This document shows positions 1-64,000 of a stretch of 64,000 bases of DNA, one piece after another. The notes beneath the pieces are model-generated. The model was not told the origin of the DNA, did no database searches, and saw only the letters and a program-made list of their open reading frames with translations. Position 1 is the first letter of the stretch, and each line of letters begins with the position of its first letter. The DNA is from Stylophora pistillata (lineage: Eukaryota). The stretch is taken from positions 401,218 to 465,217 of the forward strand of contig NW_019217858.1 of assembly GCF_002571385.2 (NCBI RefSeq), read 5' to 3'. The position numbers and the translations under genes are program-made.

Positions 1-659
1 TCAACGTCCCGACGTTCATTTCGTAATCAGTTTTGCCCCAACCGCTGAAAGGAGGCCGTCGTGAAATCGAAAAGATACAACAAGCCACCGCTCCAGTTGT
101 AGCAAATGGTTTGATCACACGGGCCGAGAGTTCATCATGGGGCGCGCTCCCGCCTCAGGGATTTCCCTTGGAGAGGGAGGCCCGAGGTTCACTGCTGAAA
201 ATGTTTCGTTATTTTGGTGGACTGAGAATGACACACTTTTTCGTTTGCTCCATCAAAATTGGTGTACGAAATGCCCAATTATTTCTTTATATGTTTGATC
301 ATTTGTTGTAAGACTTATCAGGATACCATAGCAACACTGCAGCAGCCTCACAGAAACACCCTTGATTTTAGCTTTGAAAGTCTGTATCTCAAAATCAAGC
401 TCGGTGACCACCCGTTTCTCATCCCTGAGACGCAATCAGCGTACCGCTATTCATCTTTCTGACAAAAACGTTTTCAAAAATATCAGTTCATATGCTATTT
501 CAAAAAATTAAAGAGGTTGGGTTTTCTAATGGTTACCTTGATTGAAAACCGAATTCTCTGTGTAATTCCGAGGAAAATGTATGGCAGCTTGAATGGAAGA
601 TTACAAATGTAAGAAATACATGTATGATGCCTTGGCAATTTCACTTCGCATTTTCTTAT

Positions 660-1125
660 TACAGAAAATCCTCTAATAAGCCCCCCCCCGGGGCTTATTC
701 ATTTCAAGTACTTTGGGGGGATGGCTTATCATGAGAGGGGGGAGCCTATGAATTAAGAGCTCAATATGCAATAAAGAACTCAATATATGATCTAACTTTC
801 TCAATGAACCTTGTTTAGCCATGTTATATTTTTAGCGTCGCTCTGTAATTTCCGTATACCGTATTCTATTGATCTATTGATGCCAACATGATAACGTCAA
901 TAAATCAATCACCATAATCAATTTTAAATGACAAACCAAAATTACAGTACTTGAATAAATTTATCGTACTTACTGACATGGAGTGTTATTTTGAATTTTT
1001 TTTTTAGTTTGGAGAGGGAGGGGTAGGGGGCTTAATAGAGGGGGCTTAGTAAATTTCTTCCTCTAAAGAGGGGTGGCTTTTTAGGGGTAGCTAATTAGAG
1101 GGGGGCCATTAGAGGATTTATGGTA
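660..1125. mobile_element. Non-autonomous DNA transposon (MITE), TA-flanked, Tc1/mariner-like
   Basis: TIRs tacagaaaatcctctaat / attagaggatttatggta; internal GGGGCTTA(A/T) repeats. Confidence 0.65.
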
Positions 1126-1483
1126 GATGATTGAATAAATGAAGAAAGTGATCAAATCTAACGCCGTAACATTTTTCCAGAAATTTTTCATTAAAACAGC
1201 CGATTACGTACTTGATTCGCTACATCTTCCCATACAAACACTGAGAGGTCTTAGAATGATCTGTTTCAAATTTACGAGGTGTTTGTAACGTATTGGTCCG
1301 TGTATTTAGTGCTCTTCACGAAAATCAGAATCCATTTTTCTCAAACAAGCCACCCCTTGCATTCTCGTGACCTTCACATTTTATGCAAGGGTGCTATTGC
1401 AGGGAGAAATTAGATGCAAGTTACACCCAGGGATTATAGAGGATTCAGGATAAGATCACACCATGGATGACGAAGGCGTCAAC

Positions 1484-2012
1484 AGACAAGAAAGGGAAGT
1501 GAGAGTTTTTGCGCAGACTCACAAATTCACAACGTCCTTCCTCACACCCAAGTCTTGCATGTAAAAGCCGAGAAGAAATAGGTGCAAACAAAAAGAGATG
1601 GAGAGCTGGGTTAGAACAGGTTTACAAAGTCAGAACTTCCATCCTTACCCCTAAGCCTTAAAACCCGCGAGGAAATAGATGAAAACAAAAAGAGATGTAC
1701 AGGTGGTCAGAAAAGACTTACAAAGAGTCCGAACTTCCTTCCTTACCCCCAAGCCTTGAAACCCGCTAAGAAATAGGTAAAGACAAAAAGAGAGGGAGAG
1801 AAGGTGAAAACAGATTTACAACATTTCAGAACTTCCTTTCTTACCTCAAGCCTTAAAATATCTGCGAGGAAATAGATGAAGACAAAAAGGGATAGAGAGG
1901 TGGTCAAACAGATTTACAAAAATTCAGAACCTCCTTACGCCAAGCCCTAAAACTCGAGAAGAAATCAGGGAGGGATGGGTGGACACAAAAAGGAATAGAG
2001 AGGTGGTCAGAA
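1484..2012. repeat. Degenerate tandem repeat, ~97-bp unit, ~5 copies
   Basis: gaaatag…acaaaaagaga…tttacaaa…cagaacttcc…ccaagcctt recurs at about 1575, 1672, 1770, 1869, 1961. Confidence 0.85.
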
Positions 2013-2063
2013 ATTTGTTCGAAAGACACGAAGAACAATCATGTTTCATTTTCAATGTTCGTT

Positions 2064-2069
2064 TTTATT
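2064..2069 (-). terminator. Polyadenylation signal AATAAA (distal)
   Basis: tttatt on the plus strand, TG-rich sequence about 25-40 nt downstream. Confidence 0.55.
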
Positions 2070-2114
2070 GACAATAAACTAAACCCCCCTAAAGTAAACA
2101 TAAAATTGGGATTT

Positions 2115-2179
2115 ACGTTCTTTTCATCAGAAGATAGAGCCGCGAGATGCTTTTTTCTGCCTTCATCATTTGCGAACGT
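2115..2179 (-). promoter_or_regulatory. Candidate eukaryotic SECIS element
   Basis: RNA 5'-ACGUUC GCAA AUGAU GAAGGCAGA AAAAA GCAUCUCGCGGC UCUAUCUUC UGAU GAAAA GAACGU-3': 6-bp helix I, internal loop, UGAU/UGAU non-Watson-Crick core, 9-position helix II (one C-A mismatch), unpaired A-run; fits AUGA-N11-AA-N24-GA. Confidence 0.55.
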
Positions 2180-2750
2180 TCCAGCACCGTGAGTTAAACA
2201 AAGCAATTAACCAAAAAGAAATTAACTGTCTCTAACAACTTAACCTAATGGATATATATCATTTGCCCTCTGGTGTGTTTTGGGGCTCAAATTGAAATCA
2301 TGTTTCCGTTTTTCTTCTTTTTGCAAGCATCGATAGCTAGCCGTCCCATAAACAAACAAACCTTAAATAATGTCATTCATCAATTGTAAAATTTCCTAAG
2401 AATTGAGGTAAAAAAGGCCAGAAATTCACCCGCGTCAGCTAGCCCAAAACTACTATATCACATATTTTTTATAACGTCTACTTTTCGAACATCGAGAACA
2501 AGGTTCTCACAAACAAATCATCGTCCACGTTAAGGCTTGCTCTGTTTATCAAAACGATGTGAACTTCTCAATAAAATAAAATTAACTTGTTATAAATTAT
2601 TAATACTTTGCGATAACGTGACCCAACCACTACATATATTTATTTAAGCATTCTCGAGGTACAATAAAGCAAGTTACAAATAGCGTGACTTTTGTACAGT
2701 TCCGTGGGCGAAGCTGAGCTTTCTACTGTACTGGCCTTTTCATGAACTGT

Positions 2751-3188
2751 CTGGAACGAAAGGAGACAAAAGAAAACTGTTAGTGAGATTCGCAATGAAC
2801 CACTGAAAAAAAAGAGCCACTTAATTTAAAGAGCCCACCTTAAACTTTATGCAAGCCAGCGACCTTAATTTCGTACTGCAACGATCTGAAAGCTAATTCA
2901 CTTAACTGAAACTGTGTGAAACCTTCCGCAACCAGGAATGACCAAAAGAATGGATAAAGTATAGTCTGCACTCGCGTCACGTGACTCATCCAGCGGAACC
3001 TTATCCCCGTTTCCTTAGCACGCAACGATTAGGGGTNNNNNNNNNNNNNNNNNNNNNNNNNNNNNNNNNNNNNNNNNNNNNNNNNNNNNNNNNNNNNNAT
3101 GGGAACCATGACGTCTCAGTTCTGTTCTCTGCTTCACTAAGTTTGTCTTGCAAAATTCCCACCTAAGCAAAGATCCATTTTTACTCAC
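2751..3188 (-). other. Predicted 3'UTR intron (contains the assembly gap)
   Basis: Donor AATG|GTGAGT 14 nt after the stop; branch CTCACTAAC plus polypyrimidine tract plus CAG acceptor at 2751-2753. Confidence 0.65.
3037..3098. other. Assembly gap (62 N)
   Basis: Run of N; left flank resembles a SINE fragment. Confidence 0.99.
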
Positions 3189-3202
3189 CATTCCTGTTTT
3201 CC

Positions 3203-3660
3203 TCAGCATTTGGTATGGAATGAGTTCTTTTTGCAGATGGTCTTTCCTTGACCAGCATCGCCGCGTGCGCAGAAGCACTCTTTGCATGCGTACTGATCTC
3301 GTTTGATTTGCTCCTTCCACGCACTTACACTGGCTTGTTGTAATGCTCCAAATTTATCTTTGTCATCTGATCCTAGGAATGGAAGGCCAAACACAGATCC
3401 TTGGGTGGACTTCATTAACGACACGTACTCGCCCTCAGGAAGGGTAGCTGTACCTAAACCAACCTCGGGTCGCTTTCTGTAATACACATTCCCTCTGAAG
3501 TTTTGTCCAATGACTTCGCCGCGGAACTTTCGGTATTTTCCAATTACGTTTAAGATGATGTCTTTAGATTCCAACATGCTGCCGATACTTTCGAGAGAAG
3601 CGAAGTCAGCCATTGGATGGCGATCAGTGCTTGTTAATAGCAGGAAGATCTTGGTGGCAG
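3203..3660 (-). CDS. Exon 19: VWA-like C-half plus Cys-rich terminus, stop TGA 3203-3205
   Basis: ttcccgcag acceptor; ATKIFLLLTS…LNVIG…CKECFC…C…C*. Confidence 0.85.
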
Positions 3661-6600
3661 CTGCGGGAAAACAAAATAAATTTTTACCGATGTCTCATTG
3701 TACAAACTTACACATCTAAAACATAGCCAGAAGTGCTTCACACGAAGTTTAAAGAAGTCCTCTCATAAAACTTTTGCGCAACATCGTTCTGGTACATTAA
3801 CGCACCAGAGGTGGAAAACGGAGGAAATTTCAAGTCAGCTTAGTAGCAGAGTGTGCAACAGAAATTTACGACTGAAAATCACCCATATCGCTTTATCCCA
3901 AATATGTAAATAAATGGGTTTTTTTTTTGTCTTTTCACTACAATGTTGAGGTGACGTCGATACTTGACCTCGCTAGAGACCTATAAGCCATGAATCAGTT
4001 AATTTCCTGCCCTCCTTTTTTTCACGAAAAAGTTATATTTTCGCATTTATCCTTGTTGTCTCTTTATTGCCACTCACCTGGTCTGAACGGATAATTATAG
4101 GCTGCGTAGGCCATAGCCTCCAAAGCATTACTACTGTCGTTGTCAGAATCTCCGTTGGAGAACTTCAGATGCTCAAACGCATCCTCGACGCTGTCAATAT
4201 CGTTCATCAGCTGACCGTCAAGGGTGATGGCGTGCGGGCCTTTGTGTGTCAAGCGACCACCGAATCCAACCACTCCAAAGCGGAAGGAGAACTTGGACTC
4301 ACCCAGGGACTCAGCCATGCTAGAGAGGAATGTCGGTATCTTCTCAGCATAGCTCTTGAGGATGGAGGTCTCAGGTACAAAAACAACAACATCTACAGCT
4401 TTGTCTGCTTTCTGGAACCATGTCTTACCGATCTTGTTAGCGCCGCAGCGTCCTAAGAAGATAAAGATTACATAAACGGGTCAGTTCAGTAAGAGATCTC
4501 CCAGGCTTTCCACGAAGGACATGCGTCCTTGTTAGTGTGTGCTAAGAAAATTCTCCTGAAGTTCAAGTTTTCTCAAATTTCTCGTTCGCAATTCGGGTTA
4601 GTCAACTCCATCCTTAGCAATTGTCGTTTTTTTTTTTTCCAATTATTTTTACTACTGTTCTGGTGAGATGTAATTTTTAGCTTACCTAACCGTAAAAGGT
4701 CGTCACAGAGAACGACCCATAATATTCTGATGAAGCTCCATTGGAAGTACAATCAATTCACTTACCGCACTCTGGCAGGTACTCAGCCCACATTCCTTTC
4801 ATTCTAACGAGTTCGATATAGGCAGCAGTTGAATTGCAGTGCTTCATGTCTTTGGGAGTGTTAGAGTCGCATTCTTTGTAATCTTGCTCGCAGGCCTTTA
4901 CGAAGGGTCCGGGGTTAACAACTGAGAAGAAGTGACTCAACGGGGAGTTCTTCTCCTTGAAAAGGGCGCGACATCGTTGTATGTAACTTGTTTTCTTGCA
5001 CTTGGGCTTTTCCGGCTCCTCCTCGAGTACTTTGCATTCTGGATCGTGAGAGATCTCCCAAGAGTTCACAAAATCGGTTAATCACTTCGCTGGGGTGTTG
5101 TTAATAGTCATCATCTCATCATGGAATTCATTGTTGTTTGTTCCGAGGAGACCTGAAGAAAGATTAATAAGAATAAGTGGGACAAAACTGACTCAACAAG
5201 AAAAAGGCCAGGGGTAGTTGACTTTTCCGGCAAAAAAGTATTATCGATTTCATTTGCAGTGTATTTGCAAGAAAATTATTACAGTGAATACAAATTGCTG
5301 GGACCATAAATTAGAAATCCATCCATATCGTACCTGCCATACGTCCATGGAACCACCTTGCAATGTTGAAAGTACACAAATAGTGCTCAACATCGCAAAC
5401 GATCTCCAAGCCCATGTCATGACGGAAAACGATGAAGGATCCTTGCCTTTGGACTGTGGTGTTGAAGCTCTCTACCGGAAGCTCGCTGTGATAACCGTCG
5501 GAGACTTTGTTTCCTGATGGAGATACCTTGACAATCGTCTCAACTCTACCGTCTTGATATATCTTCACGCTCGAGTCCTCCGTGAGAACGATGATGGCTG
5601 TTTCTTGACTAAGGATTGTGAACTTGTTGTCGCGGACATCTCTTGCTAAGACGTACATGCAGCCTGGCTTCCTGTAACCTGGGAATTTGTAGTAGGTGCC
5701 GTCGAACGTGTACACGTGGGGTCCACCAAAGATCATCGCCGTACCTTTTTGACACAAAGTGAACGTATCATTGGTAAGAGTAAAAAAAAGATGAAAAGGA
5801 TACAAAATCAACCTTAGTATAGTACGTAGCCTGCAACAAACATCACTTCATCCTCTAATTAACAGTTGATAAGAGTAGACGAGCCTATAATTTCGTGGAT
5901 TTTATCTAACTCTACCAAGTTTTCTTACTCAAACTACAAAGCAAGAGAAAGAAGAAACTCAAGGATAGAAGTAAAAGGAAGAATCGCTGATCAGATAGAT
6001 AAACGTCGTTCTCAAGGATCCAAATGAAAATATTAGAACAAGCTTCACACAATGAACTTACTGTTAAACGGTGGGATCCAATTAATTGGGTTCAGAGCAT
6101 AGGACATTTGCGACACTCGATGATTCATCCTTTTCTGCCAGTAGCGTTTAGCTCCGTGCAGGCTGCGGACGCGCGTGGAAATCATCTTCTTGGTGTGATA
6201 AAGGTACCTGTGGGCGTGGTTCAGATACAGGACAGTTTTTTCGTGCTGGATAATGGCCTCGTACAACGTCAAGGTGTAGTTTCTCAGCTCAGCATATCTT
6301 TGCGAGGTTAAGTTGTAAGCTTCACCATACAGTTCAAGGCACATCCTCATGGTCTGGTCGAAGGCAATCCGTGAGTAGTTCCTGACTTTACCGTATAGTT
6401 CTGGCAAACTACTTGAGTTGCACACATCGAGGGTGACATTTTGGACGACTCCATAGACACCGGCGGTGAAGTTTCGAGTCATGTTAAATCCTACACTGCA
6501 CCAATGACGCGTGAAATTCAGAGCTATTGGAAGGTATTTCTTCATCACGGTGGTGTTGTAAATGGCTTGAACAGTTCTATTGAACACACGTTGGTAGATC

Positions 6601-9600
6601 TTCATGGTTTTGTTCAAAGCAGAAACAGAGTAGTTCCTGGTCTGAGCCAGTGCCTCTTGGTACAGCTTGGCTGTCTTATTCAGTGCAATGGTTGAGTATT
6701 TCACGGCGTGGCCCAGTGCTGTGCTGTAAAGTTTGAGCGTCTCGTTGAAAGCTACTCTCGAATAATTCTTCGTCTTGCCGAAGGCTTCTACTAGACATGT
6801 GGAATTGTAGATATCGAGGGTTACATTTACAGCAACTTCATAAACCTCGACTGTAAAATTCTTGGTGATACCGTAACACTGACGGGAAAGGTTCAAAGCC
6901 ATTGGAATATACGTCTTCATGAAGGTTGTGTTGTAAACGACCAACACTGTTTTATTGTATAGACGATGACAAAGTCTCAGAGTCCTGTTCACAGCCACTG
7001 TTGAGTAGTTCCTGGCCATTAGCAACGCTTGTTGGTAGATCTTGACCGTCTTATTCAAAGCTAACATCGACAGATTCTTAGCTTTCAGCAATCCCTGTCG
7101 GTAGAGTTTGACCGTGTTGTTTACCGCCATCGTCGAGAAGTTCTTGGCATCGTGGAAAAGCTCGATTGTTTGGTTATAGGCTGTAGCTGAGCAATTACTA
7201 GCTTGACGTAGAGTTTTCCTGTAAAGCTTCACTGTAGCATTGATAGCGATCTTGGAATAGCTCATGGCTTTGCCCAAGGCCTCGGATGGGCAGCTTGAAT
7301 TTAAGATATCCAGCGTAACGTTCTGAGCGACTTTGTACACTTGCACGGATATATTAAGAGTGCGGTCCATGCAAACATTGTACCACTGGCGAGAAAGGTT
7401 CAATGCACGAGACACATATTTGTTAGTAGCATTGTAATAATGATGGGAAAGATTCAGCGCACGAGACAAGGTAACATTATAACAATGCCGGGACAAGTTC
7501 AGCGCACGTGAAAGGTATCTGTTGGTGACGTTGTAGCACTGGCGGGACAAATTCAAGGCACGTGATGCATATTGGCTGGTGACGTTCTTTACTAGGGTCA
7601 TGTTCAAACCACTTAAGAAGTTCCTTGTGATGTTGAAGTAATGCGCAGACTTGTGAAGGTATCTCACGGTCACGGGGTGATACCTGGTCCTCCTGTAAAT
7701 GTTACGTAAGAGCCTCACCATCTTGTGACGATAGACCGTTGCAAGTTTTCTGGAAATGTTGAGGTAATGGACAGTGGTATTTGCATACTTCTGGGTAAGA
7801 GGATGGTTCTTGCCCAGGTTGTAGGCGTTTATCACAAATCTGTACGTCTGCTGGCGGTAGAACACTGCAAGGTCCCTGGTAACATTGAGGAAGTGAAGGG
7901 TTATGTTGATGTATTTTTCTGTGAGATGATTCTTGGTTAAGTTGTAAACCTTCATGACATAGCCGTATGCTTTTTGCTGGTAGAACACGGTTTTGTTCAA
8001 AGTTACCGCCACCCATGCTTTACTGATGGTCTTGGCACGGCCCGACATAATTCTGGCCTTAACCTTAAGCTCAGTTAACTTTTCAACTGCGTTTTGTCTC
8101 AGCTCTCCATATTTGACAATAACATTCTGTTTCAGCTCATTGTACTTCTCAACTGCCATCTGTTTCAACATTGCGATCTTTACAGCAGATTGTTGTTTCA
8201 AAAGTCTTATCCTGTCTGGTACTTCCTGTTTCAGTTTCTCCATTTTTTCAAGAACTTCCCGTCTTATCGACTGAATCTTTATCACTCCGTTTTGCTTAAG
8301 CGACTCAATCTTTGCTAAGAACTGCTGTTTCAGCGCCTCAACCTTAACTGGGGTGGTCTCTCTGAGAAATTGCATCTTTACCAGGAAGTCCTGTTTTAAG
8401 ATCTTAATTTTTTCCACTGAGGCTAAAGCTAGGGTCTTGATCTTTCCGTCAAATCTCGGGATAACAACAGTGACACCATGTTCAGTAACCTGAATATACT
8501 TGGGAAGAGCCAAGCGGAAATCAGTGATGGTCTTGCCGATTGTTACACTGGCGTTACGGATGGCGATATAAGCATTTGTGATGGTCTTGTTGATTGCGAT
8601 ACGGGCGTTGCGTATGGACACCAGAGCTTTAGTGATGGTTCTGTTGACAGCCACATGGAAATCTTGGACAGTTTTGTTCATGGCAACACGGGTATCCAGG
8701 ATTTTCTTTGTGATGATGGAACGAGCAAAATGGACGGTCTTGTTGAGTCTGTGGGTTACATCTACGAACGTGGCGTTCAGATATCCAATAGTGCGGTTAA
8801 CATATCTCATAGTGGTGTTGACAAATTTTAGAGCTGTGAGCGTTGATGCCTTGATGAATCTTGGAGCATTAACAGTTTGGAGAGAGGAGTTTACAAATTC
8901 TATAGTCATCTGCACCTTCCCCCTAAGATACTGTCCATGCCTGTTGACAACGTCCATGGTGACGTTCCTCGTGAATTCCAAACTTCTACGCATTCTTGCT
9001 TTGACGGCATCGTCGATTCCATAGTACTTGGTGACGAAGGCAGCAGTTTCGATCACCTCTGCTCGTGTATCATTGAAGAACCTCAAGAGGGGTTTGGAAT
9101 TCAGTAGAGTTGAATTGATGGCAGCCATTGTTGTGTTCAAGGCACAGGCAAGGCGCGCCCTAGCGATGTTAAAAGTCTCCACTGTCAAGTTCACAGCCAA
9201 ACGGGTCATGTTCAAAGTGTAATTATAAGCACGAGTGCAAAGGACACGTCCCTTTAGAACAGACTCACGGAAGGTCATTTTGCCAAATGCACGAAGCACG
9301 GGACAAGAGTCGATGTCGAGTGCCACCTGGAAAGCTTGTCTACTCACATTAATTACCCTTTCTTTCAGGCCCATCACACTGTCCTTAAGTTCAAGAGCCG
9401 TCTTCGTGATGTTCCTCTGCAATATAGTTACTAGCTTGCTGTAATTGTGATACGCAGGTAGGACAGTGTCTTTGTAGAATGGCAGGACTTTGTTGAAGTA
9501 CAAAGGCTTAACTTCTTCTCTATAGTACCTCATACCTCTTTCCAGTTCTTGTCTGTAATACTTCATACCCTCCTGTAAGGTCCTGTTGATCCACACGCGG

Positions 9601-12600
9601 GTGAAAGTAACTGAAGCGGCAGTCCAGTTGCGGGAAATGGCAATTCCTCTCAAAGTCAAATTCTTACAGCGGCCGATGCAGTCCAGAGCCAAGGCTTTGT
9701 ACTTCTTAATCAACAAGGTGTAATTCCTGTGCAAGGAAACAAAGTGGCTGGCATAGATGCGCTCGTAATGGCCTTTGAGGATTACGGTATAATTCTTGAG
9801 ATGAGATGTCAGGATCGTTGTATAATTGCGAATTGTCGCATTAAGCATCCTTGTATAATTTTGGAATGTAGCGTTAAGGATCTTTGTGTAGTTCTGGAAT
9901 GTTGCATTTAACACATCTGTATAATTCTGTACAGTTACCTGGACAATCTTTGTGTAATTTTGAACTCTTTCTCTCAAGAACCTCGTGTAGTTTTGAACTT
10001 TAGCCTTCAAAATCCTGGTGTAATTCTCGACTTTCGCGGTGATGTTCCTGTAATAGACCTTTCCGATCGCCACAAACTTGCTCGTCATGTTCTTGGCTTC
10101 CAATGTCATATTTCTGATCTGTAGAGAGACATTTTTGGCCAGCTCGATGGTCTTGAACACAGAGTTGTGCTCAACGATTTCGCGGAGCTTCATGGTCTTG
10201 AAGTCTTCAAACTTCACGATCAAAGTTTGGCGTGTTTCTTGCATTTTAGTCTTAATCTTATCTGCCATTACTTCAGCCTTAGTTTTAAGATTTTCCATCA
10301 GTTCTTTGACCTTTTCCGATGCCAACTCGACGGCTTTTCCGAGGTTAACCGAAATGTTTTTGACGACTCCTCGACAACTTACAATCAGTTCCTGGTTCCG
10401 GAGGTCTTCAGTTAGTTCCTGCACGCGTTCGTGATGCACGATGCTTTCAATGGATGTACCTTTAATGGCAGTTTGAGCCTTAGCAAGAGCCTTTTCCAAT
10501 TGCATTTGGGGATCAGCCAATAGACTTTGGATCTCTTTCTTAATCTCATCATACCTGTTCTTCATCATAGCACATCTTCCCTTGATTTCAGCTGGAAGAG
10601 TTACGTTCAGATAAAAGATCGCCTCTTTCACTTTGGCTTCAACTTTGGGTTTCATCGCTTTCAGGAACTCCACGATTTCGTCATACCTCTCAAGAACAAA
10701 TTTTTCAACCATTACATAACGTTGTTTCAGCTGGTGTTTCTGGATAAGCCTCTGGACGTCTTCAAGGGCCATGAATTTTGTATAGCTCTTTCTCAGCTGC
10801 TGCCGTGTTTCGTTCAACAGCTCTAGCGTTTGGTTGAGAGCAAGCGAAGTGATATTTGCAGCTTTTTCGAGGAGTGGAAGAGAGATGTTCTTGGCCTTTA
10901 TAAGGTAGAAGACGGTCTTATTCGCCATAACCTTCACATAAGGATGGAAGATAGCAACAAGCTCTTTCGCAGTAATGAATGTGATGTTAGCGGTTTGGTT
11001 GTAAAGAGCGATTGCCTCTCCAGTAATGTTGATCACAGTCTTGTTCAGTTTGTGCAGCTCCTTCTTCCACTCTTCAAACTTAGCTGTGAATCTTACTTTG
11101 GCATCGTTAATCTTCTCCCTGATCCTATCCTCAACAATCTCTTTGAACTCTTCATATTTGTTCGCTAAGAACACTCTGTTCTCGAGGAACTTGCGTTCTG
11201 CGAGATCGAAAGCTTCGAAATAGAGCTCCTCGAGGGTCTTCTCTTTGTTCTCACTATACCACTTTTTCATAGCTTGAGCGGTTGACTGAACGAAATACAC
11301 AGCCCCATCAGCATACCTCAGAACTAGGACCTTTCCTTGAATGAAGTTGGCCTTAACCAAGGGGACGACAGTTAGGTTTATGTAACGAATTCCTTGAAGC
11401 ACCAGAGCCCTGGTCTTGTTGTAGGCTTGAATAGTAATATTCCGTGTCACATTGTAGACATGTAGGGTGAGGTTGCGTGCCAGATTGGAGTGCTTCAATA
11501 AGTACTGAAGACTCAAGTTGCGTGTGAGATTGTAGTACTGAAGGGAGTAGTTTCGGCCCATGTTGTAGTAGTGAATAGTCAGGTTTAGAGTTGCATTGTA
11601 GTACTGCAAGACCATCATCTTAGTGCGATTGACCAGGACCAAAGTCAGGTTCAGTGCTCTTAGAGTTACATTCTTGGTTTCGTTGTAGAATTTTATCGCA
11701 ATCACAGTGGCATTCTCGTAAAGCTTCAGAGCATGGGCAGTAACATTCTTGTAGACTTGGACTGCATGTAACGTGAAATTACTGTAGAGCTGCCTTGCAC
11801 GTAAGGTGGCATTTTTGTACAGTCGAAGTCCATGTGCTGTGAAATTATTGTATAGTCGCACTGCATGGAAAGTTGCGTTCCCGTAGAATTGAAGAGCATG
11901 AGTAGAAATGTTGCTGTATAGGTTCAGTGCGGGTACGGTTATATTACTGTAGATGGCCAGCCCATGCTTACTTAAGAACTCGTAACTCTTCGTAACTATC
12001 TCCTCATAAGTCATGTTCTCGAGCTTTCTAGCCTTGGTGATCAGGACATTCAATTCACTCAACAGCTTCTCCCGTTGAATTCCGATACCTTGGATGACAT
12101 TTGCTTTAAAGTCTTCATATATTTTTAATAGGAGATTCTTGTAAAGGGTATACAGCCTAAGTCCTTCTTGCTGGTGTTCATTGTACAGCACCAAACTGTG
12201 TTTCTTCAAGATGTTATAAGCTGCGAGGGTCCTGTTGACCGTGATGTTTCTGTAGAGGCATGCCATTTCATACGAAACATTTCGCAATTTACTTTCCCAG
12301 TGAAGGCTTGTATTCTTGGCCATGATTCCATACTTGGTGAAAACTCGCCTACTTTCCTTGGCAAGGGAAATCACTTCCTTCACAAATACTTCTCTTGAAA
12401 CTTTCATGTTGACGAGATCAGTTGCTAGGGTCAAAACACGATTGGCAAGATTCAAGATGTCTCTCAGCTCTTTCTCAATTTTCAGCGAGGCATTTCCAAT
12501 GAAGTCTCTCACAAGAAGTGCTCTTTCTTTGATGTTGAATGCTCGAATGAACTCCACTAGTTGTTTCCACTTGGCTGTAATTTGCAAAGCTTCCAATTTA

Positions 12601-15600
12601 GCTATGACGTCCATTTTGGCCCATGCCGCTTTGATCTTGCCAGAAACATCGATTGCACGCAACTGTTTGATAATGTTTAAGACTTCTGCTGTGACATTTT
12701 TGGCAATCATTTGCAGTTTTTCGATGGAGAGGTTCACAAGTTCATCAGGACGCATCTTCAGAAGCTTTTGCAAGGTTTTGTTCAGAATCATTGCCGAACT
12801 ATTGTAAACCAGAATAGCCCTTCGGCTCAGGTTAAGTCCCAGGCTAAGTGACTCGTTTAAAATCATCTTTGACAGATTGAAGAACTTCATGCCCTTTTCA
12901 ATAGTCAAATCCAAGATCTCTTCAGCTGACTTTTGTGAGTTGTGGCGGATAAAAGCAATCAGAGCCGATATGTTAGTGTAAACGGTGTGGTTAACTAATT
13001 TTAGTGCCTCGGACGCGATGTTCAAGGAAACAAGAACAGCCTTATCCATGACTTGGCCAATAGGAACACGTCGGATAGTGATGTTGCGTACTTTGTACAT
13101 TACCTCGAATGCCTGTGGAATAAGGGGTTTGACAACTGGTTCCAAATATTTAGTAACATTGTTCTTTACGTCAAGAGTGAAATTGCGCACTTGATGGACA
13201 ATCCTAAGTACAATAGGGTAGGCTTTTCTTTCGAATGAAATGGAAACGTCCTTCGCAAACTTAATGAGAGGGAAGCGAGTCTGTAGATCTGAGTAGGCAG
13301 TTAGAATGACCTTCCTAACCTGGATGGTAATGTTTCTGAATTCTTTTGTCAAGTTCTTGGCCAGATGGATAGCTTGAAGGGTGACATTCGTCATCAGCTT
13401 GGGCAGAATCCTTGTCAAATTGTTTGTGAAATTCAGCGCTGTTTGACGCAATAGACAGGCTTTCTTAAAGAGGACCTCTACTTTAGGTCGTAGGGTCTTG
13501 TTAAGCTGTTCGAAATTCTGCAGGAAAGTCTTATTCAGCAGCTTGAAATGCTCCTCGATCGTCTTGTTGAAAACGGTAATGTTGCGAACGCTTGTTGTCA
13601 GGTTCTTTGCAAAGATTGTTACATTCCTAAGTGAACAGGATGCATTGAAGTTGCAAGTGAACTTTTTCATCTCAAGCATGTACTGGTCATAAATGGGGCC
13701 AAGCTTTTTCCCGCGCAATTCAACTTCTCTAAGCCTCACAATTAGCTCGCGAGTTTTGATCTGTACTCTCTCCACGAGTTGCGCGGTTATAATTTGAACC
13801 CTTTGGGAAACACGCTTGGCAATATCACCAACCCTTTCTCCACGCACCATTACTGAATTCGCCATGAGGGATAGATTTTTGGCCCAGCCTTGTAGATCCC
13901 GGCTGATATTCTGGAGATGGATGGTTATATTTCCAATTATGGGAGGAAGCACCTCTCTACGGAGCCGTCTATATGCAACCGTGGCATTCTGGTGAATCGT
14001 ATTGTAAAACTCCGAGGCATTACCGATGATGTGTGTAAAGTTGGCGCTACCAATCATTCTTGTAAGGTTGTTGATAGTATTGTTCAGTGACCTCAGAGTG
14101 ATGTTCAAAAGTCGGAGTGACATGTTGTGAGCCACGCTTGTAATATTCTGCATCAATCCCTTGTAGTTGTAAGTCTTGTATTCAGCGTAAATCTTAAGAA
14201 CGGTAGGCTTGATCTTAGCTTCCAACTTCTTGACAAGCCCTTCGACCTCCTTAGTCAGGTTTTTCGTCATTAGGACAGTCAGGTTGTAGAACCTCACGGT
14301 CACATTCCTGAGTAGGGTCTTAAACACTTGGGCTTGGTTCACCAGAGTAGCTACGGCTGAAGTATTCCACGTGAACGAAATAAGACTAGCCTCAGAATTC
14401 AGGATGTACATCAACCGTGATTCATTTGCTACATTTTCTCCAAGTTTGCGTTGGATCGTAACCTGAAGGCGATTGGCGTTCGGCATTTCTCCCACCACTT
14501 GTCCAGAGATACGAGGCGTGACAGTAACATTAAAAACGATGCTTCTTGAGGCTGGGTTAAATTTAATGAACCATCCTACCTTGTTGTTCTGGTAGCTTAC
14601 AAACGTGCTGGCGACATAGTTCTTCCAGTCAAACCTTCCGGTGAAACCAGCGGTACGATTGAACGCAGAGAAGGTCAAGAAAAGGGACCTCGTTTCGGTG
14701 TCTAGCTTTTCAGTCAAGGTCAGCGTTTGCTTGAAGATGGTTAAGCCTGAGGTGAAGGTCTTAGTGAGTTTATCGTAGTCACAGACAACCCGAAGTGATT
14801 TCTCAAAACCTTTCAAATTGACAGCTATTCCCATGTCGTCCATACTCTTCCAGTTAGCCTCAAAATCCACTGGTGTTCCAGGCAAAACATCTACAGAAAT
14901 TGCTAGTTTTCGGTCTTCTTCAATAAAATCGATCATGTGGTTCCATGTCCTCTTAAAGGCTGAAATCTCCGTTGTGAAGTACAGGCCGCGGTCTTGAGTA
15001 AAGACTCCTCTCACCGTCAGGGGATAAACGGGGAAAATTTCAAAGTGACCTTCATAGTTCCCTGTTTTCCTGTTGAGGTCAAATTGATTTTCGATTTTCT
15101 TGCCAAGAACATCCAAGACGCTGTTGAATGAAAAGCCATTATTCCTGTTCCAGGTAGTCGTCCACGTAAAAGGTTTGCTTGGAATCAATTCCACTCTGAG
15201 ATTTACTGATTTGCGTTGCTTGTACCAAATTAGGGACTGAGTGACCGTTTTGTCGGGCTGATACTCGACGACAAGAGTGTTGGAAAGTTCCTTAGAAGTG
15301 TTTCTGAAAACTCCTGTCACCGAAACTTTCTTGCCTTTAGAATAAATCACAGCGAACCTGCCTTCATGATAAGAATCCTCGGTGTTAGAGTAGTTGTAAT
15401 AAGAAGCATCCCAGCCATGCTCGAAGGAGTAGCCCATCGCTCTAAGATTGTACTGATACCCAAGTTCGTGAGTCTTGTCGGTCTTGGTATAGATCAGTTT
15501 TGCGCTATCTAGGAAAATGCTTTGGCTTCCATTTCGGAGCATGCGGAACGTTAGAAGCTCTTTTACACCAGGTCTCTGGGTGACGTATGCACCTTCCCAT

Positions 15601-18600
15601 TCAGCGACAAAGCGGCCAAGCTGTGCACGATATTGAAGTACCTTACGTTGAGTGTTATTCAAGAACATCAAAGATGATTTCGCTAGAGTAGATTTGTTCC
15701 AAAATAAGTGAACGGCTGCTTCTTTTAGGATCTTTCCATTAAGCCAAACTCCCTCAAAGCCAACATGCTTCTTTAAAACTGTGGCGTTGAATCCAATTGC
15801 TTTCTCGCTGCCATTGCGGAAGTAAAAGGTAGCATCAGCGGATCTGTTCACGATTGTTGTGTTAAAATGAATGCTTTTCAGCTCCGTTGGGTGCATGTAG
15901 CTCATCCAGGATTCAAAGAAAACTGTCTTGTTGAACTTGGCAGTTAAGCGGTTAGCAGTTTCTGTTGGGTTCTTAAACCATTGCGTCTTCAGTTCACCCG
16001 TTCTATTAAGGACCGTCAAGTTTAGAGACATACTCTTCTCCACCGAGCTGTTTGAGAAAACAGCGCAGATTTTCCCATGCGACCGACCAAGGTATTCAGG
16101 ATAAATGCAAGCAGTTTTCTGGGAAGTCAGATTCTTAAAGAATCCGACAAGAGCGACACTGTAATTTTGATAGGCAGCTTGGAGGATGACTTTCTTGTTT
16201 GTCCCCAGTAAGAAGACTTTGCTCAACAGGCTGACGGATTTGTTACAGGAGCTCACGTTTAGAAGCACTCCCAAGTTGGATGGATTACGAAAGTAAACAA
16301 AAGTAGTATTCAAGGTCTTGTTCTTGACTGCAACATTAAACTTGAGTCCCTTTTCGGCCTCAGAGTTCAAAAGCGTCCAGATAGCCTCCATGCTTTGGTT
16401 AACAACTGACGCATTGAACTTGATGGATAGCTCATTCTCATTCTTCAAGTAACTCCATACAGCTTCCACTGTTTTGTTCAAGGTCGAGGCATGGAACTTG
16501 ATGGATCTTTCTTTTTCATCTCTGTAATAACTCCAGGCAGCCTCTACGGTTCTGTTCATTACTGAGGCATTGAACTTGAAAGAATCTTGATGATCGCTCT
16601 TTCTGAGACTCCAGATGGCCTCAACGGTCCTATTGGAGGCGGCCGCATGGAATTTGATCGCTCTCTCGTCATCGCTCCTTACGTAACTCCAGGTGGCTTC
16701 CACAGTTTTGTTCATAGCCGAAGCATTGAACTTTATGGAATGTGCATATTCACCCCGAAGATAGCTCCAGACAGCTTTTACAGTTTTGTTCGAGGTGCAA
16801 GCATGAAATTTAATGGCACGTTCCTCTCCAATCTTCACAAAACTCGAACCAACTTCAATGGTTTTGTTCATGGCGGAAGCGTTGAATTTGATAGATCTCT
16901 GTTTCCCGTCAAAAGTGTAACTGAAGATAGTCTCAGCAGTTCTGTTGAATCCAGTAGCATTGAATTTTATGAACTTCTCATTGGTGAGGTTAACGAAGGT
17001 CCATGCTGTCTCTACCGTCTTGTTCATAGCAGATACGTTGAACTTTAAACTCCTCTCTCTGGCGAAATTCAAGAACGATAAGGTTGTTTCAAGAGTGTTA
17101 TTTAGGCAGTTAGCTTTAAACTTCAATCCCTTTTCACTTGTCAAGTTGAAGAAAGTCCAGGAGGCCTCGACAGTTTTGTTGAGTGCACTGCCTGAGAACA
17201 GCAAACTCTTCTCAGTTCTTAAATTGACGAGAGTCCACGTGGATTTTACGTTCTTATTGGCAAGACTGGCGTCCAATTTCAGATTTTTCTGTTTGTCCGT
17301 ACTTAGCAAGGTCCATGTGGCGTTCATCGTTTTGTTCAGGGCGCTTGCGTTGAAAATTAACTTCTTTTCATTGGGAAAGTCAAGGAAAGTCCAGGACGAG
17401 TTGATGGTCTGGTTTTCTGCGCTGGCTTTAAACTTCAAACTCTTTTCGTTTGCAAGGTTAAGGAAGATCCATGCGGCATCGATCGTCTTGTTAAGAGCAC
17501 TTGCTTTAAAGTTCAAACTCTTTTTGTCTTTCACGCTTGCAAAGATCCAGGAAGAAGCGATGCTCTTGTTGAAAGCAATTGCCTGGAATTTCACGCTCTT
17601 TTCATTTTGCATGTTCAGGAAAGTCAAGGAGGAGTTCATCGTCCTATTTCCACAATGAGACTCAAATCTTAAGGTCTTCTCGGGTCCCAAGTTTAAGAAG
17701 GTCCAAGTAGCATTGTAATTCTTCTTTCCACAGCTTGCGTTGAACTTTAAGCTCTTCTGATGTTCTAAATTCAAGAAGGTCCAGAAGGAATTGATCGTCT
17801 TGTTTCCAAAACTAGCATTGAACTTCAAACTCTTCTCATTTCTCAAGTTAACTAAGGTCCATGTGGCATTGACGGTTTTATTCAGAGCGGCGGCCTCGAA
17901 CTCCAAACTCCTTGCTGTATGGCGGTTGATGACAGTCCAACTTGCCCGGGCTGTTCTGTTGAGGGCGGAAACATTGAAACGTACTCCCTTTCTGTCGCCG
18001 AAATGAAAGTATGACCATATGATCTCGGCCGTCTTGTTCAGGGCAGTGACATTCATTCGTAGTTCTTTCTCTTTCCCTACATTTACGTATGTCCACATAG
18101 CCTCCAGAGTCTTATTCAGAGCCGTCGCGTTGAACTTAATGCTCTTTTCTTGTGTTAAATTATGGAAGGTTAAAACACTTTGGATGGTGTGATTCAATGC
18201 CAAGACTTTAAGTCGCATTCCTTTCTCTGTGGTGAGGTTGACGTACGACCATACCGCCTCGATGGTCTTGTTAAGGGCTGTTGCATTAAACTTCAAGCTC
18301 TGATCATTTGTTAGATTGAGGTACGTTAAGGCTGCCTCCAAGGTCTTGTTCAGGCCAGTAGCATTAAATCGAAGCCCTTGTTCTTGCCCAGCGTTGACGT
18401 ATGACCAAACGGCGTCGACGGACTGGTTAAGGAGGAGTCCCTGAAACTTGACTGCTTTACTTTGTGTCAGATTCAGATACGACCAGACAGCTTCTGCTTT
18501 ACTTCCAAGCACAGTGCCATTTATTTTTAAGGACCTTTCATTGGTCGAGTTGACAATACCTGTGTACCAGCTGATTACACGGTTTTTGTTTTCATGGGTT

Positions 18601-21600
18601 CCAGTGAATTGAATACCTTTCTCTTGCCCAGCCTCGAGATATGATCCACGAAGGGTAAAGGACTGCTGACATGGACGAGCAAACAGGCGGAGGACGCCTT
18701 CTTTCTGAGCTTTGAGATGTCTTCCTGTAAGCTCGATTCCCGCCTTTGTTGGCTTGTTGCTAAAGCTGAAAACAAAATCGTCTTCTTCCTCTCCAAGTTT
18801 TCCATTGAAGCTGATCTTGGTTTGGGTGCAAGTATGATTTGCTAGGAAACTGATGCTCTTCTTTGGGACATTAACTTCTCCAGTTGAAAACATGTACTTG
18901 CCTGGCCAGTAGGTCAAGTTACTGACATATCCATACGCATTTGAATGGTTGTAGAGCTTAGTCAACTGTGTGATGGTGTAATTGCTATATGAAGCGGACA
19001 ACTGGAAACCCATATCTCGATAAGGGCTGTCCACCCCCGAGTTGTTGAAAAAGTGACCATTAACAACGATTGGGTGTCCATAAACAGCGTCCTTTCCAGA
19101 ATACGTGAGATTCACCGCGTGCGTTTTGTTGTTGTAAGTTGCTTTGAACTTGCCAAAATTTAAGCCAAGAGCAGCAGTAGACACACTGAAAAGTTTGCCA
19201 TCCTTTTTAAACCACATAGTTCCATTTGCCTCCAGGTTTCGCTCCCACGTTGCTCCAGGTGTGGAAATTACAGCAATCACATCATATTTGTTATCGTCTT
19301 CAGTTTGCAAGCGTTCTGCTATCAACTGATATTTAGTGAGCTTAGGGTCTGTGCGTGTCATTGAAATACTGAAGGAAGATGGACCAGAAAATGGGAAGTA
19401 CGGTGACTCGTAGTCACGGTAAGCCAAAGGCACAGACAGCTGACTGCAGAACGTAAGTCCAAGTACACGTGTCAAGTTCAGGCAAGGTGCAGGCTGTTGG
19501 AAAGATGAAAACAGGAGTTTTACAATGTGATGAAAAGTTAAAGGGAAATGACAAACCTAGTAATGCATATTAACAATTTCAAAATATTGCTTTTTCTTTA
19601 TTTTTTGGGCGTAAAAGTTTTCCTTAACTCTTACAACAAAAAAATAACTCCTAAATTTTGTCGGATTAAGCTCTACTTCCGGGTAACACATTTTATTTCT
19701 ATCTTATTTCTTAAGAGAGTTCCATCCTACCAGCTGTAGCTTTGCTTTGTTCTAAGCATGTCATGCATCGTCTTAAATAAGTAACAATGCATTAGACTCT
19801 GTCCTTAAATGCTTACCTCAATCCTTCTCGGCGCCCCTTCAATAGCTAATTTCTCGTCGTTGAGAGTAACGAAAAGTGATGACCTACGAGAAAATGAACC
19901 CTTTCAGCCCCAAGAGTGACAAGCATCTAATTTCTGCTCATAGTAATACAGCCGAGTCATTCGTCAAGATCATGAGAATGTAGGAGATGATTGCCAATCC
20001 ATAGAACTTTGATTGGAAAACAAATTCTCCTTGCCAGTTCCAAAAGAAATGTGTAGTTTAGAGGTATAGGGAACATGCATACTGATGTTAAGGTTGTAAA
20101 GGGTTAAAAAAGACTTATCATGTAACACCACAATCATCATTAAGTAAGACTGTGTTTCCTACCACAATGATGGCATCATGAAATGGAAAGATGTCAATAG
20201 AAAAGAAAAGCTTTACTTACGATACGTTGACAAACTGAACAGGTTCCTCTGGGACACCCAGTTCAAATTTCAAGATTTCTCCTTGCGCATATGATGCATT
20301 TCCCTTGAGGTGTGTTACAGTGTACAATGAGGAATTGACAAGGACGCCAGCTTCGGCATACACTGCGCTCACTCCCATACGACCACTCACGTCCACAATA
20401 GCACTACAAAACAAAAATGCCATCGACAAGTGAGACGCGGTTTAGGAAAAAAGACCGCACAATGGGCAACACTGCTGTAAGGCAGATGAACGGTTCCCTC
20501 GACTCCCTGGAAAATCTAATCAATCCTTCATTCTTCAGCTTCCCTTCGTTGTTAACTATGACAACGATGGAGCAAATCCGAAAAAGTTATATATTCATAT
20601 ATAAATACATAAAAACTAAGATCAACCCCTTTAGCGATCGCGCCTTAAATAGCTTGTTAGGAGATTTAAGTAAACATCTTAAGGGTGCAATGCCAGTCCG
20701 TATTTTGTTTTGTCACTCACTTATTTTATCATGTTTTTGGGGAGACTTTACAAAATTACCACTTCAAGTGGACACTTAAATATATTTTAATTTAAGTTTC
20801 ATGTGAGCGAAGGTTTAACATGTCACGAATATGATGCGAGAATCTTTTAAACTTGCTGATTACCAGGCCGATACTAATGATAATCGGTAAAAAAAAAACT
20901 CATCCACTTTAAATCTGATTTAAAACTCAACTTGTCTTTATACAAACACTGCACACTGTCCTCAATTATTTTACCTGGGTTTGACATGCCCACGTATATC
21001 AAAACGCATCTTTCCCCAAAACATGTTCCTGATGTCAAACTTCCCGGCGAGTTCCACTGAGGCCACAGTGGTTCCCTTGGCGCTCATTTTAAGCGGAAGA
21101 CCAAGGATGGTTGGGACAGTAGTCTTAGCGTCCAGGAACATCATGCTTTTACTGAAGCTCTTCTTGCCTCCCTTAGCTAAAGCAATCAAGATGTCGATCA
21201 CGTTGATTTTGTCCACTTCGTCATTCAACCAGCTAATGTCGTCAAAGCTGAGAAGTCTCAATTCGTTACCAAACATTTTCACAGAAACAGCCCCAGATGG
21301 GTGATGCTTACGGTTGTCCATCTACAAAGAAGTAACGAAATATGAATTCTTTGAAATGAAAAATCCAAGGTTTTTTCAGGCTTTAGACAAGATGTCGTTA
21401 ACAAACGAAGATGAATAACGAAACGTGACAAAAACTGATCGATTTTATTGACAAAAATTTAATTCAGTGCACTGGAACACAATCATGAAAGAAAAGAAAA
21501 ATTTAAAAAGGGGTTAAAAATGAGAAATCTGACATATGAATTTAAGATCTAGTCAATCTCCAAGCTATCATCTAAGATCACACTTTGTTGAAAGTTTTTT

Positions 21601-24600
21601 TTGGTATTATTTCATATGATTGTACACGTCCTAATAGGATGAAACTGACAGGCAAGTTATGTATTATTAACATCAACAAACACCCTGCAAATAATCACAT
21701 CGTGTTTAGTTCCTGTAGCTTTTTCCTCATTTTCACTTTCTACTAATGACAACATTATTCCAAAACGTTCTCTTCAATCAGTCTCTCTCGATTATTGTTA
21801 ACCATAAAAAAACCACAACTGTGGCCACATACCCAGTCGCAGCGAAAACCACTCTGCGTACAAACTTACCATATGGTGCAATTTGTTTAAATGATTTTCC
21901 ACCTTGTTCAAGTCCTCGTTCAAGCTCCTCTTTTGTTTGAGTTTCCAGGTCTTCACAGTTTTCTCCTCCTTATCCCTCTCCTCGTGAGGCTTCAGGTTGA
22001 ACATCTGCATGATGCGATCGTCAGGGAAATAACCGTCTTCTCCGAAAAACTGCTCGATAAGAATCTCGAACCCTTCGAAGCGTGCGCCTGCCTCCAGGAC
22101 ATTGATGGATGTTCCGAGGACGTCGACGGTAACGTTAACCATGGCACTGCGTGGGAAGAAACTGGTCGGATGATAAATAAGGTGGCTCTGAGCTGATCCA
22201 CCGAACCTCAGGACATCTGTTAAATGTGAACACAAGAAAATTGAAATTGTGTTTTGTCACTAAAGTTTTGAGAACCTTCATCCTTATTCCGCTGCAACAC
22301 CTGAAATCGAGTTAGCTTGGAGAATTTGGCTTTCAAAAAACTTACATTAACCTAATTGATATTCTTCTCTCTTTTCGTCAATTGTCTTCTTAATATTGTA
22401 TTGCTCTTGTGAAAGAGGAATTATGTCTACCCCACTCGTGCAAATTGATCTTACCGCTGTAAAATGAGCCTTCCCAAGCACGTGAAAACCTTAATCTGTT
22501 CAGGTTGAACTCTCGTAGCTTCATTCCATTGAGGGCGTCTTTCATCATTTCAGCTTGAGGCAGACCATGAACTGGCTCTGTGGAGTCCATGGCGTTAGTC
22601 ATGTGGGACCAAACAAAAGAACCAACTTGATTGTTCACTTCATTCTTCAGGATTTCGGCGATGCTCCTGAACACCTCTGGACTTGGGCACTTTGTGAGGG
22701 CAAGATAAGCTGCGATACGGATTTCAACATCCACGTTAAATTCGCCATAGATCTGCAAGACCTGGTCTGTCATCTTCTTACTGCAAGGCAAGCGACGAAG
22801 GGCCTCAAGTGCTGCGATGCTCATGTTCACGGGTGCTTCTAAGTTCCAGGCACAATTGAGTAAGACATTTTCAGCTTTTAAAGGTCGACCAGCGTTTCCT
22901 ATGGCCTTCAGGGTGATGATAAAGTTCTCAAAATCTTCCGGTGTTTTGCCCTTGCATTCTTGACCCAGACGGGACAAGAAGAAGTTTTCAGCCTTTGTAA
23001 TGGGGTTTTCTGGATCCTGAAAAGAAAATTGATAATATCAGAAATCTTTTATGAAAGCCTTTTGATACTACTACTGATAACAATAATAATTATTATGATT
23101 AGTGATAATGATGATGATGATAATGATAGTTATACTATTACTAAGGAAAATTACATTATCGATAATAATGACGATTGTCGTGATAATGACAACTATTGTT
23201 TTCATGGCGTTAAATCCACGTAAATACTATCATCTTATGCGCGCTTTAAGGTGAAGTGTTTCAATAACAATTTAAGTCTCAGCAAAGTTTAAATACAGAA
23301 GGAAAAAACAAGGACTACCATGTTTAACTTGAAAAATAACCAAACATTCGTATTTTGCATGTGCTAATCTAAGAATACACATTTTGAGGGATACTCTACA
23401 ACTTAACCTTTACCCCTCAACTCCCACGATCCACTTAATAACTCCTCCTACTCACTGCCATACTTTTCCTTGTAAATTACACAGGAGAGTATAGCCTTAT
23501 TCCAAAATAACGGCCTCTAGCTGAAAAGCTTTTCTCTTCTCATAACCTTTTTACAAGACAACTTATTGGAATTGGAAGGAGATGTTACATGCTAATCTTT
23601 TAAAGCTTTTATCAGACTGGTACAGTATCGTTACCTTTACCTGATCATTACATTCCTGTGGCTTGCTTTCGCAAACTATGTGAATGAGTGTTCCAAGAGT
23701 CAACATGGCGGTTCTTCCAGGGTTCTCCTCACACAGCTCTAACACGTGCTCGACTGTCTCCTTTGTGGGATTTCCTGCCATAGCCAATCCAGCGAGAAAC
23801 ATGTTACCACGCTCATGGTTGACCAGCTTCTTCCTGATGGCATTGCTCATTACTTTTGCGCATCCTCCTGTACCACAGTGAGGCAGAGCATCGTAGAAGT
23901 ATTCGCTAAAAGAGAGAAAAAGGAACGTAACATCAGTAAAGGAAATCTCATGTTCTATGCGTGGATAACTAAGGGTTCACACAATCAAAAATTTTCTAAA
24001 CCGCTGTCTTCGACTTTCGCATCAAGTTAGCTGAAATTGACTATGCTGTTGTTTACTATGTTACAAAATAAAAAGTAAGAAATTGCTTCTAATCCTGTGA
24101 ATTTGGAGGATATTCAACTATATTTTTTCTGATATTTGATATATGATTGGTGGTGCGCGATTACTCCAACAAAATTCGCCGAAAAGCACTTTCATGTGAC
24201 ATTTTTTTCTCGTGTAACGACATTGCCAAAACTTCAATATCAAGCCTGTGGACAGTGTTTCTACGTAGAGAAAAAAATTTCACTTACCGCATTTTAGGAT
24301 CTTCTTCGTTATGGATTTTCTGCCACAAAGTTTCCATGGCTGGCGTGCTAAGCTTGCGGATGCTAAACACAAGGTTAGAGAAGTGCTGGGCCGACTCGGG
24401 CTTTGTTGACTGTTTCGACTCCTTACTTAGGCGGCTTGCCCAGTAAAATGCATCCGTAATAGCTTCCTGGTTAGACTGGGGCTGAGCATGGGCATACCTC
24501 AGTGAAACTGGGCGAAGTCTCTCTAAAAATGTAACAAAAATACTATGTTTAGAAAGTAAGACCTGAAGTCCAAATTTCAAGTATATGTTTAACTTTTTCA

Positions 24601-27600
24601 CCCTCGTGTTGTCACAAATATGATCGATAGTTTAACATACGGGAGATTGTTATTAATTTCCCTTATTTTCTCTTTTAGAACGCTGCTCTTGAGGTTTTAT
24701 TATTCAAATTATTTGATTCTTTTCCATGGGTATTGCCATTAAACGAGGTCTACTCGTTTAGTGACTGGCTTTGAACAAAAGGAAAGGGAAAAAATAATCG
24801 CAATAACCACAATTACATCCAGCTGACTATCATATCCACCTAATGTTTATAAACTGCTATGAGCTCAGGATTGCTTACGATTTACATGAGCTGATTAAAA
24901 GAAAGTACAAATATCAAAATAAATCACCTACCGAGAGGTACTGCAGTTTCAGATGCGGTGAGGATAGACTGCAATTCCAAAACTTGTCTATAAAGGAACG
25001 AAAATATATCATTATGATAGAGAAGAATGACTCTTTATAACCCTTTAACCCCCTCCGCCCCAAGGGTAACTAACAACCAATATCTCCCGACCATACCACC
25101 CCTGAATCAAGCATTAAGATCACGAAAAAAAGAGAAATGATCACTAACTAAAGAGAATCTTGATTGTCAATTATTCTCTCCGTCGATACCTTAGGAAATG
25201 AGTAGAACACGATGTGGAGAATGTACCTACTGCAGTAACGTAAATGGCAATTTGGTGAAATTTCGTCAGAATCGTCACTTTCGCCAAATTCGTAAGCTTT
25301 TTGGGGCCCTTTTATATCATATCTACTCATATCTACTTACTCGTATAATTTCGTCAGCAACCTTGGCGAAATTTCGTCTGAATCGTCACTTTTGGCTGAA
25401 TTTCCACAGATTGACAAATTTCGTAAAATCCGTCAACATTGTCAACAAAATTTCGTAAAATCTGCCATTTTTGTTACTACATGCATTTCTGGACATTTCT
25501 TGCATGCTGATGCAGAAGGGTTAAGTGTGAAAGTGAAAAAAATTACTAATTAGAAGCTATGAGATTATCAATGAGTAATGATTACTTTGAAATACATGCC
25601 CAAATTAGAAATCGCTGTACTTCTTAAACAAAACCATACCAGTCGATTTTACTTTGAGTTAATTCATCACACAGAACATCTGCTACCTTATTTTAGTTAT
25701 TGCTCCAGAGGCATTCTTGTAACCGCCAGAGAACGGGCGGAAAAGATGGTCCTCCTCACACACTACCTTCTGGGTGCGTTTTTTTGCGGTCAGGTACAGC
25801 TTACATGTGCTGTTTGAATGTAGTAGGCTGATGGGCTGTTAAAAAAAAAAAAACAAACAAAACAAAACAAAAAGGAGATAGTTTCGCAACGACGATTTAA
25901 GATTTAAAACGCAGCTAAAGGTTTCCTTAAATATTGGATGACTATAACGGTATAAAGAGACAGTCGACGTCACATGGTATTCCTTTGGTTGCAATGCAAT
26001 CCATGTCACGCTTTCGTCCTTATTTGCCGAGTATTTTATTTGACTAAGAAACTATCGTGGTTATTGCGTGAATAAGTTGTCCCTGTTTTACTCCTGTTTG
26101 AATTTTGGACCTCGATGTTCTTTACAACTGTCAAGCTTACGCTTGTGTTTAGTGGCTCGACTTGTAGACAAAGCTACTTGACCCTTTGAAAACAGTGATA
26201 GAAAAACCTCTCTGGTTACCTTTTCTTCATAAGAATGGACGTGAATGCCGATGTCGGTCTGTGCACGATCTGTACACTCAGTCAGATTGCGTGTCTTGTA
26301 AACGATTTTCGGGCGTCTGCTCAGATGGCGTGATTTAATCTCATAACGCGCCTTGCACCTACCAACGACATCGTCCTACAATGCAAGACAAAACAATACT
26401 TAAGATTAATCTCCTTTATACATTTAGTTATAAGAGAAGCATTATGGACGATATAACTCTTTTCACAAGATACGCCATGACGTCCTTAAGACTTTCTAAG
26501 CCAACTGAGAAACTCTGTTGAGAAAAGCGATATTTCAAACAGAATTATGAGTCAACGAAGAAACAACAGGAACACACGAAAGATAAATGATCGGGCAAAC
26601 ACGTACAAAGACATCATTTTGGTTGTATCCAATGAGTTTATAACGTAAATAGGCCACCGTAAAGAGTTTCAAAGCTGACGTTTCGAGAGTTGGCCCGTCG
26701 TCAAAGCGAATGATTGTTTAGGAATGAGACTATAATTAAGAGATGAGACAATAAAAATGTACGTATCGTAAATAAGAAGGGCCACCTTTTTCAAATGCAC
26801 TAATAAGCTAACTATTTAACCCACATGAGTGACCAGAACAGAACTTCTCCTGACAAAATCAATTCAATAGCAAGCAGATAACTGATGAGAATTAGGAATG
26901 ATCAGTAATCGATCAAAAACTAAATTCTCCGAACCGACCACGTGAAAATTGTATGGCAGACTGTAAGGAGAATAAATAATGAAATTTTTTTAGAATGCAA
27001 AGGATAAACTAAGGATTTATCTCTTTATAATTTGCAACATCATGTAAACGCTGACACCCTATTCAAATCGATAACGTTAACCAATTATAGTTCAAAATTG
27101 CTCAAAAATATAGAAGGAACAGCTAAAAGTCCAAATGGAGCGTGGATGGGCAATATTGGAGCAGATTTCGTCAGATTCTATTCCAGCTCGACTTACATAT
27201 AAGAATCAGCATAACAGAAATCTTACCTCCTCTAGGGTGGCATGATCCTCAACAAACTGCACCTGAAGTGCACTGAGGATACCTCTCTTGATGTTCAAAA
27301 CATGAGAAGGCTCCTCTGGATGGGCGAGGATCTCAGTGATGCGTCCTGCATCCATTCTGAATACAAGGTCTTGAGCTTGAAGCTCTTCAGCAAAAGCTGT
27401 TGATCCCTGGGATATTTGATAATCCAAGGGACCGGGGTTCTTGCTCTGTGCTTCCCAGAGCTCAACTGTGTCGATCTGGAAGATAAACAGGTTTGACGAG
27501 TTTTCAACCTTAAGAAAGAACTAGTTTTTTTCGGCTGTAGTAAGTGGGCGGAGTAGATTTCGACTTTCAATCTCTGTATTTTGTCATGGGAGCAAGTTAG

Positions 27601-30600
27601 ATGTCACAAGTAATCTAATAGTTGAAGAGATTGAAAACTGAAGTTTACTTTTCTTGTTATAGAATTTCATTTCTTTTTCGAAACAACGCGCCCGCCCCCC
27701 ATCCCACCCCTATTGTAATAAATAATCTTAAGGGAAGTTTCAGCATACTGCGAAAGTAGACTTTATTTACCATTTTTAACGTGCAAAAAAAACGTTTGAG
27801 AGCATTGGCGAAGTTCCACAATCCACAATGCAAACTTGTAAGACAATTAATCACCAAAGGAAAACATATGCGAAAATACTCGAAGAGGCGGTCTGGCATG
27901 CGATATGGAAATATGATGAATTTTGAGGGGTACAAAGTGCACTCTTAAGAAATAATTTTTCATGTTTACAGGAACTTCAGACGCCTTATTTCGCGTTTCT
28001 GCGTCATTGCGTTGGAGGCGACTGTACGCCAGTACAGCTCTTGTATTAAGCAGTCAATGAACAGTTCTTTCATTAAGCAGTTGATTAGCCACGGTAAAAG
28101 TTTGAAAAAGAAAGAAAAAACCTCTTTTGTAACCTACAAATGAAGCACATGACTACTCGGGGTCTTAAGTGTAAGGAATGTTTTTTCAATACATTTCTTG
28201 CCAGATTTCGTGGCATTTCCGCTTTTACTTGCATTGAGCTATTTCAAGACGTGAAAGCCATCGCGGTGGTCATTGGTCACTTTAGAATATGGATTACACA
28301 GCTCTTATTTAGTCTTGCAGCAACATGTTTCGTGCTGAGGTAAAGTCAAATCCATATTTCTTCTGTCTCGGTGCTATTCTGAGGTCAAAATTCACGTTGG
28401 AAGCGATATGTTTGTGAAACGACCGATTGCACATAGGATATAACTTAAAGTGGATAAGTTTACCGCAAACTGAACATTGACCTCGGAGGAATGAGAGACA
28501 AATGAGCATTAAAATTATCTTTTTTCCTATAAGGCCGGATGTTGTCTGACTCGGCATGCAGTTAGATGCGTGATGAATATTCTGGTATCCTATCTTATGC
28601 ATTTCTCCTACAGTTCACTCGCGTTCACTAAATAAATCAACTTTTTTTATTTTTCGTTGAGCAGAGCGCAAGTTTTCAGCAGTTGCATGATCAGTTGAAA
28701 TGATGAAATCGATCCTTGTCAATTTCATCCTTTCATCATTTAATACTGTACGTTTCAATTGCGAGGGAATTCTGTTTGGTACTCGATTAATATCCATTCT
28801 GATGGGATCGATGAATAAGAAAAACAATCTGGTCAGTCTCTTGGTTGAGAACTCTCATTGAGTATTTCCAGATCAAAATGCTCAATTCATTGACAAGTTC
28901 ATACGACATAAGAAGTAAGATTTTGGTTGGGTCCACAATTCTCTCGCGAGCTTTCTCGCGCGCGCTCTTTGGAAATGGCTAAAAATAATCATTTGAAACT
29001 CGACTTTGGACCAGTTAGACCAGTTTTGTTTTCACGATTTCTGCTCTCCTGACCTCTCCATGGAAAAGCTGTCTCAATTTTCGTCTTCAATCCATCACAA
29101 TCAATTTAACTGAAGTACAAACCCCATCAAAGCCTTGTTTTATACTAGCCGTTGACAAACAAGTGCAATCGTAAAAAAAAGTCAGCGAGCGTCGATTCTC
29201 TCCAATTGGAAAAAAAAGATCGTCATGTTTTGTAAAATTATAGCTTCGAGTTCTTAAAATCCATAGATTATCCATCAGGCTTTTGCATACCGTCCGGTTA
29301 AGAAGTGAATCACCCATTCAGACAGAGTATCAGTAGCACTCAATTATCTAAAACGTTACGTAACGAAGACAGAAATGCGAACACGGAATGGATGCCAAAA
29401 TGTGAAATTGAAACGACAGAATCAACATACAGTTTTAATCCTCGAAAGGCGGGAAGGGGATGGGGAAGCTTTACTCACTTCAAGAGCTCAAAAAATTTTA
29501 CGAAGCAAGAGCTGAAGAGACAAAACTACAGTTGTTTTGATACCCTAATCTCTAAGAAAGCATTCATTTTGCAGACCGATACATGAACTTATTGGCAAAA
29601 TCAAGTATTACGACAACATACAGATTCTCAATTGGATCCCCTCTTCACAGCGTATCTTTGCTTCTCGAAAAGTTCGAAGGAATTACCCTAGGGGTAACCG
29701 GGCGCGGAGGATAACACGAAATATTTGGGAAAGAGTTGCGGCGAGTCATCGACATATTTTATCATCAAAGAAAGCGATTTTGTTCGCAAAGGTCAAATCT
29801 TTTTTCAAAGTTTCGAGACCTAAGAACCTTCCTGGTGAAAATGAATCAGTCTAACAGTGGATTAGCGGGTGGGATAAGACCAGATCAGGGGAATATTGCG
29901 GGATTGGATGAAAATTACATCCAATAACAAAAATAAGGCAGCATTTCACACGAAACAAAAATCGCTTTTTTGTAATGCTTCAAAACTAATGATTGACTGC
30001 AAAGATTAGTTTCCTCGATTATGGTGGTCTTATCAAGTTGAATAGTTCTTACGAAGAGTTATTTTTCGAAACAACAACCTCGTGACTAAAGAAAAAACAT
30101 CCAATCAATCAATAAGTATCGAGTTTCGAGAGTCTATAAAAAAAACTTACCTTCAAGACATGCTGACATGGTGCAATGGACTTGACGACACATCTTGCGC
30201 GGATTTTCAACCCTGAGCGGGCTGAAGACGAGCCTGCAACACTACTTATTGATTCTCCTTCATAATTGTAAGGAAACTCTTTTAAATGATGAAATCTGTT
30301 CGACCCTAGATAAAGGAAAAGCAGGAAGCAAGGTCAAACATCTGAAAAGTGTGCAAAACTTGTAACGCAACACAGGTGCCCCGTGACTTTTGCCAAAGTC
30401 CTGCGCGTGCTTCCAGCGTGCTGTAAGCCAATCAAACCCCATGCATTCTGTAGAATTGATTGTCAACAAGTCCGTCGGAGATTCGATGTCATTTCCGGAA
30501 TTTTTTTTTTGGCTACCGCGAATCCCATGACTCAGAATTGTTCAAGAAGAAAACGCAAGCTTGGAAGAAAACACCTAATAATGATTGCAAAGCTATGTGA

Positions 30601-31428
30601 CAGTACTCCTTTAGTGATCTCAAACGGCAAAATCCCACAGATCAAATTAATACTGTGGCAATCTGCCATTTTGGAAAACGTTCACATCTAAAGGGTCGAC
30701 ATCTTCGCTTAAAACAAATGTAGAACATGTAAACTTTACTTACTCTTGTCGCATTCCGGCGGCCTCTCTCCATGAAGAGACGTGGGCGCTACAAGAAATG
30801 TACGAAAGTAAATCGTTAATCAAGGTATCGAGCTTCCAGAGCAACCAAGATACTATGACATAATTAAAAACAGGAGGAACAATAAACAATTCAGGAGAAC
30901 CTGAAACAAGATTAACCAAGGATATAAATAGTTATTGCCCATAATTTTTCTGTTTCCCTCCAGCATTCAACATATATCTTTTCTATTAAGTCCCCTCGGG
31001 AAAGAACCAGAGCAGTACGATAGAAAACCGATGTGTCCCCGAGATATCGACGGATTTCGTGTTCTTGGCTTGCTCGGGCAATTTGTGACCAAACTTGCCT
31101 CTGTACAAGAGCGAATTTTGACAATTTGACAACATGTCGTTGGAAAATCGTTCTATGTTTCTGCGATTAGAGGGACAACAGCCAATAAGAACGCAGAACG
31201 AGCGAAATCGACAGAGCTGAAAATTTGCAAATCATCTCGAAATAGGGCACACGCAAACAAATGCTGCAGCCAGAAACGATGCAAAATCGATGGAGCCCTG
31301 TATTTTGAGTGGAAAATCCTAATCTGATCGTCAAAGAATAAAACCTTTCTTGAAGTAAAACGAAAGCGATAGAATCACGTACCCGCAAATGCCCCAGTGG
31401 CCAACAACACGAATAAAATGGATCTCAT
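3203..31428 (-). CDS. Apolipophorin/ApoB-like large lipid transfer protein (vitellogenin superfamily), 19 coding exons, ~5,974 aa, with one in-frame UGA at 5082-5084
   Basis: Manual splicing gives join(31383-31428,30744-30788,30151-30305,27227-27475,26220-26375,25687-25835,24932-24987,24288-24522,23641-23905,22455-23016,21870-22216,20975-21321,20221-20403,19817-19883,6062-19493,5334-5744,4766-5152,4078-4452,3203-3660) = 17,925 nt, all GT-AG with matching phases. LLTP motifs: YNYEG..SGLKI, NIKRGILSALQ, EDDVVGRC..Y, DALPHCGT, LKAIGNAG, EIRIAAYLAL, NQVGSFVWSH, FPRSA, PTILGLPL, PYFPFSGP. VWD motifs: HVYTFDG, GLLG..FVNSW. Confidence 0.93.
4078..4452 (-). CDS. Exon 18: VWA-like domain, N-half (AVDVVVFVPETS…RFGVVGFGG…ALEAMAYAA…FRP)
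   Basis: ttcttag acceptor, G|GTGAGT donor; Rossmann/VWA-type strand pattern. Confidence 0.85.
4766..5152 (-). CDS. Exon 17: VWD end plus C8 domain, with in-frame UGA
   Basis: ttcttcag acceptor; GLLGTNNNEFHDEMMTINNTPAK*LTDFVNSWEIS…C…F…VNPGPFVKAC…C…AAY; G|GTAAGT donor. Confidence 0.88.
5334..5744 (-). CDS. Exon 16: von Willebrand type D (VWD) domain
   Basis: TAMIFGGPHVYTFDGTYYKFPG…CMYVLARD…WFHGRMA; G|GTACGA donor. Confidence 0.92.
6062..19493 (-). CDS. Exon 15, giant 13,432-nt exon: DUF1081-like start, beta-repeat belt, amphipathic helical repeats
   Basis: ttccaacag acceptor, A|GTAAGT donor, uninterrupted 4,476-aa ORF in the track. Confidence 0.93.
9771..10034 (-). repeat. 8 x 11-aa coding repeat (xxQNYTxxLxx)
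   Basis: KVENYTRILKA KVQNYTRFLRE RVQNYTKIVQV … HLKNYTVILKG. Confidence 0.88.
11682..11945 (-). repeat. 8 x 11-aa coding repeat (NxTxHAxxLYx)
   Basis: NITVPALNLYS NISTHALQFYG NATFHAVRLYN … NATVIAIKFYN. Confidence 0.88.
16203..18542 (-). repeat. 30 tandem 78-nt / 26-aa coding repeats (consensus ~NEKSLKFNASALNKTVEAxWTFLNLT)
   Basis: Counted in the translation; 30 x 78 = 2,340 nt with no indels. Confidence 0.92.
19817..19883 (-). CDS. Exon 14 (SSLFVTLNDEKLAIEGAPRRIE)
   Basis: ttctcgtag acceptor, GAG|GTAAGC donor, phases 2-0 bridge exons 13 and 15. Confidence 0.82.
19895..20107. mobile_element. piggyBac-like MITE in intron 13
   Basis: (t)gaaCCCTTT…AAAGGGttaa ends; same family at 25037-25524 and 26815-27007. 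Confidence 0.65.
20221..20403 (-). CDS. Exon 13
   Basis: tttgtag acceptor, TC|GTAAGT donor, phase 2-2. Confidence 0.87.
20975..21321 (-). CDS. Exon 12: DUF1943-like (KMFGNELR…PTILGLPL)
   Basis: tttgtag acceptor, AG|GTAAA donor. Confidence 0.9.
21870..22216 (-). CDS. Exon 11: DUF1943-like, contains KQKR|S candidate convertase site
   Basis: ttaacag acceptor, ATG|GTAAGT donor; FPRSA and LEAGARFEGFE motifs. Confidence 0.9.
22455..23016 (-). CDS. Exon 10 (LKAIGNAG, EIRIAAYLAL, NQVGSFVWSH)
   Basis: ttttcag acceptor, G|GTAAGA donor; conserved LLT motifs. Confidence 0.93.
23085..23195. repeat. Imperfect (GAT/AAT)n microsatellite in intron 9
   Basis: gataatgatgatgatgataatgat…. Confidence 0.7.
23641..23905 (-). 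CDS. Exon 9 (YFYDALPHCGTGGC…); alternative in-frame donor would end at 23635
   Basis: ctcttttag acceptor; tandem donors CAG|GTAAAG and AAG|GTAACG. Confidence 0.88.
24288..24522 (-). CDS. Exon 8: start of LLT alpha-helical domain
   Basis: atttttag acceptor, CG|GTAAGT donor; matches ORF 24284-24601. Confidence 0.88.
24932..24987 (-). CDS. Exon 7 (RQVLELQSILTASETAVPL)
   Basis: cctttatag acceptor, G|GTAGGT donor, phases 2-1 bridge exons 6 and 8. Confidence 0.8.
25037..25524. mobile_element. piggyBac-like MITE carrying a nested TIR element (25231-25481)
   Basis: Outer ends taaCCCTT…AAGGGttaa; inner TIRs tgcagtaacgtaaatggca / tgccatttttgttactaca with internal AAATTTCGTC repeats. Confidence 0.6.
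25687..25835 (-). CDS. Exon 6 (…VCEEDHLFRPFSGG…GAITKI)
   Basis: ttttaacag acceptor; C-x-E-x-H-x-F-x-P-F motif; weak AG|GTAGCA donor, phase 2 fits exon 7. Confidence 0.85.
26220..26375 (-). CDS. Exon 5 (DDVVGRCKARY…KTRNLTEC)
   Basis: ttgtag acceptor, AAG|GTAACC donor, E-D-V-x-G-x-C-x3-Y motif. Confidence 0.9.
26674..26707 (-). ncRNA. Degenerate minimal type I hammerhead ribozyme motif (Penelope-type)
   Basis: gct TTGACGA cgggc caac tctc GAAAC GTC agc; CUGA core mutated to UUGA. Confidence 0.5.
26815..27007. mobile_element. Decayed copy of the same MITE family (intron 4)
   Basis: ttaaccc…gagtgaccag…ttctcc…atgagaat…aaattctcc…ggagaat, similar to 19895-20107. Confidence 0.5.
27227..27475 (-). 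CDS. Exon 4: LLT N-sheet (…LNIKRGILSALQ…)
   Basis: ttccag acceptor, GAG|GTAAGA donor, hallmark NIKRGILS motif, phase 0-0. Confidence 0.92.
30151..30305 (-). CDS. Exon 3: start of Vitellogenin_N (FPYNYEGESISSVAGSSSARSGLKIRARCVV...PCQHVLK)
   Basis: cctttatctag acceptor, AAG|GTAAGT donor, typical LLTP N-terminal motif. Confidence 0.9.
30744..30788 (-). CDS. Exon 2 (45 nt): APTSLHGERPPECDK
   Basis: ttcttgtag acceptor, A|GTAAGT donor, phase 1-1, open frame. Confidence 0.7.
31383..31428 (-). CDS. Exon 1: signal peptide MRSILFVLLATGAFA
   Basis: ATG at 31426-31428, hydrophobic core ending AFA, donor G|GTACGT, phase 1. Confidence 0.8.
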
Positions 31429-31478
31429 ATCGCGTTGTAGATCCAAAGTGCGACTGCAGAGAACTTGCAAGCTCTCTT

Positions 31479-31686
31479 CTTTTTTACAGAGCCACTCCTC
31501 ACCCCTGGTGAGAACAAAAGGGTACCGATCGATAAACGCCAGCGGAGATGAGTGACGTCTAGAACTGAAAGTGGCCAATCAGCACTCAGTTTAGAAATAA
31601 AACAATAAAAATTTTCCAATCAGAGCCGATATACTGCGTAGCTGAGTCAAAGTTCAAATGTGTTCTCTTACGGCAAATCAGCCAAT
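31479..31686 (-). promoter_or_regulatory. Proximal promoter of the lipoprotein gene
   Basis: TATA-like TGTAAAAAAG (31479-31488); CRE-like TGACGTCT (~31553-31560); three CCAAT boxes (31575, 31616, 31682); DR1-like GAGTCAAAGTTCA (31644-31656). Confidence 0.45.
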
Positions 31687-33750
31687 GAAAACGAGCGTTT
31701 TGTGTTCGGAAGAATGAAATCTAATGACATCCTTTCACAACAACAAAAGAGTCCAAAAGTACAACATTAGGATTATACAGATCTTGTTACTTGACTAAAG
31801 GAAACGTTTTAAAACCACCCACAGTCTCTAAAACAGAATATTATGACGAAAACCCTTAAACGCAAAATATTAAAGCAGATGAACTGTTGTGGCAAAGTGT
31901 AAATCTCCCATCAAATGCGGGCTTTCGGTGCGCGTGGTTTAACCCGAGCTCTTAAGGCATTGAGTCGAAAAATAAGGTCTGTCTAGAATTTAATCCAAGT
32001 ATAACGGTGCGACCATAAATCGTGAAAGATTAGCACTGTCACTGCGGAGAAATAAAAGGGAAAAAAAACCTAGTCAATCAATCAATAAATCTCTAGTGAG
32101 GTCAAAGTGTCAGAGCTCAAAAAAGACAGAAAATTGATGCAAACACCCCTTGATCATGCTTTATCACGAGTGGTCTTATCAGAAAATGATAATAGTAAGC
32201 TGGCAGGGCGCAAGGTAAATTGTGGTAAGATATTTCACAAAAAGATTCTGGTCATGAAATTGTATGATTCCTCAAAGGTCTAGAAACGTACTTTATGCTC
32301 TCGATCAGTGGGTTAGGTAACGCGTTTTTTTTTTTTTTTCTTTTTTTTTTTCGCTCGCTCGTACGTGTTCAGTTCTATTTTTCCAGTCGGGCCGTTTGTA
32401 CGAAAACGGGATACTCTTGCAATCACATACGGAAACATTACTATCGGAGGACAGATGGCGGCCGGGTGGGGGGTGGGGGTGTGTCAGAAAATCTGAATGT
32501 CTTTAATGTTTAAGTGCTCTCCTTTATTTAGTCGAAAATCAGCTATTACTTTAAAAAAAAAACTTTTACACTAATACTCTAAGAAATAGAAGAAAATCTT
32601 CCCATCAAGTTTTGTCCCGTACAGAAGAATATCTACGAAATTCAAAACTCATGCCATAAACCTCACATGAGAGACTTCATCTCTTTTTAGATACCTCGCC
32701 CCCCTAGGAAAAGAGATCCTGTCCAAGAAGATATTTAAGACAACTTAAACGGTCCAGGCAAATGAAAATTTCATTCCTTGCATGAGCTTTACAGCACAAA
32801 TAACATAAAAAATAGCTACGCAATCCTCACGATATTCGGAAAGTGCTGACATCTTGGCGATGAAATATTCCACTTGAAAATTGTAATAAAAAGGATGGAA
32901 AATATACACTTCGCGGTGGTCGCACGCGCGAAGGCACGAAAACTTCCTCTACCTCTGCCACTTGCGTCACATATTTTATTCACAATATGACCGGAAATTC
33001 TTCACTACTTTATGAGCTTCATATCCGATGATTTCCTTTCTGCTTTTAGCTACTATCTCTTAAAACGCTGGTTTATTATCTTTACGCTCAGCTGCCACTT
33101 CAACTTTCCGCTCAACAATACCGCTTAAAAACCTGAGCATAACGTTACAGATTGATGCTCTTCTCTCCATAAGACAAGACAAGCCTTCCTTTTTATGCTT
33201 CAAGTTTTTTTAGTTGATAATTTGTACCCTTGGTGATTAATCAGATTAAACATGACGATGCAATCTTATTTCCGGGATTTCACCCTGAGACTACCATATC
33301 GTCCACTCTAATCACGAAAAACCCGACAACAGGACCATTGCACTGCTGTAAGAATCTTGCTGAAAGCTTTTCAATAAAACTCGTCAAATTCACATCAACG
33401 CCGCTGACGTTTACTGATAAAACACGAGATAACAAAAGCTGTTCGCTTATGTCAGCAAAAATTACTTTTGAAAAAATTTAGGTTACTGACACCATGCATT
33501 AGCAGGTCAAGACAACGCTTAAGATTATGCCTCATAAAGTTACCTTAGGCAAACATAACCTAGCACTTTCCAAAACATATGATATCCATTTTTAAGACTC
33601 TTATCATAACAGAACGGAAATGAACTCGCCCTAGGCAATAGTTATTCCCGTACCGCCAAACGCTGCAAAGTGCTATATATTGTACATGTACAATCCTCCT
33701 TCTATAAACATGATAAAAATGGAAGATAATTCCTTTTTATCGACTGAGTT

Positions 33751-33774
33751 GGCCAGTGTAAAGAGTTTCTAAAA

Positions 33775-33805
<31 letters not shown>

Positions 33806-33806
33806 G
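33751..33806 (-). ncRNA. Degenerate minimal hammerhead ribozyme motif (second copy)
   Basis: CTGACGA agggc taac gctc AAAAC GTC ag; GAAA mutated to AAAA; shares flanking ggcca..gtaaagagtttc with the 26651-26712 copy. Confidence 0.5.
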
Positions 33807-34589
33807 AGCTTCAAGGCATATGGATCCTACAAACACATTGATTTTTACTCAGGCTGAAATTGCGAGACTTGCACCATTCTAACAGTCGGAGTTATCTAGA
33901 TTCATCTGAACACTGAGTCTCGTGACTTCACGCTTAGTTTCGCTCGCGTAAGTACTCTTGTTTTCATCAGTACAAAGAGTCGAGATCAATTGATAACAGA
34001 AAGTTTAATTTCCCTATTGTTGAGATATGCACGACTAAGAATAAGCCGTTGATCAATGAATAGAAGCAGTGACCCTCTATGACTTAAGCCACGCTCTCTA
34101 TGCCGTGAATTATTTCAATTCTCTTATACAAGTTACAGCTTTCATCAGCTTTAGTTCCTTCTCTGACAGAAAAAAATACTTGTCTCAAGCAGGTTATAAT
34201 GGAGAAAGTTTCAACAAAAGAAAGATCTGCTTAGGTACATGTAGTTACATAACGATACATTTTTTTCGCCCATTTCGTCAATTAACTGTCCTTAACTAAG
34301 AGTACCATAGAGGCTTCAACATGTTGAGTCGATAAATTATTACTCCATTAAACAGAAAGGAAGGAGGCAGTACAGTGATAAATAAATAAGCTTCATAAAG
34401 GAGAAAGAACATTGTACACGTGGATTGCAAATAACAGTGGCTGAATATTTAAAGATAATTCTTTGTAAAATTCATGAACAGAAACATCAGTGGTTCTTTT
34501 AAGGAAGGTTAAGGAATGAAAACTTCGTGACCTGTGCTTGATCATTGGCGAATCCAACTCATTCTTGAGTAGAAATGCGCCCGTTCGCC

Positions 34590-34807
34590 TACCCTGGTCC
34601 CAGAGGTTCTCTTCTCTCTCTCGGAGTACGATAATTCGGCGCGAAGCGCCGACCAACGAGCTGCAAAGCAGCGAGCGGAGAGAACCTCTGGTCAGGACCG
34701 TTGAGAATCTCACTTTCATGCAACCAAGCTTTGCAGCTCGTTGGTCGGCGCTTCGCGCCGAATTATCGTACTCCGAGAGAGAGAAGAGAACCTCTGTGAC
34801 CAGGGTA
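34590..34807. mobile_element. Young hairpin MITE with 80-bp TIRs and 9-bp TSD (Mutator-like)
   Basis: Arms 34590-34669 / 34728-34807 with one mismatch; ccgttcgcc on both flanks. Confidence 0.88.
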
Positions 34808-35402
34808 CCGTTCGCCTTGAGAAGTTCTAAACTGCTTCCCACTTAAGATAATCATGACACCCAGACCAAACAAAGCTATCTGTTTCAGTTGTAATTTATC
34901 ACCCAGGTCCAGCAGATCGCCTTCATGCCAACGAAAGGAGAACTTTTATTGGCCATATTTTTTTGACAGTTACCAAAACTGAAAAATGTTTTCCTCTTGA
35001 ACTTCAATAGAGTCACTTTTTGCTGTGACTTTGAAAGGCTGTAAGTTGTGTGTAACTGAGTGGTTGGTAGCTTTTATCGTAGATTATTAGAATCATCTGT
35101 ACACTGAAGTCGGCGGATCCGGCCTTCCATCCCAAGCAATCGTAATTCATCACATATAGGTTTTATAAATGTGTTTTCCTAACCGTTCATTTTAATATCT
35201 TTTTCAATGTATAAATAACTGTTCAAGGATGCTTACATTTAAGCCTTGGGATCATGTGGGATCAAAAACTCAGTAGCTTAAAAGAAGCTTGGGCACATGA
35301 AACTCTACACCCACTCAGGGCCCAAAGGGTAAATGTTACCGATTTCGTAGCTCTTTAGTTTTGCAAATACCAATATCTCCTAAGGTTATCATTGCCTTTG
35401 AG

Positions 35403-35732
35403 GAGGGGGGCTTTGTGATTTTCGGTTTTGCGGTTTTGACTGTTTTTTGGATCAGTTTTTCGGTTTTTGGGCCGAAAAGGTTCGGTTTTTCGGTTTTGAT
35501 GTTCAGAGCGGTTTGCGGATTTTACGTGTTTTTGCATTCGGTTTTCGGTTTTCACGAAAACTCCGATGCAGTTTTCGGTTTTTCCTTTTTGACCCTTTAA
35601 AGGTGAAGATGTAGCGGTTTTGTCAGGTTTGCATGCGGTTTTCGGTTTTGCTGCCTTTTTTCGTCGGTTTTTCGGTTTTGGAGGTTTTTTTCTCCAGTTT
35701 TGCAGTTTCCCAGAGGCCCCAATGCCCCCCTC
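35403..35732. mobile_element. Unclassified MITE with internal TTTTCGG repeats and 6-bp TSD
   Basis: TIRs GAGGGGGGC(T/A)TTG; tttgag at 35397-35402 and 35733-35738. Confidence 0.75.
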
Positions 35733-36876
35733 TTTGAGTGTATTGAAAGGACTTCCAAGGGCATAACCAATCTTTTACACGAAAGGATTTCAGTTCTTCT
35801 TCAAGTTCTCAAAGCCTTCACTCTTCGTGTCTAAAAGAGTCTATTTGGCTTTGGCCGTAATTTAGTAAAAGTTGCCGGGGTCAGATTTGTTCGGTGATTT
35901 TAGGTATTGGCAAATGCTTACAAAGTTCTCAGGCATATTTCTAGAAATCAACACATGTAATGAAAAAAAGCGCGTGCTAAGGTAGTTCCGGAAGGCTTGC
36001 GGTTTGAAAAATTAATCTTCAGTAGTTTCGTGCACGACTCTGCAAGTTCCTCTGTTTTCTTGAAAAGTACCAAGCAGTTAAAGGCAACTAAGAGGCACAA
36101 GTATGAATCCTAACGCCTCCTTCCCGCCGATGCTATGCTCAACGTATCATTCACTCTCCTTATAAATTTTTTTCAGTGGTTCTTATCATTTGCTCTATTT
36201 GCTTAGCCGTTTGACCTAACAAAGAAAATTATTAGCTACGGTCCTCAGCGCTTTATCACCAATGATCACGTCCCAAAAATACAACAATTTAATTTAATTT
36301 TATAATGAGTATTTTTGTAAGTTACAACGTTTTTACGTTTGATAAACTAAATCACAAAGAGAGGTGACGTAATGATGTGGGCGGAATACATGATATCTTG
36401 CGAAATCTTTTGTAGACGTGACTCATTCTCGCTTCTTGTTTTGCAGACTGAAGATGCATTTCCGGTAATATTTTCGCAATAGATTGATTGCGCACGCTTC
36501 AAGTGGTCATTACGTCACTTTGATGAGGTGCAAACATCTACTATGGCCTCACCGTGGGTGTAACCAAAAAGGCCACACTCGTTTACAAGGACTCTGTACT
36601 CGCTGAAAAAACGAGAGGCTGTTTCCGAAAAAGTCTGCGTTCAAAGTTCATTTAATTAAGGACTTTGGCTGTATGATTCATTGGAAGGAAAAGGAAGTTG
36701 ACATTGGAAACCAACTTTAAGTAGAAAGAAGATTTTTTTTACACGTAGATAGGAAATTTAAAGGATCAGCAAGAACTGAGTTTCTGATTTTTTTAAATTT
36801 ATCCTTAAATCTCGCCAGAATTAAGAACTAATTCTAAGGATGTTGTCGTTTCGTAAAACTGAATGAAAATTATTGA

Positions 36877-37205
36877 AATATTATTACACGACTCGGGCAG
36901 TCAGAGGGCCAATAACTAAAATCAACCAATCAAAATGCTATATTGCCGGTCAATATTCTCTCAGTATTGGACCGGGCACTGTCCCGAATGGTCCCGAATG
37001 GTCCCGAATGATACCGCACTTGTGTCCCTTTGAACTTCAGTCGTATAATAAATCTCTTATTAACCAAGCTTGCTCGGGACCGTACTGGAAGAATATCGGC
37101 CCTCGGTCTTTTTTGTAAGGACCTCGCTGTGCTCGGTCCGTACTGTCAAGACCTCGGGCCGATATTCTCCCAGTACGGCCCTCGCGCTTGGTTAATAAGA
37201 TATAT
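36877..37205. mobile_element. Interspersed repeat with terminal hairpin (37055-37200) and (tcccgaatgg)3
   Basis: tcttattaaccaagc…ccgtactgg..gaatatcggccc / gggccgatattctcccagtacgg…gcttggttaataaga. Confidence 0.6.
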
Positions 37206-40200
37206 GTATTACATCAGGGGGTGTTGAGCTCCTGATTATACATAAAGGTCAAGAAAGAGTTCTAAGTAGTTCTAAGTAAGAAGTTATCGTTTCGAAAAAC
37301 TAAATAAAAATATCACATCAGAGGGTGTTGGCGTTGAGCTCTTGATTATACCAAAAGGTCAGGAAAGAGAAAGCAACGCACGTGGGACTGACTCGATGTC
37401 TTGGACTAAAAATGTGTGGTTCACTCTTACATCTGAAAGGCCTAAGGGAGCATAAAAAGAAGTTGAGTAGAATCTTAAACAGCACCTCATTCCAGAAAGA
37501 GCCACATTTGTAGGAGTTAGAGTAATTTGAGAGGTCGATATATTCAATGCAAGAAAATCGCGTTGCAGATTTCGTATTGTCTTCAACTTTAGTTGGGAGC
37601 AATTTTTGAAGATCGAGGGTCCTATAAAGAAAAAACTATCGCTAAAGCTCTAATCTCGGTGCCCTTTATCCTTTCGACCCAAAGACTACAATGTAGATTC
37701 GCCATGTTCTCTAACACTCATTTCTTGTGATATTTGTTTCGCGAATTTGGTCTAAATCAAACAATGTTCTGTAATTTTACATTTTTCTTTATTACTATTA
37801 TTGCATGGTGGGAAAACGGCTGCATTCCTCTAAAATTCCGTGAGGTAGATAAGAGCTTGAAAGACATGTATGGTCGCTACCAAGAGGGTTTGCGTCTTTT
37901 AGGTTTGTAGGAAAATACACTAACAAATTCATGGCCTTTTTCACGTTCTATCCTTCATGGTCAAAGATATAAACGCCTTTTTAACCATATAGCTCCAACC
38001 GCAGTCATTCTACTAGATTTTTTAAATAACTGCAGCGTAATCACACTGTTGATGGATTTGTTTCGCATCACTGATTCGCTCCTCACATGGAAACGTTGGT
38101 ACATTGCCAGGGGATACACTGAGAAGCTGAAGAGCTACAATGGCTTTTACTTTTCTCTCTTTCTAAGCTCTTTCTTTCCCTCAAACTTGGTATTTTACTC
38201 CTGTTAAGACAATTACAGTAACTCGTGACAGCATGTGCTATTCCTAACTTAACCCTTCAAAACAACTTTTAGACTATTTTGGTACCTACAATTTAAACCC
38301 ATAAATCTGGGCTGAGATTACAAAATTTCCACTCTCTTGATTGTTGCTTTTTGGAGAAATTACTCGACGAGTAAGCCTTCATTCCTGCCAACAACAGAAT
38401 GGAAGTCCAGGAGAGTGTTAGGTTGTCAGAGGCGCCTTTTGTAAATAGGATGAAACGTCACTTATTAATATGTACACCCCAAAGTTCTTTACATGAAAAG
38501 ATGTACTTTACTCATTATGGTTCCTGATTTAATCGACTTGCGAAACCATGAATTCATTCTATAATTTCGTTTCTAAAATTCCCTTTACCTCTCAACATAG
38601 GTTGCTAAACCAGATTAGCTTCTACAGAATACTCAACAAATGTCAGACGGCTAAGAACACGCAAAGTTTTTGACTGCCTGGACATTGCCTTTCCGAACAG
38701 CCCATGGGGTAACAGCCAGGAGCACGCGAGCTTGTTTATTGTCTGGACTTTTAGTGGGCTAAGACCATGCAATTTTGTCACCGTCCTGGATCGTGGTCAA
38801 CCAACAAGTGGTAAAATACCATGACTCGATTGTGACTGGGCTTATACAACGGAAGGTTTTTCTGGCGGACCCTAACGAGAAAATGGAGACGTGATCTGGC
38901 AAATGGCCAATATTTTCAGTGACGGAATGAGTGAGCTGGTCGTTCCAGGATCGTCGAGGGAGTAACTCGATCGTCACTAACATTTTAGTGGTCGAAGTTA
39001 CCCGTCAAAGAACAGAAGACTACACGTAACCACACTTTGAAAACGACAAAATGAATAAGATATAAAAAGAAGCTCCTTTAAAACTATGCTCAGCTGTCTT
39101 TGGATAATATAAGAGTGCACTGTCTGGCTGCTGCGGATCCCGACCGTCAACCCAAGATATCAACTTTACTGAAGCGAGTTGAAGTTCATGATTTTCGAAC
39201 TTTTCAGAGTTTCCAATATTACTGCCGGTTAAATGGAGCAGCGCAGAAGAGTCCTTCTCTACCTTTAACCGACCCGTTATTCCACCAATATCTGTGTTCT
39301 ACCGTTAAAGCCGCTCCATTTAAAAGGCGTCTGCCTTTGGGATGATAAATTCCTTTGATCTGAAACTTGTCAAACCAAAACTACCATACGATGAAGAAAA
39401 TTCACAGCGCAGTCTGCAACGGTCCGCCACAAATTGACCAAATGAGGAGGTATTGAATCTCAACCTAATTTTTTTTTTATTTTCATCTTCTGACGATATC
39501 ATTGTCAAAATAAAATGTTATTTTGGCGGACTGCGCTGAAATCTTTATCACCGTATTCTTTGTACATGTGCCAAATTATTTTGAGTAACATTAAATTGGC
39601 TCGAATTTAGAGAAGTTTTTCTCCAAAACGGCCTTTCGAACACACCCCCTTATTCCATGCAGTTCCACAACTTTCATGACATCTGAAATAATTGTTTTTT
39701 TCTCCAGATTATATGTAGCATCTTGTATTGTATGTGCAAATTTAGTCACTACAACAAATCTGTCACGAGATATTCTATGATCAAAAATGGCGAAAAATTC
39801 ACCAAATTAGCCTCCAGTACCACCTAAATTAATACCTACCCTAATTTTTCGCTTCCCGCAGAAATAAGGGGACAAGACTTGTGTGCTTTCCATTAAGTAT
39901 GAAAAAGTTTAGGGAGTTCTGTTTGCGGATTGGACATTCTTTTAAGTAAAAGAACTTTCGCGGTCCGAGGGCACCGAGATTAAATTAAATTCAGATTTTC
40001 TTTTCAGTCAGCAGAACATCAATTCGGAAGAAAATCGGTAGTACAGCGTATTCTCAACTTTTTTTGCTTGTTGATGAACGGCACTCAACTTAAACGAAAC
40101 GCTAATTTCACTGAATATCATAATAGCTTAGAACTTTGCTCTTCTAGAGGCCGACACTACCGTGCAATCGAACAAAAAAAACTTTATACCTTGCGCTGCC

Positions 40201-40364
40201 GTCTCTCTTCAGGTATTTTTTCGTTTCTTTGTTCTGCATTTGGAGAACTAAAGCGACTTATTTTTCCTGATTTTTACTGGGGAGCTAGTTCTTGCGGATC
40301 CAGGGTAAAACGGAAATCCCAAAAAAAATTTATTTTAAAAAACCACACGGCAACATCACGCGAT

Positions 40365-41105
40365 AATAGTTAGATTAAGCGCCGCGAAAACGGCGAACGC
40401 TGAACGTAGGCTAGCCGCGTTTGTCGTTTGCCGTTCCGTCCACGATGTTCGTCTGTTTAACTTCTTCCCGACGAAAAAGAGGCATGACTATAACTTTAAA
40501 ATAAAATAAAAACAGGAAATGGCTGTACATAATTTTTATGGGCCAAATATAAAGTTCTAAAGCGATTTACCCAAGTGAGAGAAGTTCAAAACAAAAACGA
40601 GTGTTAAATATATATGTAAGCTTACAAAAATTTCTAAACATTTGAAATTAACTAGGTATTAACTAAATGTTCGCTCAAAAAGAAACTTTTTCAACTTATT
40701 GTTAAAAATATCAACTGAAATACAGTTCAGTACAGGCAAGGCCCATATTTCTTAATTGTCCCAAGGCAAATGTTCTCGGTCGCCATTCACTGCAACTAGA
40801 AATAATGGATACAAAGAAGTAATGTATTTTCCGCTTGAATTTGAACTCTATTAGCTTTACAAGCAGTTCATATAGAAGTAAAATGATAAACGAAGCTTAG
40901 CTATAAAAGCAAGCGATGAAATTGTAGAAATAGGCCGTAAAAATGGGCTGCAAATACTCACGTTTTCGCGTTCCCTAAAAACGGGAAAAATGTCCTCCTC
41001 GAGTAGAAACGGCGGCCGGCAAACGGCAAACGAGGGAAATGTCTGGTCACGTGACCCTCTCTGCTGTTCGCGGGGAAAAAATACGTGGTGCTTAATCTCT
41101 CTATT
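40365..41105. mobile_element. Non-autonomous TIR element
   Basis: aatagttagattaagcgccgcg / cgtggtgcttaatctctctatt; sub-terminal aaacggc repeats. Confidence 0.55.
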
Positions 41106-41460
41106 GAAGTACCGTAACTGGAAAAGGGCAGTCGTCGTGTGATTCCCAGCAAGGCATTCACAGATATAACTCTTGACTCTTTCTCGATATATTTCTTAGC
41201 GGCCCATTTTTTTCGGAATACGAAAGAAAGATTTTCCAACGTAAATGCACAATGTGATCAAATGAGTAAAGTTAGACCAATAATTTACGTGCGAGCCTAA
41301 CTCCATTTACTAGACAATACTGTCAAACTGCTTTGTGACTGTTGACAGATATCACTCCCGTTGCGTTTTCCTTAATTTGACGAGATAGTACCAGTCATAT
41401 ATTAGAGGACATATGAAATCGAGGAACAAATTGGGTCTTAATCATACATTATTGACTTAC

Positions 41461-43143
41461 CTGACGCGGGATTGTCCTTTGCTTGGTAAGGGTCGCTCCT
41501 CACCCTTGTGGTTTGGAGTTTTTGTTGAGGTTAAGTGCCAGACAAGTGAGTACCTGCCGGGAGGGAAAACTTGTGGTCTTTCCCTCTTGGGCAGGTGGTT
41601 CTTTTTTCTTTTGGCCTTGGTCACCCATCCCTCAGACTAGTCTTTGGGTTGGGGCCGAGCTTTGCTATGGTTGTGTCCTTTAATAGGACAATCGACATTG
41701 ATTGCCGGGGGCTCCCTGAGGGGATGTTTTTCCCGGAGGCGGTGGAATTGTTGCTAAATTTTTTCGATCGTGAGTCAGACCATCAGGTGGCTGCTGTGCA
41801 GGCGTGCCCCGTCCGTGTTGCCAGGGTTACTTTTATGGAGAACGGTGAGGTGGCTAAACTCTTCTTTGAGGAGCTGGGTGTGGTCAAGTTGGGCGACGTT
41901 GAGTGTAGGGTGGTTAAGCCCCCTCCTCCTCCACCCCAACTTACCACTGTTGTTATATCGTGGTTCCCCTTCGAGGGATCTAATGAGGCCATTAGTACGG
42001 CCTTGTCGGCTTACGGCTCTGTGAAATCTGTTCGTAATCAGGTTTGGCCCGGTAGGCCTTCGGTCTCTACCGGGTCTCGTGTTGCGCAGATGGTGGTGCG
42101 GAAAGTTATTCCGCCGTTTATCCCCATCCGGGGTGTCCGCTGCAAATTTTGGTATAGGGGGCAGCCCCTTTAGTGTGTCACTTGCCGCAAGGTTGGCCAC
42201 AAGTCGGCTGAGTGTCTCCTTAGGGGCAAATGTTTTCGCTGCCGTCAGGATGGGCATTTGGCTAGAAACTTCAAGGTGGCCGTGGGTGCTCTAGCCGAGG
42301 CAGTGGATGCACCTGCGGTCACAGGAACTGTTGAGTCCAGTGCTTAGATGATTGATGTTCCCTCGCCTACTGATGACAGTACGCCTGTGGCCCATGAAAG
42401 TGCAGCCGTACCCGAGACCCATGACAGTATTGCTGTGGCAGACTGTGATGAAGAGTGTGAGTACACCTCGGATGCCAGTGACGATCGCTTCACGTCCTGC
42501 ATACCTGCCGACCAAGTTTCAGCAACAGATAACGATGGTCCCTGGTCTACTGTCTCCCGAAAACGTTCTGCTCCTCCGACGCCTCCGGTCTCGAAAGGAT
42601 CCGCCAAGAAGGCCCAGCACTCCTCGCAAGATGCTGTGCCAGCCCTTAAAGAGACGTCTAAGCAACTCTCTTCCATGGCTATTATCTCAACCAAATCCAG
42701 AAGTGAGGTCCTCGAGATCCTCTCTCAACCTGCTGGTTTCAAAGCTGAGGGTATGGATCGACGGCGGTTAGCCTCATACCTACGCGTTCCTCAACAGTCA
42801 ATTGTGTGAGTCCCTAATCCCTAATCCAAACCCTGGTTCCCCTAAAGTACTTTCCTAAGAATTAGTTAAAACAAAATTAGTTTAAAATATTAAAACAAAG
42901 ACAACTAAAAAGTAGTTATGTTACCGAGTGCGCGTGTTTAATTTTTGGCGTGTGTGTGTTAATTTTTGTAGGAGGTAGGGTTCGACTCCCTAGCGAAGTT
43001 GGCGACTGGTGTCCCTCGTTTCTGGCGGTCCCAACCCTAAGGCCTTGCACTTTAGCCATGGGTTGGATCAGAAGTGTGTTCGGCAGGCATTGCACCACCC
43101 TCATGGGAGCCTGGCCGTCCGTCTTAAACACACACAAAAAAAA
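41461..43143 (+). mobile_element. ORF1-only non-LTR retroelement (HAL1-like, Tx1/L1 clade)
   Basis: 15-bp TSD acattattgacttac (41446-41460 and 43144-43158); (CA)n/poly-A tail; single ORF1; no RT/endonuclease. Confidence 0.85.
41667..42809 (+). pseudogene. Tx1/L1-type ORF1 (RRM-like plus CCHC zinc knuckles; ZCCHC3-like), two in-frame stops
   Basis: FPFEGSNEAISTALSAYGSV…STGSRV…WYRGQPL*CVTCRKVGHKSAEC…CFRCRQDGHLARN; TAG at 42171-42173 and 42345-42347 in one frame. Confidence 0.82.
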
Positions 43144-43219
43144 ACATTATTGACTTACAAGTGATTCGAAACCAAAGGGGATTTACGTAAGTATCGCCGT
43201 TAATCATAAGGTATTTGAC

Positions 43220-43537
43220 CATAGGCAGACCACACTATGTGTTCGTGGTTAATAACTGTTGACTCCGAAAATAAACAAATCTATGAGGGTTACGAATAAG
43301 GCTCTGAAAATTGTACATCTAAAATACATCACGGTCCGTAAATAGACGGACGGCCCACGAGGACGAAAAATTACCACAAAAGATTCGATCAATATTTCAT
43401 TTAACTTTAGCAAGATGTTCAGACAGAGACATAATTTCCATATGCAATTTTCAGAGCTTTATTTATAGTTCTCATAGAGTTTGTTCGTCTCATGTCAAAC
43501 ATTATTCACCACGAACACATAGCGTGGTCTGCCTGTG
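43220..43537. mobile_element. MITE with ~45-bp TIRs, P-superfamily-like ends
   Basis: cataggcagaccacactatgtgttcgtgg / ccacgaacacatagcgtggtctgcctgtg; flanks atttgac / atctgac. Confidence 0.75.
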
Positions 43538-44881
43538 ATCTGACCAAAACACTAAGGATACTCACGAGTACCACTCGTTGACCGGTACGTCCGGAACGGC
43601 CGGTCGCCTCTAGCATATGATGTAGATTTTTCCCATGTTCCGTGCTACTTTAGAGACATTTCATCCGCTGAGGAAGATAAGGTATCTCTGACCTGCAACT
43701 TTCAGGAGAGTGGAACCATGCACTAGGTGAGGGCGCAGAGCGAGATACGCGCGGGGAAAATAAGGGAAAAAATTTCGCGATAATTTTTTTTTACACCTCA
43801 CTCCTCCCCCTCTTGCTCACTTCCTGCTTGCCTTCGCTCGCCTGAAAACCGCCAAATAAATGACCCCAGCTCTGCAGGCTGAGGGTTCCTAACAAGTTTC
43901 ACGAACAACCAAGCTAGGAACTGAAAAACACCCAGTACGGCTTGGCTTGAAAATTCCTCGTCTAGTCCTTTAGACGACAAACCTTGACTTTCGAAGCAGA
44001 AAGCCCTCTTGAGTTGTTTAACGTTTTCTTGGAGCAGACGAAACCTTATTAAATCAAGTGGAGAAGTAACCTTATTTACCATAATGTCGGGATTTCATCA
44101 TAGACTCTCGTCATCGTCATTAAAATAGTTGTGTGAATTTGGCCATGAAAACTATTACACTTTGTACCCTGGTTTCCATGTACTTTATTCTCATCACGTG
44201 TCTACTTGACTATTTTTGGAAGTGTTAGCAGAAATTACAAAGTAATAGCTAAAACGATCGAGCTTTTAATTAAAGAGTAAGCTCTGCAAATGACGCTCTA
44301 CTGAGATTTTACTTCTGTTGAAGGAAAATTTAGGCTTTCTATGACACTTTTTGGTATATTGTCTTCTTTATTGTCGCTTATTGTCTTAAGCAACCAGAGA
44401 AAATGCTGTCCATCTGACTATAAAGGTGACAGTAACTCGGCTTGACAACATAAAAACTTTTAGAAATCTACTGACGAAATTAAAAATAGACAACAGGAGA
44501 CTCAGGGAGAAAATATCCTGTAAAATTGGTTACATAACAACAAAGTAAACACCAAGTAGTATGGGGCGTTCCCAAGGTACTACCCTTTTCCATAAATTAA
44601 CGAGCTGCAACTTTCAAATTTCCTAGTTATAAATACAGTGCGGGAAATGAAAAGCAGAGATGGTCTACAAGTACAGCCACCTTGAAAGAATTAAAAAGGT
44701 GCAAACCGTTCTCGTATTAAAAGGAAAAAAAAAACAGCAGTTCTTCCCTAATCGAGAATTCAACATGTGATTAACCCTAAACGAACTCGAGGAGGGATGG
44801 AATTAAGAATGTAATTTCCAGGAAATTACTGTAGAGAAATCAACTTGAACCAAAGCAATTGCTTTCTCCACTAGTAAACAG

Positions 44882-45014
44882 GGCTCAGTTCTTGAAACGA
44901 ATAAATCGCTATCCAGCGGATGCTGTGAGTGTTAACCAAAAACTTCCTATGGTATCCAGCGGATAGACGTTTATCCGGTGGATAGCGTTATCAACCCTTC
45001 GAACAACTGGAGCC
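44882..45014. mobile_element. Short Harbinger-like MITE
   Basis: ggctcagttcttgaa / ttcgaacaactggagcc; internal tatccagcggata palindromes. Confidence 0.6.
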
Positions 45015-45039
45015 TGATTAGCATTGTTCCAATGAGTGT

Positions 45040-45041
<2 letters not shown>

Positions 45042-45072
<31 letters not shown>

Positions 45073-45875
45073 CCAACATATTGGGTGAACCAACATTTCA
45101 CCGTTTAGCCACTGTATTTGATGACCACTCAACATGTTGGATGATGTTGGAACATGTTTGAAGCAGTATCAAACATTTGATCCAACATCGTCCAACATTT
45201 CTTCTGTTCTCATGTTGGATGTGCGACGTTTTGTTCGTTTGGCCAGTCTCAACATGTTGCATGTGCGCACGCGCATTGTGACTGCAAACTCAGTCGTTAC
45301 CATAGACACCGTTGGCTTGCGTCAGTGTAGTTTGAAAATGGCAGCCAGCGTGGAAGCAGCGCAGAATATCGCTCAAACTTCTAGCAAAAAAACACCAAAA
45401 CAAAAAGTAAGACGTTGGAGCGACGAGGAAACCGACCGATTGATCGACCTATTGGAAGAGAATGGTTGCTTATGGGATCTTTTTGTGCCGAGTACCACCT
45501 GAAAGACAAGAGAGAACGAGCATATTTTTCGATCGAAGAGGAACTCGATATATCCGTGAGTGATATTAGGAATAAAATTGTTGGACTAAGGTCCCAGCTC
45601 GCCCGCGAACTAGTCAAAACAAGCTCTATCATCGGTTTCTTCAAGCTCGTCAAGCACTAATAACACTGAAAAACAACGCTTAAATTTCTCTTTCCTCTCC
45701 GCCATGTTTCAAGCATCCGTGGATATTACAATGTGGTGTGTGCTGGGAAATATCCTTACCCACAACCCTATACGTCACATGTTTGATCAAACATGTTGAA
45801 TGGATGTTTGGTATCGTTTGGCCACCCCCTAATTTACAACATGTTGGACTGTCCAACATGTAACCAACATGTTGG

Positions 45876-45906
<31 letters not shown>
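45042..45906. mobile_element. PIF/Harbinger deletion derivative
   Basis: ~40-bp near-perfect TIRs aggcccggccaaacgataaatgttggacgatccaacat; many ccaacat/atgttgg sub-terminal motifs; carries a MADF ORF remnant. Confidence 0.85.
45338..45660 (+). pseudogene. MADF/Myb-SANT DNA-binding ORF remnant of Harbinger (frameshifted)
   Basis: RRWSDEETDRLIDLLEENGCLWDL/FCAEYHLKDKRERAY…IRNKIVGLRSQLAREL; 1-nt frameshift near 45483. Confidence 0.78.
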
Positions 45907-45907
<1 letters not shown>

Positions 45908-45919
45908 ACAGGAGCATAG

Positions 45920-46201
45920 CAGGGGCGGATCCAGGAGGGAGTGCACCCCTAAAGAATGGCGTAACTGACTGGTGACCGGACGTAAAGTTAGAAGGGCTAA
46001 TGCTCCAAATTCCAGTGCCATACTACCATTTTTACGCCGTTTAACATAAATTCTTCAACCTTGTCTCTTGCTCTACTTCAACACCAATAAACCACATAGT
46101 TTTTTTTTTCTTTTTGCAGAATACCACTTGTATTAGAAAGTTGTACGTCATCTCAGGGAGGCCTACGCACCCCCTGCACCCTCCCCCTAGATCCACCCCT
46201 G
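45920..46201. mobile_element. hAT-like MITE with 5-bp TSD
   Basis: TIRs CAGGGGCGGATCCAGG / CCTAGATCCACCCCTG; catag on both flanks. Confidence 0.8.
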
Positions 46202-46324
46202 CATAGCACACCGAAATTACTGAATCAAGTCAATGTGATAATCAAATTTGAAAGCAGCTTGCAAAAGACTATTTTCTTACAATAGGAAAAGATATAGGTC
46301 GTGAAGAGAATAGCTTACGAGTTG

Positions 46325-47637
46325 CAGTCAAACCTTAATTAAGCGGTCACCAACGGGAATGGCAGAATGGGGTATTTAAAAAAAATGCTAAAAATCGCCT
46401 TTTCATACCCCTCTTGACCACTTAATTTACAAAGACTTGCTCAAACATGCTTTATCTCTGATTTCGGTGCTAAATATGGATTAAATTTTACTTGATAGAT
46501 TTCTCTTAGTTTTATATGAGTGGTTCCCCTCCGAGTGACCGTTCAGTGACCACAGGTGGAAGGCAATACAAAAATGCCGTTGGGACTCAGTAAAGGGTGA
46601 CCGCCTAATAGAGGTTAAAATTGCAGTAACTAGGAAGTAACAATCTCGGGGTTTTGAAAACCACTTCACCCGTAGAAGACCAAGGGCTCGTTATTTTTTT
46701 CATTTGTAATTTGGCGAGACACACTTAACCTCACTCTATTTGTCCTTATAAAGAGTATCCGTTACAATATTTGCCGTTTCGAGGTACTTTGGGCTCAGAC
46801 TTGAGGGTCACGTGACCTACATCAACATTTCGTGTTTCGAGGAGTTGAAATCGATTCGGTTTCCATTTCCCTCTACAGAAGCCTCCATGTCGGCATCATT
46901 AAGCTGGAATGTGGGTAGAGGCAAGTCTCTGAATGAGAAACAGATGAAAACAGAGGTGAGAGTAGTTTTCATGTAGACTGGACCGCCAACAATGCTTTAC
47001 TGCCAGCTTGGCGAGTTCACAAGTGAAGTTGTCTCTCTGGCCCATCTGTGGATAGCTTCTAGGACCTACCAAGGCTATGCCGCCAAGTTTTGACCGGTAA
47101 CAATTTCAATCGCTGCGATATTTTGCTGGTAGGATTACCCAGAATTCTTTTCGGCCATGGACAAGGCAACGGTTGTGTTCGCGACACTGGCTTTCATCAA
47201 AATGGAGAAACAAGGGCTGGCAGATAAAATGAGAAGGAATTTTCTAGCCAAACTCCAAGATCTGACCATGAGGTGTGATTTGAACGCAAACTTTTGATGT
47301 TTTTAGCAAGTTTTTATCTTAAAAGATTGACACGTTTTTGGTGTTGCTCTTGGAGCAAGTAAGTAAGTAAGTAAGTAAGTGGACTTTATTTGTTGCCTTA
47401 CGAACGGTTCACTGAAATGAAAATCAGGATTCATTGTGGGCGTTGTAGGTTGCAATAGGTGTTACATCAACTAGCCGGCATAATTTACACACTTACATAA
47501 TGTTGTGTCTTAAATTCAACAAGAAACAAGTATCAAAAGTAGTAACGGTATTATCTGGAGATATCTGTCCACTTAGTGTGCAAAGGGTTAACAGAGGTGA
47601 CCGCTTAAAACATTGCCGCTTAATACAGGTTCGACTG
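46325..47637. mobile_element. Probable old Tc1/pogo-like non-autonomous element
   Basis: cagtcaaaccttaattaagcggtcacc / ccgcttaatacaggttcgactg; whether the two ends belong to one copy is uncertain. Confidence 0.45.
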
Positions 47638-48214
47638 CATGGTATTTGCATTTATATTCCAAGCGTTACGATTACGATGTTCCTAAAATGATGCTGAATG
47701 AACTATACTTTCACTTTTAACAACTTTTTGTTTTAATTTTCTGGTATAAAAGAATCTAAAACTTTTTAGGTTTCCAAATGAAAGGTGGTGATACCATAGA
47801 TTTTCCATGGGTCATATGCAATATTATTGGAATTTGGAGAGTCACGCGGCACACAAAGTTTGCCTTTTACAAAAACTGCCATTAATCCTGATGAGACCAC
47901 AAGGACTACAGACCCTTTGCTCAGTTGGACAAAGAAACCTGAAGGAGGCATCGACAAGCCGAGGACTAAGGAAAAATTGATATGGAGGACGTCAAAACAA
48001 TCAACTTGAAAATTACATAACTAATTTACATACTAAACTTTTCAAGAAGCAGAACATGTCGATTCTCTTTGCAGGAGACCCTGTCTAGACCACCTAAATA
48101 AATGAACTCGATATTGACAGAATCCTGAGAGATAAATTTCACGTGTTATCGAACACTTAGAAGTCTCTCAGTCTCTATTTGTGGATTAAAGATACGAACA
48201 GCTTGAAAATCGTT

Positions 48215-48585
48215 ATCAAACGGAAAAGGGTTTATGTCCAAGTTCATGCAAAATTGGTCCAATATCGCCAGTAATTGCTGAGTTATAGACAAGCATCTTT
48301 TTTTGAGGATTTTTTAAAATTCAGTTTGGTTCCAAATGAGCTTGAGTAAAACAGAATCTTCAGTCTGCCTCTTATCTTTTCACAATTTATTGTTTGAAGA
48401 TACTATCAGCATGAATATCATAAAACGGAAAAGGGTTCAAGTCCAAGTTCATGTGAAATTGGTCCCACGTTGCTAATAACTGCTGAGTCATAGACAAGAA
48501 CCCCTTTTTGAGGATTGTTTTCATTCAGGCTATTCTCGAATTAACCCAATGAAAACAGAATTGTCAGTCTGCCTTCTATCTTTTC
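48215..48585. repeat. Diverged direct duplication, ~205-bp unit x2
   Basis: aaacggaaaagggtt…gtccaagttcatg…tgctgagt.atagacaag…tttttgaggatt…aaaacagaat…cagtctgcct repeated. Confidence 0.8.
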
Positions 48586-50052
48586 TTTTGAATGGCTGAC
48601 ATCTATGAATTGGAATCTCCTATTCCCCATTCCTGTGCAACATCTCACTTCCGGGCAGGGAGAAAATCGCGCCTGTATTTGTTTCGGGGCTCTAGCATTC
48701 ACTATTCCAGGCCACAGGATACTTCGCTGTGTGAGCATCCAAACGAAACCATCAACCACTACTTTCTGGTGAGTTATTTGTCAATATGTTTCGTGCCGGA
48801 AAACGCTTTGACTGAAGGAGAAGATTTCCGAAAACTTCCGGAAACCCTTGCTGAGTAAATTTAATTCCTTGGATTTTTGATTGGATTAACGTTAGATTGG
48901 GATTACTCAAATGTGAGCAGTACTTAGTTATTGACCTATTTAGGTTATAAAGATGGCTTTGGTCTCTAGTTTGCATTATACCGTGAGCCAAGCCTAGCCG
49001 AAGCTTCAAGAATATTCCTCGTTCTTTTGTGGCCCGTCATGCTGTACAAGGTTGGTTCCTATAGAACCCTAAATCCTGTCTGCTCTTGATAAGTACTCTT
49101 GATAAGTAATTTTTACACAGTAAGTCCGACGATTTGTTACAAGGTAATCATGTTCTCTATGTAATTTCAAACCTCAATGGTCGATGAAATGGAAGCCGTA
49201 AAAAAGTTCCTTTTAATATTCTGCTTTGTATCTTTCTGATTGAGAAAGCTTCTTAACAGTAAAGCCACGTTTTCAAACAAACGTAAAACAATTCGAAGAG
49301 GTTGAGGAGAACATCTCATGAGTAGAAATGACCATGATAATGCTGCTTGGTTTTTTCACTTAAAGTTCTGTGGAGCTTGGTTACATTTACATACATTCTA
49401 TCGTTGAGGGGATATCAAAGTTGCATTCAATCACAAAAAGGAGCATGGTTACATGACTTGTTATGTAATAAGGAAAAAAAATAAAAAAATAAAAAATAAG
49501 GCGATTATGGCCTTAGGCTATTTCCCACGCGAGGTAAGCTAAGCAGAAAAAGGAAACAGTTCTCATGAGGCGTTGAAAAAGTGGCGTTGCTCCATACCTC
49601 GACTGAGCAACTAGATATGGATAAATACTTGTGAAAGAAGATGTTGTTCAGTGAGTAGCAACTTTTCGTATTTTTGGCATTTTTTTAGGAACTTTCTGGC
49701 ATTCCAGTGAGCAACTTTTCAGCATCACACGAACACAATCGAGACAGGCCTAACCTCTGACTTCCTTTAAAAATTTTCCCTGATTTAAATGGAAACTCCG
49801 TGAAATTTCCCTTACCTTGAAGGAATTTTTTTCCCCCAATCATTTTCTGACCAAAGGCAACCATAAATAAAGAAATTCCGTACAATTTTACAAACTGTTC
49901 GCCTTACATTTGATCTCTTGCGAAAATCGCGAACGGATTTCTCCATGGGGCACAGTTATTGAGTGTTTCACCCTCATCGCAATAATGATTGTCACTGCAT
50001 TTTAATTCCAGAAAATTTTCATCTCGAAACATAATTTATCATATTTTTAATG

Positions 50053-51463
50053 AGTAGTTTGGAAAATAAGGAATGCCGGAATTCGGAACCGGAATTTGAA
50101 ACCGGAATACTTGGAATACCCGGAATTCCCGGAATGACCGAAAAATAATAAATTTTAAAAAAATTGAAGTAAATCAATACATAAATAAGAATATTGATAA
50201 TTAAAAATTGATGGTAAATTCACAACTTAATTAAATAATTTAGTTTGAAATTTTTCTCTGAGGGTCCCAAAAAAAAAAAAAAAACTTACCAGTGCTGTTC
50301 ATAGAGAAGCACGTATTAGAAGTAAAAAAAAGTCTGCGTCAGGCCAATAGCCCATACAGCCTAAGCGACGAAATATTTCTACTCTCCCTTCCCCCTGGAT
50401 GGGATGCTAGTCCATCACAAGGTTTCTCCCCGTTTTAAATTCGCCTCCACCCATTTACACACCTGTAGGATGTCTAGGGCGCCATGACCATTAGGCCACC
50501 ACGCTTTTCCAGCCGGAATCATTGCAGAAGATTAAACAAAGGCAATATTTCCAATTAGTTTAATAGTTCAATTGTAAAAAGTTCCGAACTATTACAAATT
50601 AATACTCTACCTTAAATAATTATTAACCACCCATTGGGAGCTATCAAAGCAGCTACCATTTAGACCAGCCGCCTACAGTTAAAATTGAGAGATCGTCAGT
50701 TACTCGACACCTTTTCGCGTCTATTATAAATACCTTGAATATATACCTTTAAATATATATCTTGTACTGATGGATTCTTCTAAACAAGGTTTATATTCAA
50801 AGGTATATATTCAAGGTATTTATAGACGCGAAAAGGTGTCGAGTAACTGACGATCTCTCAATTTTAGCTGTAGACGGCTGGTCTTAAAGGTAGCTGCTTT
50901 GATAGCTCCCAATGTGTGGTTAATCATGATTTAAGGGAGAGTATCAATTTTTAATAGTTGGGAGATTTTTAAACTAATTGGAAATACTGCATTTGGTTAA
51001 TCTTCTGTAATGGTTCCGGCTGGAAAAGCGTGCAGGACTAAAGGTTATGGCTCCCTGGCTAGACATCCTACAGGTGTGTAAATGGGTGGAGACGAATTTA
51101 AAACGGGGAGTAACCATGTGATGGACTAGCATCCCATCCAGGGGGAAGGGAAAGTAGAAATATTTCGTCACTTAGGCTGTATGGGCTACTGGCCTGACGC
51201 AGACTTTTTTAATTCTAATACGTGCATCTCCATATGAACAGTGCCGGTAAGTGTTTTTTTTTTACGGGACCCTCAGAGAAAATTTTCGTATTAAATTATT
51301 TAATTAAGTTGTGAATTTACCATTAATTTTTAATCTTCAATGTTCTTATATATTTATTTCTTTATTTACTTTTATTTTTTTTAAATTTGTTATTTTTCGG
51401 TCATTCCGGTAATTCCGGGTAGTCCGGTTCCGAATTCCGGCATTCCTTATTTTCCAAACTACC
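50053..51463. mobile_element. 1.4-kb foldback palindrome element with 9-bp TSD
   Basis: ~710-bp inverted arms with ~18-nt spacer (~50766-50783); tttttaatg at 50044-50052 and 51464-51472. Confidence 0.88.
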
Positions 51464-54400
51464 TTTTTAATGATATATTAGGCAAATGTATTTAATTTCA
51501 TTAATGCCCCTAAAGATAGGATCAGAATAGCCCACAACTGCTAGGAATTTCAAGGAATGCCCTACCATACGATTGAACTTTTTCTAGTGGGTGGCTACCA
51601 TCGAAACCTACTTTAAATCAAACTGATAAAATCACTTAGAAACTAATGTTTCTGGCTTTAATATCTGGTTCTTCGGTGGAGAGATCTTGAAGTTGCTAAA
51701 ATATTAATCTCGTTATCGAACTTTTAACACTCCATCACACTCCATCACACTTTTATCGCACTCCCCACACGAGGAAACTGATTAGCAAGTTGTGGTGTAA
51801 AGAATATGGCTGGAGTTTTTAATTGTCCACCCCAACCTTCCCTACTTTCTCTGACGGACTACTGTACGTTTATCTTTCTAAATCGTAATCAGTAACCTTT
51901 CTTTCAGGGAAAGATTACTTCTTCGGTCTCCCTGGAAAACAAACCAAACTTATAAGTAAGCAGCACAGTAAAGAATTCACTGAGGTAAAATGGCTAATTA
52001 CAGTTTCTCATCTGAAAGAAGTTTTTTTATTACGCACATTCTCACCATGAGATGCTTACTTAAACCCGGCTGTTGACTGGCTCATCTAACACCATTAATT
52101 AAGCCATCTCATCGAATGCATCACTTTGCTGGTCATAAAGAAAACGTGAATAGCAATCTGCAAAGAAAAGTCGAAAATTTCCTAGATATCGTTTTGCTCA
52201 GAAAACAGTGTCATCTCTCACGGATCCCTTTCATCATACTTCTTAGCTGTTCCATGCATAGGTCCTCAATAAAATTTTTTTCTGTCTCTGTCATCAAACA
52301 AATACAATTTTGTTACCTCCATCGCATTCGATTCTATTTTCTTTTGTTATTCATTTTTAATATCCTCATATTACACTACGGTGATGTGTTTAATTTTTTT
52401 TAACTCATCTGATCAGAGCTGAAATGTAGCTGCGCTCTGTAAACTGAAAGTCTAGTTGACCCGCGATCTTCTTGTTTTAAGGACCGTGTTCGTGAAGCAA
52501 GAGTAAATTTTCGTGAAAACTGACAACTGAATCTAATCTCAGACACTTATGACTCACTCAAAATTAATTTCCGGCGATAGACTCCTGTTACAAGTTACAG
52601 AGTCAACGATTGGCGATTTTTTTTCACTATTTGGGAAGAAAACATGTCAAAAATGGCTAATGTTAACTCAGCATGCACAGTTCGACCACATGGACTTGCT
52701 TGTTAACTGCAATGGCAGCGAACATCGAAGATTCGATTGTCACATTTAAATATGGGTTCGAGTTTCGGTTTCGTTTGTTCTCAAGGCGGAATCGAAGATA
52801 CGATCAAATCGCAGACGGATATCCCGACGAACTTTTCGTCGAATACACTTTTCGCATACGATCAGGAGGGGCATTCATATTGCCGAGCACACCTTTGTAT
52901 ACGAACCAAATAGGTAAGGTGATCACCATGAGATTCAAAAGCCCGATGTTCAATCGCAAGAAATTCTCTTGCGTTTTCGGAGTCGAAGTGGAAGTTGCTT
53001 TAACAGAGAATAGACCTTGTGCACTGTGAACTCGTATGAGGAATTTGGGGTCAATACCAGCTAACTCGAATAATTGGTGATGGCCGTTTTCTTGTAAACT
53101 ATGATAAAATACGTGATTCGCGTAACTGCTTAAACTACACACGAGAATAGTGACTTAGGAAAAAGAGGTTCGTAATTCGCGATTTGGACCCTTCCCCTGC
53201 TCCCATTACCAAGAGACAAAGCATTTTACTCCGTTTTTCTTTTATTTAAACATTTAATTATTTATACCGTCAATAAAACAAATGTCAAATACTTGTGAAA
53301 AAAATACTTCATGGCTTGTTTGACGAGAAGTTTCATCTAGGCCAAAAGAACTCATCAGATACCTCGAGGAATTTTCAAGCAAACTCGTTAAGTATTGCGC
53401 TCAAAGTCCTGTTCGCGAATTCAAGAGGTTAGCAGTCTGGCCTTCGATCGCATGATTCCCAACCGCAAGTTCAAAAGTTACGGATGAAACTGTAACTTGT
53501 GAACGAGTTACGTATTTGTTTTTGCTAATTCATCTGGTAATTCATAAACCACCAGAGCAAACATACACGAAGATACAAAACGACAAAGAAATCGAATTTC
53601 ATTTGTAAGGCGAAGGTGGAATAGACGAAGGTTCAATACCAGATATCGGCCTAAGGTAAATTTTTCTTCTTTTGTTGCTGTATCAATCAAAAGATGTTGA
53701 AAAAAAATAGGTTATTCATTTAACGTCATCTTTTAATTCTCACGCTAGAGTGAGTTTGAAGAGAATCTAACTCGAAACCTGAAATAAAAATACTCCAAAA
53801 ACTTTTTTGCTCGTTTGTTTCGCTTTGTCAACAAATGATATAAACTATTAAAAACGGTAAAAAATTTTGATATGTTGATATTGCTAGGTTTCGGAAAATA
53901 AGAAAGCAGAGAGAAATCTAGTGGCGTCATCGAGGCAAGCTTTTTCCTAAATTCACTATCAGGTAGAGTAGGGAACGGCTCATGACCTAAAAACTCATCT
54001 CCAGTTTCTAAGGAATGGCTATCTGTATTAGACATATGCTCCACCTCAAAGATACTTCATTTCTTTGGTGCTGTAACCGAACAGTTGCGCTTTAAGTGTT
54101 TTTCCCATTTTCTTTTACCATTGACCCAAACGACCACATTTACCCGCTCATTCTTGTTTTTGATGATTCATTTTCCTATTCTACGCGAGTGTATAGGAAG
54201 GAAAAAAGGCATTTCTTTGCCTTATGGAGATGCACATAACAATGACAACTGCCAAAATGATGAACTTCATCTAAGAAATCGAACTGGACATAAAAAATAT
54301 CTTTTCTTGCTTATCATTTGTTTTCAATTTGGCCTTGCCTTTGACTTTGCTCTTTCAAATAGTTACAATAGGGGAATGTCAACGTATGGCAGGTCTCCAA

Positions 54401-56430
54401 AATGTTGTTTACAAACCTTTACATCTGATGAGCTTGTAAGGTGACCGATTGTTATCTTATTCAGAAATGTTTTTCAAAAAATTAAATTTTTGGAATTCTT
54501 TTTTTTAACCTTTCACTCATTTAAAAGAATTTGAAAACATCTTTACGACAGCAAACGGGACAGCAAAATCTTCCGAAGTTCCTTGCCGCAGATTGTCTTT
54601 GTCTCTACAATACCAGACTTAAAAATCAGTTGTTATGGACCAGCTTAGCTCTTTTTTGTTTCAATTTAGGGTTCATTATTCCGTGGCATGCAGTTGACCA
54701 AGCTTTCACAACGAACCCGTTGTAAGTGGCCTTCAGGGGGGTAAAACAGCTGATTGCCAGGTGACTGTTACATTTATTTCTTTAAGAAGTTCTTACTTGC
54801 TGTAATACTCAAGTCTACGTAAAAGTAGCTTGAAGTTTAGCAGAAACAATTGCACATCATCTCGAATGCAGAGAAACGAAGTATGCCCGTTCGCCTTTCG
54901 TTCAGTTTACTTGTCACTTGGGTTCTATCTTGCTTATGCAGTTTTCTTCTTTTTTTTTTTGCTTAAGCTTTTGCTTGCACCTATGCACTAGCAATCACCA
55001 GTCTCAACAGGTTTCCAGCAAAGGAATTTTCAAGGCTACGACCAATCACACCTTTGTTCAGCGAAAAGGCAAATTAAGACCTTTACATCCCATAGCAAGA
55101 CGACACCCAATCGGTATGATCAGAGATAATCTTTCTCTTACTCCCAATATAATTTTTTTTCGATAACACAAATTTGATAAGAAAGTATTGCATAATAATA
55201 TTTTAACTGACATACGTATGCCTGTACACGTGACAACCGGGAACAGGTTTTTGAAGGTTTCATGGGTTACAATACTTTCCTCCTGCAATTCTCTTATGTA
55301 GCTTGTATATCGTTGTGAAGTTTACATTACATTCGCCAGTTTTGGGCAAATTTTCCAAATGTTTCTTGGGTCATTTTAAGATGATCTGACGGAACGGAAC
55401 CGTCGAACCCAAAAATTGATCTTACGTTTTGTCAGACAGATATTTTTGACTAAAATTTGATAGGAATAGTGAATAACCCATGGGATTTGACTACTAAAAT
55501 AGCCTAGAAATCAGGAATATTGAATGATATGTTCATCCGGTTGTGGCTGATTTAATAAGCCCCACAACTCAACAAACCTTTTCCTCAATGTTCCACCGTT
55601 TTCTCGACCGACGGCATTTCAGAAGGTTGCCGTAGATTCTAGTGCTTTGAAAATTTGTCCTAAGGCATGCAAAGGTCAGAGGCTTGCTTTTCATACGCAA
55701 TTCACTGACCATTAACTCAATTAAAACCCTTGAACACTCTATGGAATCATCTTAAAGGACCTAATTGGTCTTTGAAGCACAAGCCGCGAGTCCTTTGATC
55801 AATAAGACAATTATAGATATAGCTGATGAAAAGATGAAGCCATAAATGGGAAGGTATTCAATTAGGGCTTATTAATTCATCATTGCCACCTCTCACTTGG
55901 GAAATAATTATATAGCTTTAACCCTGATTTCGTCTCGTTTGAAAACTCTACCATTAAATAGATCAATCGGAAGAAAAAGCTACTATTCTCGAAGCCTTAA
56001 AGAAGGAATGTCTTTTGGGAAAAAAAAGTGAAACATTGGTACTCAGTCCTAACAACAAAATTAAAGGAGCCTGATAGAACAGGTCATTAAAAAATTGCAA
56101 ATAAAGACTCACACTCAAATGGTTGCAATATGCTGCGAAAAAAGAAAGGAAGAAATAAAAAAAGATAGAACATCAATATGGTCACAACACGGAAACGCTG
56201 AAAATCATTAAAACGGGCTGACGTTGATAACTGCAATGAAGGTCTGTCACGGCTGTCTGCAGCATACTAGGGGAACTGAAAAAAAAAGAAAAGAATGGCT
56301 ATAATCAATTTCTTTGCCGAACGCGGCTTCAGTGCATAACCATTCAAACAGATGTAAGTCTACATGACATCAATTCGCGACTAAAAATCACATTACCATA
56401 AGAAGATTAACGGTAACTGGCCATCGTAGT

Positions 56431-56482
56431 TTGGGATTTCAGTCGAACAGTTAAGATTGGGATTTCAGTCGAACAGTTAAGA
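56431..56482. repeat. Perfect 26-bp tandem duplication
   Basis: ttgggatttcagtcgaacagttaaga x2. Confidence 0.9.
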
Positions 56483-57260
56483 ATTGGAAATCAGCTGGTT
56501 ATCCTATTATCTGCAACAAGCGTCGTTATTTTATTTCTGACTTACATACAGTTCTTCCAAATACAAGTTTCTTTAAATAGTGCACTTTCTTTTTTCCTGT
56601 TATAAGTACATGATATCGCTGCTTGTACTGAGTGAAATATTCATCGACCACAAGGCGTTTAAGTGGTTATGTTGAAATGAGTAAGTTTTTAAATTTTTCT
56701 CAGCCATGGGGTAAAACTTGAAATTTTTCGTCGGTAAAAGCGGTTCTATTTTTTTTAACAATACAAGAAAGTAACCAGATAAAACAGCTAGAAAAGAAAA
56801 GGCGTCGGTTAGTATCAGTTTATATCACCATAAACTGTGGTTTACGTTGAAAGATAAAATGAAAGATGTAAGAGATACGCAGTTATTTTTCCTCTTTTCT
56901 TATATTTACTAAGGAAAGAATGTTGTTCCTGTGTATGTACAACAAGTGAGGTAAAATAGAAAAATGTTATCTGTCTTGCCAACTTTTGACTCTAGTATAT
57001 AAGGCTGGATTTCCTGTCCTAATTTATGTGTAGCAGCAAAAACATTTATGAAAAAATAATATTGTTCCAACAATAGCCATACGATATTTACATACATACA
57101 AAATGAAAAATCGTTCTTTACTTTGAGCACCCTATGGTAAGAATCATGATTTTGTTTAAAATATATGCATTATTTGATAAAATCAGTCCTATGTCTTAAT
57201 TCGCATTGATGTAAAAATGCTGTACACGGACTTCTCCATACCATTCATCTAAATAATGCA

Positions 57261-57293
<33 letters not shown>

Positions 57294-60200
57294 CAAGTAA
57301 AACTGTCTAACATTAAAATGCGATTTTGGCTGCATACAAAACTACGGAGTTTATCATTTTTTAGACAAGGACACGAGAGAATCACAAATCAGTTTTAGAA
57401 TGTTGTAAGAGATGGTCATTTTAATTCGAGAAGCTTCAGTGTAATCATTTAAGCCCCATGGAATATCAATCGCAGCATCCCTAAAAATAATCTTGTGTAA
57501 TAATTTTCATTTGATGGGTCACAAGTCGTCCAATTTGGTCGTCATCCACTTGCTAAAACCTATTCGATGTCGCAAAACATTTTGCTTTTTTTAAGGTGGC
57601 TGCTTTCAATAATCCCACATTGGAATTTCATCAAAAGACAACGCGTGTGCCGGTTAGACAGATGACCCTGGTCTTGAAAAGAGCGATCGCACCACAGACA
57701 CTTGATACAACGTTTGACAATGTAGTTTTTGTAAGCCAAGGAAATCTACCTCTTAGGAGGTATATAAGTTAATTACACAAGGACACCGTATATTTTGCGA
57801 TAAAAAAACGACTACTAAATATCTTAAAAATGAGTGGATTGCGCACCACCCTGAGAGAACTTTGCCCCTAAAGTAGATTTGCCTGAAGCTTGATAAGGGA
57901 TGCTAAACTTAATTGTTAGAGAGATATTGATAAACTAGCTTGAAAGAAAATTCATAGACAGGTGTCTTATTTTTCTTTGAAGAACCATGGAACATCATAA
58001 TTCAAATTTCCTTGTCTAACATGGGTTTCACGAACTTATCCTGAAGAAATCATTCTGATCTAAGCAAAACAAAATCTAGAATGTTTCGAACAAGTTTGAT
58101 CTTTAAATATTTCCAAAACTTTTTCTTAAAAGCTATAGGTATTAACACTGAGGGGAAAGCATCGCGAGCAAGGAGTACTATACAATACTATGGAAAAATA
58201 AAAATTATTTGTGTGAGGAGATACTTAGTATCTCAGTTGAAGGAATTCTAATTCTGCACACTGACCTATCAATTAGTTTATGTTAGTCATTATGAAAGAA
58301 AGCACAGTCGAATTTATCCTGTGCATTATCATCAGATATGACATCTTGTACAAACAACTTCATGGATATCCAATATGAACAGCTGGCTAACAATAAGTCC
58401 GTTACAAGATGTAATTCTGAAATACCTTGTATTTCATTGCTCTCATTATTCGTTTATTAGTACCTTTAATGTAGTGAAATCCGTTTAAATAACTTGGAAA
58501 TTGGCTACAAGCTAAGGACAAGATGACGTTGTTCTTAAATTCTTGTTTAAAAGGTTGCGAGCAGCGATTATTTCATGGATTTAAGCATTATACTTCCACT
58601 ACCTAGTGATATTGCCTAAAATTCCATTGCACCTCACCAACCGTCCAATCTCGAGAGGGAAATGTAAGATGATAAGGAATCATTTCAAATAACTAAATGA
58701 TGTTCTTAACACCTCAAAAGATCAAGCCATGGAACGATTTTTCCATACTAGAGTTCTTTAAAAAACAGTCGCTCATCGCACGTGTGTTGTTTACAAAGAC
58801 AGATACAACGAACGCATTTCGCCTATCTCTTGAATCGCTGGCTATGCATACTTCAAAACATTACCAGAGCAACTAACTCGTTTTGTTGCCTTTCTAAACG
58901 CAAAAGGCGTGAAAATATTTCCCAGTCTTCCGTAAATTGACTTGGAGACCTGGCTTGACAGTTCAGGTCCGAAACTTCGTACGAAGGACCAAGGGGCACT
59001 GACGCGAATACTTCACGATTTTCAATTAACTCTTGATAGTTTCAGTTTTCTTCTGCTTATTTTCTCCTTCACCTTATTTTCCAAGGTAGCTTTGTTTTAC
59101 TGGGTACTTTATTTTGAGACACTTGAGCATGCATGTCAAATGAAATGTTGCCTAGTTTGACATCGATGAACTAAGCACATCCAAGGAGTATAAATTGACA
59201 GTCTTTTCGACATGCAATGATTGCTTGGATTATGTAGATTATCTAGAATTCAAAACTCATCTTTAACTTATGTCTTAGAGTAGTCTTAAAAAAATTCACA
59301 CGCTGCAAATGAAAAAATACACCACACAGGAAAAAAATAATCCAGGTACTACTCAATAGTAAGGTATTGTAATGTATAAAAAATGAGAGGAAAATCTCGT
59401 TTGGACAATATAATTTCAGTAAAGAAACCTCCTGTATGTAGCAAACGCGGTTAATACACAAAAAAATGATAACAGAGGAATTTTACTGACCCGAGGTCGG
59501 ATTCACCATGTTGTGTTTCTTCGGCAACAGCAGAATTAGAACTGCAAGTTAAAAAACTATTTCATTATCCAACTCTGATTATAACAAAGACTTGAGTGAA
59601 ATTCCTTTATCCCTTCACTGATTCATACCCTAACATGATAATAACGTATCAAGACCACTAACAATTGATGACTTTATTCAGAACCTTTAATTCTAGTACA
59701 ATAACCAATATTTGTGGCCAACAAGAGAAATTTTTATCCAGTTGTTCCTGCCTTGAAAGAAACTTCAAAGAGAGGGAGGCTAAATTCAACATCGGCAGAG
59801 CATAGAAGTGTAGAAACAGATTAAGATGCAGAAAAGCTGGCTCAAAGTCACACATGTAGCCGAGGACCGGCAGACAGTTATTGTACTAATGGAGTGCTTT
59901 TGTGACTTAGAGAAGTTAAGTGCCATTCTGTAAAAGGGTAAGTAAGGTTTAAGTGAATTAGAAATCACTGAACCGATGAAAGAACACGCATTGCTGTTAG
60001 TCTGCTCCTTTAAGCTTGTTTGTTAGGTGATAAAGTTTTTAACTTTTGTCTTCAGGAAGGTCAGATCAATTTTGAGCTCACCTCTCTAACCAGCAAAACT
60101 GATCTCGAGAAATTTGTATATCACTAATTCTTTACAACAATTTTATTCATTGAATAACACATTTGACATATGATGAAAGGAAGTTCGAGAAGTCCGTGCA

Positions 60201-63200
60201 AAAGTAGATGACGACCTTCTCGCTTTAGGTTGACGCACAGATATATAACATTACTGAAACCAGATAGGATATTAAAGATTTGGTATATGGTGTCTCTTTA
60301 CATCACAAAGAAGGGATTGCGAGAGCATTCTTACAAGGAAAGTAACAAAAAGACCCAACTATACAGCAAAGAGTCAACCTGCTAACCATTTAAGCTGCAT
60401 AACACGAGTGATTACATTTCGATTAAGAAACTATGCAGTTATTGATTTACAGTTCGATAATAGAGGGATTAGACTATTTTCGGAATAATCATCAACCTTG
60501 TTGTTTCTTTGCTTTGCCGATTTGCATGGTTCACAATTTTATATCTTAGAAACGATGCGTGGGCGTTTTTGCGGAAGCACTGCATTGGGAACTCAGGCGA
60601 TGACTGACTTCTCATTGTGTTATTTTTAAAACAATTTTTGATTTAAGGGTATCGGCTTTTCGAGTCGTAAGACAACGTGTCGCCTTTCTTCGTGATAGCC
60701 GAGCTACGCTAAGTGCCCTTCTTATGAGCAGTCGGCTGACACCCCGGATAAAAGAATCAAACACATGCAAGATACCTTGAATCTAAATTGCAATGACTTT
60801 GATTTTTATTTTGCCGAAGAAAAGCACATTGAGTAATCTGTATTTGGTGCAAGTACGAATTACAAAGTAATATAGCCAGAAACGCTTCACGAGTGCCTGA
60901 AAAGAGTTTAATGCCTTCACTTTACTCCTATGCTAATACAATTAGTGATGACGAGTAGCATTAATTAGGCCATATTACATACCGAGTCTGAATAAGTGAG
61001 TAACAAAATCTACTGCTCACGCCGGACTCCAAGCCGCGAAGTTTTCAGCTTTTTAGCCAATTCCAATATAACATAATGGGGGTTCTAGCTATTAACACCA
61101 TTAGCCGTACCGACAAGGAATATAGTACATTACCATCAACTGGAGAAAGTATATTAGCCATCCTATTGCCATCGCTTTTTTTTTTCGAATCCTTTATGGC
61201 TTCCCAAATTTTCATCTTCAGGTGACTGGTTGGGTTAAATAATTTCTAAACTTCACGTGACAGGTTAAAGGCGTCCGAAAAGAAAAAATTAAAAGCTTGC
61301 TGTTGATATCTACTTCTACTAAATACCTTGCGTGTTTGGATTTTTGATGCGTACAAATCTTGTTTACGACATGTCACTCCCATTGACGTGCACGGAGAAA
61401 ATGTATCAGTTCAACGAACTGTTTTACCAACACTAACGACAAGGTCTCCAACGTCCGCGATTGGAACGAGTTTTGATTTTATTCAGTTTTGTCCATTAAA
61501 TACAGAAACACTTATGTTCTGGCGAACCACTCGTTCGTTGATTTGGTCTACTCTGAACGTGTGCCAGCCACTACGGAACTTTAAGGGCGTGAGCACAAGT
61601 TCACCTCGGAAATCTGAACTTAACATGCAACACACTATCGCTCTCTGCTCTTGCCTTGAATAAATTCGTCGTACTAATATTTAGCAGCGTACGATAAGTT
61701 TTAAGAAAATGCAGTTTCCTTCATTTGTATGGGTGAATTGAGAACGGTTTTGTCGTGGGGCTAAGGTATGTTATGCATTTTTTTCTCCTCAAATTTGGCC
61801 GTTTTCGTTTTGATTTGTTCTAGTATTGTATGCGATTGCAATTGTCAGCTTAAAATAAAACGTATTGATTTACCAATAGATTTCCTACAATTCTTTCGAG
61901 CGTGCGGTATCGGTCATCCACACCAATAATACAGACTGGGAATCGACGAAATGAGAATATGTCGGTCAAGAACACTTGTCCCTTCAGAGTGCTCAAACTT
62001 AAAAATATCCAAATTGACCCGTCAGATACCCACCGAAGGTCGCTGATGTGACAGAAACTGAAAGAAAGATTTCGTCAGCTAAACTATCTGAATGTAACAC
62101 CAGACCTTGCCTTACAAGATTTAGACAAGGAATGCGCAGGTTAACATACAAGACTAAACTGGTGGGCCTTCCGGAACAATCCATCTAATTCGATTTTTTG
62201 CTCTTCCATTTTTGAAGAAAGTCTTAAATTTCAGCCTGAAAATCTTGACTCACGAAAAAGTAATTATTGCTGGTTGAACGCCGTCCGACGTTTGTCGGGA
62301 AAGAGGGCTCAGACTATTGTTTCCTTCTCATTGTCTAAGTCCTCGAATGAAAAGAGATTAACGATTTATTATAAATAATGTTTATAGTTCAGTTAATTGA
62401 CGAGTGATCCCAAGTTCTCAGGTTATTTGTCTCTCTTTTTAGCAGCCGATGTAAGATTAACAGAATACCATTAAGAAACCTGACAAAAAGTCTGGGACAT
62501 CCCTCATCGATGCTTTACTCTCAAAGCCGCTTTATGCTACGGAAACCAGGATAAGCTCCGTTCGATTAACTACTTGGCTATTTGAAGACGTAATCCTTTA
62601 TTGCACAAATCAACTAAGACTTTTAATTGAATTGCCTAGAAGTCCTCAGAAAAGATGCTAGTAAATTCCTCTGGCCTAAACTCCTTCCTTTAATTTGTGG
62701 TTAACCCTTTAAACACCCACATCTTAGCCGCCATGAAAGAAAAAAACCTGTTGAGCTTAAACTTTACTGCACACCCATAAATTCCAAGAGTGACCGACAT
62801 ATCAAAGTCTTGAATTTTCAAATTCCACGCTAAATCTGCTTTAAGTACCTTTAACCAAAAATAAACAAATGGAGGTCGCAGATTGTCAATGTACATGTAT
62901 TTAATAATAAACTATCCACAACATGTCAGGAGATATTTCACTCCATTGAACATTTTTCCGCATTGACAAGGTAGTATTTCCTAGCGTTTTGATAACATTG
63001 TTTGCTGAGAAATATGTTGGCAAACCAAAAGGAGACAAATTATTTCGGATGCTGAAACATTCATAACGGCAGTTTGCAACTACTGAACACTGCACGTATC
63101 TTTACAAGTTAATGAAACTATCTGTCGCTTATCTGGTGATTCATCAGTAATGCTTTTGGCAAGTTTCTTCTTAACCCAATATAAACTCGTGAAACTATTT

Positions 63201-64000
63201 AAGCAATGCAACCTTTGAAAAAGTTTATTTGTGAGGGTAAGCTTTATTGAGTAGCACGTTATAAATGGTTGTTTGTCGGTTACTAAACACCCACGTATCA
63301 AACATAACGAGAAATTGATTCCGTTGCTATTTGTTTGCGGAAGAGGTTGAATGATAATTTTGTTGCGCCTAAGGGCAAAAACTTAAGTTGCAGCTGTTCG
63401 CAAGTTTTATTCAGTCGTTGCTTCGCCATAACATTTTCAGTGATTTCAGTTTTGACACTAACGAAAATAGCCTGTCTGATGATCGGATACAAAATCGCGC
63501 GCTGCTAAGATTAGTATCTAAGCAGCTGATTCAAATATGACAAAATTCAAAATAAACTTTAAGAGTTTTTCTGGAAGTCTCTGGGCGTTACGAGATAAAA
63601 TAGTTTATCTCATCATACAATCAAAAATTTAGCTGTGTAATTATTTTTAGGTACGGCGGCAAATAGTCCCCTAAAAGCTGATAATTTCTTTTTACTTTTC
63701 CGCGGTGATTAGTCCTACAGATGTAAAACTGATTGACAAGCTTTGGGAAATGAGTGCGTTGGCTTTGCAACCCAAAGTGCGTGTAATTTTCAAACTAGTT
63801 TAGTAACAGTGGATGACTTATCCATGCCATAACCAACAACATCTGCACATAAGTCTGCATTTCCTTCGCACTAACAAGGCACTTACCACCAAAACCCCCT
63901 TCATCCGTGCACTAGAAACATGACCCTTGAAGTCTTTGCTAAATAGCTTACAGGCCTTATAGATAATGGCTCACTAAAGAACCCTGTAGCCAATTTTTGT

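What the first reader, a model, noticed from the sequence alone, without database searches (positions are those of the whole stretch)
2064..5152. Candidate selenocysteine-containing giant lipoprotein: in-frame UGA paired with a SECIS in the same transcript
Seen: the only interruption in ~5,975 spliced codons is a UGA, and the predicted 3'UTR has a hairpin matching the eukaryotic SECIS consensus about 45 nt upstream of AATAAA. Established: UGA plus a 3'UTR SECIS is how eukaryotes encode Sec. I know of no apolipophorin, ApoB or vitellogenin family member among described selenoproteins. Inference: this could be a new selenoprotein class, for example a yolk/lipoprotein carrying Se or a redox/cross-linking site beside the VWD-C8 assembly module. 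It would give a Se-dependent switch between a ~5,591-aa truncated form and a ~5,974-aa full-length form, conceptually like ApoB48/ApoB100 but by recoding. Caveat: the UGA position is not an obviously conserved Cys in VWD domains.
Basis: partly seen in the sequence, partly recalled or inferred. Interest (0 to 1): 0.92.

Follow-up and report, generated by a model that had tools for sequence, protein, structure and literature searches.

The report
Selenocysteine tail on a coral lipoprotein
The mRNA of a giant fat-carrying protein of a reef coral holds a real, conserved selenocysteine-insertion signal.

Summary
The internal TGA (5082-5084, minus strand) exists only in this assembly. One DNA and three RNA data sets of the same coral read GGA or AGA there. 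Orthologues have Lys, Ser, Asp, Ala or Thr codons. It is not a Sec codon.

RNA contigs confirm the splice joints, a 3'UTR intron (2751-3188) that contains the assembly gap, and poly(A) ends at about 2044-2058. They also place the hairpin at 2116-2178 inside the mRNA.

That hairpin is a real SECIS:
- It recurs at the matching place in eight other distinct orthologous 3' regions (47-87% protein identity).
- It scores up to 40.3 bits in Rfam, and 7 base pairs show compensatory changes.
- It is missing from relatives whose gene ends in TAA or TAG.

In every SECIS-bearing orthologue the 'stop' after the invariant last Cys is TGA (window 3203-3205). It is followed in frame by 1-4 codons and a second TGA built across the splice joint.

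Best reading (about 0.74): an apolipophorin-type large lipid transfer protein whose terminal UGA is recoded to give a Cys-Sec C-terminal tail. I found no description of such a selenoprotein family. There is no protein-level evidence, and whether the second UGA stops translation or also encodes Sec is open.

The parts
5082..5084 (-). It is a reference-only base at a variable linker codon between VWD and C8, not a Sec codon.
   Evidence: position 5084 reads GGA in X1 and X10, and AGA in X17 and X19; orthologous codons are AAA, AAA, GCC, AGT, GAT, ACC.
4766..5152 (-). Exon with the end of the VWD domain and the C8 domain
   Evidence: RNA joints at 5150/5332 and 4451/4765. Pfam C8 at 23.3 bits against a cut-off of 23.7 (E 7.8e-5), so just under the cut-off, on the piece after the TGA.
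5334..5744 (-). VWD exon
   Evidence: Pfam VWD, E 1.1e-8. RNA contigs cover 5332-5744.
4078..4452 (-). First exon of a VWA-fold domain
   Evidence: RNA joints. Weak Pfam VWA match. AlphaFold model of the orthologous region P0010 has pLDDT 87, and Foldseek matches VWF A1 at E 5e-7.
3206..3660 (-). Last conventional coding exon: rest of the VWA fold, a long helix and a Cys-rich hairpin (CKEC-F-C...C...C), ending in the invariant Cys (3208-3206)
   Evidence: nearly all homologous predicted proteins end exactly at this Cys.
3203..3205 (-). UGA1: the annotated stop and the proposed Sec codon (Cys-Sec-Gly)
   Evidence: It is TGA in every SECIS-bearing orthologue. Relatives without a SECIS have TAA or TAG.
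3189..3202 (-). Four codons (G K Q E) plus TG, the first two bases of a second in-frame TGA split by the intron
   Evidence: The spacer is 12, 9 or 3 nt in different orthologues, always in frame.
2751..3188 (-). Intron (GT..AG) 14 nt after UGA1. It contains the assembly gap 3037-3098.
   Evidence: The joint 2750/3189 appears in three RNA runs. The sequence is checked.
2044..2750 (-). Terminal exon. Its first base A completes UGA2. Eight codons follow (2749-2726), then TAG (2725-2723), then 3'UTR.
   Evidence: RNA contigs and adaptor plus T-run loose ends at 2044-2058. Tail comparison.
2116..2178 (-). SECIS element: helix I, AUGA/GA core in the internal loop, 9-bp helix II, A-rich apical loop with a mini-stem
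   Evidence: Rfam 21.2 bits. Orthologous elements score 40.3, 22.6, 25.8 and 22.2 bits. My own model finds further ones. Covariation. The MFE fold gives the same architecture.
2064..2069 (-). Poly(A) signal AATAAA
   Evidence: Poly(A) ends lie 6-20 nt downstream.
6045..19475 (-). Giant single coding exon (open frame of 4476 aa). DUF1081 lies near its start (about 19182-19484).
20229..30294 (-). N-terminal exons of the lipid-binding module: Vitellogenin_N and Vit_open_b-sht
   Evidence: Own-contig places minus 401217 give window 20229-30294.

Best explanation
The gene on the minus strand (about 30300 to 2044) encodes a secreted, apolipophorin/ApoB-type large lipid transfer protein of a reef coral. 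Its mRNA carries a functional SECIS about 590 nt downstream of the apparent stop codon.

That 'stop' is UGA1 (3205-3203), directly after the invariant last cysteine. It is decoded as selenocysteine by the SECIS / SBP2 / eEFSec / tRNA-Sec machinery. The protein then ends in a flexible ...Lys-Cys-Sec-Gly-Lys-Gln-Glu tail.

Translation then either stops at a second UGA made by the last splice joint (3190, 3189 | 2750), or reads it as a second Sec and stops 3-8 codons later (TAG at 2725-2723 here).

When Sec insertion fails, termination at UGA1 gives an almost full-length protein ending in Cys. UGA1 is only 14 nt upstream of the last exon junction, so this should not trigger nonsense-mediated decay (inference from the 50-55 nt rule).

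The Cys-Sec dyad on a floppy tail next to a Cys-rich hairpin most likely forms a selenenylsulfide. It could act as a redox-active or thiol-capturing end of the lipoprotein. A role as a selenium cargo is the main alternative.

The TGA at 5082-5084 is unrelated. It is a base peculiar to the reference: either an assembly error or a private nonsense allele.

Shown: the mRNA structure, the SECIS and its conservation, the conserved UGA, and the presence of tRNA-Sec. Inferred: that Sec is actually inserted, where translation ends, and what the Sec does.
For: (1) The SECIS is in the mRNA. Three poly(A) RNA runs join 3189 to 2750, and contigs run to poly(A) tails at about 2044-2058.

(2) The same element sits at the matching place downstream of the orthologous gene in eight other distinct sequences:
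- L002: Rfam 40.3 bits, above the gathering score, E 7e-5. L007: 22.6 bits.
- L009: 25.8 bits.
- L030: 22.2 bits, in a spliced metatranscriptome mRNA whose ORF runs 24-5453.
- L004: 35 bits with my model R1, E 2e-5, and not used in training.
- L017, L024 and L026: 73-75 bits with R1.
Outside it, the 3'UTRs of the distant orthologues no longer align.

(3) Structure and covariation. Across 9 sequences, 81.8% of cells pair, against 37-51% when the partners are slid. Seven pairs have changes on both sides. One helix II pair occurs as C-G, U-A and G-C. AUGA, the apical AAA and GA are invariant. Each sequence folds on its own into helix I, internal loop, helix II.

(4) All SECIS-bearing orthologues have TGC/TGT-TGA at the end of the last exon. 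Homologues ending in TAA (L013, L034) or TAG (L008) show no SECIS.

(5) After UGA1 the spacer to the exon-end TG is 12, 9 or 3 nt, always in frame. Among close relatives its changes are mostly synonymous (GGA/GGG, AAA/AAG). In the TAA homologue L013 the spacer is 4 nt, out of frame.

(6) The genome uses Sec:
- Two tRNA-Sec genes at 77.8 bits.
- The best genome-wide SECIS_1 hit (31.6 bits, also under the gathering score) lies 1 kb downstream of an Rdx-family exon (SelT/SelW type).

(7) No other candidate UGA. The 4476-aa exon and the 1809-aa ORF of L030 are uninterrupted.
Against: - No homologue has Cys at the proposed Sec position. Nearly all of the homologous predicted proteins simply end at the preceding Cys; three distant ones differ. 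The classical Sec/Cys test is therefore not met, and UGA1 could be a plain stop.
- Only 1-4 codons separate UGA1 from UGA2, too few for a real coding-conservation test.
- The stretch after UGA2 varies in length: 8 codons in several orthologues, 3 in L017, L024 and L026, and 5 then another TGA in L030.
- One lineage (L005/L006) keeps TGA but has only a remnant of the SECIS, with its middle deleted. The tail is therefore dispensable at least there.
- A short contig of a distant homologue (L033) shows C-TGA, three codons, then TGA, with no SECIS in the 185 nt available.
- Rfam scores are below the gathering score in 4 of the 5 sequences it detects, and Rfam misses L004.
- Folding-energy z-scores are unremarkable for three of five elements.
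- The orthologues come from unnamed metagenome and run assemblies, so the number of independent lineages is uncertain.
- There is no ribosome, mass-spectrometry or 75Se evidence.
- I did not check the N-terminal small exons codon by codon for another UGA.
Confidence: 0.74

Rival explanations
1. The SECIS is real and conserved, but UGA1 is simply the stop codon. The SECIS would serve another UGA that I did not see (in the unverified N-terminal exons or an alternative transcript that shares the terminal exon). Or it acts as a conserved kink-turn / SBP2-binding regulatory element without recoding.
For: - No Cys-for-Sec homologue exists.
- The tail after UGA1 is short and variable.
- L005/L006 kept TGA after losing the SECIS.
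- The family's ancestral state is a protein ending at this Cys.
Against: - Perfect co-occurrence of TGA with the SECIS, and of TAA/TAG with no SECIS.
- The spacer after UGA1 stays in frame.
- The apical AAA, needed for Sec insertion by established knowledge of SECIS elements, is invariant.
- The large exons contain no other in-frame UGA.
- No non-recoding function of a SECIS in a 3'UTR is established.
Confidence: 0.14
2. The hairpin is not a SECIS. It is a conserved 3'UTR element of some other function, or a transposon-derived remnant, that happens to resemble one.
For: - The window's Rfam score (21.2 bits) is under the gathering score.
- In L004 Rfam prefers weak C/D-box snoRNA models for the same stretch.
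- Folding z-scores are modest.
- Sec-encoding retroelements with SECIS elements are reported in cnidarian genomes (PMC8557442, listed; abstract only, not read further).
Against: - The L002 orthologue scores 40.3 bits, above Rfam's curated threshold.
- All Sec-specific features are invariant while the helices covary.
- The orthologous position is kept down to 47% protein identity, including in an mRNA contig.
- A known selenoprotein gene of this genome has a SECIS that also scores under the threshold.
Confidence: 0.06
3. One reading: the TGA at 5082-5084 is a Sec codon, giving a Se-dependent choice between a truncated and a full-length lipoprotein.
For: The TGA is in the assembly, in frame, in an mRNA that does carry a SECIS.
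Against: - Four independent data sets of the species read GGA or AGA.
- Six orthologues have sense codons for Lys, Lys, Ala, Ser, Asp and Thr.
- By my hand alignment of the rows shown, the position aligns with Gly in a nemertean-like homologue.
Confidence: 0.02
4. The gene is a pseudogene, or is broken in this species, and the TGA marks decay.
For: A single in-frame stop in the reference.
Against: - Spliced poly(A) transcripts appear in three RNA studies with an open frame at that codon.
- A 4476-aa exon is uninterrupted.
- Orthologues are strongly conserved.
Confidence: 0.01

Closest known systems
Thioredoxin reductase (animal TrxR, C-terminal Gly-Cys-Sec-Gly)
   Same: Sec sits next to a Cys near the C-terminus on a flexible tail (here Lys-Cys-Sec-Gly in the coral group). 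It is encoded by a UGA that gene predictors read as the stop and decoded through a 3'UTR SECIS. The tail looks like an evolutionary add-on to a protein that originally ended earlier.
   Different: There is no FAD/NADPH oxidoreductase domain; Pfam finds only VWD, C8 and VWA in the C-terminal exons. The protein is a secreted lipid carrier with no obvious electron donor. Several residues, and possibly a second Sec, follow. More distant orthologues have Cys-Sec-Lys.
Selenoprotein P
   Same: A secreted protein with Sec near the C-terminus and possibly more than one UGA read by a 3'UTR SECIS. SelenoP is taken up by lipoprotein-receptor relatives (ApoER2, megalin; established knowledge), the receptor class that also takes up large lipid transfer proteins. 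A selenium-delivery role is therefore conceivable.
   Different: No thioredoxin-like UxxC domain, at most 2-3 Sec, only one SECIS found, and no sequence relationship.
Apolipophorin II/I, ApoB and vitellogenin (large lipid transfer proteins)
   Same: Vitellogenin_N, Vit_open_b-sht, DUF1081 and VWD are present in this order. A nemertean-like homologue has the same set plus C8.
   Different: The gene has a 13.4 kb single exon rich in N-glycosylation sequons. It has an extra C8-VWA-Cys-rich C-terminal module. It also has the UGA/SECIS pair. I found no member of this superfamily described as a selenoprotein.
SelK, SelS, SelO and SelI-type selenoproteins (Sec within a few residues of the C-terminus)
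   Same: Sec is the penultimate or near-terminal residue, so failure to insert it truncates the protein only minimally. The UGA is routinely annotated as the stop.
   Different: Unrelated folds and cellular location. Those families have Cys-containing homologues at the Sec position; none was found here.

Membership tests
Eukaryotic selenoprotein gene (UGA decoded through a 3'UTR SECIS) | SECIS hairpin with an AUGA / GA non-Watson-Crick core, two helices and unpaired A's in the apical loop | tested here: met
   Rfam SECIS_1 full-length matches: 21.2 bits (window), 40.3, 22.6, 25.8 and 22.2 bits in orthologues. Independent MFE folds give this architecture.
Eukaryotic selenoprotein gene (UGA decoded through a 3'UTR SECIS) | SECIS conserved among orthologues with compensatory base-pair changes | tested here: met
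   Nine sequences: 81.8% paired against 37-51% for slid controls; 7 pairs changed on both sides; 0 of 500 shuffles reach the covariation score.
Eukaryotic selenoprotein gene (UGA decoded through a 3'UTR SECIS) | SECIS lies in the 3'UTR of the same mRNA, well downstream of the UGA | tested here: met
   RNA joints and poly(A) ends. The SECIS is about 590 nt after UGA1 in the window and 364 nt after it in the mRNA contig L030.
Eukaryotic selenoprotein gene (UGA decoded through a 3'UTR SECIS) | In-frame UGA conserved in orthologues (candidate 3203-3205) | tested here: met
   TGA in all 10 distinct orthologous sequences with the SECIS or its remnant. TAA or TAG in three homologues without a SECIS.
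   GGA or AGA in other individuals. Sense codons in six orthologues.
Eukaryotic selenoprotein gene (UGA decoded through a 3'UTR SECIS) | Homologues with Cys aligned to the Sec | tested here: not met
   Exhaustive phmmer search plus two word-based searches: nearly all homologues end at the preceding Cys, and none continues with Cys.
Eukaryotic selenoprotein gene (UGA decoded through a 3'UTR SECIS) | Protein-coding conservation downstream of the UGA | tested here: inconclusive
   The spacer is always in frame (12, 9 or 3 nt), with synonymous changes among close relatives. But only 1-4 codons are available, and the stretch after the second UGA varies in length.
Eukaryotic selenoprotein gene (UGA decoded through a 3'UTR SECIS) | Sec-decoding machinery present in the genome | tested here: met
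   Two tRNA-Sec genes at 77.8 bits. An Rdx-family selenoprotein exon has its own SECIS.
Eukaryotic selenoprotein gene (UGA decoded through a 3'UTR SECIS) | Selenium actually incorporated at the UGA | not testable with these tools
   Needs 75Se labelling, mass spectrometry, ribosome profiling or a reporter assay.
Large lipid transfer protein, apolipophorin/ApoB type | N-terminal Vitellogenin_N lipid-binding module with the open beta-sheet domain | tested here: met
   PF01347 hits up to 75.5 bits and PF09172 hits up to 78.1 bits on the window's contig, on the minus strand, at window 20229-30294.
Large lipid transfer protein, apolipophorin/ApoB type | DUF1081 and a C-terminal VWD domain | tested here: met
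   PF06448 at 34.6 bits, inside the giant exon. VWD, E 1.1e-8.
Thioredoxin reductase | Pyridine nucleotide-disulfide oxidoreductase domain that reduces the Cys-Sec tail | tested here: not met
   Pfam finds only VWD, C8 and VWA in the C-terminal exons. The modelled fold is VWA. This is resemblance of the tail only, not membership.
Selenoprotein P | Thioredoxin-like N-terminal domain with UxxC, a Sec-rich C-terminus and two SECIS elements | tested here: not met
   No such domain appears in the Pfam scans. There is a single SECIS in the 3'UTR.

The most novel reading that the evidence does not exclude
Both conserved in-frame UGAs are read as Sec: the 'stop' after the last Cys and the one assembled by the last splice joint. 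This giant coral lipoprotein would then end in Cys-Sec-x(1-4)-Sec-x(3-8). That would be a selenylsulfide/diselenide tail on a lipid carrier. It would either protect the lipid cargo from peroxidation or deliver selenium to oocytes and tissues through lipoprotein receptors. That would make it a cnidarian functional counterpart of selenoprotein P, evolved by recoding a stop codon. A side possibility is that, because the mRNA carries a working SECIS, the reference individual's private UGA at 5082-5084 is itself partly read as Sec.
Probability: 0.25. Interest if true: 0.85.

Novelty: new member of a known kind. Interest (0 to 1): 0.74.

Why it matters
- New animal selenoprotein families are rare. 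None is known among the large lipid transfer proteins (vitellogenin, apolipophorin, ApoB).
- A Sec tail on an abundant secreted lipoprotein would link selenium biology to lipid transport, yolk provisioning and oxidative-stress handling in reef corals.
- It would be a second example, after thioredoxin reductase, of a protein gaining a Cys-Sec end by recoding its stop codon.
- It also shows a systematic annotation blind spot. Every predicted protein of this family is cut at the UGA, so homology-based selenoprotein searches that need a Cys homologue would miss it.
- A practical lesson: the flagged internal TGA was a reference-only base, and only reads and orthologues could tell the two UGAs apart.

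Tried and rejected
rejected by reads and orthologues.
- **Genome-wide calibration of SECIS_1 scores:** only 129 of 7990 candidates were scored and one hit was returned, so there is no usable background distribution. That one hit did serve as a positive control.
- **Redefinition-element hairpin after the second UGA:** the first ~60 nt of the terminal exon are conserved among the coral group. But RNAalifold gives no convincing consensus fold (-1.2 to -3.5 kcal/mol), and the proposed stem is broken in some species. I dropped it as a claim.
- **Coding conservation of the eight codons after UGA2:** this looked good in six sequences (Val codon GTA/GTC/GTG, stop TAG/TAA). But L017, L024 and L026 have an earlier TAA, and the UTR just beyond is equally conserved. 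Left open.
- **Cys-form homologues:** none found.
- **Paralogue on another contig of the same genome:** it ends Cys-Lys-Ala-Tyr-TGA and has no SECIS.
- **Contigs too short to show a SECIS:** L011/L012, L019, L033.
- **Rfam on L004:** it found no SECIS although my own model did.
- **Literature:** four full-text searches found no Sec-containing vitellogenin, apolipophorin or large lipid transfer protein. A metazoan selenoproteome survey does not mention them (PMC3473315).
Exons were searched one by one by reference.
Only about 100 nt around the last joint were translated in a script.
  - Gap letters were neither used nor reported.

Full report
**1. What is in the window.** On the minus strand the stretch 5400-1800 reads as a series of exons.
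- One exon begins at 5152 and ends at 4766. It contains an in-frame TGA at 5084-5082 between the end of a VWD domain and a C8 domain (Pfam).
- Two further exons (4452-4078 and 3660-3206) end in ...His-Thr-Lys-Cys, followed by TGA at 3205-3203.
- Downstream lie GTGAGT at 3188, the N gap at 3037-3098, an acceptor ending at 2751, a hairpin at 2178-2116 and AATAAA at 2069-2064. Coordinates were re-checked.
- Upstream is one open frame of 4476 aa (6045-19475).
- Pfam Vitellogenin_N, Vit_open_b-sht and DUF1081 hit the same strand at window 19182-30294.

The gene is therefore an apolipophorin/ApoB-type large lipid transfer protein. It has an added C8-VWA-Cys-rich C-terminal module. An AlphaFold model of the orthologous region P0010 has pLDDT 87. 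It shows a VWA fold, a long helix, a Cys-rich beta hairpin and a floppy last six residues. Foldseek matches VWF A1 at E 5e-7.

**2. The gap and the transcript.** Runs holding this DNA are from a coral. I laid one DNA run (X1) and three poly(A) RNA runs from three studies (X10, X17, X19) on 1900-5900.
- The RNA contigs show the introns 5153-5333, 4453-4765 and 3661-4077.
- In all three RNA runs a joint from 3189 to 2750 (GT..AG) removes 2751-3188 and with it the assembly gap. The gap therefore affects neither the reading frame nor the 3'UTR sequence that matters. I did not use the letters the tool printed for it.
- Contigs continue to 2044-2058, where adaptor plus T-run loose ends mark poly(A) tails 6-20 nt after the AATAAA.

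**3. The flagged TGA is not a Sec codon.**
- At 5084 all four runs differ from the assembly. X1 and X10 read GGA (Gly). X17 and X19 read AGA (Arg). None reads TGA.
- In six orthologous loci the same codon is AAA, AAA, GCC, AGT, GAT or ACC, inside an otherwise well conserved ...GLLGTNNNE...DFVNSWE... context.
- By my hand alignment of the rows shown, a nemertean-like homologue has Gly there.
- The assembly holds only one copy of the exon.

So the T is peculiar to the reference, at a variable linker residue.

**4. The hairpin is a real SECIS.**
- Rfam SECIS_1 matches 2178-2116 over the whole model at 21.2 bits, under the gathering score of 35.
- The last exon (151 aa) found nine orthologous exon products of 67-91% identity. 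An exhaustive phmmer search found more distant ones.
- I fetched the DNA around them and scanned it. L002 has a SECIS_1 match of 40.3 bits (E 7e-5, above the curated threshold) 1.0 kb downstream of the gene. L007 has one of 22.6 bits. L009 has one of 25.8 bits.
- L030 is a spliced metatranscriptome mRNA of only 47% identity, with a continuous ORF at 24-5453. It has one of 22.2 bits, 364 nt after the stop.
- All matches are on the sense strand. No other SECIS_1 match appeared in these loci.
- A covariance model built from four of them found a fifth that was not in training, in L004 (35 bits, E 2e-5). It also found L017, L024 and L026 at 73-75 bits.
- In the nine-sequence alignment AUGA, the apical AAA and GA are invariant.
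- For helices I and II, 81.8% of cells are paired, against 37-51% for slid partners. Seven pairs changed on both sides. One helix II pair occurs as C-G, U-A and G-C.
- Each sequence folded alone gives helix I, an internal loop holding AUGA opposite UGAU, helix II and an apical loop. The energies are not exceptional (z from -0.05 to -4.0).
- Outside the SECIS and the first part of the terminal exon, the distant 3'UTRs no longer align.
- The genome has two tRNA-Sec genes (77.8 bits).
- Its best SECIS_1 hit (31.6 bits, also under the threshold) lies 1 kb downstream of an Rdx-family exon. Genuine SECIS elements of this coral can therefore score below Rfam's cut-off.

**5. Which UGA?** Every orthologue that has the SECIS has Cys-TGA at the end of the last conventional exon.
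- Coral group: TGC-TGA-GGA..., that is Cys-Sec-Gly.
- More distant group (L009, L011, L030): TGC-TGA-AAA.
- The predicted proteins of about 25 homologous clusters nearly all end exactly at this Cys.
- Homologues whose gene ends in TAA (L013, L034) or TAG (L008, from an NCBI chromosome assembly) have no SECIS in the flanks searched.
- After the TGA come 12, 9 or 3 nt and then TG|GTRAG. The next exon always begins with A, so a second TGA is formed in frame across the joint. In the TAA homologue L013 the spacer is 4 nt, out of frame.
- Among close relatives the spacer changes are GGA/GGG, AAA/AAG and GAA/GGA.
- After the second TGA, six sequences have eight codons and then TAG or TAA at the same place (QFMKRPVQ, QFLKRPVQ, QFQKRPVQ, RLMNAPVQ, LSLEWPEQ, QTEPRFVQ), with Val encoded by GTA, GTC and GTG.
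- However, L017, L024 and L026 stop after three codons, and L030 has five codons and a third TGA. The UTR just beyond is as conserved as this stretch.

I therefore treat Sec at UGA1 (3205-3203) as the main claim. Whether UGA2 (3190, 3189 | 2750) terminates translation or is a second Sec stays open.

**6. Evidence that cuts the other way.**
- No homologue carries Cys where the Sec would be, so the classical Sec/Cys criterion fails. The extension would be an add-on to a protein that ancestrally ended at Cys.
- L005/L006 (70% identity) keep TGA and the in-frame spacer. At the orthologous spot, about 70 nt before their AATAAA, only helix I and AUGA remain and the middle of the SECIS is gone. Their tail and the block behind it are also the most diverged. 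I read this as secondary loss, which means the tail is dispensable.
- A 597-nt contig of a distant homologue (L033) shows Cys-TGA, three codons, TGA, and no SECIS in the 185 nt that follow.
- The orthologues come from unnamed assemblies, so I cannot count independent lineages.

**7. Mechanism (inferred).** The SECIS, about 590 nt downstream in the mature mRNA, recruits the Sec machinery to UGA1.
- The product ends in a flexible Lys-Cys-Sec-Gly-Lys-Gln-Glu tail, possibly longer.
- If Sec insertion fails, termination at UGA1 costs only the tail. UGA1 lies 14 nt before the last exon junction, so the mRNA should escape nonsense-mediated decay (established 50-55 nt rule; inference here).
- A vicinal Cys-Sec pair can form a selenenylsulfide, as in thioredoxin reductase. 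But no oxidoreductase domain is present.
- I therefore favour a redox-active or thiol-capturing end of a secreted lipoprotein. Selenium delivery in the manner of selenoprotein P is the main alternative.

**8. Known or new.** Full-text searches found nothing that combines selenocysteine/SECIS with vitellogenin, apolipophorin, large lipid transfer protein or coral in this sense. A survey of metazoan selenoproteomes that includes a cnidarian does not mention such proteins (PMC3473315). The recoding mechanism is the ordinary eukaryotic one and the protein superfamily is well known. Their combination appears undescribed. I class it as a new member of a known kind.

**9. Rules followed.** Exons were searched separately by reference. 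Gap letters were not used.

Noticed in passing
L005 5398-5435 and L006 5398-5435: In one orthologous lineage (70% identity) the SECIS is reduced to helix I plus AUGA, with about 37 nt of the middle missing. TGA and the in-frame spacer are still there. This is an apparent natural loss of the Sec tail.
   Followed up: partly
window 2690-2750 (minus strand) and the matching start of the terminal exon in L002, L004, L007, L017, L024, L026: A strongly conserved block right after the splice-made TGA (core ...GCCCAC.GAACTGTACAAAAG). It is as conserved as the SECIS but has no convincing consensus fold. It could be coding tail, a recoding-stimulating element, or something else.
   Followed up: partly
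window 6045-19475 (minus strand): A single 13.4 kb coding exon (4476 aa) made largely of repeated units full of N-x-T/S sequons. Orthologues have the same giant exon (products of 4299-5186 aa run off loci L006, L017 and L018).
   Followed up: no
window 5084: The site is tri-allelic across data sets: G and A in other individuals (Gly/Arg), T in the assembly. The same exon has further differences shared by all four runs (4953 C>G, 5476 C>T). The assembled individual may therefore be somewhat diverged, or the assembly may be locally imperfect.
   Followed up: partly
window 2213-2219 and 2628-2633: 3'UTR length polymorphisms between individuals: 2-nt deletions in an AT repeat at 2213/2217, and a 7-nt insertion behind 2628. 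This lies near an upstream AATAAA-like site (about 2640) that the transcripts read through.
   Followed up: no
window 2294-2391 (minus strand): A weak match to a Drosophila C/D-box snoRNA family inside the 3'UTR (27.1 bits against a threshold of 101, E 0.08). Probably chance.
   Followed up: no
G000 contigs C335 (61631-79735, +), C26 and C316: Three further large lipid transfer protein genes in the same genome. The C335 one also has DUF1081 and a related Cys-rich C-terminus, ending Cys-Lys-Ala-Tyr-TGA, with no SECIS within 1.5 kb.
   Followed up: partly
L033 405-425: A distant homologue (P0019) shows Cys-TGA-TGC-AGC-TAC-TGA, again two in-frame TGAs a few codons apart. The contig ends 185 nt later at an AATAAA with no SECIS match.
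   Followed up: partly
L035 7506-7625 and 8621-8683 (G000 contig C292): An Rdx-family exon (SelT/SelW type) with a SECIS_1 match of 31.6 bits 1 kb downstream. It is a known-type selenoprotein gene of this coral whose SECIS also scores under Rfam's threshold. A long N stretch lies just upstream.
   Followed up: partly
L013 / L014 1503-1658: A long perfect-looking inverted repeat in an intron of the TAA-type homologue matches plant miRNA precursor models on both strands (67 bits, below threshold). Probably a transposon-derived hairpin.
   Followed up: no

Follow-up and report, generated by a model that had tools for sequence, protein, structure and literature searches.

The 64,000-nucleotide stretch of Stylophora pistillata DNA analysed here (the window) is intron-containing animal DNA with a minus-strand hairpin that the initial annotation described as a SECIS-like kink-turn in a 3'UTR, which raises the question of whether this hairpin is a working SECIS and, if so, which gene and which UGA it would serve. 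We give an even chance to the reading that it is a real type-2 SECIS, which, judging from the sequence, would provide a large lipoprotein with a tail of 5 or 14 residues containing one or two selenocysteines (Sec). The likelihoods attached to this and to all other readings are matters of judgement and are not computed. The features on which the argument draws are collected in Table 1.

Table 1. Features of the hairpin, of the preceding gene and of the gene end, in window coordinates
Feature	Position	Strand	Evidence or remark
Candidate type-2 SECIS element (whole)	2115..2179	-	pattern, covariance model, fold, shuffles
Helix I, 5' strand; pairs with 2120-2115, 6 bp	2174..2179	-	fold, pair probabilities 0.72-1.0
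5' core: conserved A (2169) and UGAU half (2168-2165) of the non-Watson-Crick quartet	2165..2169	-	
Helix II, 5' strand; pairs with 2138-2130, 8/9 positions paired, first pairs G-C and A-U	2156..2164	-	fold
Unpaired apical A-run, five A, 11-15 nt past AUGA	2151..2155	-	
GC mini-helix (helix III), 2 bp, 2150-2149 / 2143-2142, 5-nt loop	2142..2150	-	fold, probability 0.79
3' half of the quartet, UGAU	2126..2129	-	
Distal AATAAA, 45 nt past the SECIS	2064..2069	-	putative poly(A) signal
Proximal AATAAA, upstream of the SECIS	2639..2644	-	putative poly(A) signal
Last exon (3' end approximate)	2050..2750	-	junction supported by Oculina model P0019
Intron, starting 14 nt past the terminal UGA; GTGAGT donor at 3188, polypyrimidine-CAG acceptor	2751..3188	-	
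62-N assembly gap within the 3' intron	3037-3098		
14 exonic nt past the UGA: four codons and TG	3189..3202	-	equal length in relatives
Terminal UGA directly after the family's last Cys (C-UGA-G)	3203..3205	-	candidate Sec codon
Last coding exon: C-terminal half of the vWA domain and five-Cys beta-hairpin tail	3206..3660	-	
Internal in-frame TGA ahead of the C8 domain	5082..5084	-	K/R/N/G in homologues
Apolipophorin-like large lipid transfer protein gene (5' end approximate)	3203..30800	-	Vitellogenin_N, open beta-sheet, DUF1081, 4,500-aa exon, VWD, C8, vWA

An inspection of the sequence confirms each SECIS element that had been named, at its proposed minus-strand position, with an internal loop of 5+5 nt between the helices. 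The core has the AUGAN / NGAN form of a type-2 SECIS, in which the tandem G.A and A.G are left unpaired under Watson-Crick rules, and the sequence determinants of SBP2 recognition, as matched here from the available text of PMC1874613, are all present: the U.U above the tandem, the purine-pyrimidine pairs G-C and A-U that follow it, and the large internal loop. The unpaired AA that lies 11-13 nt above the core in type-2 elements is found (p2 = 11 in the strict pattern), as is a helix III, which has only 2 bp. Helix II, which the initial annotation placed at the short end of the normal range, is present and short, but it is not fully paired, with 8 pairs over 9 positions, including one G-U, and one C.A mismatch.

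The unconstrained minimum-free-energy fold of the 65-mer is exactly the SECIS shape with the core unpaired (-13.6 kcal/mol), and the mean pair probabilities in this fold are 0.95 for helix I, 0.96 for helix II and 0.79 for the mini-helix. The shape is also that of lowest energy when short flanks are included; with at least 30 nt of flank on both sides, however, alternative folds are favoured by 1.5-2.8 kcal/mol and the probability of helix II is often below 0.2, in an energy model that ignores the kink-turn energy. The stability of the hairpin is ordinary, as 84 of 200 shuffles are equally stable in one comparison (z -0.14) and 187 of 1,000 in another (z -0.84).

The SECISearch patterns, re-implemented from supplement S1 of PMC3753652, match the two strands of the 64-kb window 7 times in the strict form, 11 times in the default form and 34 times in the loose form, and the hairpin belongs to all three sets. 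When a SECIS-shaped free fold, which is a criterion of the present analysis, is added to the published strict pattern, one of the seven matches is retained, namely the hairpin; in 20,000 dinucleotide-shuffled versions of the 700-nt exon, the strict pattern occurs in 889 and the combination in 11. A second strict-pattern match lies in the same UTR at 2521 on the minus strand, and its free fold is not SECIS-shaped. Additionally, the filter of SECISearch3 (supplement S4 of PMC3753652: helix II of 7-15 bp, little bending, apical loop of 8-30 nt, energy below -4 kcal/mol) was applied by hand, and the hairpin lies within every limit, with a stem of 9, an apical loop of 17, a bending of 0 and the energy given above. 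The hand-computed score on the published grading is 3.0, which corresponds to grade A or B depending on the Covels score. An ad hoc SECIS descriptor gives one match over both strands, against 23 in 5,000 UTR shuffles and one in 30 shuffled windows; this descriptor was composed after the element had been seen, and weight is given to the published pattern instead.

The covariance model is less favourable. The initial annotation had proposed the Rfam SECIS models as a check, and SECIS_1 (RF00031) matches the hairpin over its full length (model positions 1-64 of 64) with 21.2 bits, which falls short of the gathering score of 35; the whole window yields no match to Rfam at the gathering threshold. 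The E-value is 0.45 over 4,227 families and about 1e-4 for the SECIS_1 model alone. Among the 8 Rfam matches in the surrounding 1.5 kb, it ranks third by score, behind two unrelated families, and it is the sole match of its model among the 10 listed for positions 1-21,000. A match to snoMe18S-C1367 at 2294-2391 on the minus strand scores above it with 27.1 bits (cut-off 101) and is probably a chance product of AU-rich sequence. The SECIS interpretation is thus partly supported: anatomy, strand, 3'UTR location, published pattern and filter agree with it, but two of the refuting conditions named in the initial annotation, a poor covariance score and a competing fold, are in part realised, through the sub-threshold score and the rival folds that appear with longer flanks.

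These figures bear on the possibility that the hairpin is a chance look-alike, namely that an AU-rich UTR hairpin fits the SECIS model by accident, that the UGA after the conserved terminal Cys is an ordinary stop and that the internal TGA has an independent origin, as a nonsense allele or an error of the assembly, which we consider quite possible, if doubtful. The sub-threshold score, the ordinary stability and the seven strict-pattern matches in the window all agree with it. The chance rate of such a SECIS_1 score, about 2.5e-5 per 700-nt UTR, corresponds to some 0.6 genes per genome if 25,000 genes with UTRs of 700 nt are assumed, and the false-positive rates in Table 1 of PMC3753652 lie between 0.06 per Mb, for Infernal at 20 bits with another model, and 2.66 per Mb, for the strict pattern. 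This reading nevertheless needs several coincidences in one gene, as the best SECIS shape of the window falls on the sense strand and ahead of a poly(A) signal; the properties of the UGA that further oppose it are described below.

The same core can also be read as a kink-turn of box C/D type, similar to a snoRNA, in which AUGAUGA and CUGA, which we take to be the box C and box D motifs, are closed by a terminal stem. Both motifs are literally present, but the location is the last exon rather than an intron, the boxes are only about 30 nt apart and the sequence between them, where a guide would be expected, pairs with itself. No snoRNA family occurs among the Rfam matches listed at the coordinates of the hairpin. 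In place of the 3-nt bulge of a box C/D kink-turn there is the large 5+5 internal loop, which favours SBP2 over Snu13p/15.5K according to the available text of PMC1874613, and we regard this assignment as highly improbable.

The gene to which the hairpin would belong encodes a large lipid transfer protein (LLTP) similar to apolipophorin. Of its ten exon pieces, six match Vitellogenin_N, open beta-sheet or DUF1081, one matches VWD, one matches C8 below the cut-off and two have no match, so that Vitellogenin_N, the open beta-sheet, DUF1081 and VWD are all represented. Over residues 25-330, the large exon matches the Stylophora pistillata Apolipophorin of NCBI (P0017) with 100% identity. This single exon of about 13.4 kb and some 4,480 codons (19496-6048, minus strand), which encodes repeated beta-strand and amphipathic-helix-like segments, we would liken to the giant exon of apoB. 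A vWA domain follows C8 with an E-value of 9.9e-5, just under the Pfam cut-off; a fold search also returns vWA domains and, together with an AlphaFold model with a pLDDT of 83.8, supports this fold, while neither provides disulfide geometry. The six Cys of the terminal unit could all be paired, leaving no free partner, which would count against the preferred reading. The host protein has no redox fold, and catalysis is unlikely. No other coding frame is found between the gene and the hairpin, and bacterial and archaeal genomes, scanned both at the protein level and for the SECIS motif in case they contained host DNA as contamination, give no match. In the 31-64 kb part of the window, the only Pfam match among 30 frames scanned is a MADF DNA-binding domain in a plus-strand frame at 45385-45657 (E 1.1e-5), perhaps a transposon remnant; in addition, a segment of about 205 bp is duplicated in tandem at 48177-48585 with 76% identity, and one of about 110 bp is repeated in inverted orientation at 43217-43540 (75%).

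That the hairpin lies on the sense strand of a 3'UTR, as initially proposed, is borne out by the structure of the gene end, in which the exon 2750-c.2050 is spliced to the last coding exon of the apolipophorin-like gene. Since the intron contains the 62-N gap, this linkage called for support, which comes from two gene models that NCBI has on one contig for the Oculina patagonica orthologue. They differ in their ends: P0035 stops at the last Cys, whereas P0019 (KAL9951489.1) continues in the +1 frame, and its final residues are those of the +1 frame of the window over the 3189/2750 junction, up to the stop. Only one of the 161 AG sites in the next 3 kb reproduces this ending, and with an acceptor at 2746 the Oculina model is not matched. 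The last exon is therefore part of this gene, whose 3' intron is conserved. The GenBank model P0019 itself ends in the wrong frame, and the RefSeq model P0035 has the ending of the family. The spliced distance from the terminal UGA to the SECIS is 595 nt, which exceeds the minimum spacing of 51-111 nt given in the available text of PMC3753652. The two AATAAA signals on either side of the hairpin may permit mRNAs with and without the SECIS. Just past the distal signal, at 1515-2013, a unit of about 98 bp is repeated in tandem as a minisatellite of five diverged copies.

The initial annotation mentioned a UGA that it did not name, and the conspicuous in-frame one, at 5084-5082, is not conserved as a Sec site. 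The exon that contains it is otherwise intact and is 67-77% identical to coral orthologues over its length; 24 proteins match this exon, 6 of which do not span the TGA site, and the 18 that do have Asn (13), Lys (2), Arg (2) or Gly (1), with neither Cys nor a stop in any of them. On the preferred reading, it is taken as a nonsense allele or an assembly error. It truncates the NCBI models P0017 and P0033, and P0071 is annotated as a separate gene; the internal TGA thus accounts for the splitting of the gene in public S. pistillata models (PFX28884.1 and PFX28885.1, with XP_022785263.1 truncated). Alternatively, the internal TGA may be tolerated through read-through, which leads to another account of the hairpin: a real SECIS that is recent or a passenger, derived for example from a SECIS-bearing transposon, would support no selected Sec, and incidental read-through could make the internal TGA tolerable by placing Sec at a variable surface position. 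The joint occurrence of a SECIS-like element and a TGA in frame within a gene that is otherwise intact, and whose exons past the TGA retain 71-83% identity to Oculina, and the variability of the position (K/R/N/G) are in line with this account, as is the occurrence of SECIS elements within Sec-coding Naiad retroelements, which the available text of PMC8557442 proposes as SECIS donors. The Naiads reported there as coding for Sec come, however, from clams and spiders and not from cnidarians, and the window contains only one copy of the element, with no repeat overlapping 2115..2179. Moreover, a single-base error or a heterozygous null is a simpler account of the TGA, and the conserved tail described below is left unexplained, which makes a passenger element distinctly unlikely.

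The plausible target of the preferred type-2 SECIS is not the internal UGA but the terminal one, at 3205-3203. Among the proteins with the C-terminal Cys module, 101 of 112 end at the last Cys, among them one protein of the nemertean Lineus and twelve named proteins of anthozoans; many of the 101 are near-duplicates, and the proportion among distinct tails is 42 of 48. A stop at this position is therefore the family norm. The remaining endings are K-R-E-N (six), an added Ala (one), a different ending (one) and a read-on with Trp (three); P0019 and P0012, which lack the Cys motif, are outside this count. No Cys is found at the UGA position (+1) in any of the 112 proteins, and no residue U in any of 178. 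Neither the terminal UGA nor the internal one (0 of 18) is thus aligned to Cys or Sec in homologues, which places the gene in no known selenoprotein family. The prevalence of endings at Cys and the lack of any extension with Cys are also in line with the chance reading, under which the intron 14 nt past a true stop would be compatible with escape from decay. Under the 50-nt rule, an intron close behind a stop is compatible with such escape. Two further sequences, P0006 and P0009, look like the same exon translated after a wholesale C-to-T change (bisulfite-type reads) and are presumably database artefacts rather than homologues.

The three proteins that read on with Trp (P0074, P0096 and P0178), which are 79-89% identical over the aligned end, carry the tail W-G-[KE]-Q-[EG]-W-W-V, which corresponds to TGA, four codons and the same donor, with divergence beginning in the intron. 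Since the proteins that cluster with them end at Cys, the Trp in these records is best taken as a TGA decoded with table 4; as a sample the records are biased, since only TGA stops can appear in this way. The stop of Oculina, obtained by intersecting the two gene models in different frames, is TGA as well and is free of this bias, so that a TGA is known in Oculina and, with the bias noted, in the three read-through records. In the shifted-frame comparison of Oculina with the window, 8 of 9 codons are identical from the UGA on over the junction and 8 of 13 before it, and the sole differing codon would allow the read-through frame to keep Lys through a synonymous change. Conservation past the stop is hence no lower than in the coding sequence that precedes it, which, together with the Cys-UGA-Gly context and the TGA kept in Oculina, argues against a look-alike arising by chance. 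The tail past the UGA is four codons without an indel in the four relatives; it is short, adjoins a splice site, which its conservation may reflect, and also shows the non-synonymous changes K/E and E/G. Beyond it, base 2750 completes a second in-frame UGA over the splice junction, five codons past the terminal one, where the Oculina codon is compatible with TGA or CGA, and the first non-UGA stop is the TAG at 2725-2723. Among the matches listed in a relaxed tblastn of protein tails against the UTR, only read-through or frameshifted tails occur, none of them over the SECIS.

The preferred reading is based on the anatomy of the hairpin, its place in the last exon of the gene, and the TGA and conserved short tail in four other sequences; binding of SBP2, Sec insertion, poly(A) site use and the role of the tail are the steps that we infer from them. 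The hairpin would work as the type-2 SECIS of the coral apolipophorin-like mRNA, with SBP2 binding the G.A/A.G kink-turn core and recruiting the Sec machinery, and the UGA past the last Cys would be read as Sec part of the time. The product would be the usual lipoprotein of about 6,000 residues with a short tail beginning Cys-Sec-Gly, made alongside the ordinary form that ends at Cys. Termination at the second UGA, the one formed at the splice junction, would give a tail of 5 residues, and continuation to the TAG one of 14 residues with two Sec. At low selenium, or if the SECIS is removed through use of the proximal poly(A) site, the protein would end at the ancestral Cys. As the host lacks a redox fold, the most economical role for the tail would be selenium carriage on a secreted, receptor-internalised lipoprotein; such a carrier may also explain the absence of Cys homologues, because Cys cannot carry selenium.

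In a broader form, which we hold to be somewhat unlikely, stony corals and perhaps other anthozoans would have gained a SECIS and come to read through the ancestral stop of their apolipophorin-like lipoprotein, which would thereby have become a selenium carrier; with up to two Sec it would deliver selenium together with lipid through lipoprotein receptors, as a convergent stand-in for selenoprotein P. In this form, without a Cys homologue, it would be invisible to searches based on Sec/Cys alignment, and the choice of poly(A) site would act as a switch. If the preferred reading is true, this is a new, non-redox selenoprotein family on a large lipid transfer protein, formed by stop-codon extension and not by exchange of Cys for Sec. 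It would also be a candidate selenium-delivery system in corals, relevant to antioxidant capacity. It is rare for a new selenoprotein family to be found in animals, and surveys are generally confined to homologues of known families, a limitation stated in the available text of PMC13134290. Table 1 of PMC3473315 has no LLTP among its 21 invertebrate selenoprotein families. In the openly accessible literature searched, no report of a Sec-containing apolipophorin, vitellogenin or LLTP was found, and the sole paper found with both "apolipophorin" and "selenocysteine" is, from the text available, an ant venom proteome.

A comparison with known systems reveals both similarities and differences. The hairpin resembles the type 2 SECIS of Rfam (RF00031, SECIS_1) in its AUGA core, the G.A/A.G tandem with the flanking U.U, the two helices, the apical AA, the mini-helix and the 3'UTR location, but it differs in its score below the gathering value, in its short helix II (8 pairs in 9) and in a host that is not a known selenoprotein family. 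The host shares Vitellogenin_N, the open beta-sheet, DUF1081, VWD and C8 with apolipophorin and apoB-like LLTPs, consistent with its NCBI name Apolipophorin, and unlike the others has an extra C-terminal vWA domain and a five-Cys tail. Selenoprotein S (SelS) and thioredoxin reductase have Sec near the C-terminus, as proposed for the coral protein. The Cys-Sec-Gly tripeptide of the coral tail is, as we see it, reminiscent of thioredoxin reductase. Both are, however, redox proteins with a non-UGA stop right after Sec-Gly, whereas four or more residues follow in the coral protein, and no proximal stem-loop resembling an SRE is found past either coral UGA (z +0.27, +0.37 and -0.84). For a UGA near the terminus that is closely followed by a splice donor, together with an isoform lacking the SECIS, human SelS offers a precedent: according to the available text of PMC3628699, a splice donor lies within the first 22 nt of its 3'UTR, and through this and a variant that lacks the SECIS the UGA acts as stop or as Sec. 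Selenoprotein P (SELENOP), which is absent from the Nematostella list of one survey (PMC3473315, section 5 and Table 1), resembles the proposed product in being secreted with C-terminal Sec that carries selenium, and its uptake proceeds via the lipoprotein receptors ApoER2, megalin and LRP1 (available text of PMC8193087); the analogy is functional only, and no homology is claimed. With ten Sec, two SECIS and a UxxC site, SELENOP differs from the coral gene, which has one candidate SECIS and at most two terminal UGAs for a protein of about 6,000 residues. SECIS elements are thus of a known kind, and a large lipid transfer protein as their host would be new.
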